This document shows positions 1 through 53,406 of a stretch of DNA of 53,406 nt, piece after piece. Numbering within the stretch: the stretch's first letter is position 1; each line of letters starts with the position of its first letter. The translations under genes were made by a program, and so were the position numbers. The notes under the pieces were generated by a model. That model saw only the letters and a list, made by a program, of their open reading frames with translations, ran no database searches and had not been told where the DNA came from. This DNA is from Gammaproteobacteria bacterium (GTDB taxonomy: Bacteria; Pseudomonadota; Gammaproteobacteria; Nitrosococcales; Methylophagaceae): contig QNEY01000001.1 of NCBI GenBank assembly GCA_003645385.1, forward strand, positions 1 to 53,406, given 5' to 3'.

Positions 1-133
1 CTTTAGTTTTGAAACGAAACGAAAACAACTCATTGAACGAAAGGTATCAAAACTTGTATCAAATCCCCAAAACACATCTGAAAACTTTTTTTGAAAAATA
101 GAAAATAATTCATTGAACCTAAGGAGAATTAAA
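1..133. promoter_or_regulatory. Non-coding left end; one half of the divergent early/late control region
   Basis: No ORF with a credible start. Tandem GAAAC GAAAC GAAAAC at 11..26. Direct 9-mer TCATTGAAC at 30..38 and 110..118. AAGGAG SD at 121..126 serves the first early gene. Confidence 0.5.
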
Positions 134-505
134 ATGAACGCAACTATCAACAACATCAGCAGAAACACTGTCAGAAAAATGTTGGCAAAAGAACATCAAC
201 TTGAAATCATTATGAAAACAGAGGAAGAATACAGAAAATTTGATGCTTTCATTTCTGTCATGCACAGTCTTGATCTTGACACTTCAGAAGCACATGCAAT
301 CAATGCTGGCACACTTGATCAATATGCAGATGCAATCAAGAAAGCAACAAGTCCGAGTGTTTTTCTGCAAAGAGAAGTTGAATCATGCTTGCCAGCAAGT
401 TGGCTTTATAGATTTGACAGTTTAGCTCAAAGACTATCAGGTGTTGAAAAAGAATCAATCACAGTAGATCAAAAATTAAAGTGTGCATTTTTCGAGGAGA
501 AATAA
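134..505 (+). CDS. Hypothetical early protein
   Basis: ATG at 134 lies 7 nt after AAGGAG. The track ORF start at 113 is a TTG with no SD. No recognisable motif. Confidence 0.6.
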   Translation: MNATINNISRNTVRKMLAKEHQLEIIMKTEEEYRKFDAFISVMHSLDLDTSEAHAINAGTLDQYADAIKKATSPSVFLQREVESCLPASWLYRFDSLAQRLSGVEKESITVDQKLKCAFFEEK

Positions 506-507
506 TT

Positions 508-912
508 ATGATACAGAAATTCGTTGACAAGTTTATGGAAAACAAAGATGTGATTCGTGAAAACTTTGCAAAGAAACATCCTGAAAATTATACAGGAATT
601 GTCAAGTCAGTTGTTGAAATACTGAAAGATGACAGCTGGTATGAACAGCCAGATCACAGCAGGATTCATTTGATTGATGATGGTGATTATCAAGGCACAT
701 TTTTGTTTGTAATAGCAGCAGAAGGATATCAGCCATGTGTATATTGGTGTGTTCTTGTGTCATATGGATCTTGTAGTAGATGTGACACATTTGAAAGCAT
801 CAGGGAATATGGTGATGATAATCCAACAGAACAACAGCTGAATGATTATATGACCCTAGCACTTCACATTGTTCAAGGAATAAAAGAAATAAATAGTGAT
901 GATGAAAGCTGA
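508..912 (+). CDS. Hypothetical protein (Cys-containing, GDYQG...YGSCSRCD)
   Basis: ATG at 508 is preceded by GAGGAG (494..499). The track start at 481 is a GTG inside the upstream gene. Packed 3 nt after the upstream stop. Confidence 0.6.
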   Translation: MIQKFVDKFMENKDVIRENFAKKHPENYTGIVKSVVEILKDDSWYEQPDHSRIHLIDDGDYQGTFLFVIAAEGYQPCVYWCVLVSYGSCSRCDTFESIREYGDDNPTEQQLNDYMTLALHIVQGIKEINSDDES

Positions 913-924
913 AGGAGAATAATT

Positions 925-1509
925 ATGGATATTCCAACTGACATTGATCTGACTGTTTTTTCAGATGAACTGAAACAAGAACTTGAATATCGGATTGACT
1001 GTTTTGATGTCAATGACATTGAAAGTGAAGGTGACGAATTTCTGTATGAAGTGATCACTGATCTTGAAGGATTTCTTGTTGAACAAAACATCATGTCAAA
1101 ATGGAAAACAGAATTGCGGAAGTGGATGATTGCACGCAATGTATATATTGAAATCAGTGATGAAGAACTGAAAGATATGGTGATGCTTCCACGATCAGTC
1201 AAGAAATACGACTTTACATTGAACAAGACAAAATATATTTTCAATAAGCATTATCAAAACCCAGAAGAAAAGGAAGGATCTAAAATGTCAGAAGAAAATG
1301 AAAAGCAAATTGAAGCAAAAGATGAATTTGATTCTGTTGTGTGGAACATTTATATTACAGATCAAGAAGTGTCAGAATCAGTCACTGCTTTATGTGAAAA
1401 ACTTTCACTTTCTCGGAACATAGTTGTCGGACGGATACTGAAACGATATGCACCAGCATTGCTGAATAATGATAAAGAATTAATGTCAATTATTATAAAT
1501 GAAAAATAG
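925..1509 (+). CDS. Hypothetical acidic protein
   Basis: GAAGGAG SD at 911..917. 194-aa ORF in a co-directional operon. Confidence 0.6.
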   Translation: MDIPTDIDLTVFSDELKQELEYRIDCFDVNDIESEGDEFLYEVITDLEGFLVEQNIMSKWKTELRKWMIARNVYIEISDEELKDMVMLPRSVKKYDFTLNKTKYIFNKHYQNPEEKEGSKMSEENEKQIEAKDEFDSVVWNIYITDQEVSESVTALCEKLSLSRNIVVGRILKRYAPALLNNDKELMSIIINEK

Positions 1510-1520
1510 GAGTCAAACTC

Positions 1521-1802
1521 ATGGAACAGAAAATTTATGATTATGTCAATAAGAACATGAACCAAATAATTGATAAGTGGATAAGTCTGATTCAAGACAA
1601 GCATGGGCTGGCAGTCACAACTGCTTGTGAATTTTTTGGATGCTGTGAAGTTGCACTTGCTGATTATGTGTATGAATTTATGTCAGATGAAATTGATGAA
1701 GCAATTGAAATTGAAAAGCTGCAAGCAGAACAAGATGCAATTGAGCATCAAAAAGATATTGATATGCTGGACAGAGACTATGAAAACACTCGTGGACTAT
1801 AA
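1521..1802 (+). CDS. Hypothetical protein
   Basis: AGGAG SD at 1508..1512. 93-aa ORF. Confidence 0.55.
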   Translation: MEQKIYDYVNKNMNQIIDKWISLIQDKHGLAVTTACEFFGCCEVALADYVYEFMSDEIDEAIEIEKLQAEQDAIEHQKDIDMLDRDYENTRGL

Positions 1803-1818
1803 CTAAAGGGATTGAACG

Positions 1819-2118
1819 ATGCTACAAAAAGAAACACGCCCAACGGCTGATGAAGTGATTGAACATTATCGCAATATGCCAGAGTATCAAGAGACATTAA
1901 GGCAACATGAAACCTATCAAGTTTGCGGTGCCAGAGCAAGATATTCCGATGATGAAATGATTGAAATATTGAACAGTTCAGAAACACTTCTGGATGCCTC
2001 TGAAAAAAGTGGATTGTCACAGATTCATCTTTATCAAATGTCAAGAAAATTGCAAGCTGTTGATTATGAAATCAAGAAATTGAAATTTGTTACAAACGGA
2101 GAAAAGCAAAATGGATGA
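1819..2118 (+). CDS. Putative helix-turn-helix DNA-binding protein
   Basis: 99-aa ORF. C-terminal segment ASEKSGLSQIHLYQMSRK looks like an HTH. Weak call. Confidence 0.4.
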   Translation: MLQKETRPTADEVIEHYRNMPEYQETLRQHETYQVCGARARYSDDEMIEILNSSETLLDASEKSGLSQIHLYQMSRKLQAVDYEIKKLKFVTNGEKQNG

Positions 2119-2389
2119 ACACGTAAATGACTTCGCCACAAAATTGCATGAAGTAAATGTTGAAAAAAAGATATTAAGAATTGATCCTGAAACTAAGCTG
2201 AAACGAGCAAAAGAAGCAGTTGAAGATTATCGTGATTCAGTTGCATCAGGCTTCAACGATCTGATTAATAAAATCACTGAAGCATATGAAGGAATTATTG
2301 TGCAACTTCAAAATGACAACGATCAGCAGCTTGATCAGATTTATGATCTTCAGCAAGACATTGAGAAACTTAAAGAAGAAAGGAAATAA
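2111..2389 (+). CDS. Hypothetical coiled-coil protein
   Basis: ATG at 2111 follows GGAG (2098..2101). The track start at 2087 is a TTG. Heptad-rich sequence ending QQDIEKLKEERK. Confidence 0.5.
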   Translation: MDEHVNDFATKLHEVNVEKKILRIDPETKLKRAKEAVEDYRDSVASGFNDLINKITEAYEGIIVQLQNDNDQQLDQIYDLQQDIEKLKEERK

Positions 2390-2390
2390 T

Positions 2391-2606
2391 ATGCCACGAC
2401 CACGCCCTGCAAGCGAAAAGACAATATTCTGGCTTAAAAAGAATGTTCATGGAAGTTGGGTCAAATTTATTGAATTTTTGGAATGTCAAATCAATTCACC
2501 ATTGGCTGGTACAAGAATCACAACGCAATGTCAAATGGATTTGCCAACTGTTTTGAGATTGAAAAAGCAAACGATTGTTCCAAGGAGTTCAAAAAATGAC
2601 AAATGA
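2391..2606 (+). CDS. Hypothetical small protein
   Basis: Internal ATG at 2391 (MPRPRPASEK) lies right after the upstream stop, with AGGAAA before it. The upstream part of track ORF 2286..2606 overlaps the previous gene out of frame. Confidence 0.45.
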   Translation: MPRPRPASEKTIFWLKKNVHGSWVKFIEFLECQINSPLAGTRITTQCQMDLPTVLRLKKQTIVPRSSKNDK

Positions 2607-3705
2607 AATCCATCCAAGCTCAGTTGCTAGAATATTGAAATGCGGCATGAGCAAAAACACGCCTGACACAATTATTGATTCGAGTTCGAAACCTGCAAGA
2701 ATGGGTTCTGCAATGCACGAAGTTCTTGCACATATGATCAGCAACAATCTTGAAGCACGCCCTGATCTGAAACCGTATTTAAAAAAGTATGATCTGGCAG
2801 ATGAAGATCAACTTGGATATTTGACATGGGCTGGCTTTGAAGCATGGAAAGAAATACGTGATGACATCAAAGTTCTTGGCATTGAAGCACAAGGAATTGT
2901 TCACATACAAGATGATTGGGCAGTGACAGGAACAACTGATCTATACGGTGAAACATTAACCGATGAACTCGTTGTCCTTGATTGGAAATCTTCACAAGCA
3001 GAATCCGACACGGAATCACAGTTGACAGCCTATGCCTTTTTGATCAGCAAAACTTTGAAAAAGAATTATGAAACAATTAAATTGATCACTGTTTGGGCAA
3101 GACTTCAAACAATCACCATTGTTGACATCACAGCTGCCGAACTTGAAAAGTTTGAAGATGATTTGATGGAGTCAATCGTGTCTGATCAGTATTCACCCGG
3201 TGATCATTGCTTGTATTGTTCACATCAATATGAATGTGAAGCAAAAAGTAAGATGTTGATTTCAGTTTCAAATGATCTTCAAATAAAAAGTGACAACTCA
3301 ATTGCAAGCATCATTGATCTTGCAAAGCAATATCCAAAAGTGAAGATTCTTGAACAAGCAATCAAAGATTTCAAAGACATTGTGAAAGATCATCTGAAGA
3401 ACAATGATCCAGTGCTGCTTGACGATGGGCAATATCTTGGATTATCAACACGGAAAACTGAAAAACTTGTATCAGACAAAGCATATGAAATGATTTGTGA
3501 AGAAATTGGAATTGAAGTGTCAGAATCATTCAACACTTTCAAAGATGCAATATCTTTGAACAAATCAAAAGCATTGAAAATTATTTCAGATCAAGCTCCA
3601 CGTGGAGAAAAGAAAGAAGCAAAAGCAGCTTTCATTGAAAAGCTGAAAGAAGAAAAAGCAATGACTGTAAGTGAAACATTCCTATTTAATATCTCTGGAG
3701 GATAA
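2596..3705 (+). CDS. PD-(D/E)XK exonuclease, Cas4/RecB-like with Fe-S cysteine motif
   Basis: TTDLYG ... VVLDWKSS gives the D...(D/E)xK core. C-x2-C-x5-C (CLYCSHQYEC) plus an N-terminal Cys (ILKCG) matches the Cas4/AddB-type cluster. ATG at 2596 follows AAGGAG. Confidence 0.75.
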   Translation: MTNEIHPSSVARILKCGMSKNTPDTIIDSSSKPARMGSAMHEVLAHMISNNLEARPDLKPYLKKYDLADEDQLGYLTWAGFEAWKEIRDDIKVLGIEAQGIVHIQDDWAVTGTTDLYGETLTDELVVLDWKSSQAESDTESQLTAYAFLISKTLKKNYETIKLITVWARLQTITIVDITAAELEKFEDDLMESIVSDQYSPGDHCLYCSHQYECEAKSKMLISVSNDLQIKSDNSIASIIDLAKQYPKVKILEQAIKDFKDIVKDHLKNNDPVLLDDGQYLGLSTRKTEKLVSDKAYEMICEEIGIEVSESFNTFKDAISLNKSKALKIISDQAPRGEKKEAKAAFIEKLKEEKAMTVSETFLFNISGG

Positions 3706-3709
3706 TCTT

Positions 3710-3967
3710 ATGGGAAATAGATCGTATCCAGTAATAGGTCAAATGCAACCACAACGAAAATCAGGCAGGGTGTATTTTACAAAAAAACGCAAGTGCCAAC
3801 TATGCGGTAAAATATCAGAAAAAGGAAAAAGTTTTATTATTGATATTCAAGTGAATTATTTTAGGGGCGATGATGAAGTATTTTTGATTTGCAGTAAATG
3901 TGCTAGCAAACAAAAAGATAAATTGCTCAGTGAATTATTTGAAAAAATATTAGGAGACAGCAAATGA
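3710..3967 (+). CDS. Small zinc-ribbon protein
   Basis: ATG at 3710 follows GGAGGA. Two CxxC pairs (CQLCGK ... CSKCAS). Confidence 0.55.
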   Translation: MGNRSYPVIGQMQPQRKSGRVYFTKKRKCQLCGKISEKGKSFIIDIQVNYFRGDDEVFLICSKCASKQKDKLLSELFEKILGDSK

Positions 3968-5061
3968 ACAACAAGATTGAAAAGCCAAAAGATGAAAACA
4001 TGATTGTTGCTGTCAGTGATACATATGCAGCAATGATCAAGGGTGAAGTTGACATACAAATTGCAACAGCACACGCCTATCCACGCAGCATCACGAAGTT
4101 CAAAGAGCAAGTTCTTGCACTTGCAGGATTGGATGAAGAAACTGCACAAAGTTGTTTCTATGCTTTACCTCGTGCTGGCAAATTAATCAAAGGTGAGTCT
4201 GTCAGATTTGCAGAAATTGTTGCATCAAGCTATGGCAATTTACGTGTTCAATCAAGAGTCATTGGCATTGATGAAAAGTTTGTCACTTGTGAAGGAGTCT
4301 GTCACGATCTTGAAAACAACATTGCCGTTTCAGTTCAAGTGAAAAGACGGATCACAAAGAAGAACGGTCAACGGTATGATGATGACATGATAATGACATC
4401 TTCAAATGCTGGCTGTTCTATTGCTCTAAGAAATGCAGTTTTCAGAGTTGTGCCAAGAGCATTGATCAAAACTGTCATTGACAAAGTTGAAAAAACTGGC
4501 ATGGGTGATGAACGAACCTTTGACATGAAAAAGATCGCCTGCTTTGAACACTTCAAAAAGATGGGAGTTTCAAAAGAAGAACTGTTCAGAGTGCTTGACA
4601 AAAAAGGTGAAGATGATGTTGACATTGAAGATTTGTCAACACTCCGTGGTTTGCTCAATGCAATTGATGAAGGCACAGCAACAATTGAAGCAACATTCAA
4701 ACAGACTTCAAAAAGTGCAAATTTGAACGCTGGCAAGCATTCTACCAAAAAAGAGCCAAAACAGCCGAAAAACGAGTCCAAAACAGAAAGTGAGTCTGAT
4801 ACTAGCGAGAATAAGAAAGAATCGCCCACAAGCGAAGCCACGCAGCCTGACAAGCAACCAGAAGCACAGCAAGAAGAAACAAAGCCAGCTGAAGAAAAGC
4901 CAGCTGCAAATGTTGAAATGATGATCAATAAGTTTGGTGAACTCGGTATTGATAGTGATCAGCTTGCAGTTTACATCGGAAAGTCATTGAGTCAAATTGA
5001 TGATGATGACCACTTGATATTGATTGAATATTATAAAGAAGTTGTGGCAAATCAAAAATAG
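3964..5061 (+). CDS. Putative single-strand annealing protein (RecT/Red-beta-like) with acidic low-complexity linker
   Basis: Lies between the exonuclease and SSB. The N-terminal ~190 aa resemble the RecT layout (ALPRAGK..., ...IALRNAVFRVVPRAL). Followed by a K/E/S/T/P-rich linker and a conserved C-terminal ~50 aa. Family assignment not verified. Confidence 0.5.
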   Translation: MNNKIEKPKDENMIVAVSDTYAAMIKGEVDIQIATAHAYPRSITKFKEQVLALAGLDEETAQSCFYALPRAGKLIKGESVRFAEIVASSYGNLRVQSRVIGIDEKFVTCEGVCHDLENNIAVSVQVKRRITKKNGQRYDDDMIMTSSNAGCSIALRNAVFRVVPRALIKTVIDKVEKTGMGDERTFDMKKIACFEHFKKMGVSKEELFRVLDKKGEDDVDIEDLSTLRGLLNAIDEGTATIEATFKQTSKSANLNAGKHSTKKEPKQPKNESKTESESDTSENKKESPTSEATQPDKQPEAQQEETKPAEEKPAANVEMMINKFGELGIDSDQLAVYIGKSLSQIDDDDHLILIEYYKEVVANQK

Positions 5062-5073
5062 AAAGGAAGTCAA

Positions 5074-6135
5074 ATGACAGAAGAAACGAAAGAACTTGTA
5101 TTGTTCAACGCTGATGAAATCAGTCCGCAATTATTGTTTGAAGGTGAAACACTTGGCAATATGCTTGAAGATATTGCAGTCCAAGCTCGGTCAGTTATTC
5201 GTGACATATCAACTCCAGCTGGCAGAAAGAACATTGCTTCACTTGCTGCAAAGATTGCAAGAACAAAAACAACGATTGATGGCTTTGGAAAAGCTCTTGT
5301 GTCAGATTGGAAAACAAAGTCAAAAGCTGTGGATATTGAACGCAAACAAGCAAGAGAATTTTTGGATGCTTTGAAGGTTGAAATTCGTGACCCCTTGACT
5401 GAATATGAGAATAAAGAAAAGCAACGTATTAGTGACCATGAATTTTATATTTCAACAATACAAGGTGCTTGTGAAAGCACAGATGGACTTTCAGTTGAAA
5501 AACTTGAAAAACGGATAATTCTTGCTGACAAAGCCTATGATCGTAAATGGGAAGAGTTTTCAAAAAGAGCAAATGAAATAAAAGATGCTGCTGTTCTGAA
5601 GTTGAACAATCTTATTAATATTCAGAAAAAACGTGATGCTGAAAAAGCAGAACTTCAACGCTTGCAGAAAGCAGAAAAGGAACGCCTGCAAAAAGAACGT
5701 GATGAAAAACTAAAGCAAGAAGCATCTGACAAAGCACAGGCTGAAGCAGAAAAGAAAGCTGAAGTTGAACGTCAAAAACTGCAAGATGAAAAAGATGAAG
5801 CAGATCGCAAATTGAAGCAAGCTGCCATTGATGCTGAAAAAGCAGAAATGAAAGCGGAAATGGAAAAGCAAGAAGCAATTGAAGCCGAACGTGAAAGAGT
5901 TGCAAAAGAAAATGCTGCAAAAGAAAAAGCAGAATTGAAACATGCAAACAACAAACGCAACATTGAAAAAGTCAGACGTGAAGTCAATGAGGATTTGGCA
6001 AAATTCCTGATCGAGTGCTTAAAATTAGATGGAAAGGTGCTGTCAAGTATTAATCTTGACGTTCTGTCTTTGCAGCTAGTGGATTTTATTGACGCTGGCA
6101 ATGTCCGTCATTTGGAAATTAATTATACAAATTGA
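5074..6135 (+). CDS. DUF1351-like coiled-coil protein (recombination module accessory)
   Basis: The N-terminal ~120 aa resemble DUF1351 proteins found next to phage recT. Long KE-rich coiled coil (EKAELQRLQKAEKERLQKERDEKLKQE...). Confidence 0.45.
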   Translation: MTEETKELVLFNADEISPQLLFEGETLGNMLEDIAVQARSVIRDISTPAGRKNIASLAAKIARTKTTIDGFGKALVSDWKTKSKAVDIERKQAREFLDALKVEIRDPLTEYENKEKQRISDHEFYISTIQGACESTDGLSVEKLEKRIILADKAYDRKWEEFSKRANEIKDAAVLKLNNLINIQKKRDAEKAELQRLQKAEKERLQKERDEKLKQEASDKAQAEAEKKAEVERQKLQDEKDEADRKLKQAAIDAEKAEMKAEMEKQEAIEAERERVAKENAAKEKAELKHANNKRNIEKVRREVNEDLAKFLIECLKLDGKVLSSINLDVLSLQLVDFIDAGNVRHLEINYTN

Positions 6136-6149
6136 ATAAGGAAAATTTT

Positions 6150-6563
6150 ATGAACTCATGCAATTTCACAGGAAGATTGACAAACGATCCAGATCCTAAA
6201 TTCACTGGCGGTGGCACGGAAGTTTCAAACTTCTGTGTTGCCGTTGATATGGGCAAAGACAAGCAAGGCGAAAAACAAACTGAATTTGTCAACATGACAG
6301 CCTATGGCAAAGTTGCTGAAACTATCAACAAGTGGATGTCAAAGGGATCTGAAATTGCTGTCACTGGAAAATTCAGAACTGACAGATGGGAAGATAAAGA
6401 GTCAGGTTCAAAAAGAAGCAAATGCTATATCGTGGTGGATTATTTTAATTTCATTGGCAGTAAACCAAAAACAGGATCGAATGAAAATTATAAACCACCG
6501 GGAACTCCACAATCACCAGCAAAAGAATATGATGAAGATGACAGTCAAGCAATACCTTTTTGA
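6150..6563 (+). CDS. ssb: Single-stranded DNA-binding protein
   Basis: OB-fold N-terminus (NFTGRLTNDPD..., VNMTAYGKVAE..., KGSEIAVTGKFRTDRWEDK). Gly/Pro-rich tail ending in the acidic tip DEDDSQAIPF. The ATG at 6150 is preferred over the TTG at 6132. Confidence 0.9.
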   Translation: MNSCNFTGRLTNDPDPKFTGGGTEVSNFCVAVDMGKDKQGEKQTEFVNMTAYGKVAETINKWMSKGSEIAVTGKFRTDRWEDKESGSKRSKCYIVVDYFNFIGSKPKTGSNENYKPPGTPQSPAKEYDEDDSQAIPF

Positions 6564-6565
6564 TC

Positions 6566-6593
6566 TTTACAAATCTATATTTTGTAGTATAAT
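6566..6593 (+). promoter_or_regulatory. Sigma70-like promoter (TTTACA-N16-TATAAT)
   Basis: TTTACA at 6566..6571 and TATAAT at 6588..6593. A second candidate is TTGACT at 6601..6606 with TATTAA at 6623..6628. Sits in the 143-bp gap before the HNH/replication genes. Confidence 0.45.
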
Positions 6594-6640
6594 GGTTATG
6601 TTGACTCTGCAAACTCAATAACTATTAATATTCCTAACTT

Positions 6641-6680
6641 GGGCATTCTAGCCACCTTGCAGGGTCAATCTAGGATGCTC
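6641..6680 (+). other. Leader hairpin (11-bp stem with 2 G-U pairs)
   Basis: GGGCATTCTAG (6641..6651) pairs with CTAGGATGCTC (6670..6680). The loop contains ACCT-TGC-AGGT. No U-tract follows, so it is not an obvious terminator. Confidence 0.35.
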
Positions 6681-6706
6681 TTGTTTGGGAATATACGGAG
6701 AATCAC

Positions 6707-7243
6707 ATGAAAAAATGTAGAACTTGCGGTAAAAAATTGCCTTTGTCAGAATATTACAAACATTCTGAAATGTTAGATGGACACTTAAACATCTGCAAAG
6801 AATGCACAAAGAATAGAATCACAAAACATCGTGAAAACAATATTGATCGCATTCGTGAATATGATAGAAAAAGAGGATTGCTAGAACATCGAAAGTCTGC
6901 AAATAGAAAACGCTCTGTAAATTACAATAAACTAGAAACAACAAGGGCAAGACATAGAAAGTGTATAGCAAGAAATAAAGACAAGATGGCAATGTCAGCA
7001 ATATCTTACAGGAAAAAATATCCAGAAAAATACATTGCTAAAATAAAAACTGGCAACGCTATGAGAAATGGCAAATTAATAAAGCAGCCGTGTGTTAAAT
7101 GTGGATCTACTGAAAATATAAATGCTCACCATGAAGATTACAGCAAGCCGTTAGAAATTATCTGGTTATGCAGATTTCATCATGGAGAACGTCACAGAGA
7201 AATCAATGAACAAAAACGAAATAAATTAAAAAAAGTAAAATGA
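6707..7243 (+). CDS. HNH homing-type endonuclease (free-standing)
   Basis: N-terminal CxxC...CxxC zinc finger. C-terminal CVKCGS...NAHHEDYSKPLEIIWLCRFHHGERH is a typical phage HNH core. GGAG SD upstream. Confidence 0.85.
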   Translation: MKKCRTCGKKLPLSEYYKHSEMLDGHLNICKECTKNRITKHRENNIDRIREYDRKRGLLEHRKSANRKRSVNYNKLETTRARHRKCIARNKDKMAMSAISYRKKYPEKYIAKIKTGNAMRNGKLIKQPCVKCGSTENINAHHEDYSKPLEIIWLCRFHHGERHREINEQKRNKLKKVK

Positions 7244-8013
7244 AACAAAGGAGTATAAAAGTGGCAAAAAGATTCACAGAAAAAAACAAATGGCATGACA
7301 CTTGGTATCGTGAACTGTCACCGAATGCAAAAAATGTGTATGAATATATGTGTGATAATTGCACGATTGCTGGACTGTTTGAAATTGATCACTGGCTGAT
7401 GGGAATGTTAATCGGCTTCTCTGAAGATGATGCAAAGAAAGCATTTCAAGAATGTTTGAAAGATAAAAAGGAGGGATCCATTAAAGTTGAGGTTGTCAAG
7501 GGCAAAGCATTTCTTTGGAACTATGTCAGACAGCAGCAACCGAAAGGATTGTATGACAGCAACAAAGCACACAAGGGATTAATTCGTGAGCTTGAAACAT
7601 TGTCATCAAAATTTGAAGGTGCAAAACTTGCACTTGAATGGGGATATAAGGAATCAAGCAAAGATCCAAAAGATGACAGCTTGAAAAGCAAAGTCGGATA
7701 CACAAAAGACTTTGAAAGGTTCTGGCTGGCATACCCACAACGCATTGGGTCAAACCCTAAGAAGCCTGCCTATGACAAGTTCAAGCAGATCATCAAGAAA
7801 GGTGAAGCAACAGCTGATGACATGATCACTGGTGCAAAACATTATGCTGATCACATGCACAAAATTGATCGTGTTAATACTGAATTTATAAAGATGGCAA
7901 AAACATTCCTGAACCAACGGGAATTTAATGATTACAAAGATCAAGTGCATCAGCCAGCAAAGATCTTGAGGAAAGAAGAAACTGGCGGCATTTCTCAATT
8001 CGGTGATAACTAA
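7240..8013 (+). CDS. Putative replication initiation / replisome organiser protein
   Basis: Immediately upstream of dnaB and stop-start coupled to it (TAATG). The C-terminal FERFWLAYPQRIGSNPKKPAYDKF motif is common in phage replication proteins. Alternative start is GTG at 7261 after AAGGAG. Confidence 0.4.
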   Translation: MKQRSIKVAKRFTEKNKWHDTWYRELSPNAKNVYEYMCDNCTIAGLFEIDHWLMGMLIGFSEDDAKKAFQECLKDKKEGSIKVEVVKGKAFLWNYVRQQQPKGLYDSNKAHKGLIRELETLSSKFEGAKLALEWGYKESSKDPKDDSLKSKVGYTKDFERFWLAYPQRIGSNPKKPAYDKFKQIIKKGEATADDMITGAKHYADHMHKIDRVNTEFIKMAKTFLNQREFNDYKDQVHQPAKILRKEETGGISQFGDN

Positions 8014-10463
8014 TGAAAGCAAGCAAAACACCGCCACAAAATCTTGAAGCAGAAGCATCTGTGCTTGGCTCAATGTTATTGTTACCAGAACAGATCCCAC
8101 TGATTGTTGGTAAGCTGGATCAGAACGATTTTTATATGACACAGAATGCTTTGGTATATTCTGCCATGCTTCACTTGATTGACAAGAACATCAAGATTGA
8201 TCTTGTCACATTGAAAGAAAGACTTGTTTCATGCAATGAACTTGATGAAGCAGGTGGAATAAAACGCTTGATTGAACTTGAAGAAATTGTGCCACATGCA
8301 CAGAACTTGAAAGAGTATGTGGATATTGTTCACAACTATTCAATCAGAAGGAAAATGTTGTATGCTGCACAGATTACAACCGATCTTGCATATGACGGAT
8401 CAATACCACTTGATGACGTTGTTGATTCTGCACAAAGAGAAATTGAAGCAGTTGCAACAAGATTTGATATGATCAATCGTGGTTCTGGCATTGACAGCAA
8501 AGATCATCTGATGGAAGAAATCTATACTGAAATAAAATCAGATAGCACATTAGACAGATCGACCGGATATATTGGCATTGACTACTCGCTCGGTGGAATT
8601 AAATCATCTGATATGATAGTGCTGGCTGGTAGACCAAGTTCGGGCAAAGCACAGCCCTTGGATGCAAAAGTATTGACACCTAATGGATTTGTATTAATGG
8701 GAAGTTTGAAACTGAATGATTATGTTTTAACACCAGATGGCAGCAAGTCTAAAGTAATTGGCATTTATGAACAGGGAGTTAAATCAGTTTATGAATTGCA
8801 ATTTTCTGATGATTCAAAATCTCAATGCACAGAAGATCATTTGTGGTTGACAACAACACGCAATGAACGCAGATCAAGATTAAGAAAAGATGGAAAAGTT
8901 AGAACGCTCAAGGAAATTAAAAACACATTAATTAGACAAGATGGGCAAGCTGGAAACCATCAAATACCGTGGACAAAACCTGTGGAGTTCAAATCGCAAA
9001 AAGAAATACTGCCAATAGAACCATATCTATTGGGAATGTTTTTAGGTGATGGCAGATATGATAGAACAGTCAAAATATGGAATGAAGAAAAAGATTTGCA
9101 AGATAAAATAATTAGCAAATTACATATTGATGATACTGCAACAATAACAGAACCAAATATAATCAGGATTGAAAGAAAAAAACGAAATAATCAGAAATCT
9201 GAATTTGCTAAAAGTTTAGATGAATTAGGATTAAGCATTCCGGGGTCTGCCTATAAATTTATACCGTCAATCTATTTATACGCTTCCCCGTTTGACAGAT
9301 TGGAATTGTTAAGAGGATTAGTTGATTCTGATGGATATGTTAATAACGGTGCTTTAGTTGAATATTCTACTATTTCAGAAATGCTGAAAGATGATATTAG
9401 TTTTTTGATTCGATCTTTAGGTGGAAAAGTTACAGTAACAGAGAAACCAAAACCACGCTATACCTATAAGGGAGATATGAAAATAGGTAAATTGGCATAT
9501 CGCATTTTCTTTTCATTTCAAAATAATACAGTTCCAGTTTCATCAAAAAAACATTTATCAAGATGGAAAGGACTTAAACGTATAGCAGGTCACGCAATTA
9601 AATCTGTAAGATACATTGGCAAGAAAATATGCAGATGTATTCAAATAGAAGATCATAGAGGATTGTATTTGACAGATGATTTTATCCCAACACACAACAC
9701 AACGCTTGCATTGAACATTGCAAACAATATGGCAATTGCAAAGCACCGTGTGGTGATCTTCACGCTTGAAACTTCAAAGTCAGAAATATACAAAACATTT
9801 CTATCTATGAACGGTGGTGCTTTTAGATTCAAATTCAATCCATTCTGGAAAGATAAGTGGAACAGTCTTAATTCAGAATACACAAACAAAGCCCATGAGT
9901 TTTGCAAAAATCTTGATGTTCAAATTCGTGATGAAAAAGAGCTGTATAGGAATCCCAGAAAGATCAGAAATTATTTATTGCAGCAAGACAGAAAAAGAAA
10001 GATCGGTCTCGTCATCATTGACCAGTTTACGTTGATGAATCACGACCATAATCAGAACCGCAAAGACTTGAACATGGAAATGTCAAGCAACATTATCCAG
10101 AACATGTGCAAAGACTTAGAAATCCCAGTAATACTTTTGCATCAATTAAATAGATCGGTTGAAAAAGATGTCCGGTATCCAAACATGTCTGATCTCCGTG
10201 AATGTGGAGCATTGGAACAAGATGCAGATGCAATCATCTTTCTGTCAAAAGTAATTAAAGCAAATGAGTCAGGTGGCAGAATGTTTGACGAAAAAGGTAA
10301 AGATCGAATTTGCTCAATTGCGAAATCAAAACTCGGTGCTGTTGAAAGTTATTCAATGCAATTGGCAACAGACACAATGACATTCATTGCAGACAACGAG
10401 CAAGAAGAAATGATCAAATTGAAAATGGAAGAAATGAAAGGCACTCTTTCAAAATGGGAATAA
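8013..10463 (+). CDS. dnaB: Replicative DNA helicase DnaB, interrupted by an intein
   Basis: N-terminal PPQNLEAEASVLGSMLL signature. Walker A is split as GRPSSGK / TTLALN. C-terminal RecA-like motifs (VIIDQF, LHQLNRSVE, SDLRECGALEQDAD). The mature extein would be 466 aa. Confidence 0.93.
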   Translation: MKASKTPPQNLEAEASVLGSMLLLPEQIPLIVGKLDQNDFYMTQNALVYSAMLHLIDKNIKIDLVTLKERLVSCNELDEAGGIKRLIELEEIVPHAQNLKEYVDIVHNYSIRRKMLYAAQITTDLAYDGSIPLDDVVDSAQREIEAVATRFDMINRGSGIDSKDHLMEEIYTEIKSDSTLDRSTGYIGIDYSLGGIKSSDMIVLAGRPSSGKAQPLDAKVLTPNGFVLMGSLKLNDYVLTPDGSKSKVIGIYEQGVKSVYELQFSDDSKSQCTEDHLWLTTTRNERRSRLRKDGKVRTLKEIKNTLIRQDGQAGNHQIPWTKPVEFKSQKEILPIEPYLLGMFLGDGRYDRTVKIWNEEKDLQDKIISKLHIDDTATITEPNIIRIERKKRNNQKSEFAKSLDELGLSIPGSAYKFIPSIYLYASPFDRLELLRGLVDSDGYVNNGALVEYSTISEMLKDDISFLIRSLGGKVTVTEKPKPRYTYKGDMKIGKLAYRIFFSFQNNTVPVSSKKHLSRWKGLKRIAGHAIKSVRYIGKKICRCIQIEDHRGLYLTDDFIPTHNTTLALNIANNMAIAKHRVVIFTLETSKSEIYKTFLSMNGGAFRFKFNPFWKDKWNSLNSEYTNKAHEFCKNLDVQIRDEKELYRNPRKIRNYLLQQDRKRKIGLVIIDQFTLMNHDHNQNRKDLNMEMSSNIIQNMCKDLEIPVILLHQLNRSVEKDVRYPNMSDLRECGALEQDADAIIFLSKVIKANESGGRMFDEKGKDRICSIAKSKLGAVESYSMQLATDTMTFIADNEQEEMIKLKMEEMKGTLSKWE
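8649..9698 (+). mobile_element. Class 3-type intein with LAGLIDADG homing endonuclease, in the DnaB P-loop
   Basis: A 350-codon in-frame insert. It starts AQPLDAKVLTPNGF, has block B TEDHLWL, two LAGLIDADG motifs (LLGMFLGDGRY, LLRGLVDSDGYV), block F CRCIQIED and block G IPTHN, followed by Thr+1. Excision restores GRPSSGKTT. Confidence 0.9.
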
Positions 10464-10477
10464 TGAAAGGTTAAATC

Positions 10478-10948
10478 ATGGAACAAAAACAAATTGATTT
10501 CAACGCAAATAAGCACCCACTTGTCATTGTCGATCCGATCAATCAAAAAGGTCAAGATCATAAGCAGATGACAAAAGACTTTATTGAATTTCACAATGCA
10601 AATAAAGCTGTTTATTCGATTTTCAAAAAGATTGCTCAAGAAATGTTTGACAAAGGCTTTGAAAGATTTTCGATGATCTCAGTGACCGAAAGATTCCGCT
10701 GGGAGTATGTAGAACAAACGACTGATAAGAACTTCAAGATCAATGACAAACACGGTTCATTTTATGCGAGATTACTTGCTTGCGATATGCCAGAACTTCG
10801 TAGCTGGTTCAAGTTCAAACGCTGCAAAGCTGATAATGATTTGTTTTATGAATTTCTGAAACATGAAACTGGTGTGATTGATCCCGTTGCAATATTTATT
10901 TCAAACAATGAAAGTGAGAAACAATGTCAAATCAAAGATACACTATAA
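10478..10948 (+). CDS. Hypothetical protein
   Basis: 156-aa ORF with an AAAGG SD. I cannot name any motif. Confidence 0.55.
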   Translation: MEQKQIDFNANKHPLVIVDPINQKGQDHKQMTKDFIEFHNANKAVYSIFKKIAQEMFDKGFERFSMISVTERFRWEYVEQTTDKNFKINDKHGSFYARLLACDMPELRSWFKFKRCKADNDLFYEFLKHETGVIDPVAIFISNNESEKQCQIKDTL

Positions 10949-11235
10949 AATGCTCTGTCTGTGAACGATCAATGTATATGTCAATTGAAGAACCAGTTGG
11001 CAAAGAAGTTTGCTGTCACTGCATGACACCAGAAGAAATATTTGAACTGAAAAAAGAACATGAAAAGATGATAAAAATTGGAAGTATCATGCTGGACTTT
11101 TTGAATCATGGTGAAGGATATATTACTGATAAATATTGTCCAGATGGATTGCTTCAATCGTTCACAGAAGAAACACAGAAACAGGCAAAGGAATTATTTG
11201 GAGATAAAATATGTCGGAACGCTTACTTGCAATAG
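10924..11235 (+). CDS. Small zinc-finger protein
   Basis: CSVCERS ... CCHC cysteine pairs. Overlaps both neighbouring genes in operon fashion. Confidence 0.5.
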   Translation: MSNQRYTIKCSVCERSMYMSIEEPVGKEVCCHCMTPEEIFELKKEHEKMIKIGSIMLDFLNHGEGYITDKYCPDGLLQSFTEETQKQAKELFGDKICRNAYLQ

Positions 11236-11768
11236 ACTTTGGCAGAACATTCGGATGGTGCTACGATCCATATGTCAAGGGCATGAGCGGAAGCATCTAT
11301 CTTGAAAGTGACAATGAGGGACATCGTTATTTGCAATTCCATAGATGGCTACAAATGCAATTCAATCAAGGGCTTAATCATGTCTCATATGAAAGACCTA
11401 TCGGATACCATCAGCCGATAACCATCAAGCCGTTTGCATTTTATGAATGCACAGTTTTAATGATGTGTGCATGTTACAATGTATCATTTTCATGCACATA
11501 TCCATCAACCTTGAAAGCATATACTACCGGCTCTGGAAAAGCTGATAAGAAAGATATGATTAAAACAATTCAACGTATCATACCAGACTTAGAATTAATG
11601 GATGACAATCATTGTGACGCAGTTGCTATCTGGCTATGGGGCAACGACAACGAAGCTCAAGCCGATGAAGTTAAACGAATCAAAGACCTGAAAGAGAAAA
11701 AGGCGGCTGATCGCAATAAAAAATCCGCTGAAAAGAAAGCAGCAAAAAATCAAAAGAAACTTTTTTAA
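11211..11768 (+). CDS. RuvC-like Holliday junction resolvase
   Basis: Catalytic acidic residues in order: LLAIDFG, SYERPIG, DDNHCDAVAIWLWG. Basic C-terminal tail. Confidence 0.75.
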   Translation: MSERLLAIDFGRTFGWCYDPYVKGMSGSIYLESDNEGHRYLQFHRWLQMQFNQGLNHVSYERPIGYHQPITIKPFAFYECTVLMMCACYNVSFSCTYPSTLKAYTTGSGKADKKDMIKTIQRIIPDLELMDDNHCDAVAIWLWGNDNEAQADEVKRIKDLKEKKAADRNKKSAEKKAAKNQKKLF

Positions 11769-11795
11769 TTTAACATTAACTGGAGGATTTTAAGA

Positions 11796-12146
11796 ATGAA
11801 CACAAAAGAACAGCAGCAGTATTTGATTGAAGATGAAATGCGGAAGGCACTTGATGTCTGGACCGAAGCCAGCAATGCCGTCAAGACTCTTGAAGAAAGT
11901 CACAAGCAAGCAATCAAAGAATTGAAAGATGAACAGAAAGGCGAAATGCAGAACAAGAATGAAGATTATGACAGCTCATTATCTGGCATCAAAAAGATTA
12001 TGAGAAAGCACGATCTGGAAATTCAAATCGTCACCATGAAAAATGGCACTGTCAAAGAAATCAGATTTGATAAAAGAATCACAATCACCGATGTTGACAG
12101 TGATGCTGCACAGACTTTGCCCGGCATGAAAGAAGATGACGAATAA
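11796..12146 (+). CDS. Hypothetical coiled-coil protein
   Basis: GGAGG SD. 116-aa ORF. Confidence 0.55.
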   Translation: MNTKEQQQYLIEDEMRKALDVWTEASNAVKTLEESHKQAIKELKDEQKGEMQNKNEDYDSSLSGIKKIMRKHDLEIQIVTMKNGTVKEIRFDKRITITDVDSDAAQTLPGMKEDDE

Positions 12147-12154
12147 ATAAAAAT

Positions 12155-12240
12155 GCTGGATGGGTGTTGATAATCACCCCCATTTGTAAGCAGGTGGGGT
12201 CTGCCGAATATAAAGAATAAGTCAGAGACACCTATCCAGC
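12155..12240 (+). other. 86-nt structured intergenic element closed by a 12-bp stem
   Basis: GCTGGATGGGTG (12155..12166) pairs with CACCTATCCAGC (12229..12240), with one G-U. Internal alternatives are GGGTG/CACCC and ACCCC/GGGGT. Lies just upstream of the C5-methylase gene. Confidence 0.35.
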
Positions 12241-12258
12241 TAACTTTGAAAGGTTAAA

Positions 12259-13341
12259 ATGGCTATAAATGTTTTATCATTATTTGACGGCATGAGTTGC
12301 GGACAAATCGCATTGAATCGAACCGGAATTGAATACGATAATTACTTTGCTTCCGAAATAGATAAATATGCGATTAAAGTTACTCGAGCCAACTATCCAG
12401 ATACTATTCAGTTGGGAGATATCAGGCATGTTGAAGCTGTTGATTTACCTAAGATTGATTTGTTAATAGGTGGTTCTCCGTGTCAGGGGTTTAGTTTTTC
12501 TGGCAAGCAATTAAACTTTGATGATCCTAGAAGCGCATTATTTTTTGAGTTCGTCCGATTGCTGAAAGAATGCAAGCCTAAATATTTCCTCCTTGAAAAC
12601 GTGATAATGTCTCAAGAAAGTAACGATGTGATTAGCTGTACGTTAGGTGAGATGTTCCCAAATTGCGTGAGCCAAAAACAACTTTTCCAAGCCGGTAGAC
12701 TTGAGCCTATTTGTATCAATTCCGCTTTAGTATCGGCTCAAAACAGGAAACGATTATATTGGACAAACATCCCAGGGCTTACGCAGCCAAAAGACAAAGG
12801 AATCATTTTAGAGGATGTATTGGAAGATTGCTCCAATTCAGTATATCAACGAGGCAGAGGCAATAACAAGGGCGGCATTAAAAGCAATAAAAGCCCTTCT
12901 ATAACATCTAGTCGGTGGGAAGAAAATGTAAAGGTTCCTGTTATTAAAATTAACAATGAACTGATATATAAGCCTCATAAGTCTCAATGTTTAGTGGCTA
13001 ATTATTATAAAGGTAGTGATAATCACGGAATGAGAACCGGCTGTATCGAAGTTGGTCATGCCGAAATAAACGGAAATGACATACTGAAAAGAGTATATTC
13101 ACCTAAAGGCAAATCTCCCACATTGACAGCTATTTGCGGAGGTAATCAAGAAAATAAGATAGCAATAGATCATAAAAGGTGGAGAAAATTAACTCCGGTA
13201 GAATGTGAAAAATTGCAAACTGTCCCGGACAATTACACAAACCACGTAAGCCCTACGCAACGATATAAAATGTTAGGCAATGGATGGACTGTTGATGTGA
13301 TAGTCCACATTATAAAAAGTATGAAAGATTGCCCAGAGTAA
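12259..13341 (+). CDS. DNA (cytosine-5)-methyltransferase
   Basis: Motif I LSLFDGMSCG, motif IV GGSPCQGFS, motif VI LLENV, motif VIII QNRKRLY, motif X GNGWTV, all in canonical order. Confidence 0.9.
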   Translation: MAINVLSLFDGMSCGQIALNRTGIEYDNYFASEIDKYAIKVTRANYPDTIQLGDIRHVEAVDLPKIDLLIGGSPCQGFSFSGKQLNFDDPRSALFFEFVRLLKECKPKYFLLENVIMSQESNDVISCTLGEMFPNCVSQKQLFQAGRLEPICINSALVSAQNRKRLYWTNIPGLTQPKDKGIILEDVLEDCSNSVYQRGRGNNKGGIKSNKSPSITSSRWEENVKVPVIKINNELIYKPHKSQCLVANYYKGSDNHGMRTGCIEVGHAEINGNDILKRVYSPKGKSPTLTAICGGNQENKIAIDHKRWRKLTPVECEKLQTVPDNYTNHVSPTQRYKMLGNGWTVDVIVHIIKSMKDCPE

Positions 13342-13352
13342 AGGAAAAATGA

Positions 13353-13559
13353 ATGACCAACAGTCTAAGTGAAACACAAAAAGCCTTGTGCATATCTCAT
13401 TTGAAAAAACTTATTGAAGATATTGAAAATGGCGACCAGGAGCTTGTTGAAGTTGTTGTCAAAAATTCTGGACTTGTAAAACAAGTTGATTTCGTAATGG
13501 AAAAAGATGAATGGGTTGATGATTTTGAAAACTCATTGAATTGCAATAAAGCAAATTAG
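13353..13559 (+). CDS. Hypothetical small acidic protein
   Basis: 68-aa ORF with an AAGGA SD. Confidence 0.45.
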   Translation: MTNSLSETQKALCISHLKKLIEDIENGDQELVEVVVKNSGLVKQVDFVMEKDEWVDDFENSLNCNKAN

Positions 13560-13568
13560 GAAAATAAA

Positions 13569-14261
13569 ATGAAAAATAAGAAAGCAACTGGAACAAAAGA
13601 ATACCCAATATTATTTAACGCTGAAATGGTGAAAGCCATATTGGATGGTCGAAAAACTGTTACGAGGCGACCGATTAAACCGCAGCCAATGCAAAATTAC
13701 GGACCAAGTGGAGAGCCAAATGGTCTTAGGTTCAAAGATATTATGGACAGTCTGCCATGTGATTTGATTGAATATTGCCCATACGGTCAAGTCGGTGATT
13801 TACTCTGGGTTAGGGAAAATTGTTATATTGCGCCGCCATTATTTGGCGATAAAGTGGATGAAAATTGCGTTGATTATAAAGGACAGGGTAGGGTTGTTGG
13901 ATACTCTGCAAGTATGGACTCTGAGTCTGTCCGTTGTGCTAATGATTATGGCGTAAAGCAAACTCCATCTATTCACATGTTCCGTTGGGCATCCAGAATA
14001 ACTCTCAGAATAAAATCTGTCAAAGTAGAACAGATACAAGATATTTGGCAGTATAAAGATGGTGGAAAAACAGAAGGTATCGCAGAGAATGGACAATTTT
14101 ACTATGACTATATTAGAAAAGAATATTGCCGAACATGTAGTGTGAGTGGTTTACAATCGTTATGGGATACCATTTATAAGAAACAGGGTTTAGGTTTTGA
14201 TGAAAACCCGTGGATATGGCTGATCGAATTTGAAGTAATTAAATCTGGAATGGATAAGTAA
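13569..14261 (+). CDS. ASCH-like domain protein
   Basis: ILFNAEMVKAILDGRKTVTRRPIK, GDLLWVRE and PSIHMFRWASRITLRIKSVKVEQIQDI resemble ASCH-like proteins common beside phage methylases. Confidence 0.5.
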   Translation: MKNKKATGTKEYPILFNAEMVKAILDGRKTVTRRPIKPQPMQNYGPSGEPNGLRFKDIMDSLPCDLIEYCPYGQVGDLLWVRENCYIAPPLFGDKVDENCVDYKGQGRVVGYSASMDSESVRCANDYGVKQTPSIHMFRWASRITLRIKSVKVEQIQDIWQYKDGGKTEGIAENGQFYYDYIRKEYCRTCSVSGLQSLWDTIYKKQGLGFDENPWIWLIEFEVIKSGMDK

Positions 14262-15073
14262 TGACCGAAATTAAATGGACTGCTGAAAAAGTTGCTGGAT
14301 TATTACGTGAGAAATATAGCCACCCAAAATGGTCAACATTTTCTGAATTGCGTAACAGCACAGGATATGGTATGCGACAAAGATATTTTGATTTCTTTGC
14401 TATTAACACATGGCCTTCAGAACACATTAAAGTCTGCTATGAAATAAAAGTATCCCGTAGTGATTTCTTGCATGAGTTGGATAATCCAAAAAAACGTAAA
14501 GATGGGATGAATCTTTCAAATGAATTTTGGTTCATTGCTCCGAAAGGTTGCATCAAAGAAAGTGAAGTGCCTGAAGGTTGTGGCTATATGATGGCAACTG
14601 ATGGTGGAATGTTGAAAAGAATTATGGCAGCAAGATACAGTGAAACACAACCGATTGACGATGTGTTTTTATGCTCTGTTTTGCGTGCTGCTGACAATTA
14701 TGAATATTCAAATGCCAAAATATTTAAGTATGCTGGCAAAGATTTAACTGAAAAAGAGTTGCTGAAAATAGTTAAATCAACATTTGCGAAATGGCAAGAA
14801 TATGAAATTGAAGATAAAGTCAGAGAAAGAATCAAAGATATTAGAAAAGAGTATAACGATAAACAATTGTCATTGAAAGAAGATGAACGATATATTGCTA
14901 TTGGTAAAGAAATATCTCAGCTTCTTGACACTGACACTTATTATGGTTACAGCAAAATGATAAAAGAATTTTTTGATAATTTTGGTGCTGACAAAATAGA
15001 AAGTGCTATTGCTCATTTACAATATGCAAAAGATATAGTTGATAAATTCAAAATATTAAAAGGAGATAATTAA
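14261..15073 (+). CDS. Putative PD-(D/E)XK nuclease (MmcB-like)
   Basis: YFDFFAIN ... CYEIKVSRSDF gives a D...E-x-K arrangement. ATG overlaps the upstream stop (TAATG). Confidence 0.45.
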   Translation: MTEIKWTAEKVAGLLREKYSHPKWSTFSELRNSTGYGMRQRYFDFFAINTWPSEHIKVCYEIKVSRSDFLHELDNPKKRKDGMNLSNEFWFIAPKGCIKESEVPEGCGYMMATDGGMLKRIMAARYSETQPIDDVFLCSVLRAADNYEYSNAKIFKYAGKDLTEKELLKIVKSTFAKWQEYEIEDKVRERIKDIRKEYNDKQLSLKEDERYIAIGKEISQLLDTDTYYGYSKMIKEFFDNFGADKIESAIAHLQYAKDIVDKFKILKGDN

Positions 15074-15364
15074 ATGGAAGAAATTAAACTTGAAGGAAAA
15101 GCAAAAGAAGCTGAAGAACAGACAAAGAAATCAATGGCAGAAACACAAGAAGTCAATGACAATCTGAAAGTGATTGCAGCAAAATCTGCCAGCCCGAAAG
15201 CAAACATAAAAGAAATCAAAGCAGAAATGACCAAAGAGTATTTCAAAGTATTTGCAGTTGGTGACGGCTACGATTTCAAAGGCAGAAAATTCAGATTGAA
15301 GCACATTGACAAGAATCACAATCACTTGATTTTTGAATCAGTCGATCTGCCAAAAACTCGATAG
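15074..15364 (+). CDS. Hypothetical protein
   Basis: AAGGAG SD. 96-aa ORF. Confidence 0.5.
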   Translation: MEEIKLEGKAKEAEEQTKKSMAETQEVNDNLKVIAAKSASPKANIKEIKAEMTKEYFKVFAVGDGYDFKGRKFRLKHIDKNHNHLIFESVDLPKTR

Positions 15365-15373
15365 GAAAATTAT

Positions 15374-15724
15374 ATGAAAACTGAACAATTAATATATCTG
15401 GCAAGTCCATACACAGATGATTCTGCAAAGATAGTCAATGAACGATATGAAGCAACATGCAAGATCACAGCTTTATTGTTGAGTCAAGGATTATATGTTT
15501 ACAGTCCGATTGTGCATGGTCATTGCTTGATAGGTTATGGACTTGAAACGGATTGGGAAAATTGGAAGCATTTTGACAAACTGATGATAGATAAATCTGA
15601 TATTATCTACGTGTTGATGATTGACGGTTGGAATGAGTCAATTGGTGTCAACGCTGAAATTAGATATGCGATTGACTTAGGCATGGATGTTAAATACTTA
15701 GATGTCAACGGAGAAATTCAATGA
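15374..15724 (+). CDS. DUF1937-like / nucleoside 2-deoxyribosyltransferase-fold protein
   Basis: LIYLASPYTDD...YVYSPIVHGH and WNESIGVNAEIRYA match the DUF1937 pattern as I recall it. Confidence 0.5.
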   Translation: MKTEQLIYLASPYTDDSAKIVNERYEATCKITALLLSQGLYVYSPIVHGHCLIGYGLETDWENWKHFDKLMIDKSDIIYVLMIDGWNESIGVNAEIRYAIDLGMDVKYLDVNGEIQ

Positions 15725-17091
15725 TTAAACCAAACGGAAATATTGAGCATATGAATTATCATCAATTTATTAAAACCAAAGAGCGTAACATTCAACCTAG
15801 TGGATTTTCAGATGATGTATCTGGATATGGATTATTTGATTTTCAGGAGCATTTAACTTCGTGGGCATTGGAGCAAGGTAAGTCTGCGATATTTGCAGAT
15901 TGCGGATTAGGCAAAACACCGATGCAACTTGTATGGGCTGATCGTATAGCTAGAAAATTTGGAAAAGTCTTGATCGTATCACCATTAGCAGTATCAGACC
16001 AGACAGTAAGAGAGGCTAAGAAGTTTGGCATTGACGGAGTTAAAAGATCGAAAAATGGAGACACTTACAGAATCACAGTTACTAATTACGAGAGATTGCA
16101 TTATTTTTCACCAGATGAATTTTCAGGGATTGTATGCGATGAATCATCAATCTTGAAAAACTATGCAGGCAAGACTCGTCAAGCGATAACAGATTTTATG
16201 CAGAAAATACCATACAGATTACTATGCACAGCAACTCCAGCACCTAATGATTATATGGAGCTTGGCACTTCATGCGAGGCGTTATCTATCATGCGTAGAG
16301 TTGAAATGTTAGCAATGTATTTTATACATAATAGCGGCAGCACTCAAGCATGGGATTTGAAAGGTCATGCAGCGGATGTGTTTTGGCGGTTCATGGCTTT
16401 ATGGTCTAGGGCGATGCGTAAGCCAAGCGATCTAGGATTTGATGATGGTGATTTTATTCTGCCAGAACTTAAGCATAATCTTATCACAGTTAAAAGTAAG
16501 CCTCTACATGGCGATTTGTTTCCGGTGGAAGCATTGACTCTAAACGATCAAAGGGCTGAACGTAGAAGCACTCTTGATGACAGGTGTAAGGCTGTAGCTG
16601 ATATTGCTAATAGTAATGACGATTCTTTTTTGGCATGGTGTTCTTTGAATGCAGAATCCGATTGTTTGACAAAATATATAAATGGTGCCGTATCAGTTAG
16701 TGGGTCTGATTCAGACGATGAAAAAGAACGTAAGATGATGGAATTTTCAGATGGCACTATCAGATGTCTTGTCACAAAACCAAAAATCTCTGGATTCGGT
16801 TTAAATTGGCAACATTGTAATCAGATGAGTTTCTTCCCATCTCACTCGCATGAGCAATATTATCAAGCCGTTCGTAGATGTTGGCGGTTTGGACAGGAAA
16901 ACGATGTAACAGTTAATATTGTTACTTCCGAAGGTGAGATAGCAGTTCTTGAAAACATGCGAAGAAAAGAAGTAGCAGCCAATGCAATGTTTGATTCGAT
17001 AATTAAACATATGACAAACGCTATTAAAAATATTGATAACACTTACAAACCAAATAGAAAAATGGAGATACCGGCATGGCTAAATGTATGA
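15721..17091 (+). CDS. SNF2-family helicase/ATPase
   Basis: Motif I ADCGLGKT, motif II VCDESS, motif III CTATPAPN, motif VI QAVRRCWRFGQ. ATGA overlap with the upstream gene. Confidence 0.8.
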   Translation: MIKPNGNIEHMNYHQFIKTKERNIQPSGFSDDVSGYGLFDFQEHLTSWALEQGKSAIFADCGLGKTPMQLVWADRIARKFGKVLIVSPLAVSDQTVREAKKFGIDGVKRSKNGDTYRITVTNYERLHYFSPDEFSGIVCDESSILKNYAGKTRQAITDFMQKIPYRLLCTATPAPNDYMELGTSCEALSIMRRVEMLAMYFIHNSGSTQAWDLKGHAADVFWRFMALWSRAMRKPSDLGFDDGDFILPELKHNLITVKSKPLHGDLFPVEALTLNDQRAERRSTLDDRCKAVADIANSNDDSFLAWCSLNAESDCLTKYINGAVSVSGSDSDDEKERKMMEFSDGTIRCLVTKPKISGFGLNWQHCNQMSFFPSHSHEQYYQAVRRCWRFGQENDVTVNIVTSEGEIAVLENMRRKEVAANAMFDSIIKHMTNAIKNIDNTYKPNRKMEIPAWLNV

Positions 17092-18008
17092 ACCAAGTAA
17101 TTACAGATCAATATTCGTGTTATCATGGAGATTGTGTAGAATTAATTAAAAACATACCTGATGATTGCATTGGATTATCTGTGTTTTCTCCACCATTTGC
17201 AGAGCTATATGCTTATAGTGATAGTCCGAGAGACATGGGGAACAGTAAAAGTTATGATGAGTTCTTCCAGCAATTTTCATATCTCATTTCAGAGTTAAAT
17301 CGAGTTACGATGCCTGGCAGGATAGTTGCAGTTCATTGCATAGATATTCCGGCTATGAAAGAGCGAGACGGATATATTGGTCTAAAGGATTTTCCAGGTG
17401 ACATAATTAGAGCTTTTCAGAAATGCGGATTTATTTATCACTCAAGACATGCGATATGGAAAGACCCGTTGACAGAAGCGACTAGAACAAAGGCACTTGG
17501 ACTGATGCACAAGCAGCTATGCAAAGATTCTGCTATGTGCAGATCAGGATTGCCTGATTACGTGTTGGCATTTCGTAAAAAAGGTGACAATGCCATTCCT
17601 ATTGAAAAGCAGCATGGATTCACAGAATATCATGGCTCAAACATAATCACAGGCGAAGGTGTTAAACGAAGTCATAATATTTGGCGGTCTTATGCTAGTC
17701 CTGTGTGGATGGATATCCGCCAATCTAATACTTTGAACAAGAAAAATGCTAGAATTGAAAAAGACCAGAAACACATATGCCCATTGCAGCTAGATGTCAT
17801 TGAGCGAGTTGTGTCTTTATGGTCAGTTGAAGGTGACATCGTATTGACTCCATTTGGTGGCATTGGTTCAGAATCTTATGTCGCCATAAAGAACAATCGC
17901 AGGTCAATTTTATTTGAACTTAAAGAATCCTATTATGAGCAGGCGGTTATCAATTGTAATAACGCTGCAAATATTAAATATTCAGAAACCAATGATATGT
18001 TTTTATAG
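17076..18008 (+). CDS. DNA amino-methyltransferase (N4-C or N6-A; beta-class order)
   Basis: Motif IV SPPF (VFSPPFAELY) precedes motif I (VLTPFGGIGSE), as in the N6_N4_Mtase family. Overlaps the helicase gene end. Alternative start is ATG at 17088 (ATGA overlap). Confidence 0.8.
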   Translation: MAKCMNQVITDQYSCYHGDCVELIKNIPDDCIGLSVFSPPFAELYAYSDSPRDMGNSKSYDEFFQQFSYLISELNRVTMPGRIVAVHCIDIPAMKERDGYIGLKDFPGDIIRAFQKCGFIYHSRHAIWKDPLTEATRTKALGLMHKQLCKDSAMCRSGLPDYVLAFRKKGDNAIPIEKQHGFTEYHGSNIITGEGVKRSHNIWRSYASPVWMDIRQSNTLNKKNARIEKDQKHICPLQLDVIERVVSLWSVEGDIVLTPFGGIGSESYVAIKNNRRSILFELKESYYEQAVINCNNAANIKYSETNDMFL

Positions 18009-18030
18009 AAGTTATATAAAAGGAAACATA

Positions 18031-18255
18031 ATGCTTAAAGAAAAATATTGTGACAGGTGCAAGAAGTTAAGAATGTTCCATGAAAAATATGGATGCTTGA
18101 AATGTGGAATAATACAACCTTGCAGAAATTGCAAAGAAGATTTCAGAAGCATCCAAGGGCAATTGACTTGTCAGAACTGCAAAGATGGAAACAAAAGAAA
18201 ACATGGTAATGTCAGAAGAATGAAAATGACCAACTTCAGACGGGAAACTTATTAG
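18031..18255 (+). CDS. Small zinc-ribbon protein (four CxxC)
   Basis: ATG at 18031 follows AAGGAAA. CDRC, CLKC, CRNC and CQNC. Confidence 0.5.
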   Translation: MLKEKYCDRCKKLRMFHEKYGCLKCGIIQPCRNCKEDFRSIQGQLTCQNCKDGNKRKHGNVRRMKMTNFRRETY

Positions 18256-18266
18256 GGGAATTAATT

Positions 18267-18461
18267 ATGGCAATATCTGGGATCGAAGGGCTTCCGACCA
18301 GACCACATCCGATTGTCAGCAGAGTCACACAAAAACCTGCTGAACCCAAAAGAGCATCACTTGAACAAACGATCAAAGGTGGACCAAGACACAATCCACC
18401 AATGCCAACAGTCGGCAGCCTTGAAAAGTGTATCGGACAATCAATTGACATTCTAGCTTGA
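18267..18461 (+). CDS. Hypothetical Pro-rich small protein
   Basis: 64-aa ORF after AGGGGA. The segment looks locally G+C-richer. An 83-aa antisense ORF also exists here, so coding status is uncertain. Confidence 0.35.
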   Translation: MAISGIEGLPTRPHPIVSRVTQKPAEPKRASLEQTIKGGPRHNPPMPTVGSLEKCIGQSIDILA

Positions 18462-18472
18462 AAGGAAATAAA

Positions 18473-18676
18473 ATGGGTGATGAACATTTGATCATGGCAA
18501 TCAACAATTTGACAAAAGCAGTTTGTGAATTTGCTGAACTTTACAGATCAGTCCACACTGTGCCAGAAGATGATCCTGATGCTCCGTCATGTTTAATTTG
18601 CAATGACACAGGAATATACATGGCTAAAATTGGTGAAACAAATTACCAAAAGAAATGTCATAACTGCAACAAATAG
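18473..18676 (+). CDS. Small zinc-binding protein
   Basis: ATG at 18473 follows AAGGAAA. CLICNDTG ... CHNC. Confidence 0.5.
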   Translation: MGDEHLIMAINNLTKAVCEFAELYRSVHTVPEDDPDAPSCLICNDTGIYMAKIGETNYQKKCHNCNK

Positions 18677-18686
18677 AAAGAAGATT

Positions 18687-18884
18687 ATGATTGACACATT
18701 CAGAATCAAGCAGCAATTAATAGGCGGACCGCTTGATGGATCTGAAGTCAATGTTGCTGATTACAAAATACTTGCAATCCCGATGGTGACACAATTGAAA
18801 AATGGATCGATGCACTTCACATATTGCTTGTATGAAAAGAAAGATGGTGCTTTGCATTATATCGAAACTATGAAAGGGAAGTAA
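18687..18884 (+). CDS. Hypothetical small protein
   Basis: ATG at 18687 follows GAAAGAAG. 65 aa. The stop overlaps the next ATG (TAATG). Confidence 0.45.
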   Translation: MIDTFRIKQQLIGGPLDGSEVNVADYKILAIPMVTQLKNGSMHFTYCLYEKKDGALHYIETMKGK

Positions 18885-19048
18885 TGACTATACCAGAAGA
18901 TGAAATCCCACAATTTCAATGGGATGAAATGGAAATGAGATTGGCAGAATCAAAAGAAGAAAATGATCTGCTGAAAGTTGAAAATGCAAACTTGAGAAAG
19001 CAACTTAAAATTGCAATTGAAGAAAACAAATCACTGAAAGGGAAGTAA
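18884..19048 (+). CDS. Hypothetical 54-aa coiled-coil protein (below ORF-track cutoff)
   Basis: Read by hand: MTIPEDEIPQFQWDEMEMRLAESKEENDLLKVENANLRKQLKIAIEENKSLKGK. Fills the gap exactly and is flanked by 15-nt direct repeats. Confidence 0.45.
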   Translation: MTIPEDEIPQFQWDEMEMRLAESKEENDLLKVENANLRKQLKIAIEENKSLKGK

Positions 19049-19050
19049 TT

Positions 19051-19431
19051 ATGGCAAAGAAAACAAAAGCTGATCTGCTTCATCAAATTGTTAATCTTGA
19101 AAAAGAACGCAGCAAATCAAAAAAGAATTGGGATAACTTAAACGATCTGTCTAACAGGCAAGAAAAGAAAATTGCAGAACTTGAAAATAAACTTGAAAAA
19201 TCAGCCATTGAATTTATCGACAAAGAAAAAGAATTGTTAAATGAGAAAAGGCTTAGTAAATATTGGACAAATGAATACAATAAAGTCAGATTTGACCATG
19301 CTGATTTGTTCAAAAAGAATGAAGCACTTGCAGAAAAACTTGCAAAAGCATATCAATTCAAAATGAAATACGAAGTAATAAAGGAAGTCCATCTGTCAAT
19401 AATGACTGGTCTTGTAAAGTCATCTTCATAA
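19051..19431 (+). CDS. Hypothetical coiled-coil protein
   Basis: 126-aa ORF. Last gene of the plus-strand arm. Confidence 0.55.
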   Translation: MAKKTKADLLHQIVNLEKERSKSKKNWDNLNDLSNRQEKKIAELENKLEKSAIEFIDKEKELLNEKRLSKYWTNEYNKVRFDHADLFKKNEALAEKLAKAYQFKMKYEVIKEVHLSIMTGLVKSSS

Positions 19432-19435
19432 CAAC

Positions 19436-19501
19436 AATTGGGTGCAGCTGTCAACGTGATCACCGGAGGGTAAAAATCACATTTTCAACTGACACCCAAT
19501 T
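19436..19501. terminator. Bidirectional factor-independent terminator between the convergent arms
   Basis: AATTGGGTG (19436..19444) pairs with CACCCAATT (19493..19501). Inner helices are CAGCTG/CAACTG (1 mismatch) and GTGAT/ATCAC. TTTTCTTT follows on the plus strand and TTGTTGTT on the minus strand. Confidence 0.65.
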
Positions 19502-19505
19502 TTCT

Positions 19506-20522
19506 TTAATCTGCAATATCCTCAATTTCATCATTCAAAGCAAACTGATCAACGGGAGAATTTGGATCAACTGGTGCTGCTGGAATTGTTAAGTCAGCAC
19601 GAGTTCCTTTGGTCAGATCAGCAGCAACTGCTTGGACTGTCACATACAAAGTGTTAGTGTCTTGCGGAATCAATTTGTTGTATTGCCTTGGTGTGTCTGG
19701 AATCAAAACATAATCTGGATCGCCAGTGATCACGGGAGTTCCTGAAGTGTCATACCAAATATAAAATCTCCAAGGATCAGTATCACCAAACGCTTTTTTC
19801 CAAGTGAAAAAGAATCTTGCATATGTTGACAGATAAGCATAAGTCAAATTAATCAGATCAGGTGGAGCTGTCGGTTCCGCTGCACCTGATGATATTTCAA
19901 CTCTGAATTTATTGAATGCAATTTCATCTTTCCACAGATAACCCTGCAAGACAAATTCAATGTCATATTCACCATCTGCAAGCGTGATATTTGTAAGCTG
20001 CAAATCATCACGCAATGCAAAGCCCAGATATGTTCTGACAAGTGAAGTTGTGTCTGTTGCATAGATGTGATAGCCAGATTCATAATAATGCTTTCTTGAC
20101 GCCCTCAGAACGCTTTTGACAGTTGCCAGTATAGCGTGTGAAGAACGAAAAACTGATTTCTGTGTTGTATGATAAGCATGAGCAGCACGAAGCACGCTGG
20201 ACACTTTCTGAATAATGCTATGTTCTGGCTTCAATACTGACTTAACCCTTGTTATATCACTATGTTCTGTTGATAGAATTGACTTAATATGAGTTATAAC
20301 AGAGTGTTCAGCATGAAGGATTGATTTCCCCCAGCCTCGTGTTTCAGCTTCAATCAGATGTGCAGTTGACAGAACACTTCTAGGCTGCTTGTCATAAGCT
20401 CTGGTTGCTCGTAGGATTGACGTTGACCGTTCTGTTGGTATATCGAGTAGCCCAAGCGGAACAAACGCTTTATCAGCTGTTTTTATGCGATTAAACAAAC
20501 CCAGTGGAAGTGTGTCAGTCAT
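19506..20522 (-). CDS. Distal tail/fibre-associated protein with N-terminal 14-residue tandem repeats
   Basis: Last gene of the late operon. Its ATG overlaps the upstream stop (TAATG). About eight repeats of K-S-[VI]-L-x3-H-x2-I-x2-V. Confidence 0.6.
   Translation of the reverse strand: MTDTLPLGLFNRIKTADKAFVPLGLLDIPTERSTSILRATRAYDKQPRSVLSTAHLIEAETRGWGKSILHAEHSVITHIKSILSTEHSDITRVKSVLKPEHSIIQKVSSVLRAAHAYHTTQKSVFRSSHAILATVKSVLRASRKHYYESGYHIYATDTTSLVRTYLGFALRDDLQLTNITLADGEYDIEFVLQGYLWKDEIAFNKFRVEISSGAAEPTAPPDLINLTYAYLSTYARFFFTWKKAFGDTDPWRFYIWYDTSGTPVITGDPDYVLIPDTPRQYNKLIPQDTNTLYVTVQAVAADLTKGTRADLTIPAAPVDPNSPVDQFALNDEIEDIAD
20085..20423 (-). repeat. Coding tandem repeat, ~8 x 42 nt (14 aa)
   Basis: TSILRATRAYDKQP / RSVLSTAHLIEAET(RGWG) / KSILHAEHSVITHI / KSILSTEHSDITRV / KSVLKPEHSIIQKV / SSVLRAAHAYHTTQ / KSVFRSSHAILATV / KSVLRASRKHY. 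Confidence 0.7.
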
Positions 20523-22144
20523 TATGCAACCTCAGCAAGTGGATCAATGTAAAGATAGCCAGCATTGTCTTGTTTGTTCAATGTGATTCTTAAAGGTGCA
20601 AGACAATCTTGTCCGACTGTGATCGTCATAGTCAGCTTGAATCCTGTCAGTCCAGAATCACCTGTCCAGACAGAAGCATCAGCTGTTAATGCAGCACCGT
20701 CAGGATCACGAGTTGTTTCTTGCTCACGGTTCACATCACCGCCATTATTTAGATAATCAAGTTCAAAGAAAAGTTCATCTTGTGTCGGATCTGCTGTATA
20801 AGATTTCATTGCACCATAAACGGTGATCGTATTGCTGCCAGCTTTCAATGGCAAGATGACAGTTTCCATTCCTTGTGTTCCAATTTCAAGCAGCGGTTCA
20901 ATCAATGGTGCTGTTGCAACATCATTCAGCATTTTGATTGATCCAGAATGTCCACCAGTTCTTGAAACACCTGTCTGCAATTCTGCTTCACCTCTTGACT
21001 GCCAAGTTTTCCAAGCACCTTTGACACCGTTATGATCTGAACTGAAAATGCCTTGATGATCGTCACCAGAAACAGAAGTTGCAGAAGCAAAAACTGCATT
21101 CCTTAAAACAATTCGTGTGTTTTTATCTGTGACAATATCAGCAACGGTATTGCCAGCAGAGAATGAAACATTTTGTGCATAGACATAAGGCAAATAATCC
21201 GTCAACACTTCAATGCCAGCATTCAATCCTGAAACTGTTTGGTTGATTCGTTTGAATGTGCAAATTCCAATTGTTGCATTTGCAGCAATTTTGAATCCAC
21301 CACCAGCAGAGCAATCCATATTTATAACTGCACGCAAATGGGTATCCACATAGAATGCAAAGTTGTCAGTTGAAACTGCTTCACAATCAATCAGTGAAGC
21401 ATCGCTCGGAGTTGTTGCAGCAGTTGCATGAATGCCATATCCAATTGTTCCAACGCCTTTACATCTGACAAGCATGACATCTTCATCAATGTAAATTCCA
21501 GCAGCTTGACCAGCTGTTTTGATTCCTTCACAGTCATATGCAAAAGATCCATCTGAACTTGAACTGAATTTAATACCACCACCGACTGTTGAATTTGATC
21601 GTGCTGTTCCTGTGCATCCAAAAAGTCCCACATTTGCTGCATGAACATAAATTCCACGTCCTTCAGTTGTGCTTGCAGACATATCTGCTTGACCTTCACA
21701 ATACTTTGCAACGATAGAAGCAATAGAAATATAAATGCCCATTGATGTGCCGCCACTTGTCACAGAATTATAACCACGCAATCTGTGATATTCAGCACCA
21801 CCTGATCCGTTCATCTGCATATAATGAGTGTATGAACTTGCAAAAGTTGCTTCTGCATAATCAGCAACATCACCGTCCCATGCTGCTTGTGCTGCTACTG
21901 GTCTAGAAGAATAATGATCATCCCCTGGTTTCGGCCATCCTATATATTTTGTAGCTGCATCATTTAATTGTGTGATACTTGATGTGTATGCTTTTGATGT
22001 TCTTCTAATCCAGACATTATTGCCAGCACCAAAGTTTGTTTTGAATGTATTAAATGCACCAACTCCACCAGGAGCAGGAGCTTGAACATAACTGGTACCA
22101 TCTCCATTATTAGATGCTGACTGATCAACATATTGATTCGCCAT
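20522..22144 (-). CDS. Right-handed beta-helix (pectin-lyase-fold-like) tail spike / depolymerase candidate
   Basis: Recurrent G-x-G-I-[YKH] rungs (MGIYISIA, GRGIYVHAA, GGGIKFSS, AAGIYIDE, GYGIHATAA, NAGIEVL). Located in the distal tail block. Confidence 0.55.
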   Translation of the reverse strand: MANQYVDQSASNNGDGTSYVQAPAPGGVGAFNTFKTNFGAGNNVWIRRTSKAYTSSITQLNDAATKYIGWPKPGDDHYSSRPVAAQAAWDGDVADYAEATFASSYTHYMQMNGSGGAEYHRLRGYNSVTSGGTSMGIYISIASIVAKYCEGQADMSASTTEGRGIYVHAANVGLFGCTGTARSNSTVGGGIKFSSSSDGSFAYDCEGIKTAGQAAGIYIDEDVMLVRCKGVGTIGYGIHATAATTPSDASLIDCEAVSTDNFAFYVDTHLRAVINMDCSAGGGFKIAANATIGICTFKRINQTVSGLNAGIEVLTDYLPYVYAQNVSFSAGNTVADIVTDKNTRIVLRNAVFASATSVSGDDHQGIFSSDHNGVKGAWKTWQSRGEAELQTGVSRTGGHSGSIKMLNDVATAPLIEPLLEIGTQGMETVILPLKAGSNTITVYGAMKSYTADPTQDELFFELDYLNNGGDVNREQETTRDPDGAALTADASVWTGDSGLTGFKLTMTITVGQDCLAPLRITLNKQDNAGYLYIDPLAEVA

Positions 22145-22147
22145 TGT

Positions 22148-23389
22148 TTAGCTCCATTCAACTGTTATGTCATTGGCGAAATTATCACGGGAATAAACAC
22201 CTTCAACCACAGTTTCACGTATCCAGATCCCGTATATATCTGTGTCTGCTAAAGCTCCGATCTGCAAAGCATCGTCATAGGTATCAGGTGCAGAGAAAGC
22301 AACAGCACCGGGAGTTGTTTCTTCGGTTGCTGGATTTTCAAACTGCAATGTGCTTGGTGCATCAAGACCAAGATCCATTTCAGGCAACACTTCAACTGTG
22401 TCACCAATATCCCATGCTTGTGCAGTGAAATCACGAAGTCCACCAGTTGCGTCTGCTGAATAGCAAGTGTTTCCACTTCTGAAAAAGACATATCGACAAT
22501 CATCTTTTGTGACGTTTTTAATCCAGAATGATCTTTCAGGGAATGAACTTCCATCAGTCAAATCAAAATTATCTGCTGCAATTGTTACAGCATCAACTAA
22601 GGTTGTTTGAACTCCGTCACCTTCAGCTGCTTTGATGTAAGCTCTGACATCGTTCATAGTGTCAGCACCATCTTCATTTTTAACTACAACAAGATGGAAT
22701 CTTTCTTTGCCACTGCCAGCAGTTTCATATCCTTCAAAGTCTGGGATCACTTCACCAACTGGATTTGTTAATGCAAGAACGTCATTCTGATCACTTCCCG
22801 GTAAACTTGCATAGGTCACTGTGACAATCAAGAACTTTTCTCTGCTTGCAGAAAACAGTTCATAAACTCCATCGCCAGCTGAAACGTCAACGAGTTCACC
22901 ATCACCAGAATCTCCCGGTGCTTTCCACGATAAACTATCATCTGACAGATCATAATACAGTGTGCCAGATCCGACTTCGTTTGCAAAGCCAGCATTGTTG
23001 ATGACAACGCCTGTGACGTTTGTTGGAGTTGTTATGTCCATGCCGGGAATTTCATCCGTTGTTCTCCAGTTACCACCAAAGAACAGTTTGAATGTGTCTG
23101 TCACAGCAGGAGTTGCTGGAAGAACTTTTGCAAGCTGAAGTTCATCATCAACTGCAACAAAGTCTTTGACATGAAAATATATTCCACGCAAAGCAGCTGT
23201 AGTTGTGTTTGCTTCAAATCTTCCAATTGCTCCATTCCAAGCATCATCTGCTTGTGTTAATGCAGCACATTGAATTGCCAGTGTGCTATTTGTTCCGTCA
23301 CTTGTAAGAACAGCAGATGCTTGACCGTCTGCTGAATTAATCTTCAAAGGATAATACCACTTCAATTTGTCTGCTGTTGGAATTGCCAT
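22148..23389 (-). CDS. Tail-tip / receptor-binding region structural protein, unknown fold
   Basis: 413-aa ORF in the distal tail block. No motif recognised. Confidence 0.5.
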   Translation of the reverse strand: MAIPTADKLKWYYPLKINSADGQASAVLTSDGTNSTLAIQCAALTQADDAWNGAIGRFEANTTTAALRGIYFHVKDFVAVDDELQLAKVLPATPAVTDTFKLFFGGNWRTTDEIPGMDITTPTNVTGVVINNAGFANEVGSGTLYYDLSDDSLSWKAPGDSGDGELVDVSAGDGVYELFSASREKFLIVTVTYASLPGSDQNDVLALTNPVGEVIPDFEGYETAGSGKERFHLVVVKNEDGADTMNDVRAYIKAAEGDGVQTTLVDAVTIAADNFDLTDGSSFPERSFWIKNVTKDDCRYVFFRSGNTCYSADATGGLRDFTAQAWDIGDTVEVLPEMDLGLDAPSTLQFENPATEETTPGAVAFSAPDTYDDALQIGALADTDIYGIWIRETVVEGVYSRDNFANDITVEWS

Positions 23390-23401
23390 TTTATAATTCT
23401 C

Positions 23402-23947
23402 CTATATCGAAATTGTTAAAGTTAAATTCGGTGATGTTCCTGACAAACTTGCATCAGTTGGAATTGGCGGCAATCCTTCGATGAAAAACGACCAAGCATC
23501 ACCAGCACTTTCTTTTCCTTCATTTGTCACTGCTTCAATATTAAATATTCCTTGATAGCCGTCATCATCAATCAAATTTTTTGCTGACTGTGCTTTGAAC
23601 AATGGAAGTTCATCGTCAGCATCATGTGATTGAATCCAAATATCATCAAGATAGATTCTGTAAAAGTTTGCAGTTGTGATTGATGACCAATAAAACCACG
23701 GTCTACGGATTAGCGGAAGATACTTTGAATTGACAACTTCATCTTCATTTGCTTCATGGATTTCAATTGCATACAGATTAGCAAGATTGACAATCACAGT
23801 TCTTGCTGTTACGTCACCAAATTGCAGCGGTCCAAATATTGATAATCCGTTCAAGAAAACATAAGCAACTTTACCAACAGATCCATTCCATGCAATTTCT
23901 GCAATTCGATCATTCAATATTGTTAAGTCATAAGTATCAATAATCAT
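23402..23947 (-). CDS. Structural protein of unknown function
   Basis: 181-aa ORF in the distal tail block. Confidence 0.5.
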   Translation of the reverse strand: MIIDTYDLTILNDRIAEIAWNGSVGKVAYVFLNGLSIFGPLQFGDVTARTVIVNLANLYAIEIHEANEDEVVNSKYLPLIRRPWFYWSSITTANFYRIYLDDIWIQSHDADDELPLFKAQSAKNLIDDDGYQGIFNIEAVTNEGKESAGDAWSFFIEGLPPIPTDASLSGTSPNLTLTISI

Positions 23948-23950
23948 TAT

Positions 23951-24547
23951 CTATTCCTCTGGAGCAGCTTGCACTTCAACTGGTATTGATTCACTTGCAC
24001 CAAATAATCCCGTAACATTCAGATTGGTGCTGCCAATTGTTCTTCCGATTATATTTATCAATGGTCCCTGTGTTGATACTTCAACAAGTCCATTTACATC
24101 ATACCAAAATACTTGATTCGGCGTGAGTCCAGCGTAATATGTCAAAGGTATTTTTTCACCAACATAAATTTTAATTGAACCTAATCGTTTGCCTTCGTAA
24201 TTTCTGATATGAGGATTTGCAATAAACAACATTGATTCCCTGCGATAATCAGAATCATATAACTCACAATGATATGCTCCAAACTTATCCTTGTTGGAAG
24301 ATGCTTTCAATTTTACTTCTTCATCATTATCAGCATTTTGAGTAATTTTAATAGCATCAGTATCCAATGGAAGTTTTAACACCACTTGATTGAAATATGG
24401 AATCCTGCCACCCCAGATCATTATCTTTGCTTCTTCGCCGGACAATAACAACTGTTCACCTTCATAAAGATCAAGTTCAAAGAATGCTTGTGGATGCTGA
24501 ATTAAATCAATGTATGATGGCAAATCTATTTTAGATGCCACTTTCAT
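23951..24547 (-). CDS. Structural protein with C-terminal Ig-like (Big_2-like) segment
   Basis: ATG at 24547 (MKVASK) after AAGGGA is preferred over the TTG at 24583. The C-terminus NIIGRTIGSTNLNVTGLFGASESIPVEVQ looks like a bacterial Ig-like domain. Confidence 0.5.
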   Translation of the reverse strand: MKVASKIDLPSYIDLIQHPQAFFELDLYEGEQLLLSGEEAKIMIWGGRIPYFNQVVLKLPLDTDAIKITQNADNDEEVKLKASSNKDKFGAYHCELYDSDYRRESMLFIANPHIRNYEGKRLGSIKIYVGEKIPLTYYAGLTPNQVFWYDVNGLVEVSTQGPLINIIGRTIGSTNLNVTGLFGASESIPVEVQAAPEE

Positions 24548-24572
24548 AATTCCCTTATTTTTTGGAGTTGCA

Positions 24573-26603
24573 TCACGCACCAAGCCGAGTTCCTTTCACT
24601 GTAATTGTCATGGCAGTTATCGTATTGACAGCACGCACATCACCAGACTCATAGGTATATTGCGTGCTTTGCTTTGCTATTAAATACAAATAACCATCTT
24701 CATCAATTTTGCTTTTATCAAGTTCACCCAATTGAATATTATAATAAGCATCGTTGGTGCATGGAGCACCTGCCTTAAGAAAAGCAACATTTTTTATTGA
24801 ACCGCCAACAGCATTATAATTGTTCTCATTTGCTTCGGGGGGCCATTGATCTTTACCGTTTCCCCAATAATGAATTGACATGTCCGGTTCACCCGGAGGT
24901 ATTGGATTATTGCTTGCATCTGGAAAAACATTGTTGCCTACTCTTGAACCACGCATATAAATATTATTAATTGCAGCATCATCTTCAAGATTTAATTTCC
25001 CAATGTTAATTCTTAAAATCGTTCTAAGCTCATGCGGATAATCCCAAGAAGGTTCTTCTCGCTCAAAAAAAAGATTATTAGCTTTAAGTCCGAGCGGAAC
25101 ATTTGTGAACACATTAATTGTATAACGTCCCTTTTTATCAAATTGTTTAGAGTAAAGAATTTCCGCTTTGTCACCATGAAATTTGACAACATGCAATCCG
25201 GTTATTTGTCCTTTATCATCTAAAAAATTTGCATCACGATAATCCGTATTATAATTTGTATAATTACCAAACGGAGTCATCATCGGACTTTTAGGCAAAA
25301 GCATAATTAATTTATTTGTGGAGCTTGGCAATATAAATGTTTCGCCAGTGGTGCTTGATGAAATAGAAATATTTAATCCATCCTTGTATGTTTCTTCGAT
25401 GTATTCTTTTGAAAAGCCTATTATATTTCTAAGCCGAACAAATGAAGTTGTAATTAATTGATTGCCTTTGACAACTGCTGAATTATAATCCCAAGTGCCA
25501 GTATCAAATATATCATCCAGAATATCTGTTAACCCGGTAACTTTATCGTAATGAACACCTTTATAAATCCAAAAGTCATCTTCTTTTTCGTAATCGCCAT
25601 CAAAAGATCGTTTTGCAATTATCAATTCAATTCGTGCAACTCCATTAGAACAAAATACAAGTGCATATAACGATCCACTTTTAATAAACACAATACTTCC
25701 GAATATATTTTGAATTGCAGTAATACTACCACTTCCGATATTAGCATCTATTTCATAAATATCATTACCAAGATCATCAACATAAATGACAATCGGTTTT
25801 CCATTTGCTGAATACTTTCTGATTGTGTTTCCAAACGCAACAAAAAATTGATTTGATATTCCTGAAGTATGACCGATTGCTGTTGCTCCATCAATTCGAT
25901 CATAAAATTCATTATGCAAATAAAATTCACATAATAGGTTTTCAGGCTTTTCAACTTTATTGTTATCCGATGCTGTGCTTAATGGAAATAAAGCACCTAA
26001 AATATTCCAGATCAGTATCTTTGAACTTGTTAAACAAGCAATTGTCAATTTCGGACGCATTGTGTTCATCTGTTCATCATATCTAAATTGACTTGCATTC
26101 ATCAAGGAAGAAAGACTGCTTGCACCACCAATCATATGATTTCCCATATCATCTTCATTGGGTGTTCCACCGCCACATAAATTCAAGAAAGCACCAGAAT
26201 CTTTTGGATCTGCTTTTGATTCAACAAATCCTTTTGCAAGATCAGAATATTGATCTGAACAATGATGCAAATATCCTTTCTGTGCAAACGAGTTCAAACC
26301 AGTTGATGGATTGTATGACTTTTTCCAACACTTAGGAGGATCTTCTCCCGGCTCAGGAGTCCAATCGTCATAATCTGGATCATCCTTATGCGGTTCTGTT
26401 TGTCTGTAAATGAACCATTCCCACGGATTAAGATTTGCAATTGTTCTGATCGAATTAATCAACAATGCAACTTGTTCAATGTCACCACATCTTCTTTTAA
26501 TGTTGATCTGTGAAAGCACGCCAGTTTCTTCATCTGCTTGAAGTCTAATTGTAAAATTATCATTAGGATTTCTAGGCTCAAAAACCTTGTATGGTGTTCC
26601 CAT
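24573..26603 (-). CDS. Large distal tail / baseplate protein
   Basis: 676-aa ORF with TAATG coupling to the upstream gene. Appears more AT-rich than its neighbours. No motif recognised. Confidence 0.55.
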   Translation of the reverse strand: MGTPYKVFEPRNPNDNFTIRLQADEETGVLSQINIKRRCGDIEQVALLINSIRTIANLNPWEWFIYRQTEPHKDDPDYDDWTPEPGEDPPKCWKKSYNPSTGLNSFAQKGYLHHCSDQYSDLAKGFVESKADPKDSGAFLNLCGGGTPNEDDMGNHMIGGASSLSSLMNASQFRYDEQMNTMRPKLTIACLTSSKILIWNILGALFPLSTASDNNKVEKPENLLCEFYLHNEFYDRIDGATAIGHTSGISNQFFVAFGNTIRKYSANGKPIVIYVDDLGNDIYEIDANIGSGSITAIQNIFGSIVFIKSGSLYALVFCSNGVARIELIIAKRSFDGDYEKEDDFWIYKGVHYDKVTGLTDILDDIFDTGTWDYNSAVVKGNQLITTSFVRLRNIIGFSKEYIEETYKDGLNISISSSTTGETFILPSSTNKLIMLLPKSPMMTPFGNYTNYNTDYRDANFLDDKGQITGLHVVKFHGDKAEILYSKQFDKKGRYTINVFTNVPLGLKANNLFFEREEPSWDYPHELRTILRINIGKLNLEDDAAINNIYMRGSRVGNNVFPDASNNPIPPGEPDMSIHYWGNGKDQWPPEANENNYNAVGGSIKNVAFLKAGAPCTNDAYYNIQLGELDKSKIDEDGYLYLIAKQSTQYTYESGDVRAVNTITAMTITVKGTRLGA

Positions 26604-27634
26604 TATGTATCAAATTTCTCCCAGTCACCACCACCACCGCTTGATTTCATAAGCAAAGCGTATTTATCACCTGCTTCATTTTCGCCAAGATATTCAATAA
26701 CATCAAATTCAGATCCAACGTGTGAAAATTCAAGCTGTGAATTTCTCACGCCAACTGTTGATCCAGATGAAACTGCTAGATTCACACGACCCATGAACAT
26801 CCTATCAGTTGGAGCAGCACATCCAATGTCAAGATAGTTGACAGATTCACCACCAAGATTCACATAAACAACTGGTGGTGCATCAACGTCTGATTGTTTT
26901 AATTTGAAATATCCATCATCATCATAGCCATTGTCTGGAATCAAAGCACAGCCAACGCCAATCGCTTCAGGTGTTTGATTTGCATATTGCAATCCGGGCT
27001 TTTTGTTGTTGAATTTGACAATTGCTCTGTGCGGAGTTTCATCCCATTCCTCTAATGGTGCATATGGATCTTCTTCCCAAATGATGCTTAACAATCCATG
27101 TGGATTTGGAATGCAATAAACTGTATTGTGTTTATCTTCGCCACTTTCAGGGTCATAATCGGGATCGTGATAAATATCTATTTCTGAAAATGAAGTCTTG
27201 AACCATCTGACAATATTGATTAATGCAAATCCGTCAATATATGCAAAGCCAACTTCATTAGCAACCAAGTTGTCAGTTGTGATCCCAATGTTTCCAAAAT
27301 CTCTTGGCAATGCACGTCTGCCTACCATTGTTCTGCTGCCTTGTATTCTCACAAAGTCAGTATCAAATGATTCAACAATTCCAATTGCAGAATTTGCTGG
27401 CAATATTTCATTCAATGGAATATCAACTGAATTTGATATTTCTATTCTATGATTTGGCTCAACAAACATTGAATCAATTTGAGCAGGATTTAACATTGCT
27501 CCATCCGGAGTATTTACCATTTGCAAGCCCGGACCAGTTTTCATATTGTTCAATTGATTAACACTTTCAACAATTTTATTATAATCAATTGCTCTTGGTC
27601 TGCGTTTGATCTTTTCTATTCGTTTGAATGCCAT
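26603..27634 (-). CDS. Distal tail protein, unknown function
   Basis: 343-aa ORF with TAATG coupling at both ends. Confidence 0.5.
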   Translation of the reverse strand: MAFKRIEKIKRRPRAIDYNKIVESVNQLNNMKTGPGLQMVNTPDGAMLNPAQIDSMFVEPNHRIEISNSVDIPLNEILPANSAIGIVESFDTDFVRIQGSRTMVGRRALPRDFGNIGITTDNLVANEVGFAYIDGFALINIVRWFKTSFSEIDIYHDPDYDPESGEDKHNTVYCIPNPHGLLSIIWEEDPYAPLEEWDETPHRAIVKFNNKKPGLQYANQTPEAIGVGCALIPDNGYDDDGYFKLKQSDVDAPPVVYVNLGGESVNYLDIGCAAPTDRMFMGRVNLAVSSGSTVGVRNSQLEFSHVGSEFDVIEYLGENEAGDKYALLMKSSGGGGDWEKFDT

Positions 27635-28533
27635 TATATTATGCCCAATAATCCGAGCTTGTCACCGCCCAAGCCCAAAGCTCCAAGATTTCCGTATTCA
27701 TAAACTTGTGCAACGTGTGCTGATTTTACAAAGTATTCTCTGGTATGAACCGTTTTCCCTTCAATAACCGCTGTCTTGTCAATAAAACTTTGCCTTAACC
27801 AAACGTATTCCCAGCCTTCTTTGTCATATGTAGCAGTGTCAAATTCATTACCTTTTACTGGAACTAATTTCAATACTTTAATTTCTTGTCCAGTAATATT
27901 CGGAGCAATTAAAAAGTTGTAGGTAATTCTCCACGCTTTACCCTGTCTACGTGCTGCATTTGCACCATTGAAAAGAACTTCACCTTTTGCCCAACCTTTG
28001 AAATTTGCTTGATTTACTTTACCAGTCAATTCAAGAATCTGTCTCCACATTTCAACACTGATTGAATTGACTGATCTTGTTTCACGATATGAAGCAGTTG
28101 GTATAATTACATCAACGCCAGATATACTTCCGTCTGGTTGTAAACCTATCACTTTACTTTTCTTTGAATCTTCAGATTCTGGTTCTGGAAAATTTTGCTG
28201 TGTATACGCTTCGTTGATATGCAGCGGTTCTGTGCCAACATCAAATTGATAATTCTGCAAATTTCCTTCTTCATATTGGACATTTTCATATGTAACAATA
28301 AGTTGAACAACTCCATTATCTTTCACACCAGTTGAATTTACAACCTTCAAAGTTCTGTCCACAGCAACAAGATTTGTTCCGTATAAATCACCAAGCTGTG
28401 GACCAAATGGTTCACACTCAATCGGATCGTCAAGATGTTTAATAAAAAATATTCTGACAAATTGTGTCCCACGATCAAATGTTTGGATATAATTTCTGCT
28501 TGTGACTTGCTCTTCAATAATTGGCTCAGTCAT
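27634..28533 (-). CDS. Distal tail protein candidate (position immediately after tape measure)
   Basis: 299-aa ORF. Its start overlaps the tape-measure stop. The call rests on position only. Confidence 0.4.
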   Translation of the reverse strand: MTEPIIEEQVTSRNYIQTFDRGTQFVRIFFIKHLDDPIECEPFGPQLGDLYGTNLVAVDRTLKVVNSTGVKDNGVVQLIVTYENVQYEEGNLQNYQFDVGTEPLHINEAYTQQNFPEPESEDSKKSKVIGLQPDGSISGVDVIIPTASYRETRSVNSISVEMWRQILELTGKVNQANFKGWAKGEVLFNGANAARRQGKAWRITYNFLIAPNITGQEIKVLKLVPVKGNEFDTATYDKEGWEYVWLRQSFIDKTAVIEGKTVHTREYFVKSAHVAQVYEYGNLGALGLGGDKLGLLGII

Positions 28534-30809
28534 TATTCTTGGCTTCCTTCCTGCTTTACTATATTTACAAATCCTTGTAATTGACCCATTATCTCTGCTA
28601 ATGCGTCATTTGTTTTTGCAGTATTGTCTGCTATTCTACCAACAACACCTTCTTGAGCAATTTCACCAGTTCTTGCAAATGCAAAAGTTCCTTGTGTATC
28701 CCATAGAGCATCTTTTTTCGCACTTGTCCAAGTGGCTTTAACCGTTTCACGTTGATTCAAAGCCAATTCTGGATTATCAATTTTTAATCCAAGTTTAATC
28801 GCCTTGTTTAACAATGATTGAGATTCACGAGCGAATTTCTTCAAACTCTTGCCATACATTTCAGATTTAAGAGCAGCTTCAATTTTTGCATTTTTCTTTG
28901 CCGCTTCTTTATCACGTTTTTCTTTTTTCGCTTCCTGATCTTTGGCATACTTTTCTTGAATCTTAGCTATTTCAGAATATTGTTTTTCAAACTCTGCTTT
29001 GTCCAGACCAAGTATTTGCGACACATCAAAACCAGCACCGGCTGCATCTTCAAGTAATCCCATAAGCTGCTGTTGCATGGTTGCTTTGTTACCAGTCAAT
29101 TCAACTTCAAAGCCAGTTGCTCCAGCAAGTCTGTTTGCAACTTCTTGTTGCCATTGTTTTTGACTTACTACTTTTCCACTTTCAGGTGACACTGTTCTTT
29201 GACCAGTTTGCTGGATTCCTGTTTCTTCAAGTGCTTTTTTGAAGTCAGTATCAGATGCAACTTTTGCCATGTCTGCAACGATCTTGTCCATAAGCCCTTG
29301 AGATATTGCAGCAGTGTTTCTTCCTTCAACATCTTTTCTTGTCTGATCAGATAATTTACTTTTCCAGTCAGCACCATATCGTTCAGCAATTGGTTTTTCA
29401 GCAGCATCAAAACTTGCTTGTTCTGCAAGTTTCTTTTGCATCTTCTCCACTTCATCAGTTGTTTCTTTGATCATTCGTTTGATTTCACTGAATGATGCTG
29501 TTGCTCCGCTTGTGATCGCTCCAAATGCTGCTGCTAAAGCTGCAACAGCTTTTATTGCCAATCCCCAAACGCCACCAGTGAAGATCATTGTAAATGCTTT
29601 CAAAGCCAATCCAGCTGCAATCAATGCCATGCCAAGTTTCAAAACAAACATGACAAGAGTGCCGATTTGTTTGATCACTTTAGGATTTTTTGAAATCCAT
29701 TCTTTAAGAGCTTTGATCCAGACTAATGCTTTTTTAATAAATTCACCGACAGCTGGAACTAAAGCATCACCAATTTCAACAGCAACCGCAATTAAACTTT
29801 GCTTCAATTGATTCATTTGAAATACAAGTGTGTCTGACATCTTGCCAAATGCTTCTTGAGTTGCACCAGCTGATTCATACATCTTTCCCAAGTCTTTAGT
29901 ATAGCCAGCAACATCTTGCAGCACAGCAGCAACTCCACGAACCGCTTGCACGTTTGGAAATATCTTTGCTAAATCTTCGGGTGATGCTCCTTTCAATCTA
30001 TTTAATACGCCAACAAATCCTTCAGTTTTCAATGTTGCTGTATTCATTTCAAAGCCATATTTCTTTGCAGCTTTGGAAGCATCATCGGTCGGCTTCATAA
30101 ATGATGATAGAATTGCATTCAACGATGAAACAGCAATTTCTGTTCTGACACCATTTCTGGTCATTGTTGCAAGTGCAGCACCCATTTCCTCAAGTGGAAG
30201 TCCAGCCACTGAAGCAGTTGAAGCAACCATACCAATGCTAGGTGCAAGCTGTGCAAAGGTTGTTTTTCCACGAGCAACAATTGAAAACAGAACATCTGAA
30301 ACTTGTCCTGCTTTATCAGCTGACATTTGATATGAATTTAAGATTGTTGTGATTGCATCAGCGGACACACCTGTTGAAGTTAATCCAGCAGCAGCACCTT
30401 TTGCAGCAACTTCAAGAACGCCCATTGCTTTTGAGGGATCAACACTTGCTGACAAAATATCATACAAACCTTGTGAAAGTGTTGCTGTTGATTCGCCTAA
30501 TTCCATAGACATTTTAGAAATGCCTTCAGAGAATTTTGGCAAGAATTCTTTTGAAGCAGCGGCATCAAGCATTGTGTTGACAATTGCCATTTGCTTGCCA
30601 AAGTCAGCTGCAAGTTTTACGCTTAATGCAAGCGGTGCAACCATAACTGTGCCAACTTTGACCATTGACTTGCCAACTTTGGTGATGTCTGCTGCAAACT
30701 TTTGAACACGTTTTCTTGCCCCACCAAGTTTTTTCTTTAATGCAGCATCACGAGCCGTTATTTCAACATATGCCTCACCAGCTTTGACTGCTCCGCTGTC
30801 ACCTGCCAT
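28533..30809 (-). CDS. Tail tape measure protein
   Basis: 758 aa, Ala/Lys/helix-rich, with a central hydrophobic stretch (LVMFVLKLGMALIAAGLALKAFTMIFTGGVWGLAIKAVAALAAAFGAI). Directly downstream of the G/G-T chaperones. GGAGA SD. Confidence 0.88.
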   Translation of the reverse strand: MAGDSGAVKAGEAYVEITARDAALKKKLGGARKRVQKFAADITKVGKSMVKVGTVMVAPLALSVKLAADFGKQMAIVNTMLDAAASKEFLPKFSEGISKMSMELGESTATLSQGLYDILSASVDPSKAMGVLEVAAKGAAAGLTSTGVSADAITTILNSYQMSADKAGQVSDVLFSIVARGKTTFAQLAPSIGMVASTASVAGLPLEEMGAALATMTRNGVRTEIAVSSLNAILSSFMKPTDDASKAAKKYGFEMNTATLKTEGFVGVLNRLKGASPEDLAKIFPNVQAVRGVAAVLQDVAGYTKDLGKMYESAGATQEAFGKMSDTLVFQMNQLKQSLIAVAVEIGDALVPAVGEFIKKALVWIKALKEWISKNPKVIKQIGTLVMFVLKLGMALIAAGLALKAFTMIFTGGVWGLAIKAVAALAAAFGAITSGATASFSEIKRMIKETTDEVEKMQKKLAEQASFDAAEKPIAERYGADWKSKLSDQTRKDVEGRNTAAISQGLMDKIVADMAKVASDTDFKKALEETGIQQTGQRTVSPESGKVVSQKQWQQEVANRLAGATGFEVELTGNKATMQQQLMGLLEDAAGAGFDVSQILGLDKAEFEKQYSEIAKIQEKYAKDQEAKKEKRDKEAAKKNAKIEAALKSEMYGKSLKKFARESQSLLNKAIKLGLKIDNPELALNQRETVKATWTSAKKDALWDTQGTFAFARTGEIAQEGVVGRIADNTAKTNDALAEIMGQLQGFVNIVKQEGSQE

Positions 30810-30810
30810 T

Positions 30811-31529
30811 TTATTTCTCCGTAAACTTTTTCACATACTCTTTCCACTGCTGGATACTTTCAATTCGCATCGAGCCTTTTTTTCTTTTATTGCCTTTCAA
30901 TTCAATGAATGGATTAAAATCTTCTGGCAACATTTTCTTTTTACCCCATTGATTATGAATCAAAGCAGCAAGCAAAGAAAATTTATCCCATTCTGCTTTT
31001 TGACGACCTTTCCACATCCATTGAAGTTCACGCAATGATAATGGATTTGGATTGACACCAATGACTCCAGCAAGCTCAAAGATGTCTTTCCAAGTTACAA
31101 AGGGGCTTCGTCACCTTTTACAGTTTCAGCTTTTGCTTTTGATGCTTCACTTGGTTCTGGGAAGAAACTCACAAGAGCATTCAAAGCACATTGCATTGCT
31201 TGCAAGATTTGATCTGATTCAATTGCTTCACAGAAATCATCAAGTGAAAGCCCATGTTTTTCAACTCCACAACTTTCATAAAGAAAGATTGCAAGATGTC
31301 CAACATTACCCCAAACAGGCACAGACATTTCAATGATTCGATTGCTTGCTTCTGTGAAAGAATCAATTTCTATGCCAGCATTCTTTTCTTCAAAGTCTGC
31401 TGCTGCTGTCATTCCTTTGACAAATGCTTCAATTGTGCCAACGCCAGTCCGATCTTCAAATCTTCTGATCGTATTGACAGTGACTTTCGGCAACCATTTA
31501 CGACCTTTTGCATCAGTAAAATCCATCAT
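30811..31529 (-). CDS. Tail assembly chaperone G-T fusion made by -1 programmed frameshift
   Basis: The -1 frame is open from 31110 down to the TAA at 30811..30813. It is entered at the slippery heptamer C_CCT_TTG placed one codon before the G stop. Predicted fusion is about 240 aa. Confidence 0.7.
31095..31529 (-). CDS. Tail assembly chaperone (gpG-like)
   Basis: 144-aa acidic ORF between the tail tube and tape-measure genes. Ends ...ETVKGDEAPL with the slippery site in its last codons. Confidence 0.75.
   Translation of the reverse strand: MMDFTDAKGRKWLPKVTVNTIRRFEDRTGVGTIEAFVKGMTAAADFEEKNAGIEIDSFTEASNRIIEMSVPVWGNVGHLAIFLYESCGVEKHGLSLDDFCEAIESDQILQAMQCALNALVSFFPEPSEASKAKAETVKGDEAPL
31098..31104 (-). 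other. -1 ribosomal frameshift slippery heptamer CCCTTTG
   Basis: The minus strand reads GCC CCT TTG TAA. In X_XXY_YYZ register this is C_CCT_TTG, and after slippage it reads CCC TTT GTA ACT TGG... Confidence 0.7.
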
Positions 31530-31563
31530 AATAAATCCTCCGGTATTTGTTTTTCATTAATCA

Positions 31564-31977
31564 CTAGCTTGAAGGTGAAATTTCTTCAGGGATTCCACGA
31601 ATTCTAAAAGTGGTGCTGAAAGTAACAGCATCATTCAATGGTTCTCCACGAGAGAATTCAGTAACAGCAACATCAGACTTCCAGCCGTAACCATCACGGT
31701 CAAGAAATTCAACATCTTCAATGACAGTGCCAGCCATAAAAGCTGCTTGCACCGCTGCGATAATTCCAGCAGTGTCATTTGGTCTGTCATTCAATAAAGT
31801 AAAAGTGATTGTTCCTTCAGCAAGACCAGCAATAAAAGATTTCCAACCTACATTTGCTCTTGTAGTATCTTCAATTTCATCACGAGTCATTGAAACATCG
31901 ACATCTTGGGCAATACCTACTTCAGTACCACCGATCTTTAATACGCAATCAAAACCTGCCATTCCAGCCATTGTCAT
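31564..31977 (-). CDS. Major tail (tube) protein
   Basis: About 135 aa. The pattern (CVLKIGGTEVGIAQDVDVSMTRDEIEDTTRANVGWKSFIAGLAEGTITF ... TTFRIRG) resembles the phi13/TP901-type tail tube. The ATG at 31971 is better spaced from AAGGAG than the one at 31977. Confidence 0.75.
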   Translation of the reverse strand: MTMAGMAGFDCVLKIGGTEVGIAQDVDVSMTRDEIEDTTRANVGWKSFIAGLAEGTITFTLLNDRPNDTAGIIAAVQAAFMAGTVIEDVEFLDRDGYGWKSDVAVTEFSRGEPLNDAVTFSTTFRIRGIPEEISPSS

Positions 31978-31993
31978 TCTCCTTATAAAAGTG

Positions 31994-32266
31994 CTACATT
32001 ATTTTGATATGTTTATTCACCATGCCGATTGAATTGAACCAGCCCACACGACCGTCATTCAAACGAACTTTATACCATATAGTTCTTGCAGCATTGTTTG
32101 TTCTTCTGATTTCTAATATCTCAAATTTTGGGTCTTTCACGTTTTCAATTGATTGATCTTGTTTCAAACCACAAAACAGTTCATCACGATGCACAGGCAT
32201 CAACTGCAATGATGCAGCAATCGTGTATTTCTTTCCTGGTGTTAATTGAAAGTATTTCATTGCCAT
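31994..32266 (-). CDS. SH3b-like small protein
   Basis: WYKVRLNDGRVGWFNS resembles a bacterial SH3 signature. 90 aa. Confidence 0.4.
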   Translation of the reverse strand: MAMKYFQLTPGKKYTIAASLQLMPVHRDELFCGLKQDQSIENVKDPKFEILEIRRTNNAARTIWYKVRLNDGRVGWFNSIGMVNKHIKIM

Positions 32267-32280
32267 AATATTTTACCTTT

Positions 32281-32715
32281 TCAAATTTTCAAAGCTCTTG
32301 CTGTTAGTCTGATTAATCTACCAGGAAAAGTATTTACACCACCAACATCCATCGGTGATCCTGCTATACAACCCCAATTCGTATATCCTTCAGCCGTCAT
32401 AATAGAATCAAAATGTGCTCGGTGTAAATACTCCCAAAGCTGCATTGATAATAAATCCAAATCCTTCATTGACTGTTCTTTGTCATCATAGATATTTACA
32501 TCAACAGCAAACTCAGACCCGATATTTTTTCTAGTGCCAAAATCAGCACCGCCATGTGAGCTAATAAATATTGCAGGATATTCAGCATCATCTGGAATCT
32601 TAAAGCCAGTAAATATTGCAGGTGCTGCAACTCCGCTTGTAAACTCGTATGTTGCAAGTTGACTTGTAATTGAAGTGTTCATCAAAATAAATTGTTGTAT
32701 AACTTTTTTAATCAT
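32281..32715 (-). CDS. Tail completion / terminator-like protein (DUF3168-like)
   Basis: 144 aa, just upstream of the tube gene, with ATGA coupling to the gp10-like gene. N-terminal pattern as in DUF3168 proteins. Confidence 0.45.
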   Translation of the reverse strand: MIKKVIQQFILMNTSITSQLATYEFTSGVAAPAIFTGFKIPDDAEYPAIFISSHGGADFGTRKNIGSEFAVDVNIYDDKEQSMKDLDLLSMQLWEYLHRAHFDSIMTAEGYTNWGCIAGSPMDVGGVNTFPGRLIRLTARALKI

Positions 32716-33179
32716 TTTTTTGTCTTTCTGCTATTCAAATTTCTACCTGCTGAAGTCCCATCTAAATCCATTCCCTTGAAAAATTTTGGGAAATTCTTTC
32801 TTGCACTTGTTAATGCTGGTCCCATAAATGGTCGTGCTGGAAGATGAATTACTTTTTTTGTAGTTACTTTTATGATCGCACCAAACTCTTGATATTTCCC
32901 ATAAAATGCCATACGAGTCGGACCGACAAGAACCGAAGCAGCACCATTCACTGCTGTCTTAATGCTGCTACGTAAATGATTGCTTTGAATATTTGGTGGT
33001 GTTCCTGGTTCACTTGGTTTTCCAACTTTACCCTGTCCACGCCTGCCACTTTTCATACTGCTTTTGGCTTCACGCTCAACAGCAGCACCGCATTGGACAA
33101 GCGGCTTTATTGTTGATTGCTCAACAGCTTTTCGGACACCTTTTTCATCCAACCAGAATTTGCCTTTTGCTTCGATCAT
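32712..33179 (-). CDS. HK97 gp10-like tail component
   Basis: EREAKSSMKSGRRGQGKVGKPSEPGTPPNIQSNHLRSSIK resembles the HK97 gp10 family. Position fits. Confidence 0.55.
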   Translation of the reverse strand: MIEAKGKFWLDEKGVRKAVEQSTIKPLVQCGAAVEREAKSSMKSGRRGQGKVGKPSEPGTPPNIQSNHLRSSIKTAVNGAASVLVGPTRMAFYGKYQEFGAIIKVTTKKVIHLPARPFMGPALTSARKNFPKFFKGMDLDGTSAGRNLNSRKTKK

Positions 33180-33760
33180 GTTATTGGATTCTCAATCTTT
33201 TCTAAAAGTAAAGTCTTTGTCAATGCACCTGGCACACTTTCAACTGCCGTCACTCGATAAAAATTGCTCACTGTATATTGTTCAGATGCTTCAATGATTG
33301 CTGCTTCTGCCACCGCATCTGTGGCTGTTTTTGTTATCGGTTTATTTATCTTTTCAAGTGTCAATCTCTTTGTGAGTCCACCTTTCAAAAATTCAACTGC
33401 TGTGACTCGATAAAAGTTTTCAATTTGTTCATCAGATGTCACTTCAAACAATATCGGATCCGTTGTTCCTATTGATGATCCAGAATCATTTATTGATTTG
33501 CAATATGCCCAATAAACACCTGCTTCAAGTGTGACTGTTGCTTTGCCAGTTACGTTATCAAAGACAGCTGATGGAGTTGTTAACCATGAACCACCATCTT
33601 CTTTGACATATAAATTGTTCACTGTGCCAGCGTCATAGCCTGTCAATGTAGCTTCAACAGTTGGTGCTTCATTACTTGATGGAATCGTCATAGTCGGTGC
33701 TGATGGAGTTCCACTTCCACCGCCAATGTCATATCCGATAGGTGCAATTATTACAGGCAT
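33176..33760 (-). CDS. Structural protein: Ig/FN3-like N-domain plus duplicated 29-aa C-terminal module
   Basis: NFYRVTAVEFLKGGLTKRLTLEKINKPIT and NFYRVTAVESVPGALTKTLLLEKIENPIT are repeated 51 aa apart. Confidence 0.55.
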   Translation of the reverse strand: MPVIIAPIGYDIGGGSGTPSAPTMTIPSSNEAPTVEATLTGYDAGTVNNLYVKEDGGSWLTTPSAVFDNVTGKATVTLEAGVYWAYCKSINDSGSSIGTTDPILFEVTSDEQIENFYRVTAVEFLKGGLTKRLTLEKINKPITKTATDAVAEAAIIEASEQYTVSNFYRVTAVESVPGALTKTLLLEKIENPIT

Positions 33761-34773
33761 TATGGGTCCACCAGTTGAGTCCGACCAGCCGGAGTTGTTT
33801 CATTGTATTGTGTCTTATTAATTACAGATCCATCTTTGTTCAATGCTTTGTGTTCTTTCAATGGAGTGGAATCATCATCATCAAGTGTGACAATTGTTTC
33901 ATTGTCAACGTCATACGCTTCTGATCCTGTCATCAGCTTTCTTGTTAATGTCACAATTGCATTGATCAAGTTTTGATTTGTCACAGTTGCAGGATCAGCT
34001 GGCAAATTATCAGTCTTTGCTTTGATTGCAGTTGTCAATGCACCAAGAGCAATAAGCAATGCTTCATTTTGATCAACCTCTGCAATGACAGCAATTCTAT
34101 TTGCAGTTGCATTTGCTTCTGTAGCTATCCCAGATATGTCAGCAGGATTCCAACTGCCAGCATTATGTGAACCTGTTAATTGTGCATCAACAGCAGCAGC
34201 CGTGATGTCATTCAAACTATCAAGTGTCTGTTTTGTTCCTGCAATCGTGAAGTCAGCCTTATCTGTCAAAGAGCGTGTGACGTATGCCCATATATCTGCA
34301 ACTAAAGTGCCAACGCCTGTAAGTGTTCTTGTTCCTGCACTCCAGACAGCCGAGGTTACGTCCACAACTAATGTTCCGAATGAGGTTAGTGTTCTACTAC
34401 CTACAGCCCAAACATCAGCTGCTGAATGACTTGATCTTGTTGAAACAGCTACATCAAGATTTGTGTCAACAGTTGATTTTATAGAATCAGTATCAAGAAT
34501 GATATTCTCTAACAACTCGCTTCCTTCGCCGCCTTTATATCTATCAAAGTTTGATAACGAAACTCCACCATCAACTGAAAAATAATATTGCCCATTGTCA
34601 GGAGCATTATATTGGTATTTATAAAATACTTCAAAAGTGGCTGCATCATTAACCTCGGTCATTGCTGCACCATCGACCACTTTGACATTATCAGATATTC
34701 GCCAGCCTGATATTGTTGGAGTCAATCCTTTTTCTGGTATTCCATTTTTATAAAAGAATGCTGTTATCCACAT
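33760..34773 (-). CDS. Fibre-like structural protein with VW-x5-R-[TS]-LT repeats
   Basis: DVWAVGSRTLTSFGTLVVDV / AVWSAGTRTLTGVGTLVADI / WAYVTRSLT. Ala/Thr-rich central helical region. Confidence 0.55.
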   Translation of the reverse strand: MWITAFFYKNGIPEKGLTPTISGWRISDNVKVVDGAAMTEVNDAATFEVFYKYQYNAPDNGQYYFSVDGGVSLSNFDRYKGGEGSELLENIILDTDSIKSTVDTNLDVAVSTRSSHSAADVWAVGSRTLTSFGTLVVDVTSAVWSAGTRTLTGVGTLVADIWAYVTRSLTDKADFTIAGTKQTLDSLNDITAAAVDAQLTGSHNAGSWNPADISGIATEANATANRIAVIAEVDQNEALLIALGALTTAIKAKTDNLPADPATVTNQNLINAIVTLTRKLMTGSEAYDVDNETIVTLDDDDSTPLKEHKALNKDGSVINKTQYNETTPAGRTQLVDP

Positions 34774-34928
34774 TTTGACTCACCTTTTTGGATTTCCATA
34801 ATTTGCTTTCTTATTCCATCTGCATTTTGCTGCACTGTTTTTGCTCGCATTTCAAGTTGACCTATCTCAAAAACACAATCAGCAAATGCTGCTTTTAATT
34901 CTAGTAATTTCTGTTTTTCATCTGACAT
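34764..34928 (-). CDS. Hypothetical 54-aa coiled-coil protein (below ORF-track cutoff)
   Basis: Read by hand: MSDEKQKLLELKAAFADCVFEIGQLEMRAKTVQQNADGIRKQIMEIQKGESKCG. GGAGGG SD. The stop overlaps the next ATG. Confidence 0.45.
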   Translation of the reverse strand: MSDEKQKLLELKAAFADCVFEIGQLEMRAKTVQQNADGIRKQIMEIQKGESKCG

Positions 34929-34945
34929 AATTTTATCCCTCCGAA

Positions 34946-35365
34946 TTAAACTTCTATAATATCCTCTGCGTCAGCAAACCAATTTGCCTCGTAATCTTCT
35001 GTTAATTTATTGCCGTTGCCGTCCAATTGAATTTCACCGTCAACAACAACATACCGTTGTTGTATATTACTTTTCTTCCAATTAGCATACAGTTTGCTTG
35101 TCAAGTCGGATACCGTTCCACTTAATAATTCAGCAAGCATAGCTGACTGCTCTAGCGGTGAATCATCTGGAAACAAATCATTAATTCCAATCGTTTTTAT
35201 TTCCCGTTCAATTCTATTTTTATCACCGCCTTGCCGTGCAGCCAAATCTTTGAATAATCCTAACTCGGAAATAATTGTATAATTCATCGAATTTAGGGTG
35301 AAACTTATTATTTTCCAGTATTCACCAACATAATTTTTATAAATGTATTCTTTTCTCAGAGCCAT
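34946..35365 (-). CDS. Hypothetical protein (fibre module)
   Basis: ATG at 35365 (MALRKEY) is preferred over the TTG at 35383, which would overlap the upstream gene. Confidence 0.5.
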   Translation of the reverse strand: MALRKEYIYKNYVGEYWKIISFTLNSMNYTIISELGLFKDLAARQGGDKNRIEREIKTIGINDLFPDDSPLEQSAMLAELLSGTVSDLTSKLYANWKKSNIQQRYVVVDGEIQLDGNGNKLTEDYEANWFADAEDIIEV

Positions 35366-35375
35366 TTTATTTATC

Positions 35376-36923
35376 CTATACAATGTTAGTTATTATGCCA
35401 CCTGTGACTGTTACCGTTTTGCCATCCGTTGTTGTGAAATTACCAGTTGCTCCTGCTGCTGCACCTATTCTAAAAAGAGTTGAAGAACTCACATCTCCAA
35501 CAACATCAAGCGGATAAGCTGGAGCATTTTTGTTGATTCCTATGCGACTTGTTCCAGCATCTAAAAAGAAACAATTGGCATTGGTATCGCTTTCAATTCT
35601 AAAATCAGTATCGAAACCAAGATTGTTAAAAACGATTTCAGCGGTTGCTTTTTCAACAATAAAATCCCAAGTCGTTCCTGTATAAACTATAGACACATCA
35701 TTGCCTAATCCCAACCGGAATTTAGTATTGTCCTGTGGAATATCAACGTATCCTGATGTAAGGAATAAATCTATCTGGTTTATTCCCATAGCAAAACTAT
35801 TCAAGGTCGCATTGGTTATACTCTTGCCGATTGCTAAGGCATAGGATGCTCCATAACTTACTTCATTGTTATAGCCTATCGCTAAACTAGCCCAGCCTTT
35901 TGCCCGTGGTCCATCACCAAAACCTTGACTGGGACCAATTGCAGTTGCATAATTCGCCTCTGCAAGAGCGTCAAATCCAATCGCTACTGAACTATAACCT
36001 TGTGCAGATGCTCGATCGCCAATCGCAACCGCTGCCGGTTGCAACGCCTCAGAGTTGGTTCCGAGTGAAACTGAATAGTGAGCTACCGCATTCACACCAA
36101 ACCCCAGACCAACAGATCCATGTCCTTGTGCTCTCGCAGCATAACCCATAGCGACACTAAAATTACCAGATGCGACTGTAGCTTGTGCTGGCATTATTTG
36201 ATAACCACCAGCAGCAAAGGATGATATACCTGAAGCAATCGACCTATCGCCAAAAGCTGCGGAATAATTGCCACTAGCCTCACAGTCATAGCCCATCGGT
36301 AAAGCATAATTACCTATAGGAGATGTATTGCTAACACTTTGAAGGATTCCAAATCTCAAACTCTGAATTTCTTGTATCGCTATTTCTGCTTCTGTTAACT
36401 CATAAACCTCAAATCTATAAATGTTCAAAGTTCCACCAAAACCGCCAAAATCCTCTAACTTTGGACCAGTCGCCGCTGTCGCTTGAAAGTATGCTACATC
36501 TTCTGCAAAACCTGATAATACTCCAGCACCCCAAGTAATATCCCATCCACCGACGCTTAATTTAGGAGCCATAAAACTTATGACCTCAATCTTGTAATCA
36601 ACTTTATACCATTTCCCAATAGTTAAGGTGGTTCCGTATTGTGTTAAAGCTGTGAATGCTGTCGTTGTCTGAACGTAATTATCTGGTCCAGATATAGGCG
36701 TCCATGCACTTGAAGCATCGGTCCAGCCTGTTTCACCATTGTCAAATTCACCGTTAACAACAGTAGACGATTCCGCTATGCCAGCAATTAACTTCTCATA
36801 AACGGTTAAATTTTGAACATCACTATCACCGATATTGGTAAGATCAAACCCCTGCCAATCTTTATCGGCATCTATTATTAATGCAGAAACTAATCCTGAA
36901 AATGACGTATTATCTAATAACAT
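35376..36923 (-). CDS. Fibre protein with YadA-head-like (Hep_Hag-type) repeats
   Basis: Serial x-A-x-G-x2-S-x-A-x-G units: AFGDRSIASGISSFAAGG, VAMGYAARAQGHGSVGLG, AVAIGDRASAQGYSSVAIGFDALAEANYATAIG, LAIGYNNEVSYGASYALAIG. ATG at 36923. Confidence 0.6.
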   Translation of the reverse strand: MLLDNTSFSGLVSALIIDADKDWQGFDLTNIGDSDVQNLTVYEKLIAGIAESSTVVNGEFDNGETGWTDASSAWTPISGPDNYVQTTTAFTALTQYGTTLTIGKWYKVDYKIEVISFMAPKLSVGGWDITWGAGVLSGFAEDVAYFQATAATGPKLEDFGGFGGTLNIYRFEVYELTEAEIAIQEIQSLRFGILQSVSNTSPIGNYALPMGYDCEASGNYSAAFGDRSIASGISSFAAGGYQIMPAQATVASGNFSVAMGYAARAQGHGSVGLGFGVNAVAHYSVSLGTNSEALQPAAVAIGDRASAQGYSSVAIGFDALAEANYATAIGPSQGFGDGPRAKGWASLAIGYNNEVSYGASYALAIGKSITNATLNSFAMGINQIDLFLTSGYVDIPQDNTKFRLGLGNDVSIVYTGTTWDFIVEKATAEIVFNNLGFDTDFRIESDTNANCFFLDAGTSRIGINKNAPAYPLDVVGDVSSSTLFRIGAAAGATGNFTTTDGKTVTVTGGIITNIV

Positions 36924-36935
36924 TTTATATTCCAA

Positions 36936-37319
36936 TTACATTAAGTGTAAAAGCCATCCAACTAAAGCAATAACAATTGTGACAATCATTCCGACTGAAA
37001 ACCTGCTTGTTTCTTTTGAGTCTGCAAGTGCTTGATGTTTTTCAGCACAAACCTCTTTGTGTGCTGTTAGTTTCTCTGACACTTCTGTTGATTTGGTTTT
37101 TGCTTCATCAGATTTTACAAACAATCTTTCAAAATACTTGCTTGCTTTTTCTGTAAAATCTTTTTGTGACTCTTTGATTTCTTCAACATTTTCAGCAACA
37201 GCTTTTGCAGATTCTTTTTGAACATTGACATGACCTTCAACTTTCGCTTCAAAAGTATCCATTCTGCCTTCCAATCTAATTATTTTATTCTCATTGCTTT
37301 GAGGTGTTGGCTCAGTCAT
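36936..37319 (-). CDS. Coiled-coil protein with single C-terminal transmembrane helix
   Basis: C-terminus FSVGMIVTIVIALVGWLLHLM. AAGGAA SD. 8-nt overlap with the upstream lipoprotein gene. Confidence 0.6.
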   Translation of the reverse strand: MTEPTPQSNENKIIRLEGRMDTFEAKVEGHVNVQKESAKAVAENVEEIKESQKDFTEKASKYFERLFVKSDEAKTKSTEVSEKLTAHKEVCAEKHQALADSKETSRFSVGMIVTIVIALVGWLLHLM

Positions 37320-37638
37320 TCTTTATTTCCTTCTTGAGTTCTGCATTTTCTTTTTTCAATTCAATATTTTCTTTCAATGCCAAAACCAACAAACGCAAAT
37401 CTTTCAGATGAAGTGCAGCATATCCACCAAGATTCATCTTTCCTGCAAAGTCAGTTCCACCAACTGTGACATTGATCTTCTTGTTTGTTGCAATGATCAG
37501 ACTACCGTTTGACTCCTCCGGAAACTTTGCAATTGAACTGTATACCACACGATCTTTCACCCCGATCAAGCAACCAGTCATGCTGCTGCAAAACAGAATC
37601 AGCATCAGGAGCAATGTCACTCGGATCAAGTGTTGCAT
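37312..37638 (-). CDS. Putative lipoprotein with C-terminal coiled coil (spanin-like candidate)
   Basis: From the internal ATG at 37638: MQHLIRVTLLLMLILFCSSMTGC, a signal peptide with a lipobox-like M-T-G-C. Ends KENIELKKENAELKKEIKND. Weak SD. Confidence 0.5.
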   Translation of the reverse strand: MQHLIRVTLLLMLILFCSSMTGCLIGVKDRVVYSSIAKFPEESNGSLIIATNKKINVTVGGTDFAGKMNLGGYAALHLKDLRLLVLALKENIELKKENAELKKEIKND

Positions 37639-37747
37639 TGTCAGGTTCTTCAACTGAAACAGTGGCTGATGTTGTAAGCATTTTTGATAATACATTTGAT
37701 ATGATCTCCGCAATAAATTTGAAAACAGGTGCAAGTGCAGCCCACAT
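37502..37747 (-). CDS. Hypothetical 81-aa ORF overlapping the lipoprotein gene out of frame
   Basis: ATG at 37747 lies 7 nt after GGAG and directly after the holin-like gene. Amphipathic N-terminus MWAALAPVFKFIAEIISNVLSKML. The last 137 nt overlap the lipoprotein frame. Confidence 0.3.
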   Translation of the reverse strand: MWAALAPVFKFIAEIISNVLSKMLTTSATVSVEEPDNATLDPSDIAPDADSVLQQHDWLLDRGERSCGIQFNCKVSGGVKR

Positions 37748-37749
37748 AA

Positions 37750-38058
37750 TTATTCTCCGTTACCGTTTGGTGGAGTCACATTCTTTGTCATTTCAATTTC
37801 AGCTGCTGCACGTTTGACATCGGCTCTAGTTTTCATGTATCCAAGATCAGTCAGAGTTTTGCCAGCAAAAGCAATTGCTGCCATGATACCACCAACCCAA
37901 GTTGCTGCTGCTGTGCCTTCAACTATACCAGTGATCTGTGCAGAAAAAGCAATGACAACACCAATGATCATAATGACGATTGCAAACCAACCGTGTGCTT
38001 TTGCAGTTGCAAACTCACTTGTTTTGATTCCATCTTTGAAAACTTCTTTTAATTCCAT
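37750..38058 (-). CDS. Two-TM small membrane protein (class II holin-like)
   Basis: TM1 is WFAIVIMIIGVVIAFSAQITGIV and TM2 is AAATWVGGIMAAIAFAG. Charged C-tail. GGAGGA SD. Confidence 0.5.
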   Translation of the reverse strand: MELKEVFKDGIKTSEFATAKAHGWFAIVIMIIGVVIAFSAQITGIVEGTAAATWVGGIMAAIAFAGKTLTDLGYMKTRADVKRAAAEIEMTKNVTPPNGNGE

Positions 38059-38074
38059 TGTAAAATCCTCCGAG

Positions 38075-38272
38075 TTAATATTTCAATTCACGTATGCTGA
38101 TGACATCATCAACATCTATATCCTCATTGATAAATACTTCATCAATAGAAATGACAGCTTTGTTGATTAGCATGTTTCCAAAAAACGCAACTGGCACGCC
38201 AAGAACTTCATCATATCCACCCTGACCGTCATCAACTTTTTCAATCCTATACCGATAGTATGTTGTTTTCAT
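38075..38272 (-). CDS. Small head-tail joining candidate
   Basis: 65 aa directly after the adaptor gene. Loose resemblance to short head-closure proteins. The call is mainly positional. Confidence 0.3.
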   Translation of the reverse strand: MKTTYYRYRIEKVDDGQGGYDEVLGVPVAFFGNMLINKAVISIDEVFINEDIDVDDVISIRELKY

Positions 38273-38273
38273 T

Positions 38274-38807
38274 TTATCTGATCCTTAAATCAAAGCTGTA
38301 TGGTCGGAGTTTCTTCATAATCTTTGCTGTGAAAAACTGTTCATAATCAAGATTGTTTGAACTGCCATTTGGTCTGTTCCAATATGCTTCATAAACAAGA
38401 TCAAGCAAGACTTGTTTCAGCCCAGCAGGACAATCAGTTCCATCTGTATTGTAGCCAGCTCCATAGGTTACTTTCCAGCGTTTTGTGCCAGATCCAAATG
38501 AATCATATGTGCTGTTGCATTTGAACTCTATCCGCATTTCAGTATGGATAAAATCTTCAGTCAATTCGGTATCGTCATAATTATCTTCAATCTTTGTAAC
38601 TGAATTAATCGGAAGTAATTGTGGGCGTAAAGATTTATTGCCACCATCGCAATTTGCAATAGCAGTGTCATCACCATCATGAAAATATATTCCAGTTTTC
38701 TGTGCAATGAAGTTCTGCATTGATTCAATGATAATTGTCACCAAAGTATCTTCCGATGGTGCTATTATCTGCAAGAACTGTTTTGTTGTTGTAAGATCAA
38801 CGATCAT
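38274..38807 (-). CDS. Head-tail adaptor (gp6-like connector)
   Basis: The N-terminus DLTTTKQFLQIIAPSEDTLVTIIIESMQNFIAQKTG matches the gp6-like connector pattern. ATG at 38807 follows AGGTGA. Confidence 0.6.
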   Translation of the reverse strand: MIVDLTTTKQFLQIIAPSEDTLVTIIIESMQNFIAQKTGIYFHDGDDTAIANCDGGNKSLRPQLLPINSVTKIEDNYDDTELTEDFIHTEMRIEFKCNSTYDSFGSGTKRWKVTYGAGYNTDGTDCPAGLKQVLLDLVYEAYWNRPNGSSNNLDYEQFFTAKIMKKLRPYSFDLRIR

Positions 38808-38988
38808 TATTTTCACCTATTGTTTGAATTTCATTGACGTTTCCAATAATCACAAGCATTTTGCACGCTTCAAGTTTTCTTGCTTGTGAATAACCCATCA
38901 TATCCTGATCACCTTTGAATCTTCTGAATAGTCCTTCAGATGTTGATATTGCACCTTCTGTCAGCCATTTAATCAAAACTTTCTTCAT
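38797..38988 (-). CDS. Hypothetical small protein
   Basis: ATG at 38988 overlaps the GT2 stop (TAATG). 63 aa. Overlaps the adaptor start by 11 nt. Confidence 0.4.
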   Translation of the reverse strand: MKKVLIKWLTEGAISTSEGLFRRFKGDQDMMGYSQARKLEACKMLVIIGNVNEIQTIGENNDR

Positions 38989-39734
38989 TACCAATATTGT
39001 CCTACGCCATTAGTTCCAAAATGCAGCACATTATTTGAATCTGGTGCTGGTGCAGATTTCACTTCAGGAAATTTCTTTTGAACCTCTTTCCACCATCTTG
39101 AATCTTCTTTCCTGTTTTCTCTGAACTTCACTTCATCCCAAATCCACTTCGGGAATGCCATGTTGCATCCCATGATTGCAGCTGTTCCATTTTCAAATCC
39201 TCTGTGTCCTATTCTACTGCAATTTGAAAGCATCTTCAGCTGATCATAAGTGTCAACAGCTTCTGGAATCAGTTTGATTTCAGGAATAAAATATCTGGGT
39301 CCAACAAAGACTTTCTTCATCTGATCTTTGCTGATGAATACAGAATCAACATATACTTGACAATGGATACTAGCACCCATTTTCCAGCCAACATATGACC
39401 ATTTATTGAGCTTGCCAGAATAAATATCTCTGTATGTTTCAATGAAATTCTTTGGGAATGTGCAATCAGCGTCAATCGTCACAATTATATCAATATCTCT
39501 GCAATGCTCTTGTATGGCATTGTTAATTGCAATGCCACGTGAATATGCGTTTGGGTGAAGATCGTGACGGGAAACGTGTATATTATCGCTCTGGTCAAAG
39601 GCTGGTGATATGTCCATACTGTCAAGAGCAACAATAACTTTGTCAGCTTTGACAGTCTGATTTCTAAGTGCATGAATGATCTTTGACCACTCTGCATATT
39701 GTTTGTGAAATGCGATAATCAAAGCAATTTTCAT
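38988..39734 (-). CDS. Glycosyltransferase, GT-A fold (family 2-like)
   Basis: N-terminal beta strand MKIALIIAFHK..., NQTVKADKVIVALD, and the DxD-type motif VTIDADCTF. ATGA overlap with the upstream gene. Confidence 0.65.
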   Translation of the reverse strand: MKIALIIAFHKQYAEWSKIIHALRNQTVKADKVIVALDSMDISPAFDQSDNIHVSRHDLHPNAYSRGIAINNAIQEHCRDIDIIVTIDADCTFPKNFIETYRDIYSGKLNKWSYVGWKMGASIHCQVYVDSVFISKDQMKKVFVGPRYFIPEIKLIPEAVDTYDQLKMLSNCSRIGHRGFENGTAAIMGCNMAFPKWIWDEVKFRENRKEDSRWWKEVQKKFPEVKSAPAPDSNNVLHFGTNGVGQYW

Positions 39735-40315
39735 TTTTCTATTCTTTCAAATACCATCACGTTTTTCCAATACCACCATTGCACGTTGGATTCTTTCCAA
39801 GATTTTCTAAGATTTTCAGTCATGCTTTTCTTGAAGGTCAATCCCTTGCTTTCAATCTTGTCAATCCAATATTGATGTGGTTTTTCATTGACATGATTGT
39901 TGCCACCTTGATTCGGAACAGCACCAGAAAAAATCAACCATTTTCCAGCAATGTCAAGAATGTTGTCAATTGCAACATCTTCAAATTCAGCATCAATATG
40001 TTCAATTACCTCAAGGCAGAATGCAAGTTCTGCTGGCTGACATCCAATATTGTTTTTCAAATTTGCAATCCTAATGTTTTTAGGATCATAAGCAAAATCT
40101 TTTGAGTGTTCAGAAGCATCAATGCCATAGACTTCAACGCCAACATTGTTAAATTCGTTCAAGTGATTGCAAGGACCGCAACCAATATCAATGACTGTTT
40201 TTGGGTGAAACAGATCAACAATTGAATCAACCATAAAACGAGCTTGTTCAATGTGTGCTGGAAGTGCCTTGCCAGTCATCCATTCTTTGTTGTAAATATC
40301 AGATTCATTTTTCAA
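39731..40315 (-). CDS. Class I SAM-dependent methyltransferase
   Basis: Motif I VIDIGCGPCNH, post-I acidic YGIDAS, and FCLEVIEHI. Apparent TTG start at 40315 overlaps the upstream gene by 11 nt. Confidence 0.7.
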   Translation of the reverse strand: MKNESDIYNKEWMTGKALPAHIEQARFMVDSIVDLFHPKTVIDIGCGPCNHLNEFNNVGVEVYGIDASEHSKDFAYDPKNIRIANLKNNIGCQPAELAFCLEVIEHIDAEFEDVAIDNILDIAGKWLIFSGAVPNQGGNNHVNEKPHQYWIDKIESKGLTFKKSMTENLRKSWKESNVQWWYWKNVMVFERIEK

Positions 40316-40868
40316 AGTTCACCACTCCACAAATATGATTGTTATTGCCTTGAATGATCTTCACTTTGCCATATTTCTCAAAATATTTAATTGCTGCTTC
40401 ATCATTTGCCCAGCCGATCAGATGTCCATCATCAATCAGTTCACGTTTTGTTGGCATTCCACGAGGAACTGAAAAGATCAAACGATATTTTGCAACCATT
40501 TTGATTCTGTTCATTATGTTTGCGAGTTCTTCCCATGTGAAATGTTCGAGTGTTTGACAACAGACAACAGTGCCAAATGAATTTCTCCAATGCTCGCCAA
40601 GTTTAGTTACATCACCTTTCAAGAATATCTTATCTGGCATTTGCTCTTTTGCTTGCTCGATTAAATATGAACTAATATCCATTCCAACATACTGTGTTTT
40701 AGGATCAAGATATTTGCAGAAACGACCAAATGCACAGCCGATCTCAAGAACTGATCCTTTGACATTTCTGACAGCTGATGCAAACTCCATTGAACGATCT
40801 CTGAAGTCATTTTTGTCAGTGTATTTCTTGCCTTTCATGTTCCACCAGTCAAAACTATTTGCTTTCAT
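40305..40868 (-). CDS. Class I SAM-dependent methyltransferase
   Basis: Motif I VLEIGCAFGRF, YVGMDIS, and VCCQTLEHF. Confidence 0.7.
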   Translation of the reverse strand: MKANSFDWWNMKGKKYTDKNDFRDRSMEFASAVRNVKGSVLEIGCAFGRFCKYLDPKTQYVGMDISSYLIEQAKEQMPDKIFLKGDVTKLGEHWRNSFGTVVCCQTLEHFTWEELANIMNRIKMVAKYRLIFSVPRGMPTKRELIDDGHLIGWANDEAAIKYFEKYGKVKIIQGNNNHICGVVNFEK

Positions 40869-41442
40869 ATTCTTTCCTTATTTGTTTGTAAAGTTCATAT
40901 TCTTTTGCAGCATTATGACTTCCAATTGGTGACAGTGTTCTTTCTTGTTCGTGCAGAACTTCAGGTGCTTTGTCATATTCCCAATAATGATATGGCTTTT
41001 TATACCCCCAGAAATCAAAGCCATACAAATCACAATGTTTCAATCCCACTGTTTTATGCACCCAATAAATGAATGTGATCCCTGTGCTTGGCTTATGCCC
41101 TAAAAGACTCCAAAGTTCTTGATGGATTTCTTTTTCAATGAATCTGATTCTTGTGTTCATTGGAACTTTTCTTCCGGCAAGATGTATTCTGTTCGGATCG
41201 GGCCATGTGCAATAAACTTTGTCAAATGGTCCATATTCCCATCGTTCAAGATATTCTCCACCGCATGGTGTATCGTTCAAGCAAGTCACATAGATGTTTG
41301 CTTTCTTGCCATAATCTTCTGTATGAACCGGCTTAAATCCTTGAAATCTGACAACATAATCATGGCTGTCAATTTGATTGCCGAGGCATTTACCAAATTC
41401 ACCAATTCCATTTCCGACTATTGCCATAACATCAGGAAACAT
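40855..41442 (-). CDS. GT29 (sialyltransferase)-like glycosyltransferase
   Basis: Sialyl-motif L-like AIVGNGIGEFGKCLGNQIDSHDYVVRF, S-like PSTGITFIYWVHKTVGLKHCDLYGF, motif III-like HYWE, and VS-like HNAAKE, in canonical order. Confidence 0.6.
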   Translation of the reverse strand: MFPDVMAIVGNGIGEFGKCLGNQIDSHDYVVRFQGFKPVHTEDYGKKANIYVTCLNDTPCGGEYLERWEYGPFDKVYCTWPDPNRIHLAGRKVPMNTRIRFIEKEIHQELWSLLGHKPSTGITFIYWVHKTVGLKHCDLYGFDFWGYKKPYHYWEYDKAPEVLHEQERTLSPIGSHNAAKEYELYKQIRKEYESK

Positions 41443-43462
41443 CAATTTTCCATTTCTGCATATTTGTATATGCTCTTTTCACGATCTCTGGAACATCCCA
41501 GTCAACTGCTGATAATATCCCGTCACCACAATCACCAATTTCACCATCCCAATTATGCCATGCTGCCATTCTTTCATTTCTTGCATTGTCATCACCATCA
41601 CGCTTCAAATAAAAATCATGTTTTGCTTGCATGATCTGCTTTGGCAGACAATGACCAAGATGATAAATTCGTGCTTCAGGAATAAGCAACGCTTCTTTTT
41701 CTCTGATGCTGTGCAATCGTTTGTGATTAGCATCAACCATTGTTGGATGTTCTTTGAAGTGATATGACTTTCTTAAATACGACCAACGATAATGCGGACA
41801 TGCAGAACCGCCATCTTGAAGTGGCAATCCCCAACGCCATGATCTTTTTAGCTTCGGATCGTCATGCACATATTGCTTCAGATTGTGCCAGAAATTAATC
41901 CATCTAGGACATCCGAAATCAATATCTGCTTCAATCCATTTGTCAAGACCAGTCCAGATTTCATCACCGTCAAGCAAGATGTGATAATTGCCCGACATCT
42001 GATCAAGACACCAGTTCCGCATTTGACGTTTATCATTCCATACTTTTTCAAGCATGATGATTTTATTATCGGGATCTGGAAAGTTTTTAATTCTTTCAAG
42101 TGATCCATCGTCAATATTCTGTGCATGATATGTCTTGCCATAAGCAATGACAATTTCATCAACGTATGGATAAATACTTTCTAATGATTCAGAGCAAACG
42201 CCCCAATATGCAAGCAACTGTGCTGAAATCTTTTTCTTTTTGATTGTGTGAAATCTCAAATCCTCAACAGATGATTTCATTGCTTCCATGCCAAATGTTT
42301 CAGCTTCTTTTTCTGGTTCAATCAAATTAGCATACGTTTCTTTTTCTTTGACAACCGTGTTGACAAGTTCTTTGTATGCTTCACGGTCATTCCATTTTGC
42401 ATATGATATTCTACTGCCATACACTTCATGCAATACGGGCAGATCATACACAACAACTGGTGTGCCACAAGCGAGTGCTTCCATCGGCACCATGCCACAT
42501 CCTTCAAATAAACTTGGAGCAAGAACAATGTCAGCATTCAGATAATATTGATACTTTGTTACATCGTTGATTTGCTCCAATATTTTATACTTATGTTTTG
42601 CAGTGTCAGCTGGAACTTTCTTTGGCTGACCGATCATCATAAGATCCATATCACAATCAAGTGCTGCGATTGCTTCAAGAGCAACGTCACCGCCTTTATA
42701 TTTTGGTCCACGTGCTGACCAAACCGCATACGGTCGCAAATACGGACTGTCAAGTTTCTTTGCTTCTTCAAGCGCAAACGTATTAACGGCTGGAAGTAAA
42801 ACACCAATCTCAGAAACGTCACGATTGACAAACTTTGCAAGATACTTTGCTGACTCTTTTGAATTTGCGATTAAGTAATCAGCTTGAGTGAACAATCCTG
42901 ATCTGATATTTAATTGTTTTGCATAGTCTGGGCAAAATTCAGCCACCCAGTTTGGTGTTTCAAAGTTAAATATAACAAGCGGTATGTGTGGATTATCTTT
43001 CTTCCACTGAAAAGCTGCCCGACCAATTGTGCTTTTTGTATCAGTCACATACATATCAAGATCCATTGGAATTTCATCCGAGTTCCATATTCTGATCTTC
43101 AGATTTTCGTACTTCGGATAATCATTCATCCAAAGCGGATATCTGTCTGTAACAACATACACTTCAGCACCAAGTTCAGCCAGATTCAAAGCATATTGAT
43201 AAAGATGCAATCTGCCACCAGAATACCATGGGCTTGTTTCTATGAAAATGCCAATTCTTTTTATTCTTGTATTCACGCCAGCTGGCTTTCCAATTCTGCC
43301 ATGACTTTTATGTGACAATCTTCTGTGACCAATCTTTCCTTCTTTCAGCATTCTTTCAGCATCAGACCGAAGCATGACTTTGATTAGATCGCCAGAATTG
43401 ATGGTGACTTTATCGCCATTACTATTAATTACATCTTGCTTTATCAACGATCTGTAATACAT
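41432..43462 (-). CDS. Two-domain glycosyltransferase (GT-B/GT4-like plus GT-A-like)
   Basis: GT4 signature PSLFEGCGMVPMEALACGTPVVVYD in the first ~400 aa. The C-terminal ~260 aa carry YHILLDGDEIW (DxD-type) and DEIVIAYGKT. Confidence 0.75.
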   Translation of the reverse strand: MYYRSLIKQDVINSNGDKVTINSGDLIKVMLRSDAERMLKEGKIGHRRLSHKSHGRIGKPAGVNTRIKRIGIFIETSPWYSGGRLHLYQYALNLAELGAEVYVVTDRYPLWMNDYPKYENLKIRIWNSDEIPMDLDMYVTDTKSTIGRAAFQWKKDNPHIPLVIFNFETPNWVAEFCPDYAKQLNIRSGLFTQADYLIANSKESAKYLAKFVNRDVSEIGVLLPAVNTFALEEAKKLDSPYLRPYAVWSARGPKYKGGDVALEAIAALDCDMDLMMIGQPKKVPADTAKHKYKILEQINDVTKYQYYLNADIVLAPSLFEGCGMVPMEALACGTPVVVYDLPVLHEVYGSRISYAKWNDREAYKELVNTVVKEKETYANLIEPEKEAETFGMEAMKSSVEDLRFHTIKKKKISAQLLAYWGVCSESLESIYPYVDEIVIAYGKTYHAQNIDDGSLERIKNFPDPDNKIIMLEKVWNDKRQMRNWCLDQMSGNYHILLDGDEIWTGLDKWIEADIDFGCPRWINFWHNLKQYVHDDPKLKRSWRWGLPLQDGGSACPHYRWSYLRKSYHFKEHPTMVDANHKRLHSIREKEALLIPEARIYHLGHCLPKQIMQAKHDFYLKRDGDDNARNERMAAWHNWDGEIGDCGDGILSAVDWDVPEIVKRAYTNMQKWKIDVS

Positions 43463-44206
43463 CTATTGATCCTTATCCTTGTCAGCAACTTCAATTGATG
43501 ATCTTGATACAAAATTAAGATCAAATAATTCAATGACTCTGAATGAAGCAGAATCACCAAACAATTCAACTTTTGCACGATTATCTTTTAATAATACAAT
43601 GATCTTTCCGTCAAAGTTTTTGCCGTTGAACATTGTCTTGACCAGATCGCCTTCTTCAAGTTCTTCAGAATCGGGATCTGATTCAAGTGGAACACCTTTC
43701 AAGACTTTTCTGGCAAGATGACAGCCAAGAATGAAACTGACTTTTCTTTGCTTCATCAATGATTTAATTTGCTTTTCGATCTTTGATGGGTTTTCATTGA
43801 AGTCAAATGAAATCAACATGACATGTTCTGCTTCTGTCAAAACTTTATACCGATCTTTGACTTTCAGCAAAGCATGTTCAATTGTCAGTTTGTCATCACC
43901 AGAATTTGGCTTTGGTGCAATGTAATTCATCAGCATTGCATAAACAGAGTTTGCTGGCATTCCTAAAAGATCAGCTGTTTCTTTGATGATTTCTTTGTTG
44001 TTGTCATAGATTAAATCGCCTTTGGTTTTCTCACTTCCCATAGGCAATACAGCTTTCAGCTTGATCTTGCCAGCTTTGATCTTCTTTTCTTTTAGCAATT
44101 TCTCAAGTTCAGGACGTTGCCTAATATCAAAATGTGATCCTTTTGAAATCTTCACTCTGACATCATTCTGCATTCTTTCAAAATCTTTTAGTGCGGTCAC
44201 GATCAT
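43463..44206 (-). CDS. Hypothetical protein heading the glyco-cassette
   Basis: ATG at 44206 follows GGAGGA; the track start at 44248 is a GTG. The C-terminus GDLVKTMFNGKNFDGKIIVLLKDNRAKVEL looks like a small beta-barrel (Tudor/SH3-like). Confidence 0.5.
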   Translation of the reverse strand: MIVTALKDFERMQNDVRVKISKGSHFDIRQRPELEKLLKEKKIKAGKIKLKAVLPMGSEKTKGDLIYDNNKEIIKETADLLGMPANSVYAMLMNYIAPKPNSGDDKLTIEHALLKVKDRYKVLTEAEHVMLISFDFNENPSKIEKQIKSLMKQRKVSFILGCHLARKVLKGVPLESDPDSEELEEGDLVKTMFNGKNFDGKIIVLLKDNRAKVELFGDSASFRVIELFDLNFVSRSSIEVADKDKDQ

Positions 44207-44283
44207 TTCATATCCTCCGGTTTTATAAAAAATTTCAATCTGATTCACTTCAATAAATGAAACTGACAGAAAGTTTTTTAATA

Positions 44284-44319
44284 GGTGGTGCAGAGTTGAA
44301 AGATAAACTCCACACCACC
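44284..44319 (-). other. Stem-loop downstream of the capsid gene
   Basis: GGTGGTG (44284..44290) pairs with CACCACC (44313..44319), and GAGTT with AACTC across a 2-nt bulge. No U-tract follows on the transcribed strand, so it may be an attenuator or stabiliser rather than a strict terminator. Confidence 0.3.
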
Positions 44320-44345
44320 CACGCCCTTACCAAGAGAATAATATT

Positions 44346-45764
44346 TTAACTTCCTTGACCAACTAAAATACTGAATGCACGTTCAAACATAGGCTGTCCA
44401 CCAGCAAGACCGTCAACACGGTAAGCAATGGCACCTTTTTTAAACTCTGCATGTTCACTTCGAGCAATTGCAACTTCTTCTTCAAGGACAAACCAGTAAT
44501 TCATCAGGTTGCCGAAGATGATGTCACCAACTGTTCCGAGTGCAGAACAATTATGACTTATGAAGTATGGATGATTATCCAAACGATCATAAGGACCAGA
44601 TCCCACTGAATTGGAGAATAAAGGATCTCCGTTGGTATCTTTTTGCTTTTTCAAATACTTCAGAACCAAGTCAGCCATGATAAAGCCAGCACCGTTACGG
44701 TGAGCAGCTTTGACTTCGTGTTCCAGATTGATCAGATCATCATACACAACTTGCAAGTTTGTTTGACGACCGACGGTTCTGATTCCAGCCATGACAGTTA
44801 TGCCAAGAGGCTGTGCAACTCCTGAACCTGACATGATTGCTTGATCAAACTTGGCGATCAATGCAGCACGCAATTTTGAAACAAGTTCATTTTCAAAAGG
44901 TAACCGTGAACGCATCAGCAAAGTTTTGGTGAAACTTGTGTATGCTTTCAGAGGATAGCAATTGATTGTGACACGTTCAAAATCAATTTCAGTATCAGGA
45001 GCATCTGATTTTTCATCAGTCCATTCAACTGCAATACCACCAAATTCATTGCTGTCATCTTGCTCAAGTTTTGTTTCAACAAGTGAGCCGCCGACAGTGG
45101 TCTTTTTGTTTACTCGCATATACAGACTCGGTTCATCAAATGGCAACTGAAGGATCTGATTGCCGTAATCGGGCCATACTAAGTTAGCACGACCACCGGC
45201 TGCATCATTGTCTGTTGAAGCCATCGGAAGTGCCTTGCCACCAAACGGCATACCGGGCAACATTCTACGAAGTAAAGAATGCGGAATGACAGCTTGAAAT
45301 CCACCACCCTGTTTGTTGCCGATGTCACGAATTGCAGCAGATTTCGGAGTCAAGATGTTCAGTTCTTGATCTTTCATGTTCCGTTCGCCGTTCTTCATAA
45401 AATTGAAAAACGCTTCACCCTGCAAATGCTCGTGCTTTTCTTGTGAAGTATTATCAAAGACTTTGACATCATCAACTTTCTTGCCAGCAAGTGCAGCTTC
45501 ATCGGGAATAACAACTTTCTTGAAATCAGCAGCTTTTGCAAGTAGCAGATCAACATTTTTCTGTTCTTCCGCTTCTTTAATTGCTTCGGTAAGTTCATCA
45601 GAAATACTTTTGACTTCTGCATGTGCAGTGTCATAGGCTTTCTGGGCAATTTCAATGTCAGCTTCAACTTCTTTTTCCGTTGCGTCTGCAACAGCAACTT
45701 TCATTGCTTTCATTGTTTCAACAGCTTTTTGCAGCTTTGCTTGGAGTTCTTTTAACTTATTCAA
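44346..45764 (-). CDS. Major capsid protein, HK97 fold, with N-terminal coiled-coil delta-like region
   Basis: 472 aa after the protease gene. N-terminal ~100 aa are helical (NKLKELQAKLQKAVETMKAMK...). Apparent TTG start lies 6 nt after AGGAGA. Confidence 0.85.
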   Translation of the reverse strand: MNKLKELQAKLQKAVETMKAMKVAVADATEKEVEADIEIAQKAYDTAHAEVKSISDELTEAIKEAEEQKNVDLLLAKAADFKKVVIPDEAALAGKKVDDVKVFDNTSQEKHEHLQGEAFFNFMKNGERNMKDQELNILTPKSAAIRDIGNKQGGGFQAVIPHSLLRRMLPGMPFGGKALPMASTDNDAAGGRANLVWPDYGNQILQLPFDEPSLYMRVNKKTTVGGSLVETKLEQDDSNEFGGIAVEWTDEKSDAPDTEIDFERVTINCYPLKAYTSFTKTLLMRSRLPFENELVSKLRAALIAKFDQAIMSGSGVAQPLGITVMAGIRTVGRQTNLQVVYDDLINLEHEVKAAHRNGAGFIMADLVLKYLKKQKDTNGDPLFSNSVGSGPYDRLDNHPYFISHNCSALGTVGDIIFGNLMNYWFVLEEEVAIARSEHAEFKKGAIAYRVDGLAGGQPMFERAFSILVGQGS

Positions 45765-45774
45765 TGTAATTCTC

Positions 45775-46836
45775 CTATAAGTTTACGATTTTGGAAGCAA
45801 GCTCTGCCGATAGAGCTTGATACTTCACAATATCTTCATCCATCGAGTGAACATCAACAGTGGCAACTGTTTTGTCCGGCTCAATATTCGGATCTTCAAT
45901 TGTGTCATCTTCATCATCCGCATCATCACGACTGTTGCCTGACAGTGTGACATCAGATGACAAGACTTTTATTTCAACACTGATAATTTTCGCTTCAGTG
46001 ATTTCATATTCATCATTCGTTTTGATTACATCAAACAGAATATTTGTGCAGCATTTTTCAATATCATCAGTCACTTCAATGTCAACTGGAATCTTGCCAG
46101 ATGCTCCACGCTCTTTGATCGACTTTGTGAAAGCTGAATCAGCAACTTTGAAAGTTTCAACAAAGACATTTTCATAATAGACACCAACGCCATCGTCATT
46201 GATCTTCAGCTTGAAAAGTGGTTCTTCTTTTTCTTCAGTCTTTTCAACTTTGTCACTGAACAATGCAGCCATGACATCTTTCATCAGAATTTTGCTTTGA
46301 ACTGACTTGCTTAATGCTTCAGCATTTGCTGGAACTGGAACAGCAGACACTTCAACAATTTCAGCTTTTGTGATGTCATAGCCAAGGATTTCTTTATAGC
46401 CATATTCATTTTCTTTTTCGGCTCTGATTTCTTCCCACTCTAAAGGGATGAAGCCAATTGACCAAGCACGCATATATTTCTTTTTGTAAAGTTCCCAAAC
46501 TTCACGAGCAAGTTCAGTTTCTTCATGGAACTGCACAGTCAATTCAGTTTTGTTTTTGAACACTCTGACATTCAATGCTCTTGCAATGGGTGGTATGCTG
46601 TGATCATGTGCCCAGAGCATGACAGGATTTTTTAAGAAAGCATCCCAGATCAAACCATCTGAACGAACATTATCACCATCACGATCTTTGCTCGAAGTTG
46701 TTGCAATGATCTTCATTGTCCGATCTTTTTCGTTGATCGAAATGATGTCATAGTTGACAACATGCAGCATTTTTTCACCCTTGACAATCTCTTTGACATT
46801 AAGATTTGGGATTTTATCTTCTGCTTTTGGTGGCAT
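45775..46836 (-). CDS. Prohead protease (HK97/S78 family) with long acidic C-terminal extension
   Basis: MLWAHDHSIPPIARAL, AWSIGFIP and VEVSAVPVPANAEA match the S78 protease pattern. About 160 extra C-terminal residues include DDADDEDDTIED. Confidence 0.8.
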   Translation of the reverse strand: MPPKAEDKIPNLNVKEIVKGEKMLHVVNYDIISINEKDRTMKIIATTSSKDRDGDNVRSDGLIWDAFLKNPVMLWAHDHSIPPIARALNVRVFKNKTELTVQFHEETELAREVWELYKKKYMRAWSIGFIPLEWEEIRAEKENEYGYKEILGYDITKAEIVEVSAVPVPANAEALSKSVQSKILMKDVMAALFSDKVEKTEEKEEPLFKLKINDDGVGVYYENVFVETFKVADSAFTKSIKERGASGKIPVDIEVTDDIEKCCTNILFDVIKTNDEYEITEAKIISVEIKVLSSDVTLSGNSRDDADDEDDTIEDPNIEPDKTVATVDVHSMDEDIVKYQALSAELASKIVNL

Positions 46837-46864
46837 AATACTTTCTCCTGAAATACTCTATTTT

Positions 46865-47023
46865 TTATTTATCTTCTTTGTATGTGTTGTCAGTAATTTC
46901 TTCACCAGTTATTTTGTCAACATATTTGACTGTGCCTTCAAGACCATTCTTTCCTTCAGTATACACCAGTTCAACATCTTTGATCTTATCGTCTGGAATA
47001 TAAGGTGGTGGCTGTAATCCCAT
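46865..47023 (-). CDS. Hypothetical 52-aa protein (below ORF-track cutoff)
   Basis: Read by hand: MGLQPPPYIPDDKIKDVELVYTEGKNGLEGTVKYVDKITGEEITDNTYKEDK. The ATG overlaps the MuF stop (TAATG). Confidence 0.4.
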   Translation of the reverse strand: MGLQPPPYIPDDKIKDVELVYTEGKNGLEGTVKYVDKITGEEITDNTYKEDK

Positions 47024-48651
47024 TATTTGACTCCTAACATATCTTCAATGATTTCTTCAATTCCTCTTGGTAATGTTGCAATTTTATATGATGGATTTGT
47101 ATATTTCACCAATGCTTCAGCAATTGTTTCTTTGTGGTTTGTTGCTGCATATTGACTAATGTTTTCTTGTGTCCATTTTTTTCCCCATAGCCATTGATTG
47201 TTTGCTGCCATATCTCCAATTGCTGCAATGTGTTTTTCCAGTGTCAAATGATGTGCCAGTTCATGCCTCATTGATGATCTGACCATTTCATTGTATGATT
47301 CATCTGCATACACTCTATATCCTAATACTGATTCTTGTTTTTTTATTCTGTCAATTAGTGCTTCTGAAAAATCATTCATGGAAGTCAATTTTAATTTTAC
47401 ATCAGGATGTAATTCTTTCCAACGTCCAATATTTGCCATACCGCCAGATGACGATGTGTTGTATAGAATGTCAATGTCAACTTTCATGTTCGGGAACTTT
47501 TCACGCAAATCAGAAAAACCAAGATTCATGCTGTTCATGTTCTTCAGCTTTTCTTCTTCGGTTTTCCACTTCTTGCCCCATGATTGCCATTGTCTGCCAG
47601 CAGAATCTTTGACTTCTTTCACATAATGCAGTTCAGCCCAATCAACAGCTTCTTTCAATGTTTCTTTCGGAGTATATGCAGCAAATTCTGCTGGTATGAT
47701 CTCACCAGTGACCGCTGGAGCAACTTGCTCTGATACAATGACTGGTTCTGCAACTGATGCTGGTGGAAGCGGTGCAGGTGCAGCTGGCTTCACAGGTTGT
47801 GTGCTGACAGTAGGTTGATCAACAACAACACTTGCAGCTTCAAGAACTGGAAGCAATGTGCAAGCACAATACGGATGCAAAGGTGGGTGCTGAATCGGTG
47901 TGCTTGTTGTATAATTTTCAATCGTTTCACCTGATTCAAGAAATGCTCTGCCTGTTTTGACTTTAATTCCATCCATTGCTGTGCAAGCTGCACAAACTCG
48001 ATCATCTTTTGCTGTTAACCATTCAAGCACTTCAACGCCAATTGATTGATAGTTTGCCATAGTGCCATGATTGAAAGCCCAGTTTGTTTCAGTCACTGCA
48101 ATCATCTTTGCACGTTGTGCAGTGTATACTGGGTCGAGCTTTTTAATTTGCTTTGCAATCCATGCTGCTGATCTGCCTTGTCCAGTTGTTGGATCGACAT
48201 AATTATATGCTTGATCGTAGACTTTCTGTATTTTAGTTGCGTTTGTTTTTGTAACTTTAGAAACACCAAGCTCAGGATCTTTCAATCTGTTTTCTAAATC
48301 TTGGCGAGTTCCTTCAAGAATAAAGCTGCTTGGCTCTGTGCCGACAAGTTTGATTGATTTCATACCGAGTTCTTCAGTTGCTTGATCGTATCCTTCTGCC
48401 ATAACAAATGTCAGTCTTGAATATTCAACGTCATACAGATCAGAAGCCCATCGTGTTTGATAGTCAACTGGAAGTGGAGTCAAACCTTTTCTTGCTCGTG
48501 TTGCTGATTCTTTTACTTGACGATCAAACAAACGCTTGATTGCTTTTTGCATTTGATGCCACAGCTTTTTGACTTTAATATCACGAATAAGAACAAGTGG
48601 ATTGTTCCTCATTTTCTGTGATAGTCTATTCCTAGTCATAGTTGCTGGCAT
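47023..48651 (-). CDS. MuF / SPP1 gp7-like minor head protein fused to a C-terminal HExxH domain
   Basis: MuF motifs TAKDDRVCAACTAMDG and HPPLHPYCACTL. P/A/V-rich linker at residues ~271..320. C-terminal domain has HELAH (47251..47265) with KETIAEAL downstream. Confidence 0.8.
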   Translation of the reverse strand: MPATMTRNRLSQKMRNNPLVLIRDIKVKKLWHQMQKAIKRLFDRQVKESATRARKGLTPLPVDYQTRWASDLYDVEYSRLTFVMAEGYDQATEELGMKSIKLVGTEPSSFILEGTRQDLENRLKDPELGVSKVTKTNATKIQKVYDQAYNYVDPTTGQGRSAAWIAKQIKKLDPVYTAQRAKMIAVTETNWAFNHGTMANYQSIGVEVLEWLTAKDDRVCAACTAMDGIKVKTGRAFLESGETIENYTTSTPIQHPPLHPYCACTLLPVLEAASVVVDQPTVSTQPVKPAAPAPLPPASVAEPVIVSEQVAPAVTGEIIPAEFAAYTPKETLKEAVDWAELHYVKEVKDSAGRQWQSWGKKWKTEEEKLKNMNSMNLGFSDLREKFPNMKVDIDILYNTSSSGGMANIGRWKELHPDVKLKLTSMNDFSEALIDRIKKQESVLGYRVYADESYNEMVRSSMRHELAHHLTLEKHIAAIGDMAANNQWLWGKKWTQENISQYAATNHKETIAEALVKYTNPSYKIATLPRGIEEIIEDMLGVK

Positions 48652-48679
48652 TATTTTATCCGTTCAGTTTTATTTTATT

Positions 48680-49456
48680 TTACAGTTCCTCAACACTAAC
48701 ATCTCCAATATACATCTTTGAATCCACTGCTGAACCAATATGCCACATGGCACTATAAACACCATTGAGACTCGGACCAGGAAAGATATTTGGACCTCCG
48801 CCATTTCTTTGATCGACTGTTTTTGGTGCTAAAAGATACCGACCAGCACCATCAATTTCTTTGATGAAAAATGTAATTGCCGTTCCAATGTAATCAAATA
48901 CAACTTCAAAATCTATATCGTTGATACTTGAATGCAATGGAAAATCTATGTGATTGAAATCAGCACTGGCAGCAAGTGCCATTCTATCACCATACACGGC
49001 TCCCGGACCCTTAGGAGTCATTTTAATACTTGATAGATTCCAATTATAATTTCCTGATAAATTCATTTCAAAGGTGAACTTATTTACAACAGCATCGTCA
49101 CTGTATGAAGTCAGTCTAATTATGCAACCATTTGCACAGTTTTCAAAATTAGCCATCTTCCACAGGAACCGAAATCGTTTACTGCCTCTTGGATTACCAG
49201 CAACAGCAACCCCCGGAGTTGCTGTAAAGTATCCATTTGGATTTGTCAATACTCCATCCATGTCAAACCACATAATGTCATTATTGAACTTTCTTGATGT
49301 TGGAATGCTCGTTTCATCTGTTAGCACATTCAGTTGATTACCTTCAAATGTTTCATGCACAAGATAAACTATAGGAGCAGAGCCACCAGCACGCAAGATA
49401 GATGATCTTGGTGTTAGTTGTCTTGGATTTAATGGGTTTTGTCTTTTAATCGGCAT
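48680..49456 (-). CDS. Hypothetical head-module protein
   Basis: 258-aa ORF between the portal and MuF genes. Beta-rich. No motif recognised. Confidence 0.5.
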   Translation of the reverse strand: MPIKRQNPLNPRQLTPRSSILRAGGSAPIVYLVHETFEGNQLNVLTDETSIPTSRKFNNDIMWFDMDGVLTNPNGYFTATPGVAVAGNPRGSKRFRFLWKMANFENCANGCIIRLTSYSDDAVVNKFTFEMNLSGNYNWNLSSIKMTPKGPGAVYGDRMALAASADFNHIDFPLHSSINDIDFEVVFDYIGTAITFFIKEIDGAGRYLLAPKTVDQRNGGGPNIFPGPSLNGVYSAMWHIGSAVDSKMYIGDVSVEEL

Positions 49457-49467
49457 ATCAATTTATC

Positions 49468-49710
49468 CTACCAGTATGCAACAGTTGCAATTGTGTCAGG
49501 TGCTGTGCCTTTGAAATAGATGTCTGCTTCCATTGCAAAGATGTCAATGCTTGCACCTGCTTCAAGTTTAATATCCTGTGATGCTGAATCACCAACAAAG
49601 ATTGATGCACCGTTTGCAAGATTCGCAACAATTGTGACTCGTGAAGTGTTCTTTTCTCCAATAGCAGCTGCACTTGCTGCTGCAACAATGGTTTTTGTTT
49701 TGAATGACAT
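49468..49710 (-). CDS. Hypothetical small head-module protein
   Basis: 80-aa ORF with an AAGGAT SD. Confidence 0.5.
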   Translation of the reverse strand: MSFKTKTIVAAASAAAIGEKNTSRVTIVANLANGASIFVGDSASQDIKLEAGASIDIFAMEADIYFKGTAPDTIATVAYW

Positions 49711-49732
49711 TTTTAATTATCCTTTATACAAG

Positions 49733-51172
49733 TTATTCAGCATTGTCAGTTTCATCATCTTCATCTGGTTCATCTGGTTCATCAATGTCATCAGTGTCAG
49801 ATTCAGTTTCATCATCTTCAAGCCCATCAAGATGTTCATCTTCTGTCACTGTTGTTTCATCAACTTCTGGTTCTGGCTCGCTCGGATTCACTTCAACGAG
49901 TGCCATCGGTCTTAAATATATATCTTCTTGATCTTCATCAATTAGTTTTCCAAACATTTCACGAACCTCATTCACTTTCAAATAAGGCAAGATCGGTGTT
50001 ATTGCAATAGCAAGTTCAGCAAGATCAGCTTGCAATGCTTTAACTTGTGACCAATCGAATTTGAACATTAAATTTGTGTCGGGATCTTTTATCCGTAGCA
50101 GATTGATTGTCATTGAGTCTGCAAAATCATTCCACAGACTGATCATTGTGCCACGATAGAATATTTTTTCAGCTGCTTCAAGATTCGGTGATGACAATGG
50201 ACTGTTTTCTTGAGCAACACGAGCATGAACCAAAAGCGGTGGAACACCAAACGCTGCACAGATATGACTTTCTGCCATTGACGATAAACCGGGCCAGTCT
50301 AAATCTTTCAGCGGTGCAATGAATGATGCACTTGCACCTTCACCTGTTAAGAATAAAGGACCGCCACGCTTGCCCTTGCCAACTGCTTCTGCAAGAAGTT
50401 CACGCATTTCATTTTGTTGTGTTGGTGTAAACTCCTCAGGTTGATGAAGTATCATGCCCGGCACTTTCATGTTTTCGAGCATTTCAAGAATGTAATTATC
50501 CTTTTCACTATCCAGCTTAAAATCCCTATAACAGGCTTGCATTGGAGCAATGCCGTCAACCAATGATTGCGGGTCAACAAATCTTCTGTATATCATTGCT
50601 TCTGGCATTACTGTAAATTGTTTTCCTGATGGGATGTTCACTTTGAAGTGATCAATGAATCTTGATTGTTCATCAGATCCAATTGTTAATTTTGGAATAA
50701 GTTTGCACCACGATGTTGGCAAGGGCCAAAGCTCTGCAACTTCACCAGCTTTGTTAAACCACTTCCAGATGAATGATTGACCTGTCAGATCCATGTGACT
50801 GATGTCAAATTCATATAAATTCGTTTGTGTTAAATATGCGTTTGGTCTTTGTATGACTTCAAGCTCTTGCATTCCATCAACAATATTCCATTTCTTTTCA
50901 TCGTCATAGTATCCGATTTCAAGATTTGCTTCAGGAAAAGATGTCATATGCTTTCTGACACAAGCATAAATCATTGCATGAAATTTGAATACCACTTCTT
51001 GCTCTGTCTGTGATAAGTTTCCCCACATTTCCGATAAACTGACAGAGTTGCTTCCAAAGATCGAGTCCCAGCCAGTTGATGCAGACATCAATCCATCTTG
51101 TGCAGTTGCTTGACCTTTTGACCGTATGACTTTACGGATCGCCCATTTTGCAATGCTTTTATATAGATTCAT
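49733..51172 (-). CDS. Portal protein (HK97-family-like) with poly-acidic C-terminal tail
   Basis: 479 aa. ATGA overlap with the terL stop. Position and general pattern fit a portal. The last ~60 aa are D/E-rich (DDIDEPDEPDEDDETDNAE). Confidence 0.8.
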   Translation of the reverse strand: MNLYKSIAKWAIRKVIRSKGQATAQDGLMSASTGWDSIFGSNSVSLSEMWGNLSQTEQEVVFKFHAMIYACVRKHMTSFPEANLEIGYYDDEKKWNIVDGMQELEVIQRPNAYLTQTNLYEFDISHMDLTGQSFIWKWFNKAGEVAELWPLPTSWCKLIPKLTIGSDEQSRFIDHFKVNIPSGKQFTVMPEAMIYRRFVDPQSLVDGIAPMQACYRDFKLDSEKDNYILEMLENMKVPGMILHQPEEFTPTQQNEMRELLAEAVGKGKRGGPLFLTGEGASASFIAPLKDLDWPGLSSMAESHICAAFGVPPLLVHARVAQENSPLSSPNLEAAEKIFYRGTMISLWNDFADSMTINLLRIKDPDTNLMFKFDWSQVKALQADLAELAIAITPILPYLKVNEVREMFGKLIDEDQEDIYLRPMALVEVNPSEPEPEVDETTVTEDEHLDGLEDDETESDTDDIDEPDEPDEDDETDNAE

Positions 51173-52596
51173 CGACTCATTCCCATTCTACCCTTGCCAG
51201 TGATTTCTTTGTATAGAGCAACAACAAGACTGTCAACTTGATCATCATGCTTTCCAGATGGAAATGACAAGAACTCTGAAATCCATTCTCTATTCCATTC
51301 TGATTCAACAAGATAAACATGACCAGCTTCAAATATTGGTTCAAGTATGCTTGCACGAGCAACTTTGTCTGTTTGTGGTGTGACTTTTCTGACAACAGCT
51401 TTGCCATGCAGCACATCTTTGATCAAATCATAGGTATCCTTATATCCTGCAACAACTTCAATGACAACTCTGACTTCCATGCCGTCATCTTCAGCAGCTG
51501 CAATCATCCATTTGTTTCTTTTAGTTGCTGTCAATTGTCCACGCTTAACGTCACTGATATAAATTGCTCTGTTTTCAGCATCATATGCAGCATAAGTTCC
51601 AACTGTATAATCGGGATCAGATTTCACACGCTCTTTTTCAGATGAAGCAAGATCCCAACCCCTATACCAAATTAATCCATCAGGAACATCTTTTGCTTTA
51701 ATAATTTTACATAGATCAGCACGAAGCATATTGCCTGTTCTTGGTTTTGGCTCCTGTAAGCCTTGGGATTGCCATGCATACAATCCCATAAAGGATCTCA
51801 TAGTTTTATACCACTTTTCAGTGAACCGCTCTGTGAATAGATATTCTTTTGTGTTTTCATCTTGAGCTGGAAATTTTAACATCTCAAATTCAGGGAAGTC
51901 CTCATCATAGTCTTTTGACAGTTTGTCATTCTTCCTTTCGATAGTGCCGACAACATCATCTTCATGCCATCTGTTCGCAACAATGACAACTGCATGAACA
52001 GGTGCCAGTCTTGTCAGCAGATCAGATTGAAATGACTCCCATTTCTTTCTTCTGATTGTTTCTGATTCAGCCTCTTCACGGTTTTTGTAATAATCGTCAA
52101 CAATCAAAATGTGAGCACCACGACCGGTGATTGTGCCACCGATGCCAGCTGAATGCACAGCACCTTTGCCACCTGTGACATTCCAACTGCCTAAAGCAGA
52201 CCGATCTTGTTTGATTCCGAAGCCGTGTGATGCTCCAACAGTCTGTGTGATCGCTCTGCAATCATATGACATGCTTGAAGCCAGTATGTAGTTATAAGAA
52301 GCAATTATGACTTCATGGTCACGATTTCTAAGCAGATGCCAAGCTGGATAACGTCTTGAAGCAACATCTGATTTACCGTGCCTTGGTGGAATACATATGC
52401 AAACATAAGCAGATTCGCCCGATTCAACTTGCTTTGTGACCTTATCGAGTGCATCAAGCATGGCTGTGGTATGTCTGCCGTATGTATAATCTTTTGATGG
52501 CGGATATAATCTGAAAAATACAGCGAATGACTCAACCGACTGTCTGGTGATCAGTTCCTCAATCGCATGTCTAGATTTTACTGATCCGTCACTCAT
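51169..52596 (-). CDS. terL: Terminase large subunit
   Basis: Walker A-like CIPPRHGKS, Walker B HILIVDD, and a C-terminal nuclease-like region. ATG at 52596 (MSDGSVK) overlaps the terS end by 8 nt. The upstream track extension is hydrophobic junk. Confidence 0.88.
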   Translation of the reverse strand: MSDGSVKSRHAIEELITRQSVESFAVFFRLYPPSKDYTYGRHTTAMLDALDKVTKQVESGESAYVCICIPPRHGKSDVASRRYPAWHLLRNRDHEVIIASYNYILASSMSYDCRAITQTVGASHGFGIKQDRSALGSWNVTGGKGAVHSAGIGGTITGRGAHILIVDDYYKNREEAESETIRRKKWESFQSDLLTRLAPVHAVVIVANRWHEDDVVGTIERKNDKLSKDYDEDFPEFEMLKFPAQDENTKEYLFTERFTEKWYKTMRSFMGLYAWQSQGLQEPKPRTGNMLRADLCKIIKAKDVPDGLIWYRGWDLASSEKERVKSDPDYTVGTYAAYDAENRAIYISDVKRGQLTATKRNKWMIAAAEDDGMEVRVVIEVVAGYKDTYDLIKDVLHGKAVVRKVTPQTDKVARASILEPIFEAGHVYLVESEWNREWISEFLSFPSGKHDDQVDSLVVALYKEITGKGRMGMSR

Positions 52597-53053
52597 TGCC
52601 AGGTTCAGAGTTAGGATCAACATCACTAGCAGCATCATTTTTGTTAAGGACAGCAAATTCCGCAATTGATATTCCCTGTTCTTTCATAATTTCCAGCAGT
52701 TCTTCATCCGTGTGTTCGCTCAAAGGATTGTTGGTAACTGTCTGATGAATGTGGTTCGTGTTCTTCCAATCTGATGGCATTCTGTTGATCAGCCAGAACA
52801 CTTGTGCTTTGACATTGCCTTTGATAGCTGACTTCAACAATGCCTCCTCAACCATCACTGTTCTTGCTTTGCGTGCTTGTATAGTGGCATCACTGTATTT
52901 CAGAAGAAAGTCTTTATGCTTTGGATCGCCACTCTTACGCCAAACCATTAATGTTGCTCTAGTGAAATTAGCAGCTTTCAATGCTTCCTCTTGAAACGCA
53001 CCTTGAGAGATGTGCTCTAGGAACTCATTCTTTTGTTCTTCTGAAACAGGCAT
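52589..53053 (-). CDS. terS: Terminase small subunit
   Basis: First gene of the late arm, directly upstream of and overlapping terL. N-terminal HTH-like EALKAANFTRATLMVWRK. Confidence 0.65.
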   Translation of the reverse strand: MPVSEEQKNEFLEHISQGAFQEEALKAANFTRATLMVWRKSGDPKHKDFLLKYSDATIQARKARTVMVEEALLKSAIKGNVKAQVFWLINRMPSDWKNTNHIHQTVTNNPLSEHTDEELLEIMKEQGISIAEFAVLNKNDAASDVDPNSEPGNE

Positions 53054-53078
53054 GTTCTCACGCTTTTAGTATCATTTC

Positions 53079-53161
53079 AAATGGGACAAACATATATAGC
53101 GAGCATTTCGTAAAATTTGTAAAAAGTCGTTTTCTCTTTCTTAAATATGTTAGTCCCATTT
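53079..53161. repeat. 17-nt inverted repeat (1 mismatch) with 49-nt spacer just upstream of terS
   Basis: AAATGGGACAAACATAT (53079..53095) against ATATGTTAGTCCCATTT (53145..53161). Confidence 0.7.
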
Positions 53162-53380
53162 CACGATTGTTGTTTTTTCTTTTTTTTTCGGTTTTTTTTG
53201 CTCAAAAAATCACTAAAAATTAGAACAAGAAAAACTTAAGATTTGAGATAATTATACAACTCAATTAATCTTTTCAAGCTAAAAGACTTAAGATTATTTT
53301 GTTAAGAAAAGAAGTGAGACCCATGCAAGAGTCTTTGAAGATTCTAGTAAGATGCTTTGATGACCCTATTAAGGGTCACA

Positions 53381-53404
53381 AGTAAAGGTAAAAGTAAAGG
53401 TAAT
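53381..53404. repeat. Tandem 12-mer x2 at the window end
   Basis: AGTAAAGGTAAA then AGTAAAGGTAAT (11 of 12 identical). Confidence 0.6.
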
Positions 53405-53406
53405 AA

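Follow-up and report, generated by a model that had tools for sequence, protein, structure and literature searches.

The window, that is the whole stretch of 53,406 nucleotides that was analysed, contains a dnaB gene in which 350 additional codons separate the two halves of the Walker A motif, and this raises the question of what the insert is and how a functional helicase might be obtained from such a gene. The preliminary description had proposed that the insert is a class 3 intein with a LAGLIDADG homing endonuclease, that the mycobacteriophage Bethlehem DnaB intein (MP-Be) is the prototype of this class, and that the phage helicase would depend on its removal. From the analysis described below we think it highly probable that an uncultured tailed phage makes its replicative helicase, DnaB, from this gene as an inactive precursor with a 350-aa class 3 intein between the Lys and the Thr of Walker A.

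The identity of the host gene is clear from its domains. Its 816 codons are uninterrupted, and Pfam recognises the DnaB N-terminal domain at aa 7-107 (3e-27) together with DnaB_C (3e-40), a domain that the insert splits into two stretches, one of which is aa 563-791. The NCBIfam DnaB models are interrupted at aa 213 and 562, and because the insert disrupts the DnaB match the score for TIGR00665 (8e-74) lies under the trusted cut-off of that model. The gene product has both the N-terminal domain and the RecA-like C-terminal domain expected of a DnaB protein, and its Walker A motif (GxxxxGK[ST]) is whole on splicing. The same precursor protein is found on six contigs, each of at least 50 kb.

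A natural intein-less allele provides the limits of the insert. The interval from 8649 to 9698 translates as 350 stop-free codons inserted in frame between Lys212 and Thr563 (GRPSSGK/.../TTLALN, with slashes here and below marking junctions), and their deletion leaves a 466-aa protein reading GRPSSGKTTLALN. The intein-less DnaB protein P0002 (GRPSAGKTTIALN), also of 466 aa, matches this spliced sequence from end to end with no gap and with identity at 390/466 positions, and because the alignment is gap-free we regard both intein junctions as exact. This bears out the earlier assignment of the interval to an intein of 350 codons that splits the DnaB Walker A motif. Neither extein is truncated, and together they share 84% identity with the intein-less allele, in which all DnaB domains are present.

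P0002 is encoded on a syntenic contig from a related phage (L001). The extein DNA is 80% identical to that of L001 and the sequences flanking the insertion point read ...GGCAAA/ACAAC... in both. The empty site in the L001 dnaB gene, ...GCTGGCAAA/ACAACAATTGCA..., is a candidate substrate for the endonuclease. There is no clear rise in nucleotide identity to L001 near the insertion site (0.82-0.90, vs 0.80 overall). Megablast of the complete gene, run on 50,697 phage records, returned zero matches, and hence no close DNA relative with which to calculate dN/dS or to trace co-conversion tracts. The intein has a GC content of 32.8%, which places it among the lowest 1.6% of windows of equal size in this phage and hints at horizontal acquisition. 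A scan of the window for a second intein or a paralogue found none.

Table 1. Positions of the dnaB precursor, its exteins and the motifs of the intein in the window
Feature	Position	Strand	Evidence
dnaB precursor ORF, 816 aa (N-extein, intein and C-extein)	8013..10463, stop codon included	+	ORF list, Pfam, NCBIfam
N-extein, aa 1-212, ending in the first Walker A half GRPSSGK (nt 8628..8648; Lys-1, AAA 8646)	8013..8648	+	Gap-free P0002 alignment; NCBIfam model ends at aa 213; DNA reading
Intein, 350 aa, Ala1 to Asn350	8649..9698	+	Translation, P0002 alignment, relatives, prototype alignment, AF2 model, Foldseek
Splicing block A (AQPLDAKVLTPNGF), with non-nucleophilic Ala1 (GCA 8649..8651)	8649..8690	+	Ala1 in 218/236 relatives
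Splicing block B core TEDHLW: Thr61 (B:7), His64 (B:10), Trp66 (B:12, TGG 8844..8846)	8829..8846	+	MP-Be and Msm DnaBi1 alignments, relatives
LAGLIDADG homing-endonuclease domain, about intein aa 110-310 (approximate limits from the secondary structure of the model)	8976..9578	+	Pfam, phmmer, Foldseek
LAGLIDADG motif 1, LLGMFLGDGRY, aa 127-137; Asp134 aligned with PI-SceI Asp218	9027..9059	+	PI-SceI alignment; column Asp in 94/118, Glu in 16/118
Lys203, aligned with endonuclease active-site PI-SceI Lys301	9255..9257	+	PI-SceI alignment; Lys in 106/118
LAGLIDADG motif 2, LLRGLVDSDGYV, aa 220-231; Asp228 aligned with PI-SceI Asp326	9306..9341	+	PI-SceI alignment; Asp in 108/118
Splicing block F, CRCIQIEDHRGLYL: Cys328 (F:2), predicted nucleophile Cys330 (F:4, TGT 9636..9638), Tyr340	9630..9671	+	MP-Be and Msm DnaBi1 alignments, relatives
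Splicing block G, FIPTHN/T: Thr348 (G:5, ACA 9690..9692), His349 (CAC 9693), Asn350 (AAC 9696), extein Thr+1 (ACA 9699..9701)	9681..9701	+	Alignments, relatives, DNA reading
C-extein, aa 563-816 plus stop, starting TTLALN (second Walker A half), with the rest of the DnaB RecA-like domain	9699..10463	+	Pfam DnaB_C aa 563-791; gap-free P0002 alignment

A HINT splicing domain should have a His in block B and should end in His-Asn before a Ser, Thr or Cys; the insert has H64, H349, N350 and T+1 at these places. Its exact junctions relative to an intein-less allele, its HINT fold and the Thr that follows its C-terminal His-Asn identify the insert as an intein, and it is predicted to splice. A permanent domain insertion was considered and rejected.

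The published marks of a class 3 intein (PMC2807308, PMC3196547) are a first residue that is none of Ser, Thr and Cys, together with a Trp at B:12, a Cys at F:4 and a Thr at G:5, and PMC3196547, citing Tori & Perler 2011, describes the class as a monophyletic clade. Here these positions hold Ala1, Trp66, Cys330 (the second Cys in CRC) and Thr348, with Thr at +1, where Ser or Thr is typical although not strictly defining. In a direct alignment H64/W66, C330 and T348-H349-N350 fall on H65/W67, C320 and T339-H340-N341 of MP-Be. A four-way MAFFT alignment put block F of two mycobacterial mini-inteins wrongly, across the endonuclease gap, and the comparison with mini-inteins was taken instead from a HMMER alignment of an endonuclease-deleted construct. 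This places H-x-W, RC(I/V) and PTHN of the splicing domain in register with 6bs8 (M. smegmatis DnaBi1, Msm) and 6rix/6riy (MchDnaB1, Mch): His64/Trp66 align on Msm H65/W67, Cys330 on Msm C118 and Mch C124, and Tyr340 on Msm Y128, while Thr348 aligns with Thr137 of the solved M. smegmatis DnaBi1. The preliminary description had named Ala1, His64/Trp66, Cys330, Thr348-His349-Asn350 and Thr+1, all of which lie where it put them; it had offered a block alignment with the W, C or T elsewhere as grounds for abandoning class 3, and against both MP-Be and Msm DnaBi1 the three residues are in the expected places, so that the whole published class 3 signature is found.

Some features call for care in reading this signature. 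Identity to the characterised class 3 inteins is only 24-29%, and although the best sequence match among solved structures is class 3 (6bs8), class 1 gp41-1 has a nearly equal score. Block B retains Thr at B:7 in a class 1-like TxxH arrangement, which class 3 inteins generally lack (Kelley et al.). The Trp-Cys-Thr (WCT) triplet alone is also no proof of mechanism, because grafting it on a class 1 intein did not produce a working class 3 intein (PMC7664689).

The relatives of the intein provide a broader view. We mapped 236 full-length relatives by BLAST with no motif filter; the Trp at B:12, the Cys at F:4 and the Thr at G:5 are each present in 235/236, Ala1 in 218/236, and both the block B His and a Thr or Ser at +1 in 236/236. 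In a set of 118 relatives Q2, P3 and L4 are each kept in 112-114 and Tyr340 in all 118. All close relatives bear the class 3 signature, and every catalytic and structurally invariant residue of the family is present in the intein. The family comprises more than 4,000 clusters at 50% identity (E <= 1e-30) and its members occupy the P-loops of DnaB, PhoH, AAA_24, RecA and SNF2-type proteins. The intein is an ordinary member of this very large and already described family. It represents a separate sequence cluster, because no relative found in two protein searches is more than 49% identical to it. No standard family library names the splicing domain: Pfam gives the LAGLIDADG part only, and NCBIfam only weak matches to intein-containing proteins. 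The PHROG matches fall in families annotated as terminase, DnaC-like helicase loader and DNA primase, and probably reflect intein-bearing members of these families and not domains of the host protein.

Among characterised inteins the closest analogue is mycobacterial DnaBi1 at the DnaB-b site, represented by M. smegmatis (PDB 6BS8/6OWN), M. chimaera MchDnaB1 (PDB 6RIX/6RIY) and the M. leprae DnaB intein. DnaBi1 interrupts the same host protein at the same Walker A point, after the invariant Lys, and is likewise a class 3 intein that starts with Ala1, ends in Thr-His-Asn before a hydroxyl residue at +1, and has the His-x-Trp of block B and the F:4 Cys; its splicing domain gives the best sequence match among solved structures (E 1e-7, about 24-26% identity). 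The differences are that the DnaBi1 inteins are mini-inteins without an endonuclease, whereas the phage intein has a full LAGLIDADG domain; that they have Asp at B:7, Ser at +1 and, in Msm, Cys48, where the phage intein has Thr, Thr and Val; and that their hosts are bacterial chromosomes and not a phage.

MP-Be, the biochemical prototype of class 3 put forward in the preliminary description, resembles the phage intein in length (about 341-350 aa), LAGLIDADG endonuclease, WCT triplet and Thr+1, with the WCT residues aligned. Its first residue and its host protein differ. MP-Be starts with Pro1 after Gln-1, whereas the phage intein has Ala1 after Lys; identity is 29%; and MP-Be lies in Bethlehem gp10, now annotated as a terminase large subunit (TerL1-c site, Kelley 2016), and not in a DnaB P-loop. 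The combination of Ala1, P-loop and DnaB fits DnaBi1 (PMC6195587) better than Bethlehem.

Inserts of the form GK/A...THN/[ST] also occur in deposited phages, namely Clostridium phage phi8074-B1 (gp42, 39% identity to the present intein), Mycobacterium phage Alice (gp175 helicase, 33%; listed as class 3 in a 2025 actinophage survey) and Enterococcus phage 156 (helicase, 34%). They share with the present intein the Walker A site between GK and T/S, the H-x-W and the F:4 Cys, and the junctions of the set read GNGK/AQPLYSK...THN/TAW, SGSGK/AEPVSEP...THN/SFC and GGGK/ALVDSEP...THN/TTW. Their host ATPases differ from the present one, none being DnaB, and the phages are unrelated to ours, whose TerL shares no more than 34% identity with any deposited phage.

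The internal part of the insert is a homing-endonuclease domain. Both LAGLIDADG motifs reported at the outset were recovered, at aa 127-137 and 220-231, with agreement between Pfam (LAGLIDADG_3, 6e-8; Hom_end, 4e-6), the alignment with PI-SceI, which phmmer matches over intein aa 122-300, and Foldseek. Each motif has the acidic residue that matches a catalytic one of PI-SceI, and the modelled domain has the alpha-beta-beta-alpha-beta-beta-alpha fold of double-motif LAGLIDADG enzymes. The AF2 model of the intein (pLDDT 94.1, pTM 0.92) has its best structural match in PI-SceI, the yeast VMA1 intein (E 1e-19, query-normalised TM-score 0.73-0.75), and also matches I-DmoI, I-Tsp061I and the class 3 mini-inteins (target-normalised TM-score 0.83-0.86). 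PI-SceI likewise joins a HINT splicing domain to a double-motif LAGLIDADG endonuclease, but as a class 1 intein it has Cys1 and Cys+1 and lacks the WCT triplet; it is also about 100 aa longer, lies in a eukaryotic V-ATPase and is 15-18% identical. Judged from the sequence and the model, the endonuclease is apparently intact, and cleavage activity is predicted.

How would the helicase mature? By analogy with characterised class 3 inteins, we infer that splicing proceeds through a block F thioester and that the helicase depends on it. The F:4 Cys is absolutely required in MP-Be, for which splicing by the block F Cys has been demonstrated (PMC2807308), and the same route is taken by Msm DnaBi1, which occupies the same position in DnaB (PMC6195587). 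The thiol of Cys330 would attack the Lys212-Ala1 bond, assisted by His64, Trp66 and Thr348, to give a thioester-branched intermediate, from which the hydroxyl of Thr+1 (Thr563) would receive the N-extein to form a standard branched ester. Cyclisation of Asn350 would then free the intein, and an O-to-N acyl shift would produce a normal Lys-Thr peptide bond, restoring GRPSSGKTTLALN in a 466-aa helicase. The freed intein would be a PI-SceI-like endonuclease, expected to cut an intein-less dnaB gene such as that of L001 at its P-loop DNA, and during co-infection the intein may be copied into the cut allele through recombinational repair. In the simplest reading the element is selfish and mobile, and is tolerated within an essential gene.

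A different role for the same chemistry is that the intein, still functional as class 3, has been recruited as a post-translational switch, in which oxidation of Cys330, or zinc binding to it, would reversibly hold the helicase as its precursor, perhaps with the participation of Cys328 and Cys60. Both H2O2, acting through the catalytic Cys, and zinc, bound at C118 and Y128, inhibit Msm DnaBi1 reversibly (PMC6195587, PMC7360933), and the equivalent residues of the phage intein, Cys330 and Tyr340, are invariant. Among the relatives additional cysteines are often seen at B:6, B:7 and F:2, and those at B:7 and F:2 co-occur (odds ratio 3.0, p = 2e-4, a statistic uncorrected for phylogeny). However, the disulfide partner in Msm, Cys48, is aligned with a Val, the phage intein has Thr and not Cys at B:7, and its apparently intact endonuclease, low GC and patchy presence (L001, the closest relative, lacks it) are more in keeping with a selfish element of recent mobility than with a domesticated regulator. 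We consider such a switch unlikely, and it is with the same reserve that we suggest, from the conserved cysteines packed around the nucleophile (Cys328 at F:2, Cys60 at B:6 and the Cys at B:7 in most relatives), that helicase maturation might depend on the redox or zinc state of the host. If it did, this very large family of P-loop class 3 inteins would gate phage DNA replication at a post-translational step and would not be purely selfish.

Inactive class 3-like inteins have precedents in phage-derived DNA (PMC3196547), and the present intein could in principle be a decaying one, like the Arthrobacter Arth_1007 pseudo-intein, that no longer splices, with a non-functional DnaB and replication left to the host helicase. 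In Arth_1007, however, the F:4 Cys is missing and the exteins are truncated (PMC3196547), whereas here the reading frame is intact, the catalytic and invariant family residues are complete, the exteins are full length and close to intein-less P0002 with its complete DnaB domains, and the same protein recurs on several long contigs. For these reasons the pseudo-intein reading was rejected, and we find it very improbable. Class 2-like splicing, with a direct attack of Thr+1 on the Lys212-Ala1 bond and a supporting, non-nucleophilic Cys330, would suit the lack of an N-terminal nucleophile, as in class 2 inteins, and the class 1/2-style Thr at B:7, but it is extremely improbable, as class 2 (KlbA) inteins, so far known from KlbA genes alone, lack the WCT triplet (PMC2807308, PMC3196547), whereas the insert has the full triplet and Thr at +1, nearly all relatives keep the F:4 Cys and MP-Be cannot splice without it; membership of class 2 (KlbA-type) was rejected on account of the triplet and the +1 Thr.

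This returns us to a class 3 intein within a phage DnaB precursor. Class 3 inteins have been defined since 2010, and the P-loop site between Lys and Thr/Ser is termed a "classic" intein site. The DnaB P-loop site in mycobacteria has been characterised both structurally and biochemically. With class, P-loop site and DnaB site already described, the finding carries little weight for basic knowledge. For annotation, the gene is to be described as an intein-containing DnaB precursor rather than as an 816-aa helicase. For protein engineering, a full-length, endonuclease-bearing class 3 intein with Ala1 and Thr+1, from a low-GC uncultured phage, is added to the available pool. The intein-plus allele of the window and the intein-minus allele of contig L001 constitute a natural donor and recipient pair for studies of homing.

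Within the dnaB precursor, residues 7–107 correspond to the Pfam DnaB N-terminal domain and Pfam DnaB_C is cut into two stretches, the bigger of which covers residues 563–791. Translation, together with gap-free alignment to P0002, a natural DnaB lacking an intein, bears out the proposal in the preliminary description that the Walker A loop holds an in-frame insert of 350 codons, and codon reading places Ala1, the Trp of TEDHLW, the block F Cys, the Thr-His-Asn end and Thr+1 exactly where they had been reported. We find no further inteins in the window besides this one. At 32.8% GC it is poorer than the window as a whole (37.8%) and falls within the bottom 1.6% of windows of its size, as horizontal acquisition would lead one to expect.

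Features of the dnaB precursor, its intein and neighbouring ORFs
Feature	Position	Strand	Comment
dnaB precursor ORF	8013..10463	+	single long ORF, 816 aa
Intein	8649..9698	+	350 residues, no stop in translation
Lys-1	AAA 8646	+	direct codon reading
Ala1	GCA 8649	+	direct codon reading
Thr61, His64, Trp66	Trp66, TGG 8844	+	within TEDHLW
Cys330	TGT 9636	+	second Cys of CRC
Thr348-His349-Asn350	Thr348, ACA 9690	+	
Thr+1	ACA 9699	+	
Two LAGLIDADG motifs	intein aa 127-137 and 220-231	+	
353-aa ORF	5074..6135	+	phrog_1376, unknown function, no Pfam match
178-aa ORF	6707..7243	+	between SSB and replication-initiator genes
360-aa DNA methyltransferase	12259..13341	+	directly downstream of replication module

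A protein search with the precursor retrieved P0002, whose 466 residues equal exactly the precursor less the intein (816 − 350 = 466). The in-silico spliced DnaB aligns with it end to end with zero gaps (390/466 identical), the spliced P-loop reading GRPSSGK-TTLALN in the window and GRPSAGK-TTIALN in P0002. This protein is borne by L001, a 9.5-kb metagenomic contig that shares with the window the order PD-(D/E)XK nuclease, SSB, replication initiator and DnaB, with 80% identity of the extein DNA. Because of this gap-free match on a syntenic contig, together with the interruption of the NCBIfam DnaB model matches at precursor residues 213 and 562, we conclude that the intein is a discrete element, which one phage lineage has and a relative is without.

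The window itself derives from an uncultured tailed phage (portal, large terminase, head proteins, tape measure protein and replication module) whose TerL shares no more than 34% identity with any from a deposited phage, and the precursor protein was recovered from six contigs, each 50 kb or longer. The 178-aa ORF, which has an HNH-like motif at its end, matches the PHROG family phrog_2340 'endonuclease' (1e-34); the SSB/initiator spacer is ~125 nt in L001 (4630-4756), as against 6460-7243 in the window. This ORF has the appearance of a second homing-endonuclease insertion, a free-standing one located 1.4 kb upstream of the intein. The 353-aa ORF is missing from L001, where its flanks abut (L001 4312/4307 joining window 5068 and 6138). 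The methyltransferase (phrog_116 'DNA methyltransferase', 2e-76), of which an identical gene on contig L002 has Pfam DNA_methylase (PF00145), is probably a phage anti-restriction function.

Class 3 inteins are recognized by a first residue other than Ser, Thr or Cys and by Trp B:12, Cys F:4 and Thr G:5 (the WCT triplet), and their +1 residue is usually Ser or Thr (PMC2807308, PMC3196547). All four defining sequence features are found in the window intein. When the proposed prototype, the mycobacteriophage Bethlehem intein (MP-Be), was extracted from its genome and aligned directly, His64/Trp66 and Cys330 fell opposite MP-Be His65/Trp67 and Cys320, and Thr348-His349-Asn350 with Thr+1 opposite Thr339-His340-Asn341 with Thr+1; W, C and T are displaced relative neither to MP-Be nor to the solved class 3 inteins. 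MP-Be differs in having Pro1 after Gln-1, where the window intein has Ala1 after Lys-1, and in its host gene, which is not a DnaB. MP-Be lies at 7680..8702 of NC_009878 (L004) within gp10 (7260..9971), now annotated as terminase large subunit, with SQDQ preceding PLALNTEV at one junction and ILTHN preceding TKNTF at the other, and the Bethlehem DnaB-like helicase gp61 (Bethlehem record L003, 12500..13321) has 273 residues and no intein. The name 'MP-Be DnaB intein' is misleading and historical, and the combination of Ala1, P-loop and DnaB is better compared with mycobacterial DnaBi1.

The centre of the intein matches Pfam LAGLIDADG_3 and Hom_end, and residues 122–300 align with PI-SceI such that Asp134, Lys203 and Asp228, all in columns conserved across the intein family, correspond to Asp218, Lys301 and Asp326, the catalytic residues of PI-SceI. 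An endonuclease-deleted construct matched best to 6bs8 (class 3, M. smegmatis DnaB; E 1e-7) and next to 6rix/6riy (M. chimaera DnaB1), with H-x-W, RC(I/V)xxxD, LYL and PTHN in register. The fold is confidently predicted by AlphaFold2 with 55 homologues as input (pLDDT 94.1, pTM 0.92); in Foldseek the model matches PI-SceI (E 1e-19, query-normalised TM-score 0.73–0.75), and class 3 mini-inteins span its splicing domain (target-normalised TM-score 0.83–0.86). The sequence criteria, MP-Be alignment, Pfam and PI-SceI matches support the original identification of a class 3 intein with a LAGLIDADG endonuclease.

The main points of this intein are already described in the literature. The Lys/Thr position in the P-loop is termed the "classic" intein site (PMC5050341), the mycobacterial DnaB P-loop holds the class 3 DnaBi1 starting with Ala1 (PMC6195587), and 287 class 3 inteins, with extein switching via nucleotide-binding sites, are described from actinophages (bioRxiv 10.1101/2025.01.02.630785). 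In a search of 1.84 billion cluster representatives the intein matched 4,073 proteins at E ≤ 1e-30, a number that rises to 12,214 when the cut-off is relaxed to E ≤ 1e-10 and to 17,721 at E ≤ 1e-3; it also matched 860 deposited phage genomes. Among 236 full-length relatives, taken from two independent protein searches and mapped by BLAST without a motif filter, His B:10 and a +1 Thr or Ser are invariant (236/236 each), Trp B:12, Cys F:4 and Thr G:5 each occur in 235, Lys-1 in 227 and Ala1 in 218, and the AQPL N-terminus is almost invariant. Insertion sites are Walker A loops of DnaB, AAA_24, PhoH, RecA, AAA/RuvB-like and SNF2 proteins. All three phages checked by hand (Clostridium phi8074-B1, Enterococcus phage 156 and Mycobacterium phage Alice) have GK followed by A...HxW...C...THN and then Ser or Thr. 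We note unannotated class 3-type P-loop inteins in phi8074-B1 gp42 (L005 2240..3943) and in the Enterococcus phage 156 helicase (L006 1856..4390), in genes whose annotations go no further than 'hypothetical protein', 'DarB-like antirestriction' or 'DNA helicase'. Non-catalytic Cys are common near the active site in this family, the window intein having Cys60, Thr61 and Cys328 (8826..8831, 9630..9638), and Cys B:7 and Cys F:2 co-occur among the 236 relatives (odds ratio 3.0, p = 2e-4, uncorrected for phylogeny). No relative found exceeds 49% identity to the window intein, a new and divergent representative of a kind that is already known and very abundant.

At the sequence level, the split P-loop and exact junctions are established for the window DnaB, and the residues expected for class 3 splicing and LAGLIDADG catalysis are all present and conserved. 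The rival explanations are weak. A redox- or zinc-gated regulatory role atop class 3 splicing is improbable: Cys330 and Tyr340 correspond to the zinc ligands C118 and Y128 of Msm DnaBi1, the M. smegmatis mini-intein (PMC6195587, PMC7360933), and extra Cys are frequent among relatives (B:6 211/236, B:7 169/236, F:2 144/236), but the window intein has Val at the Msm disulfide partner Cys48. We regard a dead intein as very unlikely. A class 2 assignment was rejected because the WCT triplet is present, and a class 2-like splicing route is the least credible of all. By analogy with MP-Be and Msm DnaBi1 biochemistry, Cys330 would attack the Lys212-Ala1 bond to form a thioester branch, the N-extein would pass to Thr+1, Asn350 would cyclise and an O-to-N shift would restore GRPSSGKTTLALN. 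The released intein would cleave empty dnaB alleles, such as that on L001, and then home into them, and we consider class 3 splicing of the DnaB precursor with homing into such alleles highly probable.

Follow-up and report, generated by a model that had tools for sequence, protein, structure and literature searches.

To our knowledge, glycosylation of capsid and tail tube by a phage has been demonstrated to date only in mycobacteriophages. The head gene cluster of Corndog contains an O-methyltransferase and three glycosyltransferases (PMC4351075), and two articles that cite Freeman 2023 (PMC12619734, PMC12363180) report glycans at the C-termini of the capsid and tail-tube subunits of Che8 and Corndog. 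The proteins gp41 (...LVGS) and gp49 (...KGDS) of Corndog and gp6 (...KTGS) and gp11 (...SDGS) of Che8 all end in serine. The chlorovirus PBCV-1 also encodes multi-domain enzymes (A064R, for example, combines two glycosyltransferase domains with a methyltransferase), and its soluble fused glycosyltransferases and sugar methyltransferases put methylated glycans on its own capsid protein independently of the host. SunS and ThuS, which are soluble and carry a DxD motif, are GT-A enzymes transferring the first sugar straight onto a peptide side chain. GtrABC-type seroconversion systems alter a surface glycan and use membrane proteins; their genes lie close to attachment or lysogeny sites, and the prophage expresses them. 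Concerning the sialyltransferase family GT29, bacterial members have been described bioinformatically (PMC5811610).

Here we examined a phage sequence of metagenomic origin in the window, the whole stretch of 53,406 nucleotides that was analysed. Six close-packed genes on the minus strand (38988-44206) lie between an HK97-type major capsid gene and a gp6-like adaptor gene, within the head-to-tail late gene string (Table 1). We recovered the same six reading frames and junctions as the original prediction, with the addition that a seventh small ORF of 63 residues precedes the adaptor and overlaps the start of its gene (38797-38988). This ORF is kept in several relatives, with 34-37% identity in loci L027 and L023. 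The junctions read TAGATG, then overlaps of 11, 14, 11 and 4 nt, and TAATG into the 63-aa ORF. The genes thus abut or overlap inside the cassette, but the claimed translational coupling to the capsid gene was rejected, as a 139-nt gap holding a hairpin separates the two. The cassette has the same GC and GC3 as the adjacent genes, indicating that it is resident and not recently acquired, and from the GC of 38% the hosts of these phages are probably not actinobacteria. No transmembrane segments were found in any of the six proteins (maximum KD19 1.35), which places them in the cytoplasm, where virions are assembled. Judging from gene position, they would be expressed late together with the virion proteins.

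Table 1. Positions in the window of the cassette genes, enzyme modules and neighbouring features.
Feature	Position	Strand	Evidence or remark
Major tail (tube) protein, 137 aa	31564..31977	-	phrog_1407
gp6-like head-tail adaptor, downstream edge of variable slot	38274..38807	-	PF05135 (Phage_connect_1), phrog_442
63-aa ORF, bridge from cassette to adaptor gene	38797..38988	-	
248-aa orphan, weakly GT-A-like (TIDADC motif)	38988..39734	-	PF00535 sub-threshold
194-aa class I SAM methyltransferase (MT2), TTG start	39731..40315	-	Methyltransf_23, phrog_24759 methyltransferase
187-aa class I SAM methyltransferase (MT1)	40305..40868	-	Methyltransf_25, _11, _12 over cut-off
195-aa mini-GT29 (sialyltransferase-like)	40855..41442	-	PF00777
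676-aa three-module glycosyltransferase	41432..43462	-	
C-terminal GT-A domain, aa 405-676	41432..42250	-	Conserved LLDGDE (DxD) motif, structure match
GT4-type GT-B domain, aa ~65-400	42263..43270	-	PF00534 (Glycos_transf_1), Foldseek, invariant residues
N-terminal small beta-rich module, aa 1-47	43322..43462	-	AF2 model, four strands and a helix
247-aa protein	43463..44206	-	ATG at 44206, GGAGG ribosome-binding site
RNA hairpin, 17-bp stem	44281..44322	-	In 139-nt gap 3' of capsid stop codon
Major capsid protein, HK97 type, 472 aa	44346..45764	-	PF05065 154 bits, phrog_10

The hairpin folds with an MFE of -47.2 kcal/mol (z = -6.28). It has no U-tract, and a terminator scan made no call at 44281-44322. 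Relatives likewise possess a gap of 72-244 nt 3' of the capsid gene. The hairpin probably stabilises or attenuates the transcript and keeps expression of the enzyme genes below that of the capsid gene; the enzymes would then be made alongside the late structural proteins, at a lower level.

The largest protein, with 676 residues, had been described as a two-domain glycosyltransferase. Both domains are present, the GT4 domain by a Glycos_transf_1 (PF00534) match of 68 bits (cut-off 26.4) and the GT-A domain by structural comparison, its Pfam GT2 match being sub-threshold, but the enzyme has three modules. In the GT4 domain, the E-x7-E motif (E320, E328) is invariant in an alignment of 37 family members, and the best structural matches are MshA (3c4q, Foldseek E 2.6e-16), BshA and SenB; we predict a retaining sugar transferase for glycan elongation. 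The C-terminal domain, in which D500 is invariant in the family, gave its best Foldseek matches with the glycocin glycosyltransferases SunS and ThuS (E 4e-7, TM 0.44), followed by LARGE1, RmlT, SpsA and ppGalNAc-Ts. The pLDDT was 92.9 for the full-length model and 71 for this domain modelled alone. From these models the domain is a predicted initiating protein glycosyltransferase; its resemblance to SunS/ThuS is modest, and a generic GT-A enzyme (SpsA, RmlT, LARGE1) would fit too. Matches in BFVD to giant-virus glycosyltransferases are at the level of the fold only. The N-terminal module (pLDDT about 85) is conserved in the 37 family members and is possibly a docking module.

The 195-aa protein was confirmed as GT29-like. 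It matches Glyco_transf_29 (PF00777) with 38 bits (cut-off 23), it contains all four sialyl motifs (L, S, III and VS), and its family profile aligns with ST3Gal-I (2wml) over the full length (E 3.6e-21). We predict that it transfers an ulosonic or nonulosonic acid from the CMP-activated form. We found 431 distant relatives of the protein; among phages of the 676-aa family, its gene occurs in this phage only. The two class I SAM methyltransferases proposed earlier both exceeded the Pfam cut-off of 27 (MT1, Methyltransf_25, 49.5 bits; MT2, Methyltransf_23, 28.8 bits). MT1 orthologues with 34-44% identity occur in at least eight distinct related loci, in some directly 3' of the 676-aa gene, and MT1 may be regarded as a semi-conserved partner of this core enzyme. 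The 248-aa protein had been called a GT2-like enzyme; a weak likeness to Glycos_transf_2 (PF00535) was indeed seen, but at 19.7 bits it falls under the cut-off of 23.3. This protein also resembles an NCBIfam dolichyl-phosphate hexose transferase (E 1e-3), while a PDB search gave no match and a search for relatives found none. The 247-aa protein had no match in Pfam, PHROG, NCBIfam or the PDB. Its N-terminal ~47 residues are similar to those of the 676-aa enzyme (hhalign against the family N-terminus, E 5e-4), a positional homologue is present in locus L004 (22% identity, E 6e-9), and other loci hold shorter counterparts. Overall, the profile and structure comparisons bear out the presence of glycosyltransferase and methyltransferase folds.

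The 676-aa enzyme marks a large family of uncultivated phages (>100 clusters, 65 IMG/VR loci), in which its gene is nearly always directly 3' of the capsid gene, a position kept across two divergent capsid lineages. Both slot ends are contained in 28 distinct related loci, arranged as protease, capsid, 0-1 small gene, 676-aa enzyme, 0-11 genes and adaptor. The slot is filled by the enzyme alone in L024, L056 and L072. Elsewhere, the region between enzyme and adaptor is variable and encodes sugar-tailoring methyl-, sulfo-, acetyl-, pyruvyl- and aminotransferases and extra glycosyltransferases; 108 slot proteins included Methyltransf_24 (14), Glyco_trans_1_2 (10), GT2 (4), DegT aminotransferase, sulfotransferase and GNAT (3 each), sugar epimerase/dehydratase, polysaccharide deacetylase and pyruvyl transferase (2 each), and TylF. 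The search for the same insertion point that had been recommended thus located the core enzyme beside the capsid gene in related phages as well. The gene set had not been recognised as a described system; as a whole it is unique, but its core (the 676-aa enzyme, often with MT1) is, by these genome comparisons, a widespread conserved phage module and no insertion peculiar to this phage. The strong variation of the slot among related phages suggests diversifying selection on a displayed glycan, for instance for shielding or camouflage, stabilisation or adhesion.

We then turn to the possible substrates. The capsid protein ends in ...VGQGS (44349-44363) and the tail-tube protein in ...EEISPSS (31567-31587). 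Among phages with the 676-aa enzyme, a C-terminal serine was present in 38 of 41 capsid proteins and 11 of 12 tail tube orthologues, compared with 10% of the other proteins of the same loci. A distant branch gave 9/11 for the capsid and 5/5 for a putative tube. Capsid homologues without the enzyme carried the serine in 3 of 33 cases in IMG/VR and in none of seven cultured phages, and the L5, TM4 and Bxb1 capsids have no C-terminal serine. Serine and enzyme are associated on the capsid with a Fisher p of 5e-14, a value that overstates the number of independent events, as the serine-ending capsids are mutually related. HK97 gp5 and gp12 end in serine, yet HK97 is without such enzymes, so the signature is not exclusive. 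We predict the capsid end as a modification site and the tube end as a second substrate.

Taking into account the capsid-adjacent core enzyme, the serine ends and a GT-A domain whose best matches are peptide glycosyltransferases, the virion is favoured as the target, in particular the capsid and the tail tube, both of them named in the original prediction. The best-supported reading is that the cassette is a phage-encoded glycosylation system for virion proteins, which from the sequence we consider somewhat probable; the original choice of the virion over host O-antigen thus gains partial support. The SunS/ThuS-like C-terminal domain would attach the first sugar to a protein hydroxyl, most likely in the C-terminal serine tails of capsid and tube, and the GT4 domain of the same enzyme would attach the second. 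In this phage MT1, the frequent partner of the core enzyme, would then tailor the chain, and the GT29-like enzyme would add, as a cap, an ulosonic or nonulosonic acid that the host provides in CMP-activated form. MT2 and the 248-aa protein may act too. The product would be a short methylated glycan, possibly acidic, present in hundreds of copies on head and tail. We also note that soluble GT4/GT2 enzymes work on lipid-linked cell-wall precursors as well, which counts against the virion reading.

In metagenomic studies, phage glycosyltransferases are usually taken to modify the O-antigen of the host (PMC7029224), and by this standard reading the cassette would remodel an envelope glycan during infection (LPS/O-antigen, capsule, teichoic acid or S-layer glycan). 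Its enzymes would then have lipid-linked or cell-wall precursors as substrates in place of virion proteins, and could block superinfection or the re-adsorption of progeny to debris. Polysaccharide gene clusters typically contain the GT4, GT2, DegT, epimerase, pyruvyl- and sulfotransferase families, and the closest GT29-like relative (49% identity) has NeuA-like, NeuB, HAD, GT8 and sulfotransferase neighbours in a locus of the bacterial surface-glycan type. However, no membrane protein (flippase, polymerase, GtrA/B/C-like or other) is encoded in the cassette, the core gene has a fixed place beside the capsid gene in the late head module of many phages and not in a lysogeny or moron position, the tested ORFs of the window yielded no integrase, and the serine ends of capsid and tube would have no role. 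We regard envelope remodelling as unlikely, though less so than the alternatives that follow.

Glycosylation of another phage protein, namely the 247-aa protein, a head fibre or decoration protein, or the 519-aa YadA-like fibre, is more doubtful. The 247-aa protein and its counterparts lie between capsid gene and enzyme and have the N-terminal module in common with it, and the YadA-head-like fibre gene is 2 kb downstream, but many loci keep the enzyme without a gene of the 247-aa type, relatives do not conserve the fibre block, and neither protein has a C-terminal serine. It is improbable that the product is a glycoconjugate, free or bound to a lipid, with some other function (as a signalling glycolipid or a small-molecule metabolite, for instance), and that the cassette adjoins the capsid gene by historical accident. 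MshA, BshA and SenB do use small-molecule acceptors and the methyltransferase families are generic; nevertheless, conservation of position in two divergent capsid lineages and the hypervariable slot speak against it, and the serine signature is left unexplained. Least probable, to a degree that makes it hardly credible, is hypermodification of phage DNA with glycosylated and methylated bases to evade restriction. Phage glycosyltransferases decorating 5hmC-type bases are diverse (bioRxiv 10.1101/2023.12.21.572611) and this phage encodes a C5 cytosine methylase. Its C5 and N6/N4 DNA methylases, however, are encoded in the replication arm at a distance of 20 kb, the methyltransferases of the cassette find their matches among small-molecule or O-methyltransferase families and not among DNA methylases, and no TET/JBP-like dioxygenase or hydroxymethylase was found among the tested ORFs. 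In addition, the relatives' slot genes encode sugar-nucleotide and polysaccharide tailoring enzymes, and a late head module fits poorly with DNA modification before packaging.

Returning to virion glycosylation and the known systems, seroconversion glycosyltransferases (GtrABC and O-antigen modules of temperate phages) are likewise phage-encoded, whereas the cassette proteins are all soluble and their genes lie in the late head module. The 195-aa protein has the motifs of CAZy GT29, including the VS histidine and glutamate, and as in bacterial GT29 (PMC5811610) the transmembrane domain and conserved disulfide cysteines are absent; it differs in being a bare catalytic core, phage-encoded, in a head gene cluster. 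SunS/ThuS, with which the C-terminal GT-A domain gave its best structural match at the TM given above, share 10-14% sequence identity with it, and recognise a helical leader or core peptide and no virion protein tail. PBCV-1 resembles this phage in its virus-encoded soluble fused glycosyltransferases and sugar methyltransferases, with the own-capsid target only proposed here, and differs in being a giant virus of eukaryotes whose double-jelly-roll capsid protein bears N-linked glycans. In the mycobacteriophages Che8, Corndog and Myrna, glycosyltransferases, in Corndog also an O-methyltransferase, lie within the virion structural cluster, as they do here. The targets reported there, according to Freeman et al. 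2023 as cited in PMC12363180 and PMC12619734, are capsid and tail-tube C-termini. The four Che8 and Corndog proteins end in ...G/D-S, and in this phage and its relatives, too, capsid and tube proteins have serine as the last residue. The cassette enzymes had no similarity to Corndog gp35-38 by sequence or profile. Compared with the mycobacteriophage systems, the present one is a prediction from sequence, its core is one fused three-module enzyme, and its accessory set is hypervariable, including in this phage a GT29-like enzyme.

The window represents a siphophage genome of ~53.4 kb, in which a single long string of late genes runs on the minus strand from ~53 kb to 19.5 kb. The string starts with the large terminase, portal, MuF-like protein and S78 prohead protease, and continues with the HK97-type major capsid protein, the six cassette genes, a 63-aa ORF and the gp6-like adaptor. 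Next comes an unusual block, which encodes small membrane and fibre-like proteins, followed by the tail-completion and terminator proteins, the 137-aa major tail protein (tube), the tape measure and the distal tail genes. This second non-canonical block, located between the adaptor and the tail-completion gene, encodes proteins of 65, 102, 140 and 127 aa, the 102-aa protein with a strong transmembrane segment, as well as a fibre with YadA-head-like repeats and unknowns of 145, 337 and 194 aa. In most relatives, unlike here, the tail genes follow the adaptor almost directly. The plus-strand arm harbours replication and DNA-methylation genes. Its two DNA methyltransferases are separate from the small-molecule-type methyltransferases of the cassette. 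Its DnaB-type replicative helicase, with DnaB_C in two stretches, contains a LAGLIDADG/Hom_end homing-endonuclease segment (aa ~430-483), and the interruption is probably an intein. Genes for sugar-nucleotide (donor) synthesis were not found among the ORFs tested in the plus-strand arm and the window.

Positions of the features discussed, in the window and in compared loci
Feature	Sequence	Position	Strand
DnaB-type helicase with homing-endonuclease segment	Window	8013-10463	+
DNA methyltransferases (C5-cytosine and N6/N4 type)	Window	12259-13341 and 17076-18008	+
Tube protein	Window	31564-31977	-
Second non-canonical block	Window	33176-38272	-
Fibre with YadA-head-like repeats (519 aa)	Window	35376-36935	-
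gp6-like adaptor	Window	38274-38807	-
Six-gene cassette	Window	38988-44206	-
N-terminal module of 676-aa enzyme	Window	43322-43462	-
N-terminal module of 247-aa protein	Window	44066-44206	-
Post-capsid hairpin	Window	44281-44322	-
Major capsid protein	Window	44346-45764	-
Locus of closest GT29-like homologue	L007/L008	3279-7576	
Mini-GT29 (187 aa)	L087	4901-5464	
Relative with 8.7-kb island	L005/L033	10001-22162	
HK97 gp5	L092	1029-2186	
HK97 major tail protein gp12	L092	3734-4438	
Terrisporobacter phage TPDSL_ph1 major tail protein	L081	5210-5842	

The cassette encodes a 247-aa protein, the 676-aa core enzyme, a GT29-like protein (195 aa), two methyltransferases (MT1, 187 aa; MT2, 194 aa) and a 248-aa protein. 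Its gene content and the folds of its products are assigned with high confidence. Re-examination of the ORFs reproduced the genes and lengths of the original prediction, along with every junction it had listed: TAGATG, overlaps of 11, 14, 11 and 4 nt, and finally TAATG. The 63-aa ORF that bridges the cassette and the adaptor was absent from that account. The cassette had also been thought to be coupled to the capsid gene; instead, the two are separated by a 139-nt gap containing a very stable hairpin (17-bp stem, z = -6.3) just 3' of the capsid stop codon. A similar post-capsid gap is also present in relatives. We rejected the idea that the capsid gene is followed by a canonical intrinsic terminator, as there is no U-tract and a terminator scan made no call. 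Promoter-like and terminator-like matches across positions 31000-47000, which include the cassette, did not rise above shuffled expectation. We also rejected a recent foreign insertion, because the GC and GC3 of the cassette match those of the surrounding late genes. None of the six cassette proteins contains a hydrophobic segment.

The structure of the core enzyme was then examined. An AlphaFold model based on an alignment of 37 homologues (pLDDT 92.9) displayed three modules, beginning with a small beta-rich module (aa 1-47). The second, a GT-B domain, scored 68.3 bits against PF00534 (Glycos_transf_1; cut-off 26.4), its nearest structures were those of retaining GT4 enzymes, MshA among them (E 2.6e-16), and the two glutamates of its E-x7-E motif, E320 and E328, were invariant in the 37 sequences. 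Pfam score, fold and motif together place this domain in CAZy family GT4. The C-terminal GT-A domain retains a conserved LLDGDE (DxD) motif and matched Pfam GT2 below threshold, with an E value of 0.037. When this domain was modelled alone (pLDDT 71), the best PDB matches were the glycocin peptide glycosyltransferases SunS/ThuS (E 4e-7, TM 0.44), followed by LARGE1, RmlT, SpsA and polypeptide GalNAc-transferases, a list that includes generic GT-A enzymes. The resemblance to peptide transferases in this model is suggestive but falls short of decisive. The core enzyme and the 247-aa protein appear to share the module that makes up their first ~47 residues (hhalign E 5e-4), and genes for proteins of 129-160 aa with this module separate the capsid gene from the enzyme gene in the related loci L032, L035, L037, L040 and L045. 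The module may dock the proteins that bear it to a common partner.

The GT29 family is best known from the sialyltransferases of the eukaryotic Golgi. The GT29-like protein of the cassette scored 38 bits against PF00777 (cut-off 23 bits). A k-mer homology search returned the query itself only, and an exhaustive HMMER search gave 431 distant relatives, many of them stand-alone proteins of 180-200 aa. All four sialyl motifs (L, S, III and VS) were present in an alignment of 25 GT29-like relatives, and the histidine and glutamate of VS were invariant or nearly so. The family profile aligned with the whole catalytic domain (residues 93-285) of porcine ST3Gal-I (E 3.6e-21). The sialyl motifs, together with a PF00777 score that exceeds the gathering cut-off, assign the protein to the sialyltransferase-like CAZy family GT29. 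Its closest relative (49% identity) is found in a Gram-negative bacterial locus and adjoins genes for a NeuA-like CMP-sugar synthetase, NeuB and a HAD phosphatase; because of these neighbours, the comparison supports a CMP-nonulosonate as the possible donor, the identity of the donor sugars overall being speculative. The same bacterial locus carries GT8 and sulfotransferase genes, adjoins a HipA/HipB toxin-antitoxin pair, and looks like an uncharacterised nonulosonic-acid glycan cluster with a bacterial GT29. Bacterial GT29 enzymes are known from sequence analysis only (PMC5811610). A mini-GT29 with 36% identity was also detected in a different phage-like contig, where the genes immediately downstream encode a 464-aa protein that may be a terminase and a probable portal of the DUF4055 family. 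The window phage is thus not the sole phage with a GT29-like gene, and its own protein extends the family by a minimal, soluble form.

The methyltransferase calls of the original prediction also stood, as did those of GT4 and GT29-like proteins, all with Pfam scores above cut-off; its 'GT2-like' call for the 248-aa protein proved weak. MT1 (49.5 bits; motif VLEIGCAFG) and MT2 (28.8 bits; motif VIDIGCGPC) both combine a Pfam methyltransferase domain above the cut-off of 27 with the GxGxG SAM-binding motif of class I enzymes. MT1 orthologues (34-44% identity) occur in at least eight distinct loci, in some of them directly 3' of the core enzyme. The 248-aa protein scored 19.7 bits against PF00535, below the gathering cut-off of 23.3, and had an NCBIfam match with an E value of 1e-3. 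It gave no PDB match, its k-mer homology search returned the query alone, and hhalign revealed no relationship to the GT-A domain of the core enzyme.

We searched for the same insertion point in related phages. Near-identity searches of INPHARED with an 8-kb region and the 676-aa protein gave no close relative among deposited phages, and IMG/VR scans with the capsid protein or the 676-aa protein as single queries gave no match. An alignment-based scan with the 676-aa family, to which all IMG/VR relatives are owed, recovered 65 loci. More than 100 full-length relatives of the enzyme (>100 protein clusters; 36-55% identity) are present in metagenomes. Gene maps, drawn by ORF calling and jackhmmer labelling, placed the core enzyme next to the capsid gene almost everywhere, in a near-universal order of protease, capsid, 0-1 small gene, large glycosyltransferase, variable slot, sometimes a small ORF, and adaptor. 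In the 28 distinct loci containing both ends, the slot measures between 163 bp and 9.5 kb and holds 0-11 genes; the large enzyme stands by itself in three loci. Enzymes of carbohydrate tailoring and sugar-nucleotide metabolism were among the commonest families in a Pfam census of 108 slot proteins. The census contained many methyltransferases (Methyltransf_24, _23, _11, _25, FkbM and TylF), further glycosyltransferases, DegT-type aminotransferases, sulfotransferases, GNAT acetyltransferases and pyruvyl transferases, along with epimerase/dehydratases, polysaccharide deacetylases and SPASM-domain proteins. The GT29-like gene, MT2 and the 248-aa gene were found only in the window phage among all related loci examined. 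A distant branch (enzyme 25-29% identity) displays the same arrangement beside a capsid protein that is shorter and belongs to the same PHROG superfamily. We regard the conserved synteny and the variable slot with high confidence. Binned relatives derive from Planctomycetota, Deltaproteobacteria, Armatimonadia and Absconditabacterales MAGs, assignments that may reflect prophages or mis-binning. The 81.5-kb contig of one relative, assigned to a Deltaproteobacteria bin, has an 8.7-kb island in this slot. Besides a 953-aa glycosyltransferase that bears an additional GT2 domain, the island encodes a second GT4, a sulfotransferase, a polysaccharide deacetylase, four proteins of the Methyltransf_24 family and two with SPASM domains, and the adaptor lies after it.

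In the window, the capsid protein ends in VGQGS and the tube protein in ISPSS. A C-terminal serine, preceded by small or acidic residues, was observed in 38 of 41 distinct capsid sequences and 11 of 12 tube sequences of enzyme-carrying phages, compared with 10% of the other proteins in the same loci and 0-12% for portal, MuF, protease and adaptor. The distant branch exhibited the same ending (capsid, 9 of 11; putative tube, 5 of 5). Among controls, serine terminated 3 of 33 IMG/VR capsid homologues without such an enzyme (at least 2.5 kb downstream inspected), 0 of 7 capsid homologues from cultured phages, and none in L5, TM4 and Bxb1. The association of terminal serine with the enzyme gave a Fisher p of 5e-14, uncorrected for relatedness among serine-ending capsids that are mutually related. 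The pattern scan was based on a 9-sequence capsid subset, as an alignment of 17 sequences diverged too strongly. In the mycobacteriophages for which virion glycosylation is reported, the capsid and tail-tube proteins end similarly (Corndog gp41, LVGS, and gp49, KGDS; Che8 gp6, KTGS, and gp11, SDGS), and the capsid and tube proteins of the window conform to this (G/D/x)-S ending of Che8 and Corndog. The signature is enriched rather than exclusive, since HK97, which encodes no glycosyltransferase, also has a terminal serine on gp5 (FSSGS) and on its major tail protein gp12 (TLTIS); this is either coincidence or a hint of an older role. The major tail protein of Terrisporobacter phage TPDSL_ph1 has a Ser/Thr-rich end, TTTAKATTTTSKS.

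Taking these results together, we lean, with modest confidence, towards virion proteins as the target of the cassette; that the terminal serine itself is the modification site is proposed with lower confidence. The late operon would yield soluble enzymes together with the structural proteins, with the post-capsid hairpin presumably holding the enzymes at the lower level. The GT-A domain, judging from its fold match and the serine signature, would initiate on the C-terminal serine tails of capsid and tube, and the GT4 domain would elongate. MT1, which is recurrently paired with the core enzyme, would O-methylate a sugar. In the window phage, the GT29-like enzyme might then add a CMP-activated acid sugar from the host, which may be a nonulosonate or, if the host is Gram-negative, CMP-Kdo, and MT2 and the 248-aa protein could decorate the glycan further, a speculative last step. 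The donor sugars and the order of steps are likewise speculative.

The main rival is that the cassette remodels a glycan of the host envelope, the conventional reading of phage glycosyltransferases (PMC7029224). Such a role would leave unexplained the fixed capsid-adjacent position, the lack of membrane components and the serine signature. It is possible that another phage protein is glycosylated, such as the 247-aa protein or a fibre, a target that fits the conservation pattern more poorly. Hypermodification of phage DNA is unlikely: the DNA methylases lie elsewhere, 20 kb from the cassette, the subset of early-region ORFs that was tested contained no base hydroxymethylase or 5mC dioxygenase domains, and the slot genes are of the polysaccharide type. 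No support emerged for a role in defence or anti-defence, with no meaningful defence-system match in PADLOC.

Should virion proteins be the target, tailed-phage particles in nature would commonly bear glycan coats, built by a compact conserved core enzyme with an interchangeable set of tailoring genes. Virion glycosylation would then be widespread in uncultivated phages of diverse environments, since the enzyme family comprises >100 protein clusters, occurs on 65 IMG/VR contigs and has members in MAG bins that range from Planctomycetota to candidate phyla. The substrate rule would be common to mycobacteriophages, probably by convergence. In practical terms, the leads are a simple sequence rule (C-terminal serine on capsid and tube proteins), a single 676-aa enzyme suited to co-expression with a capsid protein in E. 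coli, and a possible route to glyco-engineering of phage particles for shielding, pharmacokinetics or display.

In the literature searched, phage-encoded glycosylation of tailed particles has been demonstrated only in mycobacteriophages, where it lowers antibody recognition. The passages of PMC12619734 and PMC12363180 that cite Freeman et al. 2023 report glycans at the C-termini of capsid and tail-tube subunits. Mycobacteriophage virion glycosylation is the functionally closest known system. As in Che8 and Corndog, the glycosyltransferases of the window lie within or beside virion structural genes; Corndog carries an O-methyltransferase and three glycosyltransferases inside its head genes (PMC4351075). 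In a homology comparison confined to Corndog, the cassette enzymes share no sequence or profile similarity with those of that phage (BLASTP E > 0.1; hhalign probability below 1% for gp36, gp37 and gp38 against the GT-A domain). Gtr-type O-antigen seroconversion differs in having membrane-embedded GtrA/GtrB/GtrC-like components and a lysogeny-associated location, whereas the cassette, with no hydrophobic segment in its products, is in the late head module. DNA glycosyl-hypermodification systems differ in their linked hydroxymethylase or dioxygenase domains, absent from the early-region ORFs tested. No description of the 676-aa family was found in the open-access literature searched, which is no proof of novelty. 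That a large group of environmental siphophages, for which the literature searched has no description, harbours a fixed capsid-adjacent three-module glycosyltransferase with a rapidly diversifying glycan-tailoring island, the glycan of the window phage being capped by a sialic-acid-like sugar via GT29, is a tentative proposal that we place somewhat short of probable. What appears new is a non-homologous virion-glycosylation module, its virion target being slightly favoured in our judgement, which combines a fused core enzyme with a hypervariable slot for tailoring genes, in a gene position and enzyme architecture that differ from those of Corndog. The module is apparently much more widespread than the mycobacteriophage systems, and the version in the window phage is unusual in carrying a GT29-like enzyme.

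Follow-up and report, generated by a model that had tools for sequence, protein, structure and literature searches.

The closest described systems to the phage locus considered here are the sialyltransferases of glycosyltransferase family 29 (GT29), their prokaryotic relatives, and phage cassettes that glycosylate the virion. The animal GT29 enzymes (ST3Gal-I, ST6GalNAc-II, ST8Sia-III and ST6Gal-I; structures 2wnb, 6apl, 5bo9 and 4js1) carry the motifs L, S, III and VS in the same order as the phage protein and have a type II membrane topology with a stem and a Golgi-lumenal domain. Bacterial GT29 proteins without a transmembrane anchor or disulfide cysteines were described in 2018 (Petit et al., 2018; PMC5811610); together with the GT29-GT107 protein of E. 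coli K6 (PMC13171606), they keep the sialylmotifs and are associated with ulosonic-acid pathways and other glycosyltransferases. Published work connects the family with sialic acids as well as with Kdo (PMC13171606, PMC13213038). Conservation of the sialylmotifs is poor in GT42 (PMC5811610), the family of Cst-I and Cst-II from Campylobacter, which has the same GT-A variant 2 fold and the metal-independent CMP-Neu5Ac chemistry. Maf enzymes (DUF115/MAF_flag10), which are related to the sialyltransferase fold, are cytoplasmic and attach CMP-activated nonulosonic acids, Neu5Ac or Kdo, straight to Ser/Thr residues of a structural protein before its assembly (bioRxiv 10.1101/2020.06.03.131540), a mechanistic precedent for direct protein modification. 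In mycobacteriophages, according to the passages of PMC11600133 and PMC11256854 that cite Freeman (2023), a phage-encoded O-methyltransferase and glycosyltransferases modify capsid and tail-tube proteins.

The window, by which we mean the whole stretch of 53,406 nucleotides analysed here, encodes a compact GT29-family glycosyltransferase at 40855..41442 on the minus strand (195 aa plus a stop codon). The start codon is ATG, and the codon before it, at 41445, is TTG; gene calling on an independent assembly of the phage gave the same result, and five contigs carry the identical protein. The original prediction was that this small product contains four GT29 motifs in order, and all of the strings were found, in that order. 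Motif L (AIVGNGIGEFGKCLGNQIDSHDYVVRF) occupies residues 7-33 (window 41344-41424), and its AIVGNG...IDSHDYVVRF aligns to AVVGNSG...IDSHDFVLRMN of ST3Gal-I, the terminal N being replaced by Q34/G35 in the phage protein. Motif S (PSTGITFIYWVHKTVGLKHCDLYGF; residues 118-142, window 41017-41091) aligns through PSTGITF...DLYGF to PSTGILS...DLYGF. Motif III, HYWE (residues 152-155, window 40978-40989), has the form (H/Y)-Y-(W/F)-(E/D) and aligns to HHYWE of ST3Gal-I, and motif VS, HNAAKE (residues 176-181, window 40900-40917), has the H-x4-E spacing and aligns to HDGDFE of the same enzyme. By this correspondence the counterparts of H152 and H176 in pig ST3Gal-I are His302 and His319, the latter reported to be its catalytic base (Rao et al., 2009).

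Conservation of these residues was counted in an alignment of 53 compact homologs at 24-42% identity. In motif L, N11 was present in 50 of the 53, D25 in 51 and R32 in all; in motif S, G121 was invariant (53/53), and G141 and F142 occurred in at least 90% of the homologs. The motif III residues H152 and Y153 were kept in 47 and 48 of the 53, and H176 and E181 of motif VS in 51 and 52. Overall the tested motif residues were 89-100% conserved, and the near-invariance of residues for CMP binding and catalysis among 53 divergent homologs indicates purifying selection on the active site. The prediction also drew attention to one cysteine in each of the L- and S-like motifs. Both are present (C19 and C137), but neither lies at a canonical GT29 disulfide position: the canonical motif-L cysteine aligns with Met6 of the phage protein, the 53-homolog alignment has no conserved cysteine at the Met6 or C137 columns, and the family consensus has none at C19. 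We therefore rejected a conserved L-S disulfide and regard the two cysteines, being non-canonical and unconserved, as uninformative in this respect.

Profile and structure comparisons bore out the assignment to GT29. The Pfam model PF00777 (Glyco_transf_29) matched in two stretches with E=1.6e-9 and 38.0 bits, against a curated gathering cut-off of 23 bits, and 52 of the 53 compact homologs also matched it (E<1e-3). The profile of the 53 homologs matched pig ST3Gal-I with E=3.9e-24 (profile positions 5-182, chain residues 93-284), a match that takes in motifs L and S, HHYWE and H-x4-E, and all eight of its PDB matches were GT29 chains. PHROGs and NCBIfam contained no family matching the protein. 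The AF2 model was confident (pLDDT 85.3, pTM 0.85), and its predicted fold is GT-A variant 2, the sialyltransferase fold. In a Foldseek search of the PDB with this model the top 30 matches were all GT29 (TM-score 0.5-0.68 on the query), with E-values down to 6.8e-6 for the animal enzymes. GT42 came next, as a second tier only (E ~1e-2, TM-score 0.43-0.52), and no other fold had a probability >0.5; sequence and profile searches of the PDB with the phage protein returned no GT42 chain. Viral DUF115/MptE-like proteins gave weak fold matches to the model (E ~2e-2), and the phage protein, which belongs to a different family from Maf, had no match to PF01973 (MAF_flag10) at E<=1. No other Rossmann-like family matched better, so the resemblance to GT29 is not coincidental.

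The animal enzymes share their fold with the phage model at ~20% sequence identity, but the phage protein is cytoplasmic and has neither the signal anchor, the stem and the transmembrane segment nor the conserved L-S disulfide. Its motif L begins at residue 7, and its maximum 19-residue Kyte-Doolittle hydropathy is 0.81, which indicates that it has no transmembrane segment; the type II topology with a stem and a Golgi-lumenal domain is thus not found. It also has no counterpart to the first ~90 residues of the eukaryotic catalytic domain, and acceptor binding must therefore differ from that of the characterised GT29 enzymes. The GT29 sialyltransferases encoded by eukaryotic viruses (poxvirus, herpesvirus and mimivirus-like), which appear among the fold matches in BFVD, are full-length proteins of the host secretory pathway, whereas the phage protein is of the compact prokaryotic type. 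The ORF product is a soluble, cytoplasmic, minimal-core member of GT29.

Relatives of the protein are numerous. When the single sequence was used in a k-mer-seeded search of 5.8 billion proteins, the only match was the protein itself, and an exhaustive HMMER search was needed. This recovered 431 relatives, of which roughly half are stand-alone proteins of ~190 aa; the closest is 49% identical to the phage protein. The compact ~190 aa architecture was found in 119 of 257 homologs. The phage protein belongs to this prokaryotic GT29-like clade, sharing with the described members the sialylmotifs and the lack of a transmembrane segment or disulfide cysteines, and differs from them in being a stand-alone copy of 195 aa inside a head-morphogenesis module. 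A UniProt entry named [quoted passage not shown] already exists, and NCBI names such bacterial proteins "glycosyltransferase family 29 protein". The view that GT29 is mainly a family of eukaryotes and their viruses, on which the original prediction drew, is outdated in light of the bacterial members reported in 2018 (PMC5811610). The expectation that a compact GT29 enzyme would be unusual in a tailed phage held in part: tblastn found no match to the protein in 50,697 deposited phage genomes, but a few IMG/VR and phage-like metagenomic contigs carry relatives, and the ~190 aa form itself is common. The same phage records contained no tblastn match to the 676-aa glycosyltransferase encoded beside it, deposited phages gave no megablast match to the cassette region, and IMG/VR scans with the single GT29-like protein and with the capsid protein returned no relatives. 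Our literature search found no paper on a phage GT29 enzyme and one coral-virome tally of CAZymes that lists a single GT29.

The gene is part of a cassette of six overlapping or abutting genes between those for the major capsid protein and the head-tail adaptor, within a minus-strand structural operon that runs terminase, portal, Mu-F, protease, capsid, cassette, adaptor and tail. The upstream border is an HK97-type major capsid protein (44346..45764, minus strand; PHROG major head protein, 8.7e-47; Pfam Phage_capsid). Directly after it comes a gene for a conserved 247-aa protein (43463..44206, minus strand; the ORF reaches 44248 with a GTG start) that had no Pfam, PHROG or PDB match. This protein is 22% identical (E=1.6e-11) to a 249-aa protein at the same position in the related phage L016; in another relative, L017, the position is held by a 233-aa gene whose product has what looks by eye like an acidic linker and gave no BLAST match to the 247-aa protein. 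Its occurrence in relatives with and without glycosyltransferases marks the 247-aa protein as a member of the core head module, and it may be a glycan acceptor or a decoration protein. An apparent likeness by eye between its N-terminus and that of the 676-aa glycosyltransferase was not significant (E=0.54) and was discarded.

The 676-aa protein (41432..43462, minus strand) has two glycosyltransferase domains, a GT4 (GT-B) domain at about residues 80-410 and a C-terminal GT-A/GT2-like domain with LLDGDE. It matched Pfam Glycos_transf_1 (7.8e-19), GT4-conflict (2.9e-7) and, weakly, Glycos_transf_2 (residues 451-504), as well as a PHROG glycosyltransferase and GT4 enzymes in the PDB, and its full-length identity to the glycosyltransferase at the same position in L016 is 49%. 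Its stop codon overlaps the start of the GT29-like gene, so the two genes are probably translationally coupled. Overlapping the stop of the GT29-like gene is that for MT1, a SAM-dependent methyltransferase of 187 aa (40305..40868, minus strand; Pfam Methyltransf_25/11/12/23/31, E down to 7e-13) that shares 44% identity with its counterpart in the reduced L016 cassette. A further SAM-dependent methyltransferase, MT2 (194 aa; 39731..40315, minus strand; Pfam Methyltransf_23, 1.2e-6), is absent from that reduced cassette. MT2 is 26% identical over its full length (E=2e-14) to a methyltransferase encoded immediately downstream of the GT29-like gene at another locus, L020, and aligns with the N-terminal domain of methyltransferase-GT29 fusion proteins of ~366 aa. 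The last cassette enzyme is tentatively assigned as a 248-aa GT-A/GT2-like glycosyltransferase with an IDADC motif (38988..39734, minus strand); its match to Glycos_transf_2 is weak (E=8.7e-4; 19.7 bits, below the cut-off of 23.3), a PDB sequence search gave no match, and its single-sequence AF2 model has a pLDDT of 34.6. No PDB sequence match was obtained with two ORFs of locus L009 either. A 63-aa ORF (38797-38988), 33% identical to a 96-aa ORF of L016, precedes the downstream border, a head-tail adaptor/connector (38274..38816, minus strand; PHROG head-tail adaptor, 3.9e-11) that shares 37-39% identity with its L016 and L017 counterparts. Between the capsid and adaptor genes the phage therefore encodes four glycosyltransferase domains and two methyltransferases, in a GT4+GT-A protein, the GT29-like enzyme, MT1, MT2 and the GT2-like protein. 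The cassette genes share the GC content of the phage, and the cassette contains no promoter- or terminator-like sites above shuffled expectation.

At the same site in related phages the enzyme content is graded: L017 and L018 have no glycosyltransferases, L016 has a GT4 enzyme and a methyltransferase, and the window has GT4, GT29, two methyltransferases and GT2, a natural comparative system for cassette growth. The combination of enzymes also recurs elsewhere. Proteins that fuse GT29 and GT4 domains exist (P0004), and locus L004 has an overlapping GT4-then-GT29 gene pair; other fusions join a methyltransferase, GT32, GT29, GT2 and GT7C, and many proteins of ~366 aa join a methyltransferase to GT29. 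L020 repeats the order glycosyltransferase, GT2-like, methyltransferase, GT29 and then the MT2-like methyltransferase. These fusions support a functional partnership between the GT29-like enzyme and the other cassette enzymes. Glycosyltransferases and methyltransferases clustered among virion structural genes are also what the mycobacteriophage cassettes (clusters O and F) present, with analogous content, an O-methyltransferase and tandem soluble glycosyltransferases encoded by the phage. In those phages virion glycosylation is described as demonstrated, whereas here we infer it, and a GT29 or ulosonic-acid transferase is not among the enzymes they report. Since tblastn with the GT29-like and 676-aa proteins found no sequence homology to the mycobacteriophage enzymes, the likeness is one of organisation and not of descent.

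The original prediction hinted at transfer of a CMP-activated nonulosonic or related sugar, and gene neighbourhoods of the homologs back this. The gene for the closest homolog (49%) directly follows an operon of CTP_transf_3 (NeuA), NeuB and a KdsC-type HAD phosphatase, and that of a Pusillimonas homolog faces KdsD-KdsA-KdsB/KdsC. NeuB/NeuA or Kds genes lie within 10 kb of a relative at 25 of 80 metagenomic loci, and at 17 of the 36 loci that are at least 8 kb long; among the loci with ulosonic-acid genes, 12 are NeuB-like and 6 KdsA-like. Some GT29-like domains are fused to Capsule_synth domains, the beta-Kdo transferase family. From these associations we infer that the donor is a CMP-activated nonulosonic acid (of the Neu5Ac, KDN, Leg or Pse type) or Kdo. 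In a neighbour-joining tree of the GT29-like domains, NeuB-linked and Kds-linked members did not fall into separate groups. Among the 20 largest ORFs of the replication half, none had a Pfam match to families of ulosonic-acid synthesis or activation, so the donor must be supplied by the host.

Family membership makes a GT29-type mechanism most likely for the phage enzyme. Motifs L and S would bind a CMP-activated 2-keto-3-deoxy ulosonic acid, the motif III residues H152 and Y153 would sit at the phosphate, and H176 of motif VS, with E181, would serve as base and activate the acceptor hydroxyl; transfer would be inverting and metal-free, as in GT29 enzymes. The position of the genes suggests a virion protein as the target, for which the capsid protein and the 247-aa protein encoded next to it are candidate acceptors. 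The cassette would then most likely build a short, partly O-methylated glycan, on which the GT29-like enzyme, in functional partnership with MT2, would place an acidic ulosonic-acid residue; in a variant of this model Ser/Thr would be O-glycosylated directly, in the manner of Maf. We give roughly even chances to the reading that the protein is an active GT29-type CMP-ulosonic-acid transferase that uses a host donor to extend a partly O-methylated glycan on a virion protein. A more specific proposal is offered tentatively, as a possibility that we hold to be less likely: that soluble phage enzymes and a host CMP-sugar cap a methylated glycan on the capsid or a head-decoration protein with a sialic-acid-like residue (a nonulosonic acid or Kdo), the GT29-like enzyme and a methyltransferase forming a minimal module for O-methylated ulosonic-acid caps.

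To our knowledge, no phage has been shown to carry a sialic-acid-like sugar on its own particle, and such a cap, if real, would make this the first "sialylated" bacteriophage virion. The pair of compact GT29 enzyme and methyltransferase would likewise be a previously unrecognised module, one that recurs as methyltransferase-GT29 fusions across metagenomes. If active, the 195-aa protein, soluble and without disulfides or glycosylation, would be among the smallest enzymes of the sialyltransferase fold and an attractive minimal scaffold in structural studies and in the chemoenzymatic transfer of sialic acid or Kdo, and a large clade of prokaryotic and viral GT29 proteins would gain its first characterised member. 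Decoration of the virion would extend phage self-glycosylation beyond actinobacteriophages, add an acidic, sialic-acid-like cap to its known repertoire, and possibly affect interactions with mucus, lectins/Siglecs and antibodies, with consequences for phage therapy.

Surface-glycan modification by phage-encoded enzymes is well known, and the same chemistry might be directed at a host glycoconjugate (LPS or capsule, teichoic acid, S-layer or flagellin glycan) remodelled during infection, for example in a block to superinfection or an altered display of receptors. Most bacterial relatives do lie in polysaccharide-type loci or are fused to glycosyltransferases of the capsule or O-antigen type (the partners being Capsule_synth, GT2, GT8, DUF4422 and Glyphos_transf), and phage-encoded enzymes are described as acting on nonulosonic acids of the Acinetobacter capsule (PMC12053666, PMC6586298). 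We nevertheless consider a host-surface target unlikely. Hydropathy in 19-residue windows revealed no transmembrane-like segment in any of the six cassette proteins, and Pfam and NCBIfam found among them no initiating phosphoglycosyl transferase, flippase, polymerase or GtrA/B family. The cassette sits within the late head operon and not in a lysogeny or moron region, the scanned ORFs include no integrase match, and it is at a fixed site of the head module that the cassette varies among relatives.

Glycosylation of modified DNA bases, an anti-restriction hypermodification in which the GT29-like enzyme would add one sugar, strikes us as improbable, more so than a surface target. The phage does encode a C5-cytosine DNA methylase, an N6/N4 DNA methylase and a DUF1937/nucleoside-deoxyribosyltransferase-like protein, and hypermodification of 5hmC-derived bases by phage glycosyltransferases has been described (bioRxiv 10.1101/2023.12.21.572611). 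However, Pfam and PHROGs returned no TET/5mYOX, hydroxymethylase or similar match among the early-region ORFs scanned, and the cassette is surrounded by head genes, some 25 kb away from the DNA methylases. The match of the 676-aa protein to GT4-conflict, which would suit a role in DNA modification, overlaps its generic GT4 match. We know of no GT29 enzyme that acts on DNA. Slightly less credible again is a catalytically dead or repurposed relic, such as a CMP-sugar- or glycan-binding module, or a protein that has the motifs but not sialyltransferase-type chemistry. The shortness of the protein, which at 195 aa begins ~90 residues later than the solved GT29 catalytic domains, would fit such a relic, and the papers that we found treat the function of bacterial GT29 proteins as unknown or only predicted (PMC5811610, PMC13171606). 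Against this, all of the motif residues for CMP binding and catalysis are kept and are near-invariant in the 53 homologs, the predicted model is confident and GT29-specific, and the protein is identical on the five contigs.

For a virion glycan capped with a host-supplied sugar, the identity of the host bears on the choice of donor, as a Gram-positive host, if that is what the phage infects, would have no CMP-Kdo. Matches to the capsid and terminase proteins, from phages of unrelated hosts, reach 34% identity at most, and the window contains no tRNA genes. The phage encodes a DnaD-like loader, which does not settle the host. Its GC content and tetranucleotide composition resemble those of the bacterial contig that carries the closest homolog of the GT29-like protein, a weak hint of a host.

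The GT29-like gene lies on the minus strand (40855-41442), begins with ATG, has a TTG one codon upstream, and encodes 195 residues. Gene calling on an independent assembly of this phage gave the same gene, and the identical protein was seen on five contigs. The original prediction had described four sialyltransferase motifs in this ORF, and its observation is confirmed: all four strings are there in order, namely L (residues 7-33), S (118-142), III (HYWE, 152-155) and VS (HNAAKE, 176-181). A 171-aa plus-strand ORF (41119-41634), antisense to both the GT29 and the GT4 gene, is taken as a probable chance frame, because homology support falls on the minus-strand frames.

By every sequence and fold criterion tested, the predicted protein is a GT29 member. 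Pfam Glyco_transf_29 (PF00777), the family model against which the original prediction proposed to compare it, matched at 38 bits, above the curated cut-off of 23. In the PDB, the single sequence matched human ST6GalNAc-II and pig ST3Gal-I, both weakly. Relatives at E<=1e-3 numbered 431 in an exhaustive HMMER search of 1.84 billion representative proteins. A profile built from 53 compact relatives, each of at most 230 aa, matched ST3Gal-I at E=3.9e-24 over nearly the whole protein with all four motifs aligned; all eight of its PDB matches were GT29 proteins, and PF00777 was passed by 52 of the 53. The AlphaFold model built from the 53-relative alignment was confident (pLDDT 85.3, pTM 0.85), and its best 30 PDB matches were exclusively GT29 sialyltransferases; GT42 Cst-I/II came next at E ~1e-2, and there was no other credible match. 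H152 aligns with His302 of pig ST3Gal-I, and H176 pairs with His319, the proposed catalytic base, these roles being those reportedly assigned by Rao et al. (2009); within the compact family, conservation of each is 89% or higher.

Eukaryotic GT29 enzymes have a membrane anchor, a stem and a disulfide joining motifs L and S, whereas the phage protein has none of these. The canonical motif-L cysteine position is occupied by Met6, and the two cysteines to which attention had been drawn (C19, C137) are both off the canonical disulfide positions, where the family has no conserved cysteine. Set against ST3Gal-I, the compact form begins shortly ahead of motif L and ends shortly past motif VS, and is without the approximately 90 catalytic-domain residues that precede motif L in ST3Gal-I.

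The earlier interpretation is supported with two corrections, one concerning the cysteines and the other taxonomic distribution. GT29 had been regarded as mainly eukaryotic, but a 2018 paper (PMC5811610) described bacterial GT29-like sequences that have neither a transmembrane segment nor the disulfide cysteines, some relatives carry the NCBI name "glycosyltransferase family 29 protein", and a role as Kdo polymerase has been proposed for an E. coli K6 capsule protein that combines a GT29 with a GT107 domain (PMC13171606). The compact form is common: among 257 near-complete-domain homologs, 119 are compact and stand alone, and 127 are extended at the N-terminus. Viral relatives also exist, on three IMG/VR contigs and two phage-like metagenomic contigs, one with the order GT4 then GT29 (L004) and the other with the GT29-like gene just upstream of terminase and portal (L005); BFVD fold matches include [quoted passage not shown] and a 170-aa Myoviridae protein. 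The family is no longer surprising in a phage. What stands of the claim that a compact phage GT29 is unusual is its rarity, as a search of 50,697 deposited phage genomes detected no relative. Its nearest match anywhere has just 49% identity, and our literature search found no paper discussing phage GT29, although one virome CAZyme tally lists one. The protein is a new phage-borne member of an already recognised compact prokaryotic GT29 clade.

The window is a tailed-phage genome. Its structural genes form a single long minus-strand operon in the order terminase, portal, Mu-F-like protein, protease and HK97-type capsid protein, followed by adaptor, tape measure and tail genes; a replication module on the plus strand encodes DnaB, SSB, a DnaD-like loader, a RuvC-like resolvase and DNA methylases. 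Between the capsid gene (44346-45764) and the head-tail adaptor (38274-38816) lie six tightly overlapping genes, of which the GT29-like one is third. In order, these encode a conserved 247-aa protein, a 676-aa GT4 + GT-A protein (41432-43462), the GT29-like protein, two class-I SAM methyltransferases (MT1, 40305-40868; MT2, 39731-40315), and a weakly assigned GT2-like protein (38988-39734). The cassette has the GC content of the phage and no outstanding internal promoter or terminator signals.

Fusion proteins elsewhere link these parts to each other. GT29+GT4 fusions exist among the relatives, and one relative unites MT, GT32, GT29, GT2 and GT7C domains. The best 120 profile matches include about two dozen metagenomic clusters of ~366-aa proteins (P0183, P0193, P0194, P0197, P0202, P0219 and others) with an N-terminal class-I SAM methyltransferase (Methyltransf_23/25/11, or Methyltransf_24 in some variants) and a C-terminal compact GT29; their methyltransferase half aligns with MT2. 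Another locus (L020) has an arrangement like the phage cassette's: GT, GT2-like, MT, GT29 and an MT2-like methyltransferase.

Related phages, found by way of the capsid protein, are the most telling comparison and carry graded versions of this region. In L017 and L018 (capsid 43% identical) the capsid gene is followed by one for a 233-aa protein and then by the adaptor, with no glycosyltransferases (L017 10001-12664). L016 (capsid 51% identical; 10001-15923) has capsid, a 249-aa protein, GT4 (49% identical to that of the window), a methyltransferase (44% to MT1), a small ORF and adaptor. The window (38274-45764) adds GT29, MT2 and GT2-like genes, so the GT29-like gene belongs to the most elaborate version. 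The cassette is therefore an accessory island, able to expand, whose position in the head module is fixed. The relatives have ~58% GC versus 38% in the window phage, and the lineage therefore spans very different hosts. A gene for a ~240-aa protein always directly follows the capsid gene (window 43463-44206, minus strand; L016 11697-12446; L017 11421-12122). The window and L016 proteins are 22% identical, and inspection by eye shows in all three an acidic, low-complexity linker with a small domain C-terminal to it. An apparent resemblance between the N-termini of the 247-aa protein and the 676-aa glycosyltransferase was not significant (E=0.54).

Homolog neighbourhoods point to a CMP-activated ulosonic acid as the likely donor, in agreement with the earlier hint at a nonulosonic-type or related CMP-activated sugar. 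On a bacterial chromosome (L002), genes for a CTP_transf_3 cytidylyltransferase, a synthase of the NeuB family and a HAD phosphatase of KdsC/YrbI type directly precede the 49% homolog, which is followed by a GT8 gene; such a set is what one expects for a nonulosonic acid, for example KDN or Neu5Ac, whose synthesis passes through a 9-phosphate. In Pusillimonas, a homolog is oriented divergently to KdsD, KdsA and a fused KdsB-KdsC gene. Across scanned metagenome contigs, NeuB/NeuA or Kds homologs lay within 10 kb of the relative in 25 of 80 loci, a count that includes some mutual near-duplicates, and were found in 17 of the 36 loci of at least 8 kb; by type, 12 loci were NeuB-like and 6 KdsA-like. 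Capsule_synth domains are fused to several relatives, and the family covers both sialic acids and Kdo (PMC13213038). In a quick neighbour-joining tree the phage protein clustered with L004 and the NeuB-linked L002; NeuB-linked and Kds-linked members overall were not separated, and the evidence on donor type leans no more than slightly to a nonulosonic acid. Pfam found no ulosonic-acid synthesis or activation families among the 20 largest replication-half ORFs, and PHROGs annotation of ten of these added no such function; the donor must therefore be supplied by the host.

The L002 island (NeuA-NeuB-HAD-GT29-GT8-sulfotransferase) adjoins a HipA/HipB toxin-antitoxin pair and lies near dapA-bamC (L002 247-1825, 3279-8858), and its GC content of 36.9%, versus 37.8% for the phage, may hint at a donor lineage or host. 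The same GT29-GT8 adjacency occurs on a large viral contig (L007 1144-6939; IMG/VR, 95.5 kb) amid aldehyde dehydrogenase, glyoxalase-like, saccharopine-dehydrogenase-like and cytidylyltransferase-like genes. A 44.8-kb IMG/VR viral contig (L009 9319-14093) has an unusual glycan-modification cluster in which a compact GT29-like gene is flanked by a pyruvyl-transferase-like gene on one side and a radical-SAM/SPASM enzyme on the other, the latter followed by a protein of 861 aa that combines SPASM with Glyco_transf_7C.

The best reading of the cassette, by position and analogy, is glycosylation of virion proteins. The part of the GT29-like enzyme would be to attach an acidic ulosonic-acid residue to a glycan of a virion protein, and MT2 would act on that residue or on its acceptor. 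We prefer this because of the cassette's position and a precedent in cluster O mycobacteriophages, where, according to PMC11600133 (citing Freeman 2023), a phage-encoded O-methyltransferase and three phage-encoded glycosyltransferases modify capsid and tail-tube proteins, although those enzymes have no detectable sequence homology with the cassette enzymes. That the particle bears a sialic-acid-like cap is a tentative proposal, doubtful as yet; the head-module cassette and the MT-GT29 coupling make it directly testable.

Remodelling of a host-surface glycan would agree with the bacterial contexts of the relatives, but we consider it unlikely: none of the six cassette proteins has a transmembrane-like segment or other membrane component, the genes sit in a late head operon, and no integrase was recognised among the ORFs scanned. 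DNA hypermodification is very improbable. The phage does encode a C5-cytosine DNA methylase (12259-13341), an N6/N4 DNA methylase (17076-18008) and a DUF1937/nucleoside-2-deoxyribosyltransferase-like protein (15374-15724), all on the plus strand, but the cassette is far from the methylase genes and the scanned ORFs matched no hydroxymethylation/hydroxymethylase or TET-type family. Conservation of the catalytic motifs makes it most improbable of all that the GT29-like protein is dead or its resemblance coincidental.

Elsewhere in the window, 50-nt imperfect direct repeats of 72% identity (3355-3404 and 11907-11956) lie inside two early-region ORFs and probably reflect chance or a coding motif that both share. 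A homing-endonuclease segment of LAGLIDADG/Hom_end type, at about residues 430-483, interrupts the DnaB-type replicative helicase (816 aa; 8013-10463, plus strand) between the DnaB N- and C-terminal domains, and this insert is probably an intein.
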